From positions 1 through 36,618 of IMG/VR virus record IMGVR_UViG_3300033741_000186: a stretch of DNA of 36,618 nucleotides; one strand, 5' to 3'. The number at the start of each line of letters is the position of its first letter. Positions within the stretch are counted from its first letter, which is position 1. Origin of the DNA: a virus. Lineage: Duplodnaviria; Caudoviricetes. Below, piece by piece: positions 1 through 36,618 of the stretch. Under the pieces are notes generated by a model. It was given only the letters and a program-made list of their open reading frames with translations. It had not been told where the DNA came from and did not search any database. Both the position numbers and the translations under genes were made by a program.

Positions 1-2
1 GA

Positions 3-126
3 GAGGGTGTAGTGTCTCTACATAGCCAACGAAAGGGCACACCATGAACCTCTGCATCCGATGCAACGCAGCCCCCGCAAATCACGCTCTATGCGTCGAT
101 TGCAAGGCCGAGCTAAAAGCCCAAGC
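3..126. repeat. Terminal direct repeat, left copy (identical to 36493..36616)
   Basis: Exact 124-bp match at an offset of 36,490; indicates a circular or circularly permuted genome, most likely an assembly overlap. Confidence 0.95.
8..22 (+). promoter_or_regulatory. Early promoter -10 with palindromic operator (copy of 36498..36512)
   Basis: TGTAG-TGTCT-CTACA, followed by SD GAAAGGG and ATG at 44. Confidence 0.75.
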
Positions 127-232
127 CACAGCCGAGGTGCAGCCGATCCAGCAGGCCCGCGATGCCGCCCGGCAGGAATCGGCCGAGCGCAGCCGCAAGT
201 CTTGGGCATTGCTGACAGGTAAGAATTTCTAA
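44..232 (+). CDS. Small Zn-finger-like hypothetical protein
   Basis: CIRC...CVDC motifs; strong SD; first gene after the promoter. Confidence 0.75.
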   Translation: MNLCIRCNAAPANHALCVDCKAELKAQATAEVQPIQQARDAARQESAERSRKSWALLTGKNF

Positions 233-627
233 TGGTCACCTCACGCAAGCCCACGGTGCTAGCCCAAAAGGCACCCCCAAAGTCAAGAGCCAAGGCTAAG
301 CCCGCGCTGGCTGCCCGCCCAGAGTTCACGCCCCGGGCGGGCGAGGAGTACCGGGTGAGGCTCACGGGTGAGGGCCCGTTTGGTTTCGAGCAGCCGTTTT
401 ATTCCGGCGACGAGTTCGATGCCGAGCTAAAGCTGGCCGAGCACCATGACGCCGGGCTGGCTGCCGTGCTGGAGATCTCTGGCCGGTACGGCTACGCCCC
501 GCGCTCGGCGACGCCCGTGACCATTGCCGACCTTGCAGCGGATCACCTCGCCCGAGAGCATCCCGATAAGCGCTGGGAGATTCTGCCCGAGGGTCAGCGC
601 CGGATCAACGAAAGCCTGCGGCCATGA
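232..627 (+). CDS. Hypothetical protein
   Basis: TAATG coupling upstream, ATGA coupling downstream. Confidence 0.75.
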   Translation: MVTSRKPTVLAQKAPPKSRAKAKPALAARPEFTPRAGEEYRVRLTGEGPFGFEQPFYSGDEFDAELKLAEHHDAGLAAVLEISGRYGYAPRSATPVTIADLAADHLAREHPDKRWEILPEGQRRINESLRP

Positions 628-902
628 GCAAAATTTCCCTCGTCGTGCTCTGCTCAACGAGGGTGCGCGCTTTGCAGGTTGCTCGGGCCCGGGGCGTGCC
701 ATCCACGGCCGTATTGTGGCCCAGCTCGGCCGAGGATCTAACCGGGACGGACGGCGTGCCCGTGTACGTCGATTACAGCGTGTTTGAGCATCCAGCGGCC
801 GCTGCGTTGCTGGCGGCATTTACGGCCCGCGCAAACGTCACTGGGGCCCGCAGGGCGGACGCAGCAAGACTTGCGCGGCAACGCGGTAAGGAACTAAACT
901 AG
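624..902 (+). CDS. Hypothetical protein
   Basis: ATGA overlap with the previous gene. Confidence 0.7.
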   Translation: MSKISLVVLCSTRVRALQVARARGVPSTAVLWPSSAEDLTGTDGVPVYVDYSVFEHPAAAALLAAFTARANVTGARRADAARLARQRGKELN

Positions 903-930
903 CTGGATCACTCCCACGAAAGGGGACAAC

Positions 931-1410
931 ATGAACGACACACCTAAAGCAGTGGAACGTATCAAGAAACGGCTAAGCGCCCAAATGGTCGTTAGCGGCC
1001 TTGCCCACGCTCAGCCCACAAAGTGCGAGGAGCTGCTGGACGTTTTTGACGAGGCGACGAGCGGCCTAATTATTTTCGACGCCGAGACAGGCGAAATGCT
1101 GCACACCGGCCCCGGCTCGACAGGCGAAATCTGGCAAAAGATCGCCGCCCAGTGCTTGCCCGGGATGCCCGCCGAGCTTGTCTCTAAAGCCTATGGCGAC
1201 TGGCTAGATGCCGACATTGACCCGCAGCCGTTTGCTATCGGCTCAACCGTCACGCACCGCGAGCTGAGGGCTATGCGTGGCAAGGTAATCGAGCGCATCG
1301 AGGACTCTGGCGAGCTGCATACTCTGCACGTTAGCTGGAGCCCACGCCCCAATCGTGGCGCGTCATCCGGCTACTACAGCCCCCGCGAGCTGGAGCAGGT
1401 GAAAGCATGA
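931..1410 (+). CDS. Hypothetical protein
   Basis: SD GAAAGGGG-ACAAC-ATG. Confidence 0.8.
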   Translation: MNDTPKAVERIKKRLSAQMVVSGLAHAQPTKCEELLDVFDEATSGLIIFDAETGEMLHTGPGSTGEIWQKIAAQCLPGMPAELVSKAYGDWLDADIDPQPFAIGSTVTHRELRAMRGKVIERIEDSGELHTLHVSWSPRPNRGASSGYYSPRELEQVKA

Positions 1411-1832
1411 CCGTCTTTATCATGGCCCGCACCGAGGCCGAGGCCGACGAGGCCGCTTTCAATCTGGGGGCTCGGGAATGGTTTTACCCCCTCACGCCGC
1501 GCGAGCTGGGCGACATAAAGCCCGCCCTAGTCCTCTACGTTGACGGCTGGCGAGAGTCCAAAACGCAGGGGCCAGAGATCGCCCGGTTGCTCAGCGAGTG
1601 GATCGAAAAGCACGACGTGCCAATGGACGAAATGCAGACGACTCGCCAGATGCTCGAAGATGGACGCCTGACCGACCGAGCCCAGCAGGCACTCGCCGCT
1701 GAGCGTTACGGCAAGCGCTCCCCATTTGTTTCCCCCGAGGAGGCCCAGAGCGCCCTGCTGCGTCCACGTCGGCGCACTCTCGTGCAACGGTTCACGGCAT
1801 GGATCAAGCGCCACCTAGGGGCTAAGCGATGA
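1407..1832 (+). CDS. Hypothetical protein
   Basis: ATGA overlaps on both ends. Confidence 0.75.
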   Translation: MTVFIMARTEAEADEAAFNLGAREWFYPLTPRELGDIKPALVLYVDGWRESKTQGPEIARLLSEWIEKHDVPMDEMQTTRQMLEDGRLTDRAQQALAAERYGKRSPFVSPEEAQSALLRPRRRTLVQRFTAWIKRHLGAKR

Positions 1833-2272
1833 CCGCCCGCGACTACTTGGCCGACGCGCTGCGCGAGGAGGTGCCCGGGGTTACTTACGAAACCGCCGAG
1901 GACAGGATGACGTGCTCAATTCAGTTACGGCTCAGCCTCAAGGTGCATCGCTCGCAGGTATTGAGCGAGGAGGCCATGGCTCATTGCGGCGGCGACTTTC
2001 TGGCCGCGACCTTGCGCACAATGATTGACGACTTGCGCCGCGAGGTTATCCACGCGGCCGGGCTGCAATCAGTCATTGACGCCGAGGCCGCCAAGGTGCG
2101 CGCCAAGTGTCAGGATCTCATCGACACCCTAGACGAGCTGATTTCCACCGAGGGGGACGAGGCCGACAGGATGCCCGCCGAGATCGCGGGCTACCTGCGC
2201 GGGAAAGTCTCAGGGCTAGAGATTGCCCGCAGAGCAGCCGAGCGGATCATCAACGGCGAGGCGACACAATGA
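1829..2272 (+). CDS. Hypothetical protein
   Basis: ATGA overlaps on both ends. Confidence 0.75.
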   Translation: MTARDYLADALREEVPGVTYETAEDRMTCSIQLRLSLKVHRSQVLSEEAMAHCGGDFLAATLRTMIDDLRREVIHAAGLQSVIDAEAAKVRAKCQDLIDTLDELISTEGDEADRMPAEIAGYLRGKVSGLEIARRAAERIINGEATQ

Positions 2273-2754
2273 CCGCCCGCGAGCTGGGCGCGATCCAGAT
2301 GGCCCTGATAGATGGCATCCACGCTCAGCACGATATTCTCCAGCAGTCTGACGAGCGCCCCGAGGGTCAACCGTTCGCCCAGTGGATCGCAGGCGAGCAG
2401 GGCAAGCTCGTCGGCGTCAAGGGCATCCTTGACTTGCCCCAGATGGCCCGAGCAATTTTGACGGCCCTCAACAATGGCGACGAGGCTGCCCGGCGTCAGT
2501 CAGATGCAGAGTGGAACGCGCTAGGCGTAGAGACTGCACTGGACGCCCACAGTGACCCCGAGGCTGCCGAAAGCCACGACGGTGGCACAACTGCACCCCC
2601 AGACGATCCTGAGCCCACAGAGCGGCCCGTGACGTGCAAACACTGCGGCACCGCCATACAGCGCCACAACGCACCGGCCGGGCTCGGATGGCGACACACC
2701 GAAACCCTATACAGCGCCTGCGGTTTCAACTCACCCGAAAGGGCCGAGCCATGA
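2269..2754 (+). CDS. Hypothetical protein with C-terminal CxxC...H...C motif
   Basis: Start moved to ATG 2269 (ATGA overlap); CKHC...WRH...C. Confidence 0.75.
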   Translation: MTARELGAIQMALIDGIHAQHDILQQSDERPEGQPFAQWIAGEQGKLVGVKGILDLPQMARAILTALNNGDEAARRQSDAEWNALGVETALDAHSDPEAAESHDGGTTAPPDDPEPTERPVTCKHCGTAIQRHNAPAGLGWRHTETLYSACGFNSPERAEP

Positions 2755-3287
2755 GGCACGACTGGACAGATAGCCATGAGCTGCTAGCGGTCAGATGCGT
2801 TGCTTGCGGAAAGCCCCTAGTGCCCATATTCAATGAGCAGCCGAAATTCAACGAGGCCGACCGGAATGTCGACGACTGCCCCGGCAGGCCCGCCCCGGTA
2901 GATCACCGCTGCATCATGCCCCCAGAGCTTACCGACGCCCGAGCGGATCTCGGCACAACGAAAGAGGACAACATGGCAAGCGGAATAGCCCCCAAAGGCA
3001 CAGACGACAGAACGCCCGGCGAGTTGCAGGTGGACAACTATCAAGAATCAGACAGCACAATTGATATGTTCGCAGCAATGGATCAGGGCGACCTGCGCGC
3101 CGAGGTCATGCGCCGCCCGCTATCGGTAACGCTCCACCTGCTAGAGGTCATCCGTGAGGTTAGGCGTGAGCAGCAGAACCGCATTGAGGCCGGGCATGAT
3201 CTAGAGAGTCGCCTGCGGGCCCTCGTCTCTGAGTCAGTCAGCATGGAGACTGAGGCAGTCGGCCCCGCAATGAAAGCCAACCGTTAG
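2751..3287 (+). CDS. Hypothetical protein with a probable internal in-frame start at 2973
   Basis: ATGA overlap at 2751; strong SD GAAAGAGGACAAC-ATG at 2960-2975. Confidence 0.65.
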   Translation: MRHDWTDSHELLAVRCVACGKPLVPIFNEQPKFNEADRNVDDCPGRPAPVDHRCIMPPELTDARADLGTTKEDNMASGIAPKGTDDRTPGELQVDNYQESDSTIDMFAAMDQGDLRAEVMRRPLSVTLHLLEVIREVRREQQNRIEAGHDLESRLRALVSESVSMETEAVGPAMKANR

Positions 3288-3313
3288 CGTCTATCGACCA
3301 CCTGAGCGACAAC

Positions 3314-3341
3314 GAGCCCCTTGCACGCCCGCAGGGGGCTC
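3314..3341 (+). terminator. GC-rich hairpin ending the early operon
   Basis: GAGCCCCTTGC-ACGCCC-GCAGGGGGCTC; no clear U-tract. Confidence 0.55.
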
Positions 3342-3401
3342 TCGCTGTACTATAGAAAAGACAGACAACCGGGCGGGATCTCGGCTAAACAAAGGGCAAA
3401 C

Positions 3402-3935
3402 GTGGCAGACGATACGGACACTACACCCCCCAAAGGGAACGGCGGCACGGGTGGCGGCAGGCGTTCGGTCGATGCCAAAACGCGCGCGAGGATCGTCCGG
3501 TTAGCTCGGGTGGGCGATAAGAGCCGCAATGCTATCGCCAGAGAGTGCAGCGTGTCGCCGTCTACGGTTACTCTTGTGTGTAGGGATGCTACGCCCCCGG
3601 TTACGTTTGATCGCAGCAGGACGGCAGTGGCTACCGAGGCCCGCGAGATTGACCTGAAAGCTAAGCGGTCAGAGATCTCCCACAAAGCCGTGGCCGAGGT
3701 CGAGCGTCTGTTTGGGCTGCTCACTGCCGAGCATGAGGTTTTCCACTGGGATACCAAAACGGGCTTTATGACCCGTGACAAGATCGACCGGCCGACGTCG
3801 GCCGACGTGAAGAATTACGCCACTAGTATCGGCATCCTGATAGATAAGCACCTCGTGCTGCTCAGAGCTGATTCTGACGAGCGCGACTTGCCCGCCGTTG
3901 AGCAATGGCTGGCCGAAATGATGGGGAGCAAATGA
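3402..3935 (+). CDS. HTH protein, probable terminase small subunit
   Basis: HTH motif SRNAIARECSVSPSTVT, helical C-terminus, upstream of TerL; GTG start after AAAGGG. Confidence 0.65.
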   Translation: MADDTDTTPPKGNGGTGGGRRSVDAKTRARIVRLARVGDKSRNAIARECSVSPSTVTLVCRDATPPVTFDRSRTAVATEAREIDLKAKRSEISHKAVAEVERLFGLLTAEHEVFHWDTKTGFMTRDKIDRPTSADVKNYATSIGILIDKHLVLLRADSDERDLPAVEQWLAEMMGSK

Positions 3936-4273
3936 GAGACGACGGCCAACGCCAGATGACACCCGAGGCCCTAGCTGCATCCGTTGCAGCATCCCGGGCG
4001 AGCATAAACGCAGCCCGGGCGGCGTCTGCTGGCCCCCCTGCGGCCGAGTTCGACAACGACACAGGGGCTCGACGTATGAAAGTGCCCACCCGGGGCGTTA
4101 CTATGTTGCGCATGGCGACGGCACACAACGACGCCGACAGTCTCACGGTGGCCTGCGATCTTTGCCATGAGGTGCTAATGCTGACGCCCGAAACGCTGGA
4201 CGTTGCCGACATTGCCGCCGAGGTTCTGGATCATATGCAGGAGGCGCACAACATGCTAGGGGATGCGCTATGA
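3932..4273 (+). CDS. Hypothetical protein (CDLC...H...H)
   Basis: ATGA overlap; metal-binding-like residues. Confidence 0.65.
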   Translation: MRDDGQRQMTPEALAASVAASRASINAARAASAGPPAAEFDNDTGARRMKVPTRGVTMLRMATAHNDADSLTVACDLCHEVLMLTPETLDVADIAAEVLDHMQEAHNMLGDAL

Positions 4274-4602
4274 GCGGCCGCGAGCTGGACTCTGACGGCA
4301 CAGACAGCTATCACCCCCAGCACCCTTGGGAGCAAGTGGGCCACCCGCTTTACTTGTACCCCAAGCAGCGCACGCTCGACAACTGGCCGCCCGAGGCTGC
4401 ACTGCCAGCAGGGCCCGCAGAGGCCGCAGCATGGCGAGCACTGCCCGAGGTTGCCGCCGAGCCTGAAATGGCCGCAGAGTGGCACAACCGGGGTAACTGT
4501 GGGCCGAGCTGCGATGGGTGGACAGTCAGCCCTAACCGACGCAACTTTACGGGCGTTGACCCTTGCCGTTGCGTCTGCCACCGCCCGAGGATTAGCGCTT
4601 GA
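4270..4602 (+). CDS. Hypothetical Cys-rich protein
   Basis: Overlaps both neighbours by 4 nt; C-terminal CRCVCH. Confidence 0.6.
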   Translation: MSGRELDSDGTDSYHPQHPWEQVGHPLYLYPKQRTLDNWPPEAALPAGPAEAAAWRALPEVAAEPEMAAEWHNRGNCGPSCDGWTVSPNRRNFTGVDPCRCVCHRPRISA

Positions 4603-6017
4603 TTGACCAGCTAGAGGGCAAGGCTGCCAAAGCGACCAAAGTGCCCGAGGGCTGCACCCTCGTCATGTTCGACGGCTCGGTGCGCTCATCCAAAACTGTC
4701 TCCAGCCTGCTCATGTGGATCGAGTTCATAATGCACGGCCCCAAGGGGCAGCTAGCCATGATCGCGCGCACCGAGACGGCCGCGATCAACAACCTCGTAA
4801 TGCCGTTGCAGCAGATGCTCGGCCCGCGCCGGGTAGTCCTCAACCGTGGGCTCGGCATCGCCACGATCCTCGGCCGTGTAGTGCAGCTCTACGGGGCTAA
4901 CGACATAGCAGCAGTGACCAAGATTCAGGGCTCAACCCTCGCCGGGATCTACATAGACGAGGGCACAAACATTCCTGAGCCGTTTTTCAACATGGCGAGA
5001 TCTCGGCTCTCAATCGTCGGCGCAATGCTGTTTATGACGTGCAACCCTGACGGCCCTAAGCACTGGCTCAAAGTCAACTGGCTCGATAAGGCTGAGTGGC
5101 ACCTAGACGCCAACGGCAAGCTGCACCATTTCCAGCGCTGGGAGAATGACCCTGATACCGAGGACGGCCGCCGAGCGCTGCACCTGCCCATCTGGCGCGT
5201 GACTTTCCTGCTGGATGACAACCTCTACCTCGCCCGCAATAACCCTAAGTTTGTGCAGGATCTCAAAAACTCGTGGCCCAAAGCGAGCGTGTTTTACAAG
5301 CGCTACATCTTGAGCCAGTGGGTCAGCGCAGAGGGTGCCGTGTATGCCGTTTGGGATGAGCACAAGATGACGCTCCAGAGCGCCCAGCTCCCCCGGGTTG
5401 AGCAGGTGCTTATTGCTGCGCTCGACTACGGCACAACGCACGACACCCGGGCTTACCTGCTCGGCATGACCCGCGTGAACATCGACCCGGCGACAGGCCA
5501 GCCTGACTGGGCATCAACTAAGCGCGGCCTCAACACGGGGCACGGCATGTCGAAATATGTGCTCATCGTGCTAGACGAGTTCGCCCCCGAGTCTGGCACT
5601 GTGGGCGCTCACGCGGCACTGTTTGAGGGCTGGCTGGCCCGCAATGCGCACTACGGCGTGCCCGAGTGGGTAGCCATCGACCCCGCTGCCGCAACGTTCA
5701 AGACCGAGCTATTCAGCCGGGGCCGCAGCGACGTTATGAACGCCCACAACGCCGTCGTGCCCGGCATCCAGACAGTGCAGTCGCTCATGTTCTCGGGCCG
5801 GTTGTTCGTCGTTGCCGACAACTGCCCCCAGCTCGTCACCCGCATCCACCTGTATATGTGGGACGTGAAAGCCAACGAGGCCGGGACGACTCGCCCAATC
5901 AAAAAAGACGACGATGAGGTGGATGCCTTGCGGTACGCTGTTTACACGTCTAGGCGGGACTGGCGGGCCCATATCCCCTTGGCACCTGTGAGCAATCAAG
6001 ACACCGAGGAGAACTAG
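4599..6017 (+). CDS. terL: Terminase large subunit (PBSX-like)
   Basis: Walker A GSVRSSKT, Walker B GIYIDE, motif III TCNP, nuclease motifs LDYG and DDDEVDALRYAV. Confidence 0.95.
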   Translation: MIDQLEGKAAKATKVPEGCTLVMFDGSVRSSKTVSSLLMWIEFIMHGPKGQLAMIARTETAAINNLVMPLQQMLGPRRVVLNRGLGIATILGRVVQLYGANDIAAVTKIQGSTLAGIYIDEGTNIPEPFFNMARSRLSIVGAMLFMTCNPDGPKHWLKVNWLDKAEWHLDANGKLHHFQRWENDPDTEDGRRALHLPIWRVTFLLDDNLYLARNNPKFVQDLKNSWPKASVFYKRYILSQWVSAEGAVYAVWDEHKMTLQSAQLPRVEQVLIAALDYGTTHDTRAYLLGMTRVNIDPATGQPDWASTKRGLNTGHGMSKYVLIVLDEFAPESGTVGAHAALFEGWLARNAHYGVPEWVAIDPAAATFKTELFSRGRSDVMNAHNAVVPGIQTVQSLMFSGRLFVVADNCPQLVTRIHLYMWDVKANEAGTTRPIKKDDDEVDALRYAVYTSRRDWRAHIPLAPVSNQDTEEN

Positions 6018-7679
6018 GTGAGTGGACTACCCGCCAATGGACAGCCGTGGCCCCTGTCCGGCAACGCTGAGCGTTACGCACGGATGCCCCGCCAAGATGC
6101 TTGGTACTCGGGAGATCCCGCACGACTCGCTGCCGTCTATGGTGGCGCTGCTGCTGGCGGCAGCTCTAACGGCCCGCCGACAACACTAAACCCCTCGGGC
6201 ACCGTCAAGGCTGTTATTGGGGCAGTGCGTAGTGCGTTCTGGGCCTCGCGCTCGACCGGCGAGGAGGCAGACACTCGCCTACACCTGCCAACCCCCGAGG
6301 ACATTGCCCGCCACTCGGCGCGACTGCTATTCAGCGAGCGCCTGAACGTGCGCGTCATCGGCCCAGTGCATGAGGCTGACGGCCCCAAGGATGCCGCTGG
6401 AGAGTTCACTTTTCGCAAGGGTGGCCCCAAGCCCGAGACGGTTGCAGCTCAGGCGCGTCTAGATAAGATTCTGGGGCTCTGCAAGTTTGACGCCCTGCTG
6501 CTCGCCGCTGCCGAGATCTCCAGCGCCCTCGGTTCGACTGGCCTGCGTATCGCGTTCAACAAAGACGGCCCCATAAGTGATCGCCCAATGATCGCCCGGG
6601 TAGACGCAGATGCGACATTGCCCGTTTACTCGTGGGGCCAGCTCGTCGGCGTCATGTTCTGGCAGGTTGTGCTGCACGACGCTAACGGCGTTATCTGGCG
6701 GCATATCGAAATGCACGAGGGCGGCAAGGTTTACCACGGGCTTTACAAGGGCGACAACGGCACCCTCGGCGACCGGCAAGAGCTGACGGCCAACGCGGCC
6801 ACAGAACGCCTCAAGGTGGACGCTGAGGGCGCGATAACGCTGTTGCGAGACGGCGGGCTCACTGCCACCTCAATCCCGAATATGCTGCCTGACCCTATGG
6901 ACAGACGCAACAACGCCGGGCGTAGCGATTTCACGCCGACCGTAATGGGCCTATTCGACACCATCGACCGCGTGTTTACTCAGATGATGGACTCCATCGA
7001 GGATGCTAAGAGCCGCCTGCTCGTCTCTGAGTCGATGCTGGAAAAGGGCAAGCCCGGGCAGGGCAAAACGTTCGACCAGAATCAACGCATCTTTACCTCG
7101 CTGAAAGTGCCGCCACCTGAAAAAGAGGGCGGCGGGCTGCCCATCGAAAAGGTGCAGTTTGAGATGCACGTTCAGGAATACTTGCAGGCGATTGACTGGC
7201 TCGTGCGCCAAGCGATCCAAGCGGCAGGCTACAGCCCCGGCACCGACGTAGGCACGGCCGGGCGCGACGTGACCGCCACCGAGATCCTTGACGACAAGGC
7301 CGACGACATGGCAACCCGTGACGTGAAAATTCGTTACTGGCAGCCTGAGCTGCAAGCGTTGCTAACCTCGTTCGTTGCTGTAGACGTTGCCGAGTTCGCC
7401 CCCCGCGACGAGACTGGCAAGCTGATTCAGGCTTACCCTGTCGAGGTCACGTTTGCCGACGCCATACAGCCCGCCAAGCTGGAGCTAGCCACCGTCGCTA
7501 AAGCACTGAAAGAGGCGGGCGCAGCGTCCATCTTTAGCCTCGTCAGCACGGTAAACCCTGAGTGGGATGCCACGACAATCGGCATTGAGGTTGACCGCAT
7601 TCTTGAGGAGGCCGGTTTTGTTGACCCGGCAACGTTTGGCATGGCTGGCGCAGGCGTAGGCCCCGGCGATGGCGTCTAG
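6018..7679 (+). CDS. Portal protein (SPP1 gp6/A118-like)
   Basis: 553 aa directly after TerL; GRSDF and TATEI motifs. Confidence 0.9.
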   Translation: MSGLPANGQPWPLSGNAERYARMPRQDAWYSGDPARLAAVYGGAAAGGSSNGPPTTLNPSGTVKAVIGAVRSAFWASRSTGEEADTRLHLPTPEDIARHSARLLFSERLNVRVIGPVHEADGPKDAAGEFTFRKGGPKPETVAAQARLDKILGLCKFDALLLAAAEISSALGSTGLRIAFNKDGPISDRPMIARVDADATLPVYSWGQLVGVMFWQVVLHDANGVIWRHIEMHEGGKVYHGLYKGDNGTLGDRQELTANAATERLKVDAEGAITLLRDGGLTATSIPNMLPDPMDRRNNAGRSDFTPTVMGLFDTIDRVFTQMMDSIEDAKSRLLVSESMLEKGKPGQGKTFDQNQRIFTSLKVPPPEKEGGGLPIEKVQFEMHVQEYLQAIDWLVRQAIQAAGYSPGTDVGTAGRDVTATEILDDKADDMATRDVKIRYWQPELQALLTSFVAVDVAEFAPRDETGKLIQAYPVEVTFADAIQPAKLELATVAKALKEAGAASIFSLVSTVNPEWDATTIGIEVDRILEEAGFVDPATFGMAGAGVGPGDGV

Positions 7680-7855
7680 TGCGTATCCGGTTCAGCGTCG
7701 AGCTGCGCATGGAGCGACGCCGCACCGAGCCCGCCCCGGGGCCGCCTGAGTTCGAGCACCGCGACAACGATGGCACCCTAAGCGAGAACGTCGGACACCC
7801 TCGCTATATCGGTTTTATGCCCCAGCGATCAGAGCCAGAGGAGCGCGCCCAGTGA
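7679..7855 (+). CDS. 58-aa hypothetical protein (absent from the ORF track)
   Basis: GTG overlaps the portal TAG and its TGA overlaps the next GTG; MRIRFSVELRMERRRTEPAPGPPEFEHRD...EERAQ. Confidence 0.65.
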   Translation: MRIRFSVELRMERRRTEPAPGPPEFEHRDNDGTLSENVGHPRYIGFMPQRSEPEERAQ

Positions 7856-9873
7856 TCTCCACGAGTGACGCCGAGCGCTATGCTGAGCCCCTTGCGGCCA
7901 TCTACCGAGATGCAGAGCTGCGCATCCTGAACACCATTACGCAAGCACTCGCCGAGGGTGTAGACGCCCCAAGCTGGGAGCAGTTGCAGCTCGGGAGAAT
8001 GCAGCGCGTGCGCAAGCTGGCCGTTGCCGAGCTGGAGACGGTCAACGCTGCGGCCGCCGTCGAGATCCAGCGCGCCCTCAACTCGGCCTATTCGGATGGG
8101 GCCGCTAGTGCGTTTGCTGACGCGGCCGGGGTGCTTGACCCTATCGAGGCGCTACCCGCTCAACGCATCGCCGCCGTCAAGCGCCTAACCGCTGCAACCA
8201 TAGACGGCCTCAGCTCGGCCGAGAATGCCATGCTGCGCTCGGTTGACGACGTTTACCGTGCCGTCGTGGCCCAGAGCGTTGCGGGCGTCGTAGCGGGCGA
8301 CGTGACGCGCCGGGCGGCCACTCAGTCAGCCATCGACCAGTTTCTAAGCAAGGGCATAACCGCCGTGCAGACACGGCGCGGCAAGATGGACATTGCGACC
8401 TACTCAACGATGGCAATGCGCACCGCAGCAGCCCGCTCCACCCTTGAGGGGCACACTGAAACAATGGGCGAGCTGGGGCTGGATCTCGTCACGATCAACC
8501 CCGGCCCGAGGCCCTGCGATATTTGTGACAAGTGGGCCAGTAAGCTCCTCGCCGTGCGTGGCCCTGTCGGCCGCCTAGAGCTAAAGGATCTCGCGGGAGA
8601 GGGCACGGTTAGCGTCGTTGTGGATGCGACGCTGGACGAGGCACGCTCTGACGGTTTCGGGCACCCTAACGACCGCTGTAACCTGAAATCGTTTATGCCG
8701 GGGATCTCGACCAAAGAGGATCTAAAGCGACCCCCGTGGGATGAGGACGGATACCGGGCGCAGCAGGGCCAGCGGGCCAACGAGCGCCAGATTAGGGCAT
8801 GGAAAACGCGCGAGGCCACAAGTATCGACCCGCGCCGGGCAGCAGAGGCCCGCCAGAACGTCAAGCACTGGCAGCAGGTGCAACGCGATCATATGGACGC
8901 CAACCCATTCCTAAAGCGCCAGTCAAAGCGGGAGCAGATAGGCGGCATTTTCAGCGGCAACGAGCGCACCGCTGTAGACCTGCGCCAGCTCGACCAGTTC
9001 AGCCCTACGGCCAAGGCCATAAAGGCGGCCAGCTCGACGCCGTTGCTCGACAAGCTGCCCAAGCTCAAGCGCGCCGAGACTCTAGGCGACGCGACTAAAG
9101 GGCTCACGGCCAACCCGGGCAACGGGCTAGACGACCTGTATGGAGTCAACTGCACCTATGTCGTGGCGGCCGCCGAGATGCGCGCCCGGGGGCTTGACGT
9201 GATCGCGCGCCCGCTGGATCTCTCCCAGTCGGCGGGCGGCGGTGGCCGCTCGCTCGTGCAGGTGCGCACAGAGTGGCGCTCTACGCTCAACCCCGGGGCT
9301 GAGTTTGTATATTACAAGGGTGGCAGGCGCGGGCTCGATAAGGGGCTGATTGAGGACTGGCCAGACGGTGCTCGCGGTTTCGTAAATATCGAGTGGCGTG
9401 GTGGCGGTGCCCATATTTTCAACGTGGGAAAAGTGGACGGCAAAGTCGTCTACTACGACGGCCAGCGCTCGGCTCCTGACATTGACGGCTATTTTGCCAG
9501 CCGCAAAAACGGCACAGGGTTTTTCGTCATGCGCACAGATGACCTAGAGCTAACCGAGGAGCTGAACGATCTAGTCTATGCAGCAGATGGGCCCGAGGCC
9601 ATAAAGCTCGCGCAGGATCAGGCGGCCAAGGCCGCCAGCTCGGCAAAACTCAAGGCTGACGCTCAGGCCAAGATTGCAGCCGCCAAGGCCGCCGAGGCCG
9701 CTGGGGATCTCCCCATATTTCAGGCCGAGGTGGACAAGCTGCAAGACAACCTCAAAAAGGCCCGCGAGCTGTTTGGCGACGATGACGCCGCGCCCCCTAT
9801 CGCCCGCCTGCTGAGTCGTCTAAAGGTGGCCGAGGAGTCGCTGGACGAGGCGCGCAAGAGGTCGAGCAGTTGA
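7852..9873 (+). CDS. Minor capsid protein (Phage_min_cap2/MuF-like) fused to a papain-fold toxin domain
   Basis: N-terminal PCDICDKW, GFGHPNDRC, QRANERQIRAWK and KRQSKREQI motifs; C-terminal NC (9148-9153), GGGAH (His 9412-9414) and YYDGQ (Asp 9457-9459). Confidence 0.85.
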   Translation: MISTSDAERYAEPLAAIYRDAELRILNTITQALAEGVDAPSWEQLQLGRMQRVRKLAVAELETVNAAAAVEIQRALNSAYSDGAASAFADAAGVLDPIEALPAQRIAAVKRLTAATIDGLSSAENAMLRSVDDVYRAVVAQSVAGVVAGDVTRRAATQSAIDQFLSKGITAVQTRRGKMDIATYSTMAMRTAAARSTLEGHTETMGELGLDLVTINPGPRPCDICDKWASKLLAVRGPVGRLELKDLAGEGTVSVVVDATLDEARSDGFGHPNDRCNLKSFMPGISTKEDLKRPPWDEDGYRAQQGQRANERQIRAWKTREATSIDPRRAAEARQNVKHWQQVQRDHMDANPFLKRQSKREQIGGIFSGNERTAVDLRQLDQFSPTAKAIKAASSTPLLDKLPKLKRAETLGDATKGLTANPGNGLDDLYGVNCTYVVAAAEMRARGLDVIARPLDLSQSAGGGGRSLVQVRTEWRSTLNPGAEFVYYKGGRRGLDKGLIEDWPDGARGFVNIEWRGGGAHIFNVGKVDGKVVYYDGQRSAPDIDGYFASRKNGTGFFVMRTDDLELTEELNDLVYAADGPEAIKLAQDQAAKAASSAKLKADAQAKIAAAKAAEAAGDLPIFQAEVDKLQDNLKKARELFGDDDAAPPIARLLSRLKVAEESLDEARKRSSS

Positions 9874-9909
9874 CAACTAAACCGCGTTAGGGTGTAGGGT
9901 GTCTATACA
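9870..9909 (+). promoter_or_regulatory. Early promoter with operator, overlapping the toxin stop codon
   Basis: TTGACA(9870)-19 nt-TAGGGT; TGTAG-GGTGT-CTATACA. Confidence 0.7.
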
Positions 9910-9939
9910 TCAACCGTTAGCCACTCGAAAGGGCCAGCC

Positions 9940-10482
9940 ATGAACGCCGAAACCGCCACCGCATTCGTCTCAAACCTTGAGGCCCCCGAGGTGTACGCCG
10001 CCAAGGCCGCCGATTGCCGCAAGCGCAGCGCCGAGTCATGGGAACGCAGCGACTCAGATGGATTTCTCAGCCAGTGGGCCAACGACAAGGTAGCCCTTGA
10101 CTACGATTACGCCGCATCTGTTGCCGCAAACGGTGGCAAGCTGGAGGATCTAGCCCTATTTTTCAACGGCCAGCTCGCCAGCCATAAGCAGCTCAATGGC
10201 CAGTGGGGCATTTACTGGGTGCTCAACGACGAGGCTGCCGAGGCATACGGCAAGCGTTTTTTTAGCGGCTCAAACGCCAAAAACTCGGTGCAGCGCGACC
10301 GGGCTAAGGGTTTCACTTATGGCACGGTTTCAATCGTGGCTCTGTTCAGCCAGCGCACGGGTGACGTATTCCCGCACCCCGAGGCGCTTGCCGCTGGACA
10401 GTTCGAGATCCTTAGCACAGATGGCGCGTATGACCATATCGAGCAGGGTGAGGCCGACCGCATTGCCGAGGCCCGCGCATGA
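9940..10482 (+). CDS. Hypothetical early protein
   Basis: SD GAAAGGG; the ESWERSDSDGFLSQWA motif recalls an unannotated actinophage family (from memory). Confidence 0.8.
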   Translation: MNAETATAFVSNLEAPEVYAAKAADCRKRSAESWERSDSDGFLSQWANDKVALDYDYAASVAANGGKLEDLALFFNGQLASHKQLNGQWGIYWVLNDEAAEAYGKRFFSGSNAKNSVQRDRAKGFTYGTVSIVALFSQRTGDVFPHPEALAAGQFEILSTDGAYDHIEQGEADRIAEARA

Positions 10483-10742
10483 CTGAAACGGGAAATACCC
10501 TAGTCGTATCATTCCCAGACCCCGCCGAAATGGAAACCATCAGGCTCGGGCGAATTCTTATTGACGCATACGAGTGGGCGATGACTTATGGCGTCGTGGC
10601 CCACGCCCTGCGCGTCGAGGAGCGCCCACTAGGCCAAACCCGCGCACTCTATGTTGTTGCCACCGTCAGAGGCGAGGAGTACGCCGAGCCGCTACGGGCC
10701 GCCGAGACGCAGGCGGCCCGCAAGGCTGCTAAGAATGGCTAG
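10479..10742 (+). CDS. Hypothetical protein
   Basis: ATGA overlap. Confidence 0.7.
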   Translation: MTETGNTLVVSFPDPAEMETIRLGRILIDAYEWAMTYGVVAHALRVEERPLGQTRALYVVATVRGEEYAEPLRAAETQAARKAAKNG

Positions 10743-10779
10743 ACGGCACCGAGCCGCCAGCCCGAGAGGAGAACTGGAA

Positions 10780-11070
10780 ATGCTGACATTTGAGGAGGCC
10801 CGCGAGATCGCGCTGCCCCAAATCCAAGAGGTTTACAAAGAGGGCCCGGCGATGACCGTGGCCGAGCACGGCTGGGAGGACGAGACGCACTTTGCGCTCA
10901 TCATCGAGCCGGTCGTGCCCGAGCCCGGCAATATGATCGTTGACGACGTGCAGACGCTCATCACGAAACGGGGCGGGATCTTGCAGCAGGTCAACGCGCT
11001 CGACAACCTTGGCCGCGAGTGGGCTGAGGTGGGCGACTGGCCCGAGCTGGACGAGGAGGCGGGCGCATGA
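10780..11070 (+). CDS. Small acidic protein, candidate toxin immunity protein (Imm35/YrhB-like)
   Basis: SD GAGAGGAG; MLTFEEAREIA...GWEDETHF...LITKRGG pattern; lies close to the papain-fold toxin. Confidence 0.5.
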   Translation: MLTFEEAREIALPQIQEVYKEGPAMTVAEHGWEDETHFALIIEPVVPEPGNMIVDDVQTLITKRGGILQQVNALDNLGREWAEVGDWPELDEEAGA

Positions 11071-11486
11071 GCGTTCACAAGCTGGAGGTCGTCGCCGAGG
11101 GTGGCGAGCTGCGGTTTGAGCTGCGCTGCACAGCAACGGCGGGCGCTGATTGCCGTATGAGGCCCACAGATGACCGTGAGAGCTGGAGCGTTGGCGATCC
11201 CGGCCTAGTACCCGGCGAGTGCTGGGCGGTTGACTACATCGCCGCAGGGACGTTTGAGGAGTTCGCACAAGTCAACCCCGAGGGAGTCATCGCCAGCTTG
11301 CCGGTATCGGTTGAGTATGACGAGGCGGTGGCCATAACTGTCGTGCCCGAGCATACGATGCTGCCCGAGCCCCCGCCTATCGAGGCGGGCGAGCACGCGC
11401 CCTATTGCGTCCATCGAGAGCACCCGCCCGGCTGGGCCTGTCAAAAGAAATGCCTGAGCTGTGGCGGCAAGGGATTGCTGCCGTGA
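11067..11486 (+). CDS. Hypothetical Cys-rich protein
   Basis: ATGA overlap; C-terminal HxxxCxHxxH...C...CxxCxGxG. Confidence 0.7.
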   Translation: MSVHKLEVVAEGGELRFELRCTATAGADCRMRPTDDRESWSVGDPGLVPGECWAVDYIAAGTFEEFAQVNPEGVIASLPVSVEYDEAVAITVVPEHTMLPEPPPIEAGEHAPYCVHREHPPGWACQKKCLSCGGKGLLP

Positions 11487-11683
11487 CCGCGACCCGTGAG
11501 GTAACGATATGGTGCGACACGGCCCCGGCGCAGCCCAAGATGAGCTGCGGAATGTTTGTGCAGAGCAGCGGCACGGCGACAGATTTGCGCGGCGAGCTGC
11601 GTCGCTCGGGGTGGACGCATCGCGCGGGCCGAGACTACTGCCGGGGGTGCAGCGACGATCTCAAGGCGGCTCGTTCTGGCTGA
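11483..11683 (+). CDS. Small Zn-ribbon-like protein
   Basis: GTGA overlap; WCD...C...GW...DYCRGC. Confidence 0.7.
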   Translation: MTATREVTIWCDTAPAQPKMSCGMFVQSSGTATDLRGELRRSGWTHRAGRDYCRGCSDDLKAARSG

Positions 11684-11691
11684 GCGTGAGA

Positions 11692-11776
11692 CGCCCCTGC
11701 CGAGTCTGGGGGGACATTCGACAGGGGCGCTAGCTGCAACGTCCCGTGAGCCGCTGGGCTATCGACGCGGCAGCGG
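11692..11776 (+). terminator. Tandem hairpins closing the inserted cassette
   Basis: Stems CGCCCCTG/CAGGGGCG and GCCGCTG/CAGCGGC. Confidence 0.45.
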
Positions 11777-11846
11777 CCCCAGTGTATCCCCTAACCGCTA
11801 TGCTTGGCCATGACACGGCAGGTTGCCGAGATATGGAGATCCACGC

Positions 11847-12632
11847 ATGAGTGACGCAGCAGCATCGACCCCCACGCCCGCAGCGGCAGCAGCATCGGCG
11901 GCAGCGGCCCCGAGCCCCACGCCAGCGGCACCCGCAGCAGCAACCCCGGCAGCAACCCCGAGCCCGGCAGATGCAGCCGCAGCGGCAGCAGCCCCGGCCC
12001 CCTCGGCAGATGCCGACAAGGGTGGCGCGGTCGATATGACCGGATGGCCAGCCGAGGCCGTCGAGGCCGTCGAAAAGGCAAACAGGGCTGCGGCCGGTTA
12101 CCAAAAAGAGGCAGGCAATCAGCGCATCAACGCCAAGAAAACGGCAGCCGAGACGGCAACCAAGGCGGCAGCTAAGGCCATCAATGACGCCCTCGGGATT
12201 GAGACGCCAGACGATGCCCCCGTGACCATCGAGCAGGTTACGGCCGAGGTGGGCAAGACCAAGACCGAGCTGGCCGACACAAAGCGCGGCGCGGCCGTCA
12301 CGACCGAGGCGTGGGCTCAGGGCATCGACCCCGCCAAGGCTGACTATCTCCAATTCAAGCTCAGCAAGAATGCAGAGTTTTCGGCGATTGATATGACCGC
12401 AGACGATTCTGGCGATAAGGTAAGAGCAGCAGTTGCGGCTCAGATCGCAGCAGACCCGACACTTAAGCTCACGGGTGGAGCACAGGCGTCGGGAGTCGAA
12501 GACCTTGCCGGTGGCAGTGTGACGACAATCACCCCCGAGGCGTGGGCTCAAATGCCTATGGCCAAGCGGGGCGAAATCTACAAAACCGACAAGGCGACCT
12601 ATGACAAGCTCACAGGTAACGCCTCAGCATAG
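11847..12632 (+). CDS. Capsid scaffolding protein
   Basis: Ala/Pro-rich N-terminus, coiled coil, directly upstream of the major capsid gene; SD GGAG. Confidence 0.85.
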   Translation: MSDAAASTPTPAAAAASAAAAPSPTPAAPAAATPAATPSPADAAAAAAAPAPSADADKGGAVDMTGWPAEAVEAVEKANRAAAGYQKEAGNQRINAKKTAAETATKAAAKAINDALGIETPDDAPVTIEQVTAEVGKTKTELADTKRGAAVTTEAWAQGIDPAKADYLQFKLSKNAEFSAIDMTADDSGDKVRAAVAAQIAADPTLKLTGGAQASGVEDLAGGSVTTITPEAWAQMPMAKRGEIYKTDKATYDKLTGNASA

Positions 12633-12650
12633 TTCTGAGAGGACTATCTA

Positions 12651-13568
12651 ATGGCTCAAACAACTACCGCCGACCTGATTATCCCAGACGTATGGGCTGA
12701 CGCGGTTGGCCCCACGATCCTCGGCCGTGCCGTCATGGTTGGCCTTGCCGACGTTGACGACCAGCTTGCGGGACAGCCCGGCGAGACTGTCATCTTCCCC
12801 AAGTTCGACTACATTGGCGACGCTGACGACCTCACTGAGGGCGTTGCGATGGGGACGACCGCGCTCACCATGAGCGACAGCCGTGCCACCATCAAGGAGG
12901 CCGGTAAGGCTCTGGAGCTGACTGACAGTGCAACACTGTCGGCCCTCGGCAATCCAAACTCGCAGGCACAGATCCAGCTCGGCCTTGCGGTTGCCCGCAA
13001 GATTGACAAAGACCTGCGCGCTGCTGCCGAGTACACCTCAGCGGCCATCGGCATCCCCAGCGATAGCGACTATCAAGCAGCCACCGCGCCGCTCGATATT
13101 GCCACCGTGGGGCCGCTCTCGTGGAACGTTCTCACGCAGGCGACCGCACTGTGGGGCGACGAGTATGACCCCGCAGAGGTTGCTGGCCTCGTCATCCACT
13201 CGGCGCAGCACCAACAGCTCCTCAATGACGCCAATTTCCTGAGTGCCGACAAGTTCGGCGAGGGCGCGGTTATCCAGCGCGGGCAGATTGGACGTATCGG
13301 GCAGATGCCGGTATTCGTCTCTGACCGCGCCACGGTGATCGTGGACAATGACGGCGTGACTGCGGGCAACCAGCCCGGCGTCAAGGCCCTGCTCATCCGC
13401 AAGGGTGCGCTTGCGCTCAAGTACAAGCGCCGCCCGATTGTCGAGACTGACCGCGACATTCTCAAGCGCACAAACGTCATCACGACGAACGTGCATTACG
13501 CAACCAAGCGGATTGACGACCGGGGCGTCGTGGTTATTTCCACTAGCTCTGATCTCGTCACCGCGTAA
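12651..13568 (+). CDS. Major capsid protein (N4-gp56-like)
   Basis: LIIPDVWAD, L.GQPGETV.FPKF.YIGDA, VETDRDILKR motifs. Confidence 0.93.
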   Translation: MAQTTTADLIIPDVWADAVGPTILGRAVMVGLADVDDQLAGQPGETVIFPKFDYIGDADDLTEGVAMGTTALTMSDSRATIKEAGKALELTDSATLSALGNPNSQAQIQLGLAVARKIDKDLRAAAEYTSAAIGIPSDSDYQAATAPLDIATVGPLSWNVLTQATALWGDEYDPAEVAGLVIHSAQHQQLLNDANFLSADKFGEGAVIQRGQIGRIGQMPVFVSDRATVIVDNDGVTAGNQPGVKALLIRKGALALKYKRRPIVETDRDILKRTNVITTNVHYATKRIDDRGVVVISTSSDLVTA

Positions 13569-13585
13569 GCAGAGGAGCTAGGCGC

Positions 13586-14044
13586 ATGGGCATGATGCTA
13601 CGGCGTTACCATGAGCCACTGACCAAGGCGGCCGCGCGTAAAAGCGCGGCCGCTAAGGCCGTGGCAGAAAAGACCCCCGAGCAGCTAGAGGCCGCCCGAG
13701 TCAAGGCCGAGAAAAAGGCCGCCGACAAGGCTGAGAAAAAGGCCGCAAAAAAGGCCCTCAAGAATGTCGAGCTGGCAAAGGTTGAGCCCGAGGCAGACGC
13801 AAGCGAGGCCGAGCAGTTTGCCATCGTGGAGACGGCTGACGGCAAGACCATCGGCGATGGCGAAAGCCTCGCCACTCTTGAGCCAAGCGATAAGCACGGC
13901 GATCTCGATATGCCTAACCGTGGCAGCTCTAAGCAGAACTGGCTGGATTACACCGCAGCCGACCCTGCTGGATCTCCCGAGGGTTACGAGGAGCTGACGC
14001 GCGACGCGCTGGCCGAGCTTTACATGGGCCCCCGGGCCGAATAA
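13586..14044 (+). CDS. Capsid-adjacent virion-associated protein
   Basis: MGMMLRRY start, Lys/Ala-rich segment, C-terminal P...SK..WLDY...TRDAL helical motif. Confidence 0.7.
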   Translation: MGMMLRRYHEPLTKAAARKSAAAKAVAEKTPEQLEAARVKAEKKAADKAEKKAAKKALKNVELAKVEPEADASEAEQFAIVETADGKTIGDGESLATLEPSDKHGDLDMPNRGSSKQNWLDYTAADPAGSPEGYEELTRDALAELYMGPRAE

Positions 14045-14050
14045 CGACTA

Positions 14051-14195
14051 GCGAGGCGAGGGGTCAACGTGGGAAAACTGTTTCAGACATTCACTCCTCA
14101 CGATGGGCGACTGGGCGGTGCCGTGGCAGGTAATGCTAGGTCAACAGTGCCTAATTTCCCATTGCCTGTAGCGGCGTCCCAGCCTCTCGCCTCGC
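14051..14195 (+). ncRNA. Candidate structured RNA (three-way junction)
   Basis: 13-bp closing stem 14051-63/14183-95, arm 14064-73/14097-106, long arm 14111-41/14149-82; many G-U pairs. Confidence 0.55.
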
Positions 14196-14214
14196 ACTCC
14201 CCCGAAAGGCTCTA

Positions 14215-14715
14215 ATGCTCCTCTACGCAACGCCCGCCGAGCTGGCGGCCTACATCGACCCGGATGCTGTAGCCCCGGCACCCCCGGCGCTGGCGACCGT
14301 GTTGCTGCGCTCAGCGTCTCAGCTCGTGCTGGACGCCATCGCTGCGGCACGCTATGCAGCTACGGCTGAGGGCTTGCCCAAGGATGCGACCCTCTTGGCG
14401 GCCGTGCAGAACGCCACGATGGAGCAGGCGAGCGCGTGGAGCTTGCACAGCATCGACCCGCGCAAGGGTGCCGCATCGGCTGCCCGGCGCGTGGCATCCA
14501 AAAGTCTTACCGGCGTGGCCGTCTCTTATGTCAAGGATGACGCAGCCGACACAGCCGCGAGCGAGCTGGCCTCGGGCAAGTCGCTCACGAGGCCCGCATG
14601 GCTCATTCTTGATAACGCCGGGCTGATTAGTAACCGTGTGCGCACTGGTTCGGGCGGCGTGGAAACATTCAACGTTGCCCAGCGCTACTATGACCCGCTG
14701 ACTGGCGCGCTCTAG
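14215..14715 (+). CDS. Head-to-tail adaptor
   Basis: YATPAELAAY...LLRSAS...NATMEQA motifs; synteny. Confidence 0.8.
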   Translation: MLLYATPAELAAYIDPDAVAPAPPALATVLLRSASQLVLDAIAAARYAATAEGLPKDATLLAAVQNATMEQASAWSLHSIDPRKGAASAARRVASKSLTGVAVSYVKDDAADTAASELASGKSLTRPAWLILDNAGLISNRVRTGSGGVETFNVAQRYYDPLTGAL

Positions 14716-15065
14716 TGGCTACCGAGTTTGAGGAGCTGTTTGGCGAGTGGGGCCAAGATTCTAACGGCTACCCGCTGCCGCTGCTCGTTGAGCCGTACCT
14801 AGGGTTTACCTCTACCGGCCCCAAGTTTGGGCCATCGGTCGATCATGCCGGGCTCGTGCAACTCCCGCAGGATAAGCTCGTGCTGACCTCACAGGGCAAC
14901 GAGGCGACAAGCTCAGCGCTCGTCTACGCCCCCCTAAGCATGGCGGGGGATTTCCCCCTACACAGTCGAGTTACGCTCGCCAGCGGGCGACAGGCGGCCG
15001 TTTTGAGCATCGGCAGCCCTGACGTATACGGCATATTTGGCTTTATGGTGCTGAACCTTGAGTGA
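14715..15065 (+). CDS. Head-to-tail stopper/closure protein
   Basis: Synteny; VEPYLG...GP.FG and SRVTL.SGR motifs. Confidence 0.7.
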   Translation: MATEFEELFGEWGQDSNGYPLPLLVEPYLGFTSTGPKFGPSVDHAGLVQLPQDKLVLTSQGNEATSSALVYAPLSMAGDFPLHSRVTLASGRQAAVLSIGSPDVYGIFGFMVLNLE

Positions 15066-15438
15066 GGGTTTCGGCGGCGTCGATAAATTTATCGCCAACC
15101 TCAAGGGGCTCGGCGTCAACGTACACAAGGGCGGCATCCGTGGGATGCGTCTGGCGTCCGCCAATACTCTGAACGTATCTAACAAACAGGTGCCCCACGA
15201 GGAGGGCGACCTAGAGCGCGATGGCGGCACGTCGGTAGACGAGCGCAACCTGATTGCAGCGGTTTCCTACGGGCGCACAGCGGATACTCGCAAGTATGCC
15301 GAGCGCCAGCACGAGGACATGAACCTTAAGCACGACTCGGGCCGTAACGCTAAGTTTCTTGAGAACGCCCTCAACTCCACCCGGGCCCAGAACTTGCAGA
15401 TAATCGCCGAGGCCATCAAGAAAGAGAGCCTAATATGA
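15058..15438 (+). CDS. Neck/tail-completion protein (HK97 gp10-like)
   Basis: VPHEEGDLERDG, YAERQHE and AKFLENAL motifs. Confidence 0.75.
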   Translation: MSEGFGGVDKFIANLKGLGVNVHKGGIRGMRLASANTLNVSNKQVPHEEGDLERDGGTSVDERNLIAAVSYGRTADTRKYAERQHEDMNLKHDSGRNAKFLENALNSTRAQNLQIIAEAIKKESLI

Positions 15439-15896
15439 GCCCCTTAGCCCCCTCTTTCGAGCAGCGCGTGCTTGAGGGTTTCGCCACCGTGCTCGCGGCC
15501 AACCCTGACGCCACCGTGCCCCTCGCTTACTCGGTAGATCCTGAGTACGTTTTCACGGCTGGACAGGTTGCCATTGTGCTCGACACTTGGCCCGAAAGCA
15601 CTGGCGGCATTGTGGCGATCACTGACTACACCGTGACCGACGACCCGAGCCTGTCTAACTCGGTAATTGGCGTGCAGGTGACTATCTGGCATAAGGATCG
15701 CCTGACCGTCAAGGCCATCGCTGCCGACGTGTTCAACCTCATCCACGGGCGCGCTCGCGGTATGCTAGGCACCATCACGTTAGTATCTGCTCTGAGAACG
15801 TCGGGAACGAGTTTAGGGCAAGACTCAAACGAGCGGCAGGGCCGCGTTGAGAATTACTATCTAGGCGTATATCGACCATCGACTAACCGGCTCTGA
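15435..15896 (+). CDS. Tail terminator
   Basis: SLGQDSNER...VENYYL motif; directly upstream of the major tail gene. Confidence 0.75.
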   Translation: MSPLAPSFEQRVLEGFATVLAANPDATVPLAYSVDPEYVFTAGQVAIVLDTWPESTGGIVAITDYTVTDDPSLSNSVIGVQVTIWHKDRLTVKAIAADVFNLIHGRARGMLGTITLVSALRTSGTSLGQDSNERQGRVENYYLGVYRPSTNRL

Positions 15897-15909
15897 AAGG
15901 CTTTAAATA

Positions 15910-16659
15910 ATGGCTAACACCGTACCGGCTCGCGCTCCACTCGGCGCGAGCACAACTAACCGCAAATGGTATCTCGACGTTGAAGATCCCGCAGCCCCCG
16001 GCGTCCCTGTCGGCGTTTTCGGCATGGGAGAATTCAAGTTCAAGCCATCCGAGGCGACGCAGCAGGATGACTCTGATATGGACTCCGAGGGTTTCAAGTC
16101 GTCCACCGTCACCGCGCTCGCATGGGGCGGCGAGGGCAAGCTGCACCGCAAGACGCTCAGCAGCGACGGCACGGCCTACGATCCCGGGCAAGAGATCCTG
16201 CGCCGCGCATCCCGAGGCATGGGCAACGCCAACCGCGTTAAGGTGCGCGTCTACGAGATGGAACCGGATGGCCCCCGCGTTGAGGCGTACAGCGGTTACT
16301 GCCTCGCAACGTGGTCACCTGACGGCGGCGGCATGGACGCACTCGATACCGTGAGCTTTGCGCTCGTGGGACAGGGCAAGTGCAGCGAGATCGCACACCC
16401 CGAGGGCGTCGTGGCCGTGCCGGTTATCCAGTCGGCACTGCCATCGGGCGCTGTTGCTGGCGCGACCGTGGCAATCGAGGGCGCACACTTTGCCGACGTT
16501 GCCGGGGCATCGGGCGTCAAGTTCGGCGCAACGAATGCGACGAGCTACAACGTTCTCAGCGATGGCACTATTCTCGCGGTCGTCCCAGCGGGCGCTGCGG
16601 GCTCGGCCCCCATCACCGTAGGAACGGGCGAGGTTTACCCGTACACGCGCGGCGCATAG
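15910..16659 (+). CDS. Major tail tube protein with a C-terminal IPT/TIG Ig-like domain
   Basis: YDPGQEILR motif; C-terminal PSGA.AGATV.IEG..F.....VKFG...A.SY.V.SD..I.AVVP. Confidence 0.9.
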   Translation: MANTVPARAPLGASTTNRKWYLDVEDPAAPGVPVGVFGMGEFKFKPSEATQQDDSDMDSEGFKSSTVTALAWGGEGKLHRKTLSSDGTAYDPGQEILRRASRGMGNANRVKVRVYEMEPDGPRVEAYSGYCLATWSPDGGGMDALDTVSFALVGQGKCSEIAHPEGVVAVPVIQSALPSGAVAGATVAIEGAHFADVAGASGVKFGATNATSYNVLSDGTILAVVPAGAAGSAPITVGTGEVYPYTRGA

Positions 16660-16671
16660 TCAACCGCTACA

Positions 16672-16707
16672 CTGAGGGGGCCAGCCTGTTTGGGTTGGCC
16701 CCCTTAG
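16672..16707 (+). terminator. Hairpin after the major tail gene
   Basis: 16-bp stem (with G-U pairs) CTGAGGGGGCCAGCCT/GGGTTGGCCCCCTTAG. Confidence 0.7.
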
Positions 16708-16729
16708 CTATACCGAAAGAGAGACGCGC

Positions 16730-17221
16730 ATGGCTGAAAATGAACTAGGCGAGCTATTTGATTTTCTGGAGGATGACGGCCTGACAACCCCGCCAGTAAA
16801 GGGCAAGAAATACCCCGAGGGCAAGGTATACGTCATCCCCTCGCCAGACGCCGAAACCGGCGCACGGCTGACCGCTCTAGGGGAGCTGGGCGTCAAGCTT
16901 GAAAAGGGCCTAGAGGTAACAGAGAACGACATGAAGCGCCTACGGCTCAACGACGCCGAGGAGCGGGAATTTGCTGAGCAAGTTCTGGGCTCGGCGCTGC
17001 CCGAGCTATTCGAGGATGGCGTGAGCTGGGTCATCATCCAACGCCTAACCAAATTCGCATTTGTCCACTTTTCGATCTCGCCAGAGGCCGCCCGCGAGGC
17101 AGCGCAACGAGGCGTTTTCTCGGGAAAAGCGCTAGCCCGGAATCGGGCGCAGCGCCGGGCAGACGCGAGGAGTGGCGCGGCCCACAAGGCCCCACAGGGC
17201 TCCACCGATTTGAGGGTGTGA
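16730..17221 (+). CDS. Tail assembly chaperone (G)
   Basis: Lies between the major tail and tape measure genes; contains a slippery site. Confidence 0.85.
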   Translation: MAENELGELFDFLEDDGLTTPPVKGKKYPEGKVYVIPSPDAETGARLTALGELGVKLEKGLEVTENDMKRLRLNDAEEREFAEQVLGSALPELFEDGVSWVIIQRLTKFAFVHFSISPEAAREAAQRGVFSGKALARNRAQRRADARSGAAHKAPQGSTDLRV

Positions 17222-17454
17222 AAAACTCCTCAAACGGTAGCGGCCTCGGCTGGCTGGATTTCTTGAGCAACTGGCGGTTAGTAGAGCTGGACTTTCAAGA
17301 GTTTTACAGCATCGACCTCGGCACCCCCGGCCTAATGCGCGCGCGCTCGTGGCGCTGGCTATCATTGCGCCTAATTGGGTTACTCTCTATGGAGGGCAGG
17401 GTGCAGCGGGTACTGCGGCCCACTGAGCAACCCGGGCTGCCCGGGACTAACTAG
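17122..17454 (+). CDS. -1 frameshift extension of the tail assembly chaperone (GT)
   Basis: G GGA AAA at 17122-17128 in canonical phase; -1 frame is open to TAG 17454 and contains W.LVELDFQEFY.IDL...RSWRWL..R..GLL. Confidence 0.85.
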   Translation, partial: GKSASPESGAAPGRREEWRGPQGPTGLHRFEGVKNSSNGSGLGWLDFLSNWRLVELDFQEFYSIDLGTPGLMRARSWRWLSLRLIGLLSMEGRVQRVLRPTEQPGLPGTN

Positions 17455-17463
17455 GAGGCCGTA

Positions 17464-19473
17464 GTGCTGGATCTTGGCACCCTCGTCGGATACCTGAAAC
17501 TGGATGACAGCGAGTTTCAGGGCACCCTTGACAAAATGCCGGGCAAGCTCAAGCTATCCGGCCCTAAAGCCAAGATGGCGGCCGGGGCCCTCGCGGCCCT
17601 CATCGGCGTTGCCATCGGCAAGGGCATCGCGCAGGGGATCGAGCTAGACGAGGCCCGCGCCAAAATCACCTCAGAATTGGGGCTTACCGAATCCGAGTCG
17701 GCCCGCATCGGCGGCGTTGCCGGGAAACTCTACACGCAGGCATACGGCGAAAGCATTGCCGAGGTCAATGATGCGGTGGCCACCGTAGTCTCGTCTATCG
17801 ACGGTATGCGAGGGGCCACGAGCGAATCGCTGGAGGCTATGACAGCCAAGGCGTTGAACTTTGGCAATGCTTTCGAGGTAGATATGGCCAAATCAACGCA
17901 GGTTGTCGGCCAGCTCATCAAAAGCGGGCTCGTCAAGGATGCTGACGAGGGTTTCGATATTCTCACGGCAACAATGCAAAAGGTGCCCAAGGCGGTGCGC
18001 GAGGACATTCTGGATGCGGCCGACGAGTACGGCCCATTCTTTGCCTCAATCGGCATGGACGGCGCTGACGCTTTTGGGCTGCTCGCGGATAACGCAGATC
18101 GTGGCATGTACGGCATCGACAAGGCTGGCGACGCGGTAAAAGAGTTTACAATCCGAGCGACCGATATGGGCGACACTGGGGCGCAGGATGCGCTGCGGGA
18201 TCTCGGGCTCAGCGGTCAAGATATGGCCAACGATCTACTTGCGGGCGGCGACGATGCTGCTGCTGCTTTCGACGCCATCGTTAAGGGATTGCAGGGCATC
18301 GAAGATCCCGCAGCGCAGGCTGCGGCAGCTACGGCCCTATTCGGGACGCCGCTGGAGGATCTTGGAAAGGATCAAATACCGGGTTTTCTGGACTCGCTGA
18401 CCAACGTGCAAAACTCGCTGGGCGACACTGAGGGGGCCGCCGACGATATGGGCGAAACCTTGAACGGTGGAGTAAAAACGGGCTGGACTGAGCTGACGAG
18501 GATGTGGGACTCAATTGTGGGCCAGCTCGGGCAGGGGCTAATCCCCATCCTCTCGGCAGTCGCGGACGTATTGAACGAGCACCCCATCATTTTGCAGATC
18601 ATCGCCGCAGTCGTTGGCATCTTGGCCATCGCGTTTATCGGGCTGACAATCGCCACTTGGGCAATGAACACGGCTCTATTGGCTAACCCGATTGTCTGGA
18701 TAGTGATTGCCGTGCTGGCGCTCATCGCGGCCGTGATTCTGCTCGTGATGAACTGGGATTCTGTAGTGGCTTTCATCACAAAAATCTGGGGCGTTTTCGT
18801 CGCGTGGATCTCGGATTCAATCGGCAATATCATTTCATTCTTTCAGGGGATACCCGGGGCCATTGGGGCCATCTTCTCGGCGGTTGGCGCGTGGCTGCTG
18901 CGCGTCGGCAGCGACCTAATTGGCGGAATGCTTACCGGCGTGCGCAACGGGTGGAACGGGTTTATGGGATTCTTGCGCAGCATCCCCGGGGTCGTAAAGG
19001 GGTTTTTCTCGGGCATCGGGTCATGGCTGTATAGTGCAGGCCGCGACATGATTCAGGGGATGCTCAACGGCGTGCGCTCGCTCGCTGGCACCATCGGCAA
19101 TTTTTTCCTTGGCTTACTCCCGAGCTGGATCGTCGCCCCGTTCAAGGCGGCCCTTGGCATCGCGTCGCCCTCTAAAGTTTTCCGAGGCTACGGCCGCAAC
19201 ATCGTGCAGGGCATCGTGCTCGGCGCAGACGATGAGCAGAGCGCCCTAGATGCCCGTATGGGCAACCTTGTCTCAGTGCCTAGCTCCTCGGCCGCCACGG
19301 GGCGACGTGGGGCCGCTGACGGCGCGGGCTCGGCTGGCCGCTCGGGCAGCTCAACCCTCATCATCAACGGCAACGTGGGATGGGACGCCGAGGAGGTTGC
19401 CCGGCGCAACGCTGAAAAGCAACGACAGGCCGCAGCGCTCGCGGGCCTTGACGATCTAGTGGGAGTCGCATGA
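17464..19473 (+). CDS. Tape measure protein
   Basis: Ala/Gly-rich; DKAGDAVKEF.IR motif, W/F periodic repeats, LGIASPSKVF. Confidence 0.95.
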   Translation: MLDLGTLVGYLKLDDSEFQGTLDKMPGKLKLSGPKAKMAAGALAALIGVAIGKGIAQGIELDEARAKITSELGLTESESARIGGVAGKLYTQAYGESIAEVNDAVATVVSSIDGMRGATSESLEAMTAKALNFGNAFEVDMAKSTQVVGQLIKSGLVKDADEGFDILTATMQKVPKAVREDILDAADEYGPFFASIGMDGADAFGLLADNADRGMYGIDKAGDAVKEFTIRATDMGDTGAQDALRDLGLSGQDMANDLLAGGDDAAAAFDAIVKGLQGIEDPAAQAAAATALFGTPLEDLGKDQIPGFLDSLTNVQNSLGDTEGAADDMGETLNGGVKTGWTELTRMWDSIVGQLGQGLIPILSAVADVLNEHPIILQIIAAVVGILAIAFIGLTIATWAMNTALLANPIVWIVIAVLALIAAVILLVMNWDSVVAFITKIWGVFVAWISDSIGNIISFFQGIPGAIGAIFSAVGAWLLRVGSDLIGGMLTGVRNGWNGFMGFLRSIPGVVKGFFSGIGSWLYSAGRDMIQGMLNGVRSLAGTIGNFFLGLLPSWIVAPFKAALGIASPSKVFRGYGRNIVQGIVLGADDEQSALDARMGNLVSVPSSSAATGRRGAADGAGSAGRSGSSTLIINGNVGWDAEEVARRNAEKQRQAAALAGLDDLVGVA

Positions 19474-20330
19474 GTATCGAGATCAACTGGCTAGGCACTG
19501 ACGGCTCAAGCTGGGATCTATTGCGGGGCCCAGTGCGCACGAGCGTCGCAGGGATCACCGGCCTCGCCATGCCCGAAGTTAAGCGCCAGACGAAAGAAAC
19601 CGCCTTGCGGGATGGCCAGCGTCAAACGGGCTGGAAACTCAAGCCCCGCCCAGCATGGCTGCCGCTCAAGTTCAAGGATGCCGCAGCAACCGACGTTGAG
19701 GGCATACAGCGAGATTTCTGGCGCAGCGTAGCAATCGGCGAGCAGGGCACTCTGACCGTCACGGACGGCAGCGGTGCGACCCGCCAGCTCGGCCTCACCT
19801 GCGAGGGGGACGATGGCTATGCCTACCGCCTAGACCCGTATGTTCTATCTGACGCTTTCGGCCTCACCATGATCGCGGATCAACCGTGGTGGGAGGGCCC
19901 CGCCGTCGAGTTTGCTTATTCGCTCGCCAGCGAGGGCGCGCTGCCAACATTTTTCGGTAACGGTGCAGGGGCAACCCCGTTCTACATCATCCCGGCGCAG
20001 GGCGGCGACAGTGACACGCTCGCCAACCCGGGCGATTCTGCGGCGTGGATTGAGTGGCAACTTTCGGGCCCGTTTACATATTTCAGGCTTGGCGTTGACG
20101 GCCACTATCTCGGCGGCTCAATCGTCGGCACTGAGGGGCAGACTCTCATCGTGGAGACTGACCCGCTGCGCCAGCTCGCGCTGCTCGACGGCATCAAAGT
20201 AACTCGCCAGCTTAACGAGATCGACTGGGCCCCCATCCCCCGGGGCTCGGTCACGCCGGTCGAGATCTCGGTTGTTGGCTCTGGCATCGTAACGGCACGA
20301 ATTACCCCAAGATATGCGAGGGCATTTTGA
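19470..20330 (+). CDS. Minor tail protein (distal tail-like)
   Basis: Follows the tape measure gene; W.G.DGSSWDL, A.QPWW.G and NPGD..AW..W motifs. Confidence 0.85.
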   Translation: MSIEINWLGTDGSSWDLLRGPVRTSVAGITGLAMPEVKRQTKETALRDGQRQTGWKLKPRPAWLPLKFKDAAATDVEGIQRDFWRSVAIGEQGTLTVTDGSGATRQLGLTCEGDDGYAYRLDPYVLSDAFGLTMIADQPWWEGPAVEFAYSLASEGALPTFFGNGAGATPFYIIPAQGGDSDTLANPGDSAAWIEWQLSGPFTYFRLGVDGHYLGGSIVGTEGQTLIVETDPLRQLALLDGIKVTRQLNEIDWAPIPRGSVTPVEISVVGSGIVTARITPRYARAF

Positions 20331-21685
20331 CTGACAGCCCATTCCTGATTGACGTTTACGATAAGGGTTTCAACTGGGGCGGGCGGATAACTGACCCCGT
20401 GAGCATTACCGGCTCGGTGCGCCACAACGCGCTCAGCAATTTTAGCTTTAGATTGCACGCAGGCGATCCCATGATTGAGGACATGATGCGCAAGGGCGCG
20501 CGCGTCACGATGCAATACCGGGGCGCTGGCCTTATGTCTGGAATGGTGCGCACTAAGGGGGGCGACCTGCTGCCTAATGGGGATCTCGTTTGTCAAGTCC
20601 AAGGCGACTGGCGACTGCTGCCAAACACTACGGCGCTCGTTGCGCCTATCCACCCGGTAGCGCCAACAACCTTGGACGCAAACGCCCCGAGCGGCTGGGC
20701 TCAGACGACGCTGCCCGGGGGTAGCGCTGACGCTGGCCCAGATGGAACTACGCAGGGCCAATATGGTTATTATCTCTGGCCGGATGGCTCGGCCGCTGCC
20801 GGTGGCGTTCTCGTTGAGAGTGCAGAGTCAGCTATCAAGAATTTAGTAGGCGTGAACTTTGCACGCCTTGGCCGCCCTGTGACGATAGCCCCTGACCTGC
20901 TGCGCGGTGGCGACGCACGGGCTGCGGGGGTTTTGCCTAGTGTGCGCATGGCCCGGCTGGACGAGGCCCTAGAGTCGCTGCTGATTTGGTCAGGGCTCGG
21001 CGTGCGTCTCATGCAGGCGGCCCGAGGCGCAACCGTAGAGCTTGACGTTTACGAGCCGAGCGAGTGGCAGGCACCGCTCACGGTTGGCTCTGGAATCGTT
21101 GAGGCGGGGTCATGGTCACTTAACCCGCCATCGGCAACGCGGGCAGTCGTCGGCGGCCCGGGCGAGATTGCCGACCGAGCTTTTTGGACAGTGGCAGATG
21201 CAGCACTAGAGGCCGAATATGGCGACATTATTGAGGTATTCAGGGATGCGACCGGCGCTGGGCTCAACTGGCCTGACGCGCTGGCCGACGCCTACCGGGT
21301 GGCTAAGTATTACCTGCTGCGCCCCGAGGTTTCAGTGGCAGACAAGACGCGGTTTAGCGACTACTTGACCGCAGCGGCCATTGCCGGGATAGACGAGGGC
21401 GCGCCTACGTCGAGCGTGCAGGCGACGCTGAGCGAGTCGGAAACGTTCTATTTTGGCGGCGAGAATGGCGTGCAGCTCGGCGACGTAGTAACGATAAAAT
21501 CAGGCGACGAGCTGGGCGCGGAATCGTTTACAGATATTGTCACTGAGGCCAAGTTTTCGCTCACGTCGGATAGCTTTACCGTTGAGCCAATACTGGGGGC
21601 CAAGACTGACGACCCTACGCGGGCACTCGCTAACGCTGTGGCCCGGCTGGCAGCGTCTCAGCGTAGAATCACAACGAGTAGATAG
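20327..21685 (+). CDS. Minor tail protein (hub, Gp37-like)
   Basis: Synteny; TRAVVGGPGE...R and IEVFRDA motifs. Confidence 0.8.
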   Translation: MTDSPFLIDVYDKGFNWGGRITDPVSITGSVRHNALSNFSFRLHAGDPMIEDMMRKGARVTMQYRGAGLMSGMVRTKGGDLLPNGDLVCQVQGDWRLLPNTTALVAPIHPVAPTTLDANAPSGWAQTTLPGGSADAGPDGTTQGQYGYYLWPDGSAAAGGVLVESAESAIKNLVGVNFARLGRPVTIAPDLLRGGDARAAGVLPSVRMARLDEALESLLIWSGLGVRLMQAARGATVELDVYEPSEWQAPLTVGSGIVEAGSWSLNPPSATRAVVGGPGEIADRAFWTVADAALEAEYGDIIEVFRDATGAGLNWPDALADAYRVAKYYLLRPEVSVADKTRFSDYLTAAAIAGIDEGAPTSSVQATLSESETFYFGGENGVQLGDVVTIKSGDELGAESFTDIVTEAKFSLTSDSFTVEPILGAKTDDPTRALANAVARLAASQRRITTSR

Positions 21686-21695
21686 GGTTTCAGAT

Positions 21696-22613
21696 ATGAC
21701 ACAGACAAGCATTGGTTTTGACGGAACGGTTGACACCGTGCAGTGGGCCGGGCTATCCCGGTACTTGGGGCGCGATTATTGCGTGGGCTCGGATAGTGCC
21801 TTAGCCGTCACCCAGAGCCCGGGCGCTCGCACCGCCATCGTCGCGGCCGGGCTGGCTTTTGGGCGCGGCGTGGCCACGACCTTGGACGCGGCCGAAAATA
21901 TCCCTATCCCAGTGCCCGCAGCAGGCCAGTGGTATTTGGTCGTCTTGCGTCGAGTCTGGGCGACAAAGGCGACGAGCCTTGTGCCCATCCCGCACACAAC
22001 CACGACCACGGCCACGCCGTCAACATATCCAACAAGCTACCCCGCAGCGCGCCTTGTCAGCCCGGGAGTTCAAGACGAGCAGCCCGTGGCTTGGGTTTGG
22101 GTCAACGCAAGCAACACAACTATGGTGATCGTTGATCTGCGGATATCTGCCGCAGCGACCGAGCGGCTAACGGTAGCAGCAGCGAGCAAGGTGGCACTGG
22201 ATAAGATTGTGCACCTGCCTGTCGGCGCGCTCGGCCTCGTTGGCTCTGCTCAATACTCATGGAGCGGGGCTACTTGGGTTGCTCAAGTAGTCGATTCTGG
22301 CTGGGTTGCAGTGGCGCTGCTCAACGGCTGGACAACCTACAGTGCGACATATGGCCCACTGGAGTACCGGATAACCAAGGATAGGATTCAGTTTCGAGGC
22401 GTAATCAAGCCCGGCACAACCGCATCCGGGACGGCAATATTTACCATAGGAGCACTCTCAGGGCTGCTCGGAGCCAAGACTCGCAAGCTAATGGTCAACG
22501 CAGTTAACGCAGTGGCCACCCTAGAAGTAACGACTGCGGGAGAGTTTGCACTCTCGGGCACGACCTCATCAATTTTTGTTAGTTTCGACGGCGCGGGGAT
22601 GGGGCTTGAGTAA
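21696..22613 (+). CDS. Minor tail / receptor-binding protein
   Basis: TSIGFDGTVD.VQW N-terminus; DSGW...L.NGW beta-rich C-terminus. Confidence 0.75.
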   Translation: MTQTSIGFDGTVDTVQWAGLSRYLGRDYCVGSDSALAVTQSPGARTAIVAAGLAFGRGVATTLDAAENIPIPVPAAGQWYLVVLRRVWATKATSLVPIPHTTTTTATPSTYPTSYPAARLVSPGVQDEQPVAWVWVNASNTTMVIVDLRISAAATERLTVAAASKVALDKIVHLPVGALGLVGSAQYSWSGATWVAQVVDSGWVAVALLNGWTTYSATYGPLEYRITKDRIQFRGVIKPGTTASGTAIFTIGALSGLLGAKTRKLMVNAVNAVATLEVTTAGEFALSGTTSSIFVSFDGAGMGLE

Positions 22614-23485
22614 TGACCTACAGCAAACAAACTAATCAGGTAAAAATCTCGGCACAGTCATCCAAGCGGACGGCAACAATTGACACGTTCCTGATTCATC
22701 ATCAAGCGGGGACAAATGACAATGCGGTAATCGCCGCAATGGTCAGCGGCTCGCGCGGCGTGTCGGCAAACTACACCATTAGCAACGAGGGCCGCATTAC
22801 TTGCGTAGTGCCCGAGGAACGCCGCGCGTGGACTTCTGGCTCTGCCTATGACAACGGCAAGGGCGCAGCGTGGGATCACCGGGCGGTTACGGTCGAGATT
22901 GAGAACGAGTCAGCGGGTGGAGCTTGGCCCATCTCGGCCAAAGCTCTCGACGCTGCTGCACGACTGCTCATTGATCTGCGACAGCGGTACACCATCAGGC
23001 ATGTTCTCGGTCATCGTGACCTGTGGAACACCTACGGGGCAAGCTACCCCACGTTCTGCCCCGGCCCCGAAACAGTAAGTTCTATTCTCGCCCGCGCCAA
23101 GGCCGGAGCGTCGCCAGCCGGATCGTCCGGCACCGAAATAAAAGAAAGAGAGACACCAGAAATGTTCAGAGCAGCACTGCGGGACACTAAAAGGGTTGCT
23201 TTTTTCGACTCGACTACGTTCTTTGAAACAACCGACAGCTCGGTAGACGATAACGCATGGGGCCGCTTTGTCGGCAAGCCCGGGCTGACCGTTTCTCAGG
23301 CCGAGTGGGATTCATACAGGAACCTCGCGGCAAAAAATTCTGCTTCGCTGGCTGGCTCGGTTTCATTGAGCGCACCGCAGCTAGCGCAGCTCGCGCCGCT
23401 CGTGGGGGCCTCAATGAAGATCCCCACGGCGGCCGAGATCGCCACGGCGGTAAATATCGACGCGGCCGAGCGCCTAGCCAACTAG
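22613..23485 (+). CDS. Endolysin, N-acetylmuramoyl-L-alanine amidase (Amidase_2)
   Basis: LIHHQA, SANY.I, RAW.SG, VEIEN, GHRD and TFCPG motifs. Confidence 0.9.
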   Translation: MTYSKQTNQVKISAQSSKRTATIDTFLIHHQAGTNDNAVIAAMVSGSRGVSANYTISNEGRITCVVPEERRAWTSGSAYDNGKGAAWDHRAVTVEIENESAGGAWPISAKALDAAARLLIDLRQRYTIRHVLGHRDLWNTYGASYPTFCPGPETVSSILARAKAGASPAGSSGTEIKERETPEMFRAALRDTKRVAFFDSTTFFETTDSSVDDNAWGRFVGKPGLTVSQAEWDSYRNLAAKNSASLAGSVSLSAPQLAQLAPLVGASMKIPTAAEIATAVNIDAAERLAN

Positions 23486-23505
23486 CCCAGCCCTCAACGG
23501 CAGGC

Positions 23506-23540
23506 ACGCAGGCCCCCCTAACCGGGGGCTTGTGTTGTTT
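23506..23540 (+). terminator. Intrinsic terminator after the endolysin
   Basis: AGGCCCCC-CTAACC-GGGGGCTT followed by GTGTTGTTT. Confidence 0.7.
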
Positions 23541-23554
23541 GTGGAGATTGCGGC

Positions 23555-23571
23555 GCTAGGATGACGGCGTG
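23555..23571 (+). promoter_or_regulatory. Leaderless-type promoter
   Basis: TAGGAT-N6-GTG with no SD; near-identical to 36456..36472 on the minus strand. Confidence 0.55.
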
Positions 23572-24060
23572 ACTCCAAACACAGAAACTCATCCCACGAG
23601 TGCAAAACGGCACGCAGCGCTAGATGCCCTGCTCAGGATCATCGACGTAACGGTGGGCCTTGCCGTCTTAGCCTCGGGCGTTTTCGCCATCGTGGCCACA
23701 CCGCCGAGCGTTACCGCGACGATCTCACTGCCGCTGTTTGTGGCGCTCTGGGGTGGGCTGCTGATCGCTGGCGGTTTCAGCTCGGCGCTCGGGCGTCTGA
23801 CCGGGATATGGATACTGGAAACCACGGGAATCGCTGCGGCCGGTTTCGGAGCCCTAATTTATCTCGTGATTGTTTCCAGCCTGCTCGTCAATAGTCTCGA
23901 CGCGGCCGTGGCGATCACTCTCATTCTCGTCGCCCTGCTGGCCCTGCTGCGGCGTTACGTCGAGCTACAGATGCTCTTGAGCGAGCCGGGGCAACGCGGC
24001 TTTATCGTTAGGCTGCAAGCCCTGCTGCGTGTTCGCACTGTAGCCAGCTTGCGAGATTAG
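23569..24060 (+). CDS. Four-TM membrane protein (lysis module)
   Basis: Four hydrophobic stretches; basic C-terminus. Confidence 0.8.
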   Translation: MTPNTETHPTSAKRHAALDALLRIIDVTVGLAVLASGVFAIVATPPSVTATISLPLFVALWGGLLIAGGFSSALGRLTGIWILETTGIAAAGFGALIYLVIVSSLLVNSLDAAVAITLILVALLALLRRYVELQMLLSEPGQRGFIVRLQALLRVRTVASLRD

Positions 24061-24087
24061 TCACGCTGGGCGTGGCAACATAGGCGT

Positions 24088-24450
24088 GTGGAAATAAACG
24101 CGACGACCGTGCTAGTGGCCGTGCTTGGGGGCGGTGGACTCGGCGCGATTTTGCGCGAGATCATCTCGGGCATCGGCAAGATCGCCCGGGGCGTGTCTCT
24201 GAAAGAGTCGAGTAGGCGCGTGGATCTCGTCACTGAGCGCGATGACGCACTGCGCCGGGCGGGGCACTTGAGCGATGAGCGTGACCGCGAGGGGCGTAAC
24301 CGGCGTTTGCTGTTTCTCCATACTGCACACCTTGAAAGTATCCTTATCCGCGAGGGCCTGCGCGATAAAATCCCGCCGACCCCTAAGCTGGAGGACGCAA
24401 TAACCCCTGCGCATCTGCGCAAAGCGAGAGAGGCTAAAAATGACTACTGA
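24088..24450 (+). CDS. Single-TM coiled-coil membrane protein (lysis module)
   Basis: VLVAVLGGGGLGAI followed by a charged helix. Confidence 0.75.
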   Translation: MEINATTVLVAVLGGGGLGAILREIISGIGKIARGVSLKESSRRVDLVTERDDALRRAGHLSDERDREGRNRRLLFLHTAHLESILIREGLRDKIPPTPKLEDAITPAHLRKAREAKNDY

Positions 24451-24796
24451 CAAGATCCAGATTGACGAGCGGGCCGTGTCGGCCGAGGGGACGCCGACGC
24501 AGGTGGCTAACCCTAAGCGTGCAACCCTGCGCACTGTCCTCGCCATCTTGGCCGGGCTCGTGCTCGCGCTGCCCTTGGTCAACTCCATGCTTGCGATTCT
24601 GCAAGAGGAGCTGCACAAGGTTACGGCGTTCGACATTCCCGGGTGGGTTTATGTTGCCATCAACCTCGCCGTGGGCGGCGTCGCCCTTGTCGGCGGCCTC
24701 GTCACTCGCTGGATGGCAGCAGCTCGCGCTAATGAGTGGATCAAGCGACACCTGCCGGGCATCGCGGCTATTCCGCTTGAGCCTGCCGACAAGTAA
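24440..24796 (+). CDS. Putative holin
   Basis: TQVANPKRATLRTV, two TM segments, TRWMA....NEWI; resembles actinophage holins. Confidence 0.7.
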   Translation: MTTDKIQIDERAVSAEGTPTQVANPKRATLRTVLAILAGLVLALPLVNSMLAILQEELHKVTAFDIPGWVYVAINLAVGGVALVGGLVTRWMAAARANEWIKRHLPGIAAIPLEPADK

Positions 24797-24808
24797 CAAC
24801 GCTTGAGA

Positions 24809-24853
24809 AGAGAGCCCTCACGGCCCCGCATTGGGTGCTGCTGGGGGCTCTCT
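24809..24853. terminator. Hairpin between convergent operons
   Basis: Stem AGAGAGCCCTCA/TGGGGGCTCTCT. Confidence 0.7.
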
Positions 24854-24905
24854 CGTCGTTTGCGGCCCGGTGCGTCCACTAAGGCACCGCAAGGGTGAAA
24901 GTGGC

Positions 24906-25250
24906 TTAGATCGCCGCTGAGCGCCGCAGCGCGTACAGCTCACGACGACGCGCGAGGCGGGCTCGGCGCTTGGCGGCCTCGGCTGCTCGCTGCACGGCCC
25001 CATCCCGAGCGTTGCAGCCCATGCACGCCGGGCGCACGTTGCCCTTGCGATAGCGCCCACCCCGGCGAGCAGGCACCGGGTAAAGATCTTTCGTGAGGGT
25101 GCTAAAAAATAGCGGGCACTCACAGAACGAGCACGGGGCGGTAATCCCATCGCCAAACTCGGCAAGCATCCAGAGCTTGAGCGCCCGGCCGATATGGGCA
25201 CCCGGGCGGCGGTTTTTGTTGCTGCCCCTCGTCTCCCGGCGCTGGCTCAT
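24906..25250 (-). CDS. HNH-like endonuclease
   Basis: CSFC...GG.Y..GNVRPACMGCN; the first catalytic His appears replaced (TKDLYP). Confidence 0.75.
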   Translation of the reverse strand: MSQRRETRGSNKNRRPGAHIGRALKLWMLAEFGDGITAPCSFCECPLFFSTLTKDLYPVPARRGGRYRKGNVRPACMGCNARDGAVQRAAEAAKRRARLARRRELYALRRSAAI

Positions 25251-25495
25251 CGGTATTGCTCCAGCACACTCTCGGCCAAGTGCTGCCCCGGGGCGACTAT
25301 CAGGCGCGCTAGGCCGTCAGAGAAACTCTCGGCCGGGATCTCGTAGGCCCGGCCCGGCCTCATGGTCGAGCTGCGCACGATGCGCTCGGGCGGTGGGTTG
25401 AGCATCACGGCAAGGATCTCGGCGCTCTCGGCGTCAGCCTGCTCTTGCAGCTTGGCGTTGATCGCTCGGCCCCACGCCTTAAGAAACTTGTCCAC
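25247..25495 (-). CDS. Hypothetical protein
   Basis: SD GGGGAGG; ATGA overlap with the HNH gene. Confidence 0.65.
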   Translation of the reverse strand: MDKFLKAWGRAINAKLQEQADAESAEILAVMLNPPPERIVRSSTMRPGRAYEIPAESFSDGLARLIVAPGQHLAESVLEQYR

Positions 25496-25832
25496 GATCC
25501 AGAACCTCCCCTGTCAGCTTGTGGAGTGCGTACCCGCAATCTAGGCAGGTGTCAAAGCGTCGCGCCCGGTGGAGCTTGCGACCGTGCCCGCACAGCGGCG
25601 ACGCCCAGAGAGTGAAAGCGCCGGGCGGGATTCTGCCCTTGCCCTCACGCTCCAGCCATACAATCCCGGCAGCGTCGGCCTGAGCTTGCAGCTCGTGCTC
25701 GTGGGCTTGCATGTTGTGAGTGTCGGCCGCGTGCTGGGCGAGGGTGCGCAACTGCCAGCCGCTCGCCCTGCTCTTGCACTCTCGGCAGCTATAGCCGTAG
25801 CCGTCTCGGGTCGGCGTTACTTTGGCGGTCAC
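25479..25832 (-). CDS. Zn-finger protein
   Basis: CREC...H...H and C.H...CLDC motifs. Confidence 0.7.
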   Translation of the reverse strand: MTAKVTPTRDGYGYSCRECKSRASGWQLRTLAQHAADTHNMQAHEHELQAQADAAGIVWLEREGKGRIPPGAFTLWASPLCGHGRKLHRARRFDTCLDCGYALHKLTGEVLDRGQVS

Positions 25833-26227
25833 TCTGCACTCAGCTCGTGGATGGCGTTGGCGATCACCTTGGCGGCGATCCTGTCGCCACTCATGCGGGC
25901 CTCGGTATATCGTTTGCGGGCGATGGCCTCGGCGGCGTCGCGGCCAGCCTCAAAACCGTCAAGAAACGAGCGATTGCCGGGCTGGGTGGGCCTCTCGCCT
26001 CGCAGATCCAGCAATATCGCGGCCATTCTGGGGGCGGCCCCAGACAGCGCTACTGTCGTGGACAGCTCACCCGCTGCGGCCCACTCGACAGCCTTGGTAT
26101 AGACCGCAAGCGCGGCAATGATCGCCGAGCGCATCGCCTCGCCATCGCTGGCGTCGAGCGCCGACGATAGTGCGAGGCGGTCAATCTGGGCGTGCAGCTC
26201 GGCGCGGATCTCGTTAGTTGTGCTCAA
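25829..26227 (-). CDS. Hypothetical protein
   Basis: Start moved to TTG 26227 (TTGA overlap, SD GAGGAG). Confidence 0.65.
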   Translation of the reverse strand: MSTTNEIRAELHAQIDRLALSSALDASDGEAMRSAIIAALAVYTKAVEWAAAGELSTTVALSGAAPRMAAILLDLRGERPTQPGNRSFLDGFEAGRDAAEAIARKRYTEARMSGDRIAAKVIANAIHELSAE

Positions 26228-26763
26228 TTTTCCTGCTCCTCGTCTAGTTTCTTTTCGGCCCACTCGGGATTGAGGTACGCCTCCACGAGCAGGTCAGCCC
26301 ATGAACGATCCCCTATCTCCCATGCGGATAGCTTGCGAGCCGCAGCCATGCCGCGCTCGTGATCGTGAGGTGCCACCTGCTCGGCCTTGACGGTGCGCGG
26401 CCGCTTGACCGCTAGCACCTGCTCGACGGATGCCGAGCGGGCAACCTGCCAAACAATCGACGGGCTACCGCCGAGAGTGTCGCGCTTGACCGTCTGGCCA
26501 TCGTCGTCGCGCAGCTCGGAAACAAACCCGGCCAGCACTAGCTCGTGCCGTCTCGTGCGTACCCCGCTGGGGCTCGTGCTCGTAATGCGACCGGCCGAGA
26601 TAAGCAGCTCCTCATCGGTCATGGGGCGGCCGCTCAGGGCCTCATAAATGCGGGCGCGCAGGGCGGCCGTTTTCGTGGGCGTCTGTCGCGCTGCGGCCTC
26701 CCAGCTCGTCTCGGGATCGCGGGCTCTAACCTTGCCCCGGTATTCGGTGGAGTCGTGCGTCAT
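26224..26763 (-). CDS. Winged-HTH DNA-binding protein
   Basis: RARDPETSWEAA...PMTDEEL...SPSGVRTRRHELV..GFV. Confidence 0.75.
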   Translation of the reverse strand: MTHDSTEYRGKVRARDPETSWEAAARQTPTKTAALRARIYEALSGRPMTDEELLISAGRITSTSPSGVRTRRHELVLAGFVSELRDDDGQTVKRDTLGGSPSIVWQVARSASVEQVLAVKRPRTVKAEQVAPHDHERGMAAARKLSAWEIGDRSWADLLVEAYLNPEWAEKKLDEEQEN

Positions 26764-26786
26764 GTTGTCCTCTTTCGTGGGATCTA

Positions 26787-26825
26787 TGTAGTGACCCTAC
26801 ACGCCAAGGCGGTAAGGCTGCAAAC
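26787..26825 (-). promoter_or_regulatory. Leftward early promoter with operator
   Basis: On the minus strand TTGCAG-18 nt-TAGGGT; TGTAG-GGTCA-CTACA; SD GAAAGAGG. Confidence 0.75.
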
Positions 26826-27121
26826 TATTTACGCTTATCGGCGCGCCGCATCGCCCGATTCTGATACCCCGGGCGCAGGCTCGCCAGCTCGGCCCGCTTA
26901 GCTTGAGGGTTGACGGCCTCAACAATTAGACCGTCTTTTATCATCTGCTCAAGCTTGGCGATCTCGGCCGGATCTCCACCCTGACGCACAAGCGCAAGCA
27001 CGCCCGGCGACGCAATAACGGGGTTACTCCAGAGCGGCCCCTCTTTCAGCTTTTGCTCGTCTGGCGGCATATCCATATGGCTCGAAACTAGGGTTAGCAG
27101 GGCGTCAGATTGCACGCTCAT
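26825..27121 (-). CDS. Hypothetical protein
   Basis: ATGA-coupled; C-terminal NRAMRR. Confidence 0.7.
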   Translation of the reverse strand: MSVQSDALLTLVSSHMDMPPDEQKLKEGPLWSNPVIASPGVLALVRQGGDPAEIAKLEQMIKDGLIVEAVNPQAKRAELASLRPGYQNRAMRRADKRK

Positions 27122-27204
27122 CTTGTGGCCTCATTCTGTGTTGTCGGCTTGGGGATCGTGGGCAGGTGGAAAGCCTGCTCTGTGAGGTCGTCGCGCTCGC
27201 TCAT
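27118..27204 (-). CDS. 28-aa microprotein (absent from the ORF track)
   Basis: MSERDDLTEQAFHLPTIPKPTTQNEATR; ATGA overlaps at both ends. Confidence 0.6.
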   Translation of the reverse strand: MSERDDLTEQAFHLPTIPKPTTQNEATR

Positions 27205-27395
27205 TGGACAAGCCCCCGGCCGGAAACCCAGCCGCGCAGGAAACTTTGCTCATCCCGCCACGTCATCGCAAAGCCCCGGAACGCGACCATATCGGCCCAG
27301 ATTTTGAGATCTCGCAGATACATAACTCGCAGCCGCTCGGGCAGCTCGTCAACGGTCAGCGTCTCGGGCAGCTCGGGAGTCGTTGACGCGCTCAT
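27201..27395 (-). CDS. Hypothetical protein
   Basis: ATGA overlaps on both ends. Confidence 0.65.
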   Translation of the reverse strand: MSASTTPELPETLTVDELPERLRVMYLRDLKIWADMVAFRGFAMTWRDEQSFLRGWVSGRGLVQ

Positions 27396-27775
27396 GCGGC
27401 AGCCCCCTCGCCCGGGTAGACGTATTCAATGGCGGTGCGCAGGCGTCGCTGTACCTCGGCCAGCAGTAGCCCCTGAGTGAGTTGTCCCCAGCCGACGAGC
27501 GCCGGGACTACAGCCTCAAACTCGGCAATATCAACGTGCCGGGGGATCGCGCCGTGCTCGGAATCCTTGACGTGCTCGGCCATGAAATCAGCGGATAGCT
27601 CAAAGTCCACGAGTAGATCTCGCATCAAGTCAGCCGCGCGCTCGGGCACGTCGATGAGGCGCTGGGGGCTTTCGTATCGCCAAACAATTCCCACGGTTAC
27701 GCCGAGGCGCTTGGCGATAAATAGGGCGCTGACGCCGAGCGATTCTCGGGCCGTCTTGAACTCTGCCGGGGTCAT
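27392..27775 (-). CDS. Aca2/YdiL (DUF1870)-like HTH transcriptional regulator
   Basis: MTPAEFKTARESLGVS...IAKRLGV....VWRYES....DVP.....LMRDL and C-terminal P..VGW..LTQ resemble Aca2 along the full length (from memory); 127 aa. Confidence 0.65.
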   Translation of the reverse strand: MTPAEFKTARESLGVSALFIAKRLGVTVGIVWRYESPQRLIDVPERAADLMRDLLVDFELSADFMAEHVKDSEHGAIPRHVDIAEFEAVVPALVGWGQLTQGLLLAEVQRRLRTAIEYVYPGEGAAA

Positions 27776-27813
27776 TGCAGCACGATCTCGTTGCGTGCGG
27801 TTGTCGTTTTCAT
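27772..27813 (-). CDS. 13-aa leader ORF coupled to the HTH gene
   Basis: SD GAGAGG-ACAAC-ATG; MKTTTARNEIVLQ; its TGA overlaps the HTH ATG. Confidence 0.6.
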   Translation of the reverse strand: MKTTTARNEIVLQ

Positions 27814-27841
27814 GTTGTCCTCTCGTTTGTGGCGGTTGCCA

Positions 27842-27903
27842 TGTAGACACCGTACACGAGATTTAGTTTGCGTGTAAACCGTTCTAGGTGTACGGTTACT
27901 ACA
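27842..27903. promoter_or_regulatory. Overlapping divergent promoters, each with an operator
   Basis: Plus strand TTGCGT-17-TACGGT with TGTA-N7-TACA at 27889-27903; minus strand TTTACA-18-TACGGT with TGTA-N7-TACA at 27842-27856. Confidence 0.8.
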
Positions 27904-27934
27904 TACCCACTAACCGCCACTCGAAAGGCACACA

Positions 27935-28543
27935 ATGTCAACCAAGCACAGCGCGATCCTCCCAGATGGAACCGTAGCCACCCGCAAGAGCGAGAACAAC
28001 GTTTACCCGTTTCTCGTCGCAGTAGGCCCCGCCCCCAAGGCCGAGGTCATCGCCGGGCTGCACGCTGACATTGATTACCAGAGCAAGCTCGCCGCCCGCT
28101 ACACAGTCGCAGCCGATTACGCCGAGGCTGGCCGCTCCATGAAATTGCGGGCCGCCCGCTACACCCCCAAGGCCGACGAGGGCAGCTGGATCGCCACCGA
28201 GGCCGAGGCTCGCGCCGAGCTGGGGCAAGACGTAGAGCTGGGCCGCCAGTACACCTACACGGGTCAGATAACCGTCTCGGATATTGTCGTGGATGGCACC
28301 GAGGCAAGCGCCCGGGCCGCCATCGTGACGACGTACCGAGGATATGCCGCTGGCTGCGTTGAGCGCGTCGCCAACCGCAAGCAGGCCATCGCTGACGCTG
28401 AGGCTGGCCCGGATCTCGTGGGCTCGTGGAGAGTATCGGGATGGCAGAGCCGGTCAGATCTCGCGGCCAAGCAGCGGGACAAGATGCGCCGCTCATTCCC
28501 GGCCCGCGAGGTTGTCGTTATCACGGCCACAATCGCCAAGTAG
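27935..28543 (+). CDS. Hypothetical early protein
   Basis: SD GAAAGG; has its own promoter and downstream hairpin. Confidence 0.8.
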   Translation: MSTKHSAILPDGTVATRKSENNVYPFLVAVGPAPKAEVIAGLHADIDYQSKLAARYTVAADYAEAGRSMKLRAARYTPKADEGSWIATEAEARAELGQDVELGRQYTYTGQITVSDIVVDGTEASARAAIVTTYRGYAAGCVERVANRKQAIADAEAGPDLVGSWRVSGWQSRSDLAAKQRDKMRRSFPAREVVVITATIAK

Positions 28544-28551
28544 TCCCACCC

Positions 28552-28573
28552 GGGGCCGCCAACTGGCGGCCCC
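28552..28573 (+). terminator. Perfect hairpin
   Basis: GGGGCCGCC-AACT-GGCGGCCCC. Confidence 0.65.
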
Positions 28574-28582
28574 ACTCAGCCC

Positions 28583-28621
28583 GGTTTGCGCCTAAACCGT
28601 TTAGGGTATACGCTTAGTACA
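28583..28621 (+). promoter_or_regulatory. Early promoter with operator
   Basis: TTGCGC-17-TACGCT; TATAC-GCTTA-GTACA. Confidence 0.75.
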
Positions 28622-28644
28622 CACCGCCACCGAAAGGGCACCCC

Positions 28645-28806
28645 ATGCTATTCCACCGGATCATTGAAACCACGAGCTGCCCCACTTGCGACGCCGCAAA
28701 AGGCCAGCCCTGCCGCAAGCTGACCCTGAGCGGGCAGCAACGCCCGGCTAGCTACAATCACCCGGCCCGCACGGCAGCTTTCCGCAAGGCCGAGGCCACC
28801 GCATGA
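28645..28806 (+). CDS. 53-aa Zn-finger protein (absent from the ORF track)
   Basis: SD GAAAGGG; CPTCDAAKGQPCR...HPAR. Confidence 0.75.
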   Translation: MLFHRIIETTSCPTCDAAKGQPCRKLTLSGQQRPASYNHPARTAAFRKAEATA

Positions 28807-28988
28807 GCGAGTCGCGCAAGCTGCGCCTGCTCGGCCTCGTGCTGGCCGTTGAGGGCCTGCTGGGCTCTGGCCTCGTGCTGGCAGGCTGGGAGGTTGCTGG
28901 CGGGCTAGCATTCCCGTTGTCGGCGGCTGGCGGCATCGTTCTCATCGTGGCCAACCGGCCCCGGAAACGACGCAGGCCCCGAGCCTAA
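28803..28988 (+). CDS. Small two-TM membrane protein
   Basis: ATGA overlap; hydrophobic core and Arg-rich tail. Confidence 0.7.
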   Translation: MSESRKLRLLGLVLAVEGLLGSGLVLAGWEVAGGLAFPLSAAGGIVLIVANRPRKRRRPRA

Positions 28989-29079
28989 GCCCGGGGCCAT
29001 TGCCCGAAAGGGTAGCGGCAGAGAAACCGCAACACACAACTAAAGTAAACCACACAACCGAAAGAAAAGAGAAACCGGA

Positions 29080-30144
29080 ATGACAACCAAGACGCTAGAG
29101 GATGGCGGGCTCATCGTTTACTCAGATGGCAGCGACCGCGAGCAGTGGCTAGGGGCTAGACGTGGCAAGTACACAGCCACGACCGTCACGGCCATCGCAG
29201 GCAGTAACCCGTATACCAAACTGATCGACGTATGGAACGACTTTACAGATCCCGAATACGACCCCGAGGCGCTGCGAAACCGCTGGCTAGAGGAGCGGGC
29301 AGCGTTTGGTCAAGAGCGCGAGCCCGAGATTATCAAGTGGGCCAGCGAGGCCACCATCACGGGCGGCCCCGGTAACCCGTTTATTCCCAGCAGCGCCCTC
29401 GTCGGCCTGCCCGAGCTGGAGGAGTTTGGCGGCGTTTGCACCCCTGACGGTTACAAGTTTGCCCGCGAGGATGGCCTAGTGCTGATCGAGGCCAAGGCGT
29501 CCCAGCAGAACTGGAAAGAGGACGGCCTGCCACAACATATTTACGATCAGGTGCAGTGGCAGATTTACACCACTGGGGCCGTCACGGTTTGGATCGCGCA
29601 GGATCTCGTCAAGTGGGTTGGCAGGGGTGCGAACAAACAGGCCACAGTTGACGAGTCTTATCGTTACCTGCTGCCGGTGCGCCGCGATCAGGCCCGCCTT
29701 GATTTCCTGCTGCGCAAGGTCGATTGGTTCAAGGGCCTACTGGCTGCGGGCATCGCGCCCGAGTCTGACGTTGACCTGCGGGAGCTGGCCGAGCCTGATT
29801 TTGACTCAACCGTGGAGGACATTGCGGCATGGGAAGAGGCCGTCAAGGTTGACGAGTTACTTACCGAGCTGGCCGAGATCCGTGCCCGCATGGCGGTTGA
29901 CGCAAAGCGCGACGAGGCAATCGTGGCCGAGGTCAAGAGTGTTATCAAGGAATACGAGGGCCGCAGAATTTGGCTCATAGGCACGCGGTTTATTGCTAAA
30001 CTTGCGCGAGGCACGAGGACGACGCTGGCAACGAAAGACTTGCCCGCTGAAACCTTGCGCAGCATTACAGGCTGGGCCGATTCTGAAACGGTCAAGTTTG
30101 AGATCAACCCCGAATATGTAGCAACCAAAACAGAGAGCGAGTAA
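29080..30144 (+). CDS. YqaJ/RecE-like (lambda exo-type) exonuclease
   Basis: REQWL..RR...TAT, TPDG, LIEAK, Y.QVQWQ motifs. Confidence 0.9.
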   Translation: MTTKTLEDGGLIVYSDGSDREQWLGARRGKYTATTVTAIAGSNPYTKLIDVWNDFTDPEYDPEALRNRWLEERAAFGQEREPEIIKWASEATITGGPGNPFIPSSALVGLPELEEFGGVCTPDGYKFAREDGLVLIEAKASQQNWKEDGLPQHIYDQVQWQIYTTGAVTVWIAQDLVKWVGRGANKQATVDESYRYLLPVRRDQARLDFLLRKVDWFKGLLAAGIAPESDVDLRELAEPDFDSTVEDIAAWEEAVKVDELLTELAEIRARMAVDAKRDEAIVAEVKSVIKEYEGRRIWLIGTRFIAKLARGTRTTLATKDLPAETLRSITGWADSETVKFEINPEYVATKTESE

Positions 30145-30148
30145 CACA

Positions 30149-31540
30149 ATGACTAACTCAACCGAGGTCGTCGCCTACGCGGCCGAGCCGCTGGCCACCC
30201 GCATCCAGTACGCCGAGACGCTGGCCCGCGCCAGCCTCATCCCCAAGGCGCTATGGACGGGCAACTATAACGACGATCAGGGCCGCCTCGTGCCATCCCG
30301 CCCGAGCGTCGGCAACGTCCTGCTCGTCATGGAGCACGGCGCAATGCTCGGCCTGCACCCTATGGCCGCGATCAACGGCATTTTTATCATCGAGGGCAAG
30401 GCATCCATGAGTTCTAACCTCATGGCGGCCGTCGTGCGCGGCGAGGGTTTCGTGCTGCGCGTCGTCACAGATGGCGAGTGGGGCGAGGCATTCAAGGCCG
30501 TTGCGACACTCGTGCGCCCTGACGACAAAGAGTTTACTTACCGAGTCGAGTGGACGATGGCACGAGCAAAGCGTGCCGACCTGCTCGGCAAAGACAACTG
30601 GAAAAAGTACCCCGAGGCGATGGCTAAGGCTCGGGCGATCTCTGAGGTTATCCGCGAGGGTGCCAGCGATGCGCTCAACGGCATCGGCTACACGCCCGAG
30701 GAGCTGGGCGCTAATGTCACAGAATCGGGCGACGTAATCGAGGGCGAGTTTGACGACGAGCCCGCAGCCCCGAGCGCTACGCCACCGGCCGCCAAGCGGG
30801 CCACTAACGGCCGACAGGGCACTAAGCGGGCAAAGGCTGCGCCGGTCGAGCCCGAGGCCGTCACAGAGCCGCCAGCGGCTGAGCCTGACTCGAATATCGT
30901 AGATGCCGAGGTGATTGAGGACGATAAGCCCGCAACGGTTGACCCTGACTCAATCGACCGCGCCGACGAGGATGCCGTGCGCGCCTATAACGAGACGCAT
31001 GGCAAGGCCAGCGGGCACCTAATCACGAGCGACGCCGAGCGGGCCAAGCAGGCCGAGCGGATCGCTGGGGACGCCAGCGCCAAAGAGGCCACAGCCAAGC
31101 TCGTAGAGCAGGCCCGGGCAGACGGTGCCGCAACCCGAGCTAAGCGCGCAGCAGATGAGGCCGCAGCTCAGGCCGACGAGGATGCCGCAAAGGCTGACGC
31201 CAAAACGGGCGAGATCCCCGAGGACGATGGCGCTGCCGCTGCCGAGGAGATCAAGGCCAAGCGTGCAGCTCGTGGCGCGCCCACCGCTAAGGCACCGAGC
31301 GACGAGCCCGAGCCGTGGGCAACTCAGGCCGACGAGCCCGAGGAGACGCCAGCGATCAACGCCTACGAGGTAATGGTGGCAGCCGAGCCCGAGGCGTGGG
31401 CAAAGCACCTAGAGGCCGCTACTGACGTAGCGCAAGTCAAGGCTGTTTGGGACGGTGCCAGCAGTAACGGCGCGATGACGGCCGAGCTGCGCATGGCGGT
31501 CGTCAAGCGCAAAGATGAGATCACGAAAGCAACGGCGTAA
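30149..31540 (+). CDS. RecT-like ssDNA annealing protein with a long low-complexity C-terminus
   Basis: G..LGL.PM.A..GI.IIEGK, W.KYPEAM..ARA, G.GYTPEELG; paired with the exonuclease. Confidence 0.8.
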   Translation: MTNSTEVVAYAAEPLATRIQYAETLARASLIPKALWTGNYNDDQGRLVPSRPSVGNVLLVMEHGAMLGLHPMAAINGIFIIEGKASMSSNLMAAVVRGEGFVLRVVTDGEWGEAFKAVATLVRPDDKEFTYRVEWTMARAKRADLLGKDNWKKYPEAMAKARAISEVIREGASDALNGIGYTPEELGANVTESGDVIEGEFDDEPAAPSATPPAAKRATNGRQGTKRAKAAPVEPEAVTEPPAAEPDSNIVDAEVIEDDKPATVDPDSIDRADEDAVRAYNETHGKASGHLITSDAERAKQAERIAGDASAKEATAKLVEQARADGAATRAKRAADEAAAQADEDAAKADAKTGEIPEDDGAAAAEEIKAKRAARGAPTAKAPSDEPEPWATQADEPEETPAINAYEVMVAAEPEAWAKHLEAATDVAQVKAVWDGASSNGAMTAELRMAVVKRKDEITKATA

Positions 31541-31543
31541 CCA

Positions 31544-31993
31544 ATGTCAGCAGTTGAGCGGCCCGGCGATTTTGCCGGGCCGCCCCTGCCCCAAATGGGC
31601 TCGTTTGCGACTAGCGAGGTGCTGCCGCTCATCGCTCAGGCAGCTCGCCAGTTGAACGACGCCCGCGAGGCTCGCAAGCGGCTTAGGGATCTCGCGGCTG
31701 AGGCCAAGGCTCACGCCAAACGCACCCGGGCTAATCTCATTGTTACCTTGCGAGTGTGGGGCAACGATTCCACCGGCGCGGCTATCAAAACGAGTGCCGA
31801 GCGCCAAGAGTGGGCCGACGCAGATGCCGACGTGCAGCAGGCCGAGCTGGATGCTGACTTAGCGCAGACTGCGGCGATCAACGCGGGCGACGCCCTCAAG
31901 CACGCAGAGGATTATTTTAGCTCTCTCTCGGGCATGTTGGCCATCGAGCGCGACGAGCTGAAAGCCCAGCGCGGGGCCCCGCATGACAACTGA
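31544..31993 (+). CDS. Hypothetical coiled-coil protein
   Basis: Helical and Ala-rich; tight spacing to neighbours. Confidence 0.7.
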   Translation: MSAVERPGDFAGPPLPQMGSFATSEVLPLIAQAARQLNDAREARKRLRDLAAEAKAHAKRTRANLIVTLRVWGNDSTGAAIKTSAERQEWADADADVQQAELDADLAQTAAINAGDALKHAEDYFSSLSGMLAIERDELKAQRGAPHDN

Positions 31994-32010
31994 GCGCGAC
32001 GCTCTGGCTA

Positions 32011-32343
32011 ATGTCTGCTAAGCCAATACCGGCCCGGGTGCGCGCAATAGTGCTAGCCCGGGCCGGTGGCGTTTGCGAGGTTTGCGGGCGCGAGGCTCGG
32101 CTGGAGTTGCATCACCGTAAATACAGATCTCGGGGCGGGGCTCACTCGGCCTCTAACCTCGTTGCGTTGTGCGGCTGGGGCAATCACACAGGTTGCCACG
32201 GCTGGGCTCACACCGAGGCGCTGGCGGTCGATTGGGGCGTATCCCTGCACTCGTGGGACGACCACGAAACAGCGCGGCTCTGGAGTCCACGGCTCGGCGC
32301 TTGGATCGTGCTAGATGACAATGGCGGGCACTGCCCCGCATAG
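32011..32343 (+). CDS. HNH endonuclease
   Basis: CEVCG...HHRKYRSRGG....NLVALC....TGCHGW.H. Confidence 0.9.
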   Translation: MSAKPIPARVRAIVLARAGGVCEVCGREARLELHHRKYRSRGGAHSASNLVALCGWGNHTGCHGWAHTEALAVDWGVSLHSWDDHETARLWSPRLGAWIVLDDNGGHCPA

Positions 32344-32442
32344 TATGAAAAGGCCCCGAGGAGCTTGGACACTCAACCCGGGGCCAGACAGTTTAGAACA
32401 CAACCCCATCATATAGCGATGGCCTGACATTTTGGACACTAC

Positions 32443-32754
32443 ATGAGCAACAAAGCAATAACTTGGGCGTTCGATCAAGAGCTGCCGACGATAGACAAAT
32501 TTGTTCTCGTCGTGCTGGCTGACTACGCCGACGAGGCTAACTCGTGCTTTCCCGGGCAGCAAAAGATCGCAGCCAATACCGGCGCGAGTGTTAGCACCGT
32601 CAGGCGGGCTCTGGGCAGGCTTGAGAGGCACAAACTCATCGCCCGCGACCGCAGACAACGGCGCGACGGATCTCGCACGTCTGACCGCTACACGCTCCAG
32701 TTAGAGCCTGTGGATAACCCTGTGGGAAATCCAAGCGGTCAAATTGACCTGTAG
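32443..32754 (+). CDS. Short wHTH replication initiator (HTH_36-like N-terminal domain only)
   Basis: AITWAF...KFVLVVLADYADE..SCFPGQ..IA..TG.SVSTVRRAL..LE...LI.R. Confidence 0.8.
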   Translation: MSNKAITWAFDQELPTIDKFVLVVLADYADEANSCFPGQQKIAANTGASVSTVRRALGRLERHKLIARDRRQRRDGSRTSDRYTLQLEPVDNPVGNPSGQIDL

Positions 32755-32885
32755 GCAATCTGACCGGGCCTAGCGGTCACCCGTGAACAGGCATTAACCC
32801 CCAGTCTTAACCCCCAGCTATATCCAGCTTGTGCATAACAGGTCACCGTTGCGCGGGAGGCTCAGGCATTGCGCCGGTCAATCGC
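32709..32885. other. Putative replication origin
   Basis: DnaA-type boxes TGTGGATAA (32709) and TGTGCATAA (32830); palindrome GGTCAAATTGACC plus related GGTCA repeats; TTAACCCCCAG twice. Confidence 0.65.
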
Positions 32886-32906
32886 TACGCGATCACCCGC
32901 CCTAGA

Positions 32907-32935
32907 TTGACTCTCAACGAATAAGGCACTAAGTT
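32907..32935 (+). promoter_or_regulatory. Sigma-A promoter without the operator
   Basis: TTGACT-17-TAAGTT. Confidence 0.65.
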
Positions 32936-32980
32936 CTCAGTAAGTCAGTAAACCAGCCCACGAAAGGGGCGCACAAGATC

Positions 32981-33586
32981 ATGGCTAGAGTCCATAAAGT
33001 TGAAAAATCCGCTAAGAGTCATCAATGCGGCAGAGGCCACGAGATCCCCAAGGGCGAGCCGTATCTCTGGGCAAAGCCCGGGTTTCGCACGCGCACGCCG
33101 TCAATCCGCTGCGTCAGGCATCCGTTCAGGGCGTCCGAGCTGACGACCTCGCTGCGCTCTGGGCCGCTAGCAGCTCAAGAGGCTTTTGACGACGCCCTAA
33201 GCGAGATTGACCAGACTGCCGCCGAGGCGCTGGACGAGCTGACCTCGGCTCTGGAGGAGTTTCAGAACGAGGTGCGCGACTATGCCGACCAGCGCCGCGA
33301 GAGTGCTGACGCTTGGGAATACGGCAACGAGCAACTGGAGGAGCTGGCTGACTTGGCCGAGCAGGCCGCCGACGAGCTTGAGGGTTTCGAGGTCGAGGAG
33401 TGGGATGGCGACGAGGATGCCCGCGTGACTGACCCCGGCGACGAGCCAGACGACACCGAGAGCACTGAGTACACAGAATGGGAGGATGCCAGCGAGGCCC
33501 ACGAGGAGGCCGTGCAGAGCTGGGCCGACCATGTTGAGGAGCAATTCAACGAGGCCAGCGAGATCTCGGCCGGGCTGGAGTTCTAG
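32981..33586 (+). CDS. Protein with a basic Zn-binding N-terminus and a very acidic helical C-terminus
   Basis: C...H.IPKGEPY.W...C..H followed by a D/E-rich region. Confidence 0.8.
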   Translation: MARVHKVEKSAKSHQCGRGHEIPKGEPYLWAKPGFRTRTPSIRCVRHPFRASELTTSLRSGPLAAQEAFDDALSEIDQTAAEALDELTSALEEFQNEVRDYADQRRESADAWEYGNEQLEELADLAEQAADELEGFEVEEWDGDEDARVTDPGDEPDDTESTEYTEWEDASEAHEEAVQSWADHVEEQFNEASEISAGLEF

Positions 33587-33964
33587 GTGGCCCGCATCCC
33601 GCGCCTGTACCGGGTTATTTCTCGGCACCGCGACACAACGAGCGAGACGCGCCACTATCAGACCCCCGAGGCGGCCAAGGCCCGCGCCGAGCTGTTTGCC
33701 AAGGCCGACAAGGATGCCACGATCTCCATTGAGCCCTCGCACCCGGTAACGTACCCACGGCCGAGCGGCGACCCGAGCCCGCTGGACATTCCAGACACGC
33801 TAGTCTCTCGTGCGGTCGTGGATGATTTTGCCGCCCAGCTCGGGCTCAAGTCGAGCGCCGTGCAGCTCGTGATTGTCGAGCCCGAGGAGGTCGTTGTTCA
33901 GTATCAGCCAGACCCCACGGGCAAGCGCGCGCCTAAGTTCTGGCGCGTGTCGTTTTTGGATTAG
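33587..33964 (+). CDS. Hypothetical protein
   Basis: SD GGAG; abuts the previous stop codon. Confidence 0.7.
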   Translation: MARIPRLYRVISRHRDTTSETRHYQTPEAAKARAELFAKADKDATISIEPSHPVTYPRPSGDPSPLDIPDTLVSRAVVDDFAAQLGLKSSAVQLVIVEPEEVVVQYQPDPTGKRAPKFWRVSFLD

Positions 33965-34001
33965 TTTGCAGGTTTACTATTCGGTGTGTATGGTTACTAC
34001 A
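33964..34001 (+). promoter_or_regulatory. Early promoter with operator
   Basis: TTGCAG-17-TATGGT; TGTA-TGGTTAC-TACA. Confidence 0.75.
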
Positions 34002-34027
34002 TACCGACCGCCACCGAAAGGCACCCC

Positions 34028-34273
34028 ATGAACAACACTCACAGAGATCACAACTACCGCATTGCAACCGACACGCTCGACAGCGGCAAGGTCAGGGCCA
34101 AGGCTCGCGGGCGCAAAACAAACGCCCAGACATTCCCAGCAGGCACGACTCACGAGGACGCCGCAACCAAGCTAGCCGCAAAAATCGGCGGCCCCAGATT
34201 CGCCCACGTCAAAGAGCTAACCTCAAACCCAAACGGCAGCAGCCGAGACTTTGCAATTTTCGTAACGTTCTAA
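34028..34273 (+). CDS. Small basic hypothetical protein
   Basis: Start moved to ATG 34028 after SD GAAAGG. Confidence 0.75.
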   Translation: MNNTHRDHNYRIATDTLDSGKVRAKARGRKTNAQTFPAGTTHEDAATKLAAKIGGPRFAHVKELTSNPNGSSRDFAIFVTF

Positions 34274-34282
34274 GCTCCACCC

Positions 34283-34306
34283 GGCCCCGGGTAATCGCTC
34301 GGGGCC
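34283..34306 (+). terminator. Hairpin
   Basis: GGCCCCGGG-TAATCG-CTCGGGGCC; no U-tract. Confidence 0.5.
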
Positions 34307-34331
34307 TCAACCAATGCACGAAAGGCACACA

Positions 34332-35195
34332 ATGAAAACACGCGCTACCGGGGCGGCAATTCTCGCCCTCACTCTCGCTCTGGGCGGCACACTGCTCGGC
34401 GCTGCTGGAGCCTCGGCCGACGAGGCAGAACGCAAGCAGCCAAAGGTGACAATCTGCCACCTGACGGCAAGCGCCAGCAACCCCTCGGAAACTATCGACG
34501 TGGCCGAGGCATCGCTGCCTGCGCATGTTGCCCACGGCGACACGCTGGGCGAGTGCGCCCCTGAACCTGAGCCCGAGCCGACACCTGACCCGAGCCCCAC
34601 GCCAGAGCCCACGCCCACCGAAACCCCCGAGCCAGCCGTTGAGCAGCACGAGGCCAGCGAGTGCGCCTCAACAACCGAATACACAACAACGACGTGGACG
34701 ACGACAGACGGCGTTATCTCTGATGAGGTCAGCGATTCACGCCAGCTCGACCGGGCCGACGCGATCACCCTAGGCTGCTACACGCCGCCCATTATTGATT
34801 GCGCCGAGTGGACAGTGCCCGGGTGGCTCAACGAGCACGGCGACGCCACGAGCTGCGTGAGCAATAACCCCTGCCCCGAGGTAGAGCCCGGCGAAACTTG
34901 CCCGGGTGACGAGGTGCCCACAGATGAGCCAACCGAGCCCACTGACGAGCCCACCGAGCCCGAGGTGCCCGTTGAGGTGCCAACCGACACGGCCGAGCCA
35001 GTAGTGCCAGCAGTCGAGCCGGTTGAGGCTATCAACGTTGTGCCCGCAGCAGCAGCGACAAAGCTGCCCGCAACGCTCGCCTACACGGGCGAAAAGTCAG
35101 AGGGCCCGAGTATCCTAGCCCTCGGCGCGTTTGCGCTCATGCTCGGCCTCGCCCTCGTCGTCGTCGCAGCTCTACCAGCAAAGCAAGGGGCCTAA
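34332..35195 (+). CDS. Secreted, sortase-type (LAXTG) cell-wall-anchored protein
   Basis: Signal peptide ending ASA; KVTICH...AHVAHGD domain; PE/PT stalks; LAYTG at 35076-35090, then a TM helix. Confidence 0.8.
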
Positions 35196-35695
35196 TGTCA
35201 GGCGAAACTATCATTACAGTCGTGGGAAACCTCACGGCTGACCCAGAGCTGCGCTACACGCAGGGCGGGCTGGCGGTGGCCAACTTTACCGTTGCCAGTA
35301 CCCCGCGCACGTTTGACCGCCAGAGCAACGAGTGGAAAGACGGCGAGCCGCTGTTTTTGCGCTGCTCATGCTGGCGCGAGTTTGCCGAGCACATCGCGGG
35401 ATCTCTCGAAAAAGGGGCCCGGGTCATCGTGACCGGCCAGCTCAAACAACGCAGCTACGAAACCAAAGAGGGCGAAAAGCGTACCTCTATGGAGTTGCAG
35501 GTGGACGAGGTTGGCCCCTCGCTCAAGTACGCAACGGCGGCCGTGACTAAGACACCTCGGGACGGATCTCGCCCGCAGGGTCAGCAGGCCCCGGCGCAGC
35601 AGTCAGGCCCGGGCGCAGGTTGGCAGCCAGACGCAGCAGGCGGTGGCCCGGTTTGGGACTCGTCGGCGAATTACTCAGAAGAAACTCCATTCTGA
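35195..35695 (+). CDS. ssb: Single-stranded DNA-binding protein
   Basis: [33 protein letters not shown]; C-terminal EETPF. Confidence 0.97.
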
Positions 35696-35859
35696 TGGAC
35701 TCTCCATCGTGGCGCTTTGGCCGTTCAGCAAAACAGAGTCTTTGGGGGGTTACGCTCCAGCCGGTTTATCACTGGGATGAGCTGAGGGGCCACGCCGTTA
35801 CTTTTGGCTTTGGCCTCATGTTCGCCCAGTGGCGCAGCAAGGGCGCGCGTGTCATTTGA
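35695..35859 (+). CDS. 54-aa hypothetical protein
   Basis: TGATG overlap with ssb; fills the gap to rusA. Confidence 0.5.
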   Translation: MDSPSWRFGRSAKQSLWGVTLQPVYHWDELRGHAVTFGFGLMFAQWRSKGARVI

Positions 35860-36286
35860 TAGCCAGCTAGCCCTGCGGGTGGAGGGAACTCCTCGCCCGC
35901 AGGGCTCTATCGCGTTTAAGGGGATGCGTGGCAATAAGCCCATCCTGACCAGTGACAACGTGAACCTCGCCGGGTGGCGTGCCCAAGTCACCGCAGCGGC
36001 CCGCGCGGCCCTGCCTGCCTCGTGGACGCCACTGGACGAGCCTGTAAAGGTGTCGTTCATTTTCTACCTGCCACGGCCCCAGCGCCCCCGGTGGCTGCTG
36101 CCAGCAACCAAGCCAGACATTGACAAGCTCATCCGAGCCGTGCTCGATGGGATCGCCGACGCCGGGGTTATCATCAACGACTCTCGGGTTACTGATTTAG
36201 GGGACACAAAAAAACGCTACGCAGGCGAGGATCACCCGCCCGGGGTAGCGCTAGTTATCGAGTGGGATCTACCTACTGAGGCTTAA
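35849..36286 (+). CDS. rusA: RusA-like Holliday junction resolvase
   Basis: V.G.PRPQGS, KPDIDKL.RAVLDG, INDSRV motifs; start moved to GTG 35849. Confidence 0.9.
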   Translation: MSFDSQLALRVEGTPRPQGSIAFKGMRGNKPILTSDNVNLAGWRAQVTAAARAALPASWTPLDEPVKVSFIFYLPRPQRPRWLLPATKPDIDKLIRAVLDGIADAGVIINDSRVTDLGDTKKRYAGEDHPPGVALVIEWDLPTEA

Positions 36287-36458
36287 CGGCGTGCATGATC
36301 GTAGGGCGCGAAACCTTGGCCTCTGCTTGCACCTTGTCCCACGTTGCGCCCTCGGCGATGCGCTCGCGGATTAGCTCGCGCTGGCGTTCACGGTCGGCAG
36401 CCTGCGCGTCGTTACGGACGCGGATACGCTTTGCGATTTGTTCTAGTTCGGTTGCCAT
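36273..36458 (-). CDS. Small HTH-like DNA-binding protein
   Basis: Helix followed by GATWDKVQAEAKVSRPTI; divergent from an operator-bearing promoter. Confidence 0.7.
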   Translation of the reverse strand: MATELEQIAKRIRVRNDAQAADRERQRELIRERIAEGATWDKVQAEAKVSRPTIMHAVKPQ

Positions 36459-36472
36459 GCCGCCATCCTAGC
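36456..36472 (-). promoter_or_regulatory. Leaderless-type promoter
   Basis: TAGGAT-N6-ATG on the minus strand. Confidence 0.55.
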
Positions 36473-36473
36473 A

Positions 36474-36512
36474 GTTTGCGCGCTTACCGCGCGAGGGTGT
36501 AGTGTCTCTACA
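36474..36512 (+). promoter_or_regulatory. Early promoter with operator
   Basis: TTGCGC-18-TAGTGT; TGTAG-TGTCT-CTACA. Confidence 0.75.
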
Positions 36513-36616
36513 TAGCCAACGAAAGGGCACACCATGAACCTCTGCATCCGATGCAACGCAGCCCCCGCAAATCACGCTCTATGCGTCGATTGCAAGGCCG
36601 AGCTAAAAGCCCAAGC
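36493..36616. repeat. Terminal direct repeat, right copy
   Basis: Identical to 3..126. Confidence 0.95.
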
Positions 36617-36618
36617 TC

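What the first reader, a model, noticed from the sequence alone, without database searches (positions are those of the whole stretch)
27392..27775. Aca2/YdiL-like regulator in an actinophage points to candidate anti-defence genes
Seen: a 127-aa HTH protein expressed from an operator-bearing promoter. Its pattern (MT..E...R..L, W.YES, VP, M.DL, P...GW..L.Q) resembles Aca2/DUF1870, judged from memory. Established: Aca2 represses anti-CRISPR promoters through inverted repeats, can also bind its mRNA leader, and aca genes serve as markers for anti-defence genes. Inference: the first genes behind each operator (44..232, 9940..10482, 27935..28543, 28645..28806, 34028..34273) and the small genes downstream of the regulator are candidate new Acr or anti-defence proteins.
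Basis: partly seen in the sequence, partly recalled or inferred. Interest (0 to 1): 0.78.

Follow-up and report, generated by a model that had tools for sequence, protein, structure and literature searches.

The report
Aca2-fold repressor of phage early genes
This actinobacterial phage encodes a distant structural relative of the anti-CRISPR regulator Aca2 that likely switches off about ten early promoters spread over its whole genome; none of the genes behind those promoters matched a known anti-CRISPR, so it is only a weak pointer to anti-defence genes.

Summary
The protein (27775..27392, minus strand, 127 aa) is a real Aca2/YdiL-fold homologue. Its family profile hits Aca2 across both domains (E 1.5e-6), the fold matches Aca2/SO3848/YdiL (Z 10.0-10.7; HTH-only hits 7.9 or less), and the predicted dimer uses Aca2's interface. 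It is not an Aca2 member: it fails PF08965, lacks Arg30, falls in a separate clade and has no acr gene in front, only a 13-codon micro-ORF. Seven early promoters carry two palindromes (IR-A over -35, IR-B over -10/+1). IR-A also sits at three further promoters in other positions, so it is the likelier operator. Relatives with close orthologues keep both palindromes; Microbacterium phages with a different recognition helix have a different palindrome at 5-6 promoters; 6 controls lacking the gene show only scattered matches. The predicted regulon includes RecE/RecT and a second DNA-binding gene, so it looks like whole-genome early shut-off, not an acr cassette. Candidate first genes are highly variable and unannotated, with no Acr hit; one such slot in a relative holds a DNA methyltransferase. 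Binding is untested, and a conserved winged-helix protein is a rival binder. New variant of a known kind; moderate interest.

The parts
27392..27775 (-). Aca2/YdiL-fold HTH protein (P0001, 127 aa), predicted dimeric repressor
27772..27813 (-). 13-codon micro-ORF with strong RBS; its stop overlaps the regulator's start (ATGA), likely translational coupling; it occupies the slot where acr genes sit in acr-aca2 operons
   Evidence: relatives have a 6-codon ORF (L018) or a 48-57 aa hydrophobic peptide (G001, G002, G003, G005, G006) in this slot
27841..27904 (.). Divergent early promoter pair: IR-B 27841-27857 (leftward), shared IR-A 27865-27880, IR-B 27888-27904 (rightward)
   Evidence: same layout in G001, G002, G003, G005, G006 and L018
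26786..26826 (-). Class I promoter (IR-A 26811-26826, IR-B 26786-26802) of the winged-helix gene
26224..26763 (-). Conserved putative winged-helix DNA-binding protein (179 aa; winged-helix label is my reading of the sequence); rival binder of one palindrome
   Evidence: phrog_1123, weak DNA-binding hit phrog_32341; 40-44% identity in G001, G002, G003, G006
28583..28622 (+). Class I promoter (IR-A 28583-28598, IR-B 28606-28622) in front of the zinc-finger gene, membrane gene, RecE and RecT
33963..34002 (+). Class I promoter (IR-A 33963-33978, IR-B 33986-34002) before 34028..34273
36473..36513 (+). Class I promoter (IR-A 36473-36488, IR-B 36497-36513, repeated at 7-23) before 44..232, across the circular junction
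9868..9908 (+). Class I promoter (IR-A 9868-9883, IR-B 9892-9908) of a cassette inside the head module
885..900 (+). IR-A alone, flipped; its right half is the -10 of a promoter for 931..1410 (-35 lies 18 nt upstream)
32939..32954 (+). IR-A alone, just downstream of a -10 (over the predicted start site), before 32981..33586
29987..30002 (+). IR-A alone inside the 3' end of recE; likely internal recT promoter (-10 only); the Gingerbug-type phages have their own palindrome at the homologous codons
44..232 (+). First-gene candidate, 62 aa, Cys-rich, no significant family
9940..10482 (+). First-gene candidate, 180 aa, phrog_5855, found in 73 actinophage records; confident model with no solved-structure match
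27935..28543 (+). First-gene candidate, 202 aa, rare; a distant relative is in the same slot of G006
28645..28806 (+). First-gene candidate, 53 aa, PF24623 phage zinc finger (E 7e-9)
34028..34273 (+). First-gene candidate, 81 aa, no homologue found
27201..27395 (-). 64-aa ORF coupled to the regulator's stop; no family, not found in relatives
26825..27121 (-). 98-aa ORF downstream; no family, not found in relatives

Best explanation
The gene encodes a divergent Aca2/YdiL-fold protein that is predicted to form a dimer and likely acts as the phage's genome-wide early-gene repressor. After injection, host sigma-A RNA polymerase would fire about ten strong phage promoters. One of them makes this protein, coupled behind a micro-ORF. 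As it accumulates, it would bind a 16-17 bp palindrome overlapping each promoter (more likely IR-A, RGTTT-N6-WWACY; otherwise IR-B, RTGTA-N7-TACAY). That would damp its own operon, the variable first genes, RecE/RecT and a second DNA-binding gene together: a burst-then-shut-off timer for the lytic cycle, not a dedicated acr switch. Shown: gene, fold match, palindromes, co-occurrence. Inferred: dimer, binding, repression, timing.
For: Profile and fold match Aca2 over both domains (VIA Z 10.7 Aca2, 10.3 SO3848, 10.0 YdiL, rmsd 3.2-3.8 over 113-123 residues, next 7.9 over 54). The model's order of four helices, strand, two helices, strand is Aca2's (PMC8633003 section 10). Dimer score 0.82 against best control 0.01; runs agree in 100% of contacts, pLDDT 94; the mark was reached by 20 of 30 true pairs and 1 of 23 single chains; contacts 2-12 with 79/81, 99-109, 115-120 match the published Aca2 interface, so the pass may be from likeness. 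Its own promoter carries both palindromes. IR-A lies over the -35 (7 promoters), the -10 (885, 29987) or the start site (32939), and flips orientation. Close relatives keep it (1-11 sites each in 6 records); 7 other phages have 0-2, the shuffle level. A motif-only scan of viral contigs gave 6 contigs, 5 of which carry the gene. Gingerbug, DelaGarza, Lesiram and G004 have a different recognition helix and a different palindrome at 5-6 promoter-type sites, including the gene's own; it is absent from the window, G001, G003 and Pickles13. Six control phages without the gene show only scattered matches. No integrase among 62 ORFs.
Against: No binding or repression data. The phages that share gene and palindromes are relatives and also share the winged-helix gene, itself behind such a promoter, so co-occurrence does not say which protein binds. 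IR-B is partly dictated by the promoter: its left half holds the -10, and in relatives the ATG of leaderless genes starts in its right half; sliding by -2 still gives 60% pairing against 71%. IR-A's left half holds the -35 at class I promoters. The weight matrices and symmetry counts were built from the window's own sites, so the window counts are circular. Three fragments with such promoters lack the gene (G007 12% complete and AT-rich, G008 32%, G009 25%). Half-site spacing differs from Aca2 IR1 (16 bp core there; 14 in IR-A). A sigma-70 consensus scan found no promoter in 24500-29200.
Confidence: 0.62

Rival explanations
1. Classical acr-aca2 logic: the genes first behind the operators and next to the regulator are new anti-CRISPR proteins.
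For: Real Aca2 homology. Aca2 can regulate up to three neighbouring operons, and an actinobacterial Aca2 RNA motif exists (PMC13551039 sections 18 and 22). The first genes are small, variable and strongly expressed by inference.
Against: 0 of 7 candidates hit an Acr in Pfam, PHROGs, NCBIfam or PDB sequences. The acr slot holds 13 codons. Base rate is 3%. The likely host group mostly lacks CRISPR-Cas. No leader hairpins. The 9940 family occurs in Muddy without this regulator.
Confidence: 0.08
2. Compatible extension of the best reading: the first-gene slots are swap-in sites for host-conflict genes (anti-restriction, counter-defence, self-immunity) that need a short early burst, so at least one of the window's candidates is an anti-defence protein.
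For: 0 of 5 named genes are shared with near-complete relatives G001 and G003, which share most structural and recombination genes at 38-76%. Of 14 first genes from relatives, one is a DNA methyltransferase (phrog_757, E 7e-22) and one a topoisomerase-like protein. The 9892 cassette holds a putative immunity gene behind a capsid-borne papain-fold toxin domain.
Against: 12 of those 14 have no functional annotation. Variability alone does not show an anti-defence role, and the same promoters drive core recombination genes.
Confidence: 0.35
3. The palindromes are copies of one strong promoter, or sites for the conserved winged-helix protein (26763..26224); the Aca2-fold protein regulates only its own operon or has another target.
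For: The winged-helix gene is in every close relative long enough to hold it and has both palindromes in its promoter. IR-B overlaps the -10 and start site. Repeated promoter motifs of unknown function occur in other Microbacterium phages without this gene (PMC7302621 passages; Quhwah).
Against: IR-A changes position and orientation against the promoter, which copying does not explain. The Gingerbug group has the Aca2-fold gene and a palindrome but no detectable orthologue of this winged-helix protein (best E 0.19). Aca2-fold dimers are known binders of such repeats.
Confidence: 0.27
4. The protein is an activator of these promoters, or mainly an RNA-binding translational repressor.
For: Aca2 binds leader hairpins (PMC13551039). 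Several Gingerbug-group leaders show hairpin-like repeats by eye.
Against: The sites overlap -35, -10 or +1, the usual repressor positions. The 7 window leaders are 22-33 nt and fold no better than shuffles (z -0.66 to +1.06).
Confidence: 0.05

Closest known systems
Aca2 of Pectobacterium phage ZF40 (PDB 7VJO/7VJQ/8W35; PF08965 Aca2_YdiL)
   Same: HTH plus strand-helix-helix-strand C-terminal domain; predicted dimer through helix 1 and that domain; Glu5 and Arg39 kept; inverted repeats overlap its own promoter.
   Different: 22 of 113 aligned residues identical; Arg30 replaced by Gly; separate clade (support 99/97); below the Pfam threshold; different repeat; no acr upstream; no leader hairpins; about ten promoters genome-wide in a phage with no integrase hit.
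YdiL (1S4K) and SO3848 (2OX6), Aca2-fold proteins without acr
   Same: Same two-domain fold (Z 10.0 and 10.3); found without a known acr (PMC9410906).
   Different: These come from Salmonella and Shewanella, and I found no described targets for them; here a candidate regulon is visible in the phage genome.
Multi-operon Aca regulation (Aca1, Aca2, Aca11, Aca13, Aca14; PMC13551039)
   Same: One regulator, several palindrome-bearing promoters, unannotated first genes.
   Different: Published Aca1/Aca2 cases have up to three motifs clustered near an acr-aca operon; here 9 distinct IR-A sites are spread around 36 kb and cover core recombination genes.
Repeated intergenic motifs of Microbacterium phages (clusters EC, EF, EG, EI; PMC7302621)
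   Same: 5-12 copies of a short, often palindromic motif shortly upstream of start codons.
   Different: Other sequences; no regulator is named in the passages read, and those phages lack this gene. Here a candidate regulator changes together with the motif.

Membership tests
Aca2/YdiL fold (structural superfamily) | N-terminal HTH plus beta-alpha-alpha-beta C-terminal domain | tested here: met
   (predicted model, pLDDT 94.6)
Aca2/YdiL fold (structural superfamily) | Homodimer via helix 1 against the partner's C-terminal domain | tested here: met
   In silico only: 0.82 vs best control 0.01, same interface residues as published; may pass by likeness to solved Aca2
Aca2 (PF08965 / DUF1870) | Pfam gathering score 23.8 | tested here: not met
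   No PF08965 hit at E 0.1 for P0001 or any of the 19 close members; only more distant profile hits pass
Aca2 (PF08965 / DUF1870) | Base-reading Arg30, Tyr34, Arg39 | tested here: not met
   Arg30 aligns with Gly29 and Tyr34 with Arg33 (HMMER's register gives Ile30 and Tyr34); Arg39 kept; residues from PMC8633003 section 11
Aca2 (PF08965 / DUF1870) | Operator with GTTC half-sites 8 bp apart | tested here: not met
   ZF40 IR1 read; window has GTT(T/C) half-sites 6 bp apart (IR-A) and TGTA-N7-TACA (IR-B)
Aca proteins (functional class) | Inverted repeat overlapping its own promoter | tested here: met
Aca proteins (functional class) | acr gene upstream in the same operon | tested here: not met
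   Only a 13-codon ORF lies between promoter and gene; relatives hold 6 codons, a 48-57 aa hydrophobic peptide, or nothing
Aca proteins (functional class) | Regulated genes inhibit CRISPR-Cas | not testable with these tools
   No homology to known Acr; new Acr families would be invisible to these searches
Aca proteins (functional class) | Binds operator DNA and represses | not testable with these tools
   Inferred from position and co-occurrence only
Aca2 RNA-binding layer | Stem-loops in the 5' leader (proteo- or actino-motif) | tested here: inconclusive
   No stable hairpin in 7 of 7 leaders, no Rfam hit; the actino-motif consensus could not be seen (paper not held; not in the supplement text of PMC13551039)
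Generic XRE/HTH_3 repressor | HTH only, or with a non-Aca2 C-terminal domain | tested here: not met
   Full-length match to Aca2-fold proteins stands 2 Z units or more above HTH-only rows

The most novel reading that the evidence does not exclude
A distinct actinophage clade of Aca2-fold dimers serves as the master off-switch of a lytic early programme, with the recognition helix and a genome-wide operator changing together between phage groups. Its promoters are plug-in slots for counter-defence genes other than Acr, so the operator, not gene adjacency, marks new anti-defence proteins such as the 180-aa phrog_5855 family, which has no solved-structure match. It would also name a regulator for one class of the orphan promoter repeats of actinophages.
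Probability: 0.25. Interest if true: 0.72.

Novelty: new variant of a known kind. Interest (0 to 1): 0.45.

Why it matters
It gives a likely job to acr-less Aca2-like proteins, which are 97% of the family in one survey, and warns that an Aca2 fold alone is a poor Acr marker. It links a specific regulator to repeated promoter palindromes in Microbacterium-type phages, where such repeats are reported without a known binder. Cultured phages (Gingerbug, DelaGarza, Lesiram on Microbacterium foliorum) carry a homologue, so the model can be tested directly. The variable first-gene slots give a short list for counter-defence screens.

Tried and rejected
Single-sequence searches do not show the Aca2 link (Pfam HTH_31 E 0.088; PDB best 0.042); only profiles and folds do. 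Foldseek alone gave no E under 0.001, although its top 9 rows were all Aca2 or SO3848. A longer 152-aa ORF from GTG 27850 was rejected: that codon lies inside the promoter, and most homologues start at the same Met, a few with short extensions. No close family member was found in the GTDB genomes (two short patterns, so limited); a wider alignment could not be used for that scan. Muddy gp34, an HTH gene near a 9940 homologue, is not Aca2-like. The 9940 model matched only generic helical hairpins among solved structures (best Z 8.2, residues 10-66), nothing in Foldseek PDB and 4 unannotated viral proteins; its C-terminal part was not folded alone, so this does not show a new fold. Atlas searches for 9940 and 27935 gave no named family. 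A mis-spaced motif scan found nothing; a looser one gave 70 stretches, 66 of them outside the GC-rich family type. The attempt to put AnnaSerena's GTAGAG motif in register was uninformative (1 of 8 sites). blastn of the promoter found no related phage. Earlier scan notes: none.

Full report
Context. The window is a near-complete phage genome, 62% G+C, whose ends overlap by 124 nt (94% complete by CheckV). It has a siphovirus head-tail module, RecE/RecT, SSB and RusA, and no integrase among 62 ORFs scanned. The capsid protein is 62% identical to Microbacterium phage Pickles13, so a Microbacteriaceae host is inferred, not shown.

The protein. 27775..27392 encodes 127 aa. Alone it gives only weak HTH hits. 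It has 18 close homologues at 42-66%. A profile of these 19 sequences finds four Aca2 entries as its only PDB hits under E 0.1 (E 1.5e-6 to 1.9e-4, profile positions 1-97); a 56-sequence profile again ranks Aca2 first. The AlphaFold model (pLDDT 94.6) has four helices, a strand, two helices and a strand, the order described for ZF40 Aca2 (PMC8633003 section 10). Against 48,161 chains, the only three at Z 8 or more are Aca2 (10.7, rmsd 3.8, 114 aligned), SO3848 (10.3) and YdiL (10.0); the next is an HTH-only match at 7.9. A two-copy model scores 0.82 against a best control of 0.01 (runs agree in 100% of contacts, pLDDT 94; mark reached by 20 of 30 true pairs and 1 of 23 single chains). It packs residues 2-12 against 79/81, 99-109 and 115-120, the published Aca2 interface; this may reflect likeness to solved structures.

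Not an Aca2 member. Neither it nor any of the 19 close members hits PF08965 at E 0.1. In a 78-row tree (36 core and 25 distant proteins picked, plus 17 locus proteins including ZF40 Aca2) it falls in a 44-row clade (99/97) with the Gingerbug-group proteins, apart from ZF40 Aca2 and from canonical actinobacterial DUF1870-type proteins. The tree has only 130 columns and ZF40 is a long branch. Identity to ZF40 Aca2 is 22 of 113. Arg30, which reads the C of the GTTC half-site (PMC8633003 section 11), is Gly; Arg39, which reads the G, is kept. The profile finds 386 representatives at E 0.001 or better and 56 at 1e-10, some of them repeat-HTH proteins. Among 50,697 phage records only Gingerbug, DelaGarza, Lesiram and, weakly, Thermobifida P1312 match. 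That the first three form cluster GF is recalled; PMC13631751 (passages) says only that GF has three other members.

The promoters. IR-B, RTGTA-N7-TACAY, occurs 5 times exactly, all at promoters, against 0, 0, 0 and 1 at other spacings; of 5 one-mismatch copies, 2 are at promoters and 3 in coding sequence. It covers the -10 and the predicted start. Seven or eight bases upstream of each lies IR-A, RGTTT-N6-WWACY, over the -35. There are seven such class I promoters: before 44, 9940, 26763 (minus), the regulator's operon (minus), 27935, 28645 and 34028; the divergent pair shares one IR-A. IR-A also occurs without IR-B. At 885 it is flipped and ends in the -10 of a full promoter; at 32939 it follows the -10; at 29987 it lies in the end of recE with a -10 but no -35; a weak tenth match at 16632 has no promoter. 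A site that keeps its sequence while changing place and direction against the promoter behaves like a repressor operator, and its GTT(T/C) half-site is close to Aca2's GTTC. IR-B is partly explained by the promoter itself: in relatives several first genes are leaderless and begin inside its right half. My estimate, if this protein is the binder: IR-A 55%, IR-B 35%, both 10%.

Co-occurrence. Close orthologues (44-52%) in G001, G002, G003, G005, G006 and L018 sit at the same divergent switch with the same two palindromes. IR-A matrix hits number 11, 6, 8, 2, 3 and 1 there (two of G001's repeat one site), against 0-2 in seven other phages and in shuffles; the matrix came from the window, so its own count of 10 is circular. 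A motif-only scan of viral contigs returned 10 stretches on 6 contigs. Five carry the gene, one of them found only this way; the sixth is an AT-rich 12%-complete fragment. Two further fragments with such promoters (G008, G009; 32% and 25% complete) had no match. Gingerbug, DelaGarza, Lesiram and G004, whose homologue has another recognition helix, carry another palindrome over the -10 at 5, 6, 6 and 5 promoter-type sites. These include the gene's own promoter and the same codons in recE where the window has IR-A. That motif has no match in the window, G001, G003 or Pickles13. Five further Microbacterium phages without the gene have 1 exact and 12 one-mismatch IR-B copies in 270 kb. These groups are relatives, so this is two independent contrasts at most. 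The window's group also shares a putative winged-helix gene behind a class I promoter, which could bind one palindrome; the Gingerbug group has no detectable orthologue of it.

What is regulated. By gene order, the promoters feed RecE, RecT, HNH genes, the winged-helix gene and many small ORFs. The slot in front of the regulator, where acr genes lie in acr-aca2 operons, holds 13 codons with a strong ribosome-binding site and an ATGA overlap; in relatives it holds 6 codons, a 48-57 aa hydrophobic peptide, or nothing. 28645 is a PF24623 zinc finger. 9940 belongs to phrog_5855, present in 73 actinophage records, including Muddy, which lacks the regulator. None of the five is in G001 or G003. Of 14 first genes from relatives that I chose to scan, one is a DNA methyltransferase, one a topoisomerase-like protein and 12 have no functional name. 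The seven leaders are 22-33 nt and no more structured than shuffles, so Aca2's RNA layer has no support here.

Mechanism. Most likely (0.62): a negative-feedback timer. Strong host-polymerase promoters give a burst of early proteins; the dimer builds up and occludes them all. Shown: gene, fold match, palindromes, their positions and co-occurrence. Inferred: dimerisation, binding, repression, timing, lytic lifestyle. I put a true Acr among the candidates at about 0.08, and any counter-defence activity among them at about 0.35.

Literature. PMC13551039 (outline, sections 18, 22, 23, passages, supplement text searched) already reports multi-operon Aca regulation, with up to three clustered motifs, and an actinobacterial Aca2 RNA motif; it has no mention of Microbacterium. 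PMC9410906 (passages): 35 of 1223 Aca2-like proteins have an upstream acr. PMC6765145 (passages) and PMC8633003 (passages, sections 10 and 11) define Aca2 binding. PMC7302621 (passages): most Microbacterium strains lack CRISPR-Cas, and several clusters have repeated intergenic motifs of unknown function. PMC3482391 (passages): Imm35 goes with papain-fold toxin Tox-PL1. The 2024 Nature paper on Aca2 RNA binding was not held; it, its supplements and figure-only motifs could already include this clade. Searches for Aca2 with actinobacteria, DUF1870, Microbacterium with cluster GF and Aca2 with lytic phage and early promoters showed no description of this clade or its operators in the listings or passages seen.

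Verdict. Observation confirmed; interpretation partly supported. A new variant of the Aca2/YdiL kind, more likely a whole-genome early repressor than an Acr marker. Interest 0.45.

Noticed in passing
window 7852-9873 and 10651-11070: The minor capsid protein carries a C-terminal papain-fold toxin 1 domain (PF15644, E 6e-9). A putative immunity gene (phrog_3585, E 4e-8) lies in the cassette behind the 9892 early promoter: likely a capsid-borne polymorphic toxin with early-expressed immunity. Imm35 pairs with this toxin type, but no Pfam Imm35 hit was seen.
   Followed up: partly
window 9940-10482: phrog_5855 protein with a conserved ERSDxDGFLSQW motif, in 73 actinophage records; confident model (pLDDT 89) with no clear solved-structure match.
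   Followed up: partly
window 32443-32980: Replication-initiator-like gene is only a 103-aa HTH_36 domain, followed by about 220 nt without a long ORF that holds short repeated words; possible origin, or a truncated initiator.
   Followed up: no
window 34332-35195: 287-aa Pro/Glu/Thr-rich protein with, by eye, a signal-like start, a sortase-like motif and a C-terminal membrane anchor; not found in relatives; possibly a surface or exclusion protein.
   Followed up: no
window 29987-30002; L018:821; Gingerbug 30412: A -10 element is kept at homologous codons near the end of recE in both phage groups; G001, G002 and G003 instead have an IR-A-type site at the recE stop; likely internal recT promoter.
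   Followed up: partly
L028:2209-2844 (-) and L028:13890-14795 (-), G001: First genes behind class I promoters are a leaderless DNA methyltransferase and a 302-aa topoisomerase-like protein.
   Followed up: partly
L001 (Gingerbug), L035, L036, G004: Leaders behind this group's palindrome often show hairpin-like inverted repeats by eye, including one around the regulator's own ribosome-binding site; not folded. A possible RNA layer in that subgroup.
   Followed up: no
L013 (494 nt upstream of match) and L015 (1059 nt upstream): Canonical actinobacterial DUF1870-type operons share another palindrome, CTTCC-N-GGAAG type, in their promoters.
   Followed up: no
L061-L063 (Quhwah): Nine copies of an 18-bp promoter motif over a -10, in a phage without this regulator; binder unknown.
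   Followed up: no
window 16730-17454: Two adjacent tail-assembly-chaperone ORFs, the usual frameshift pair; ordinary.
   Followed up: no
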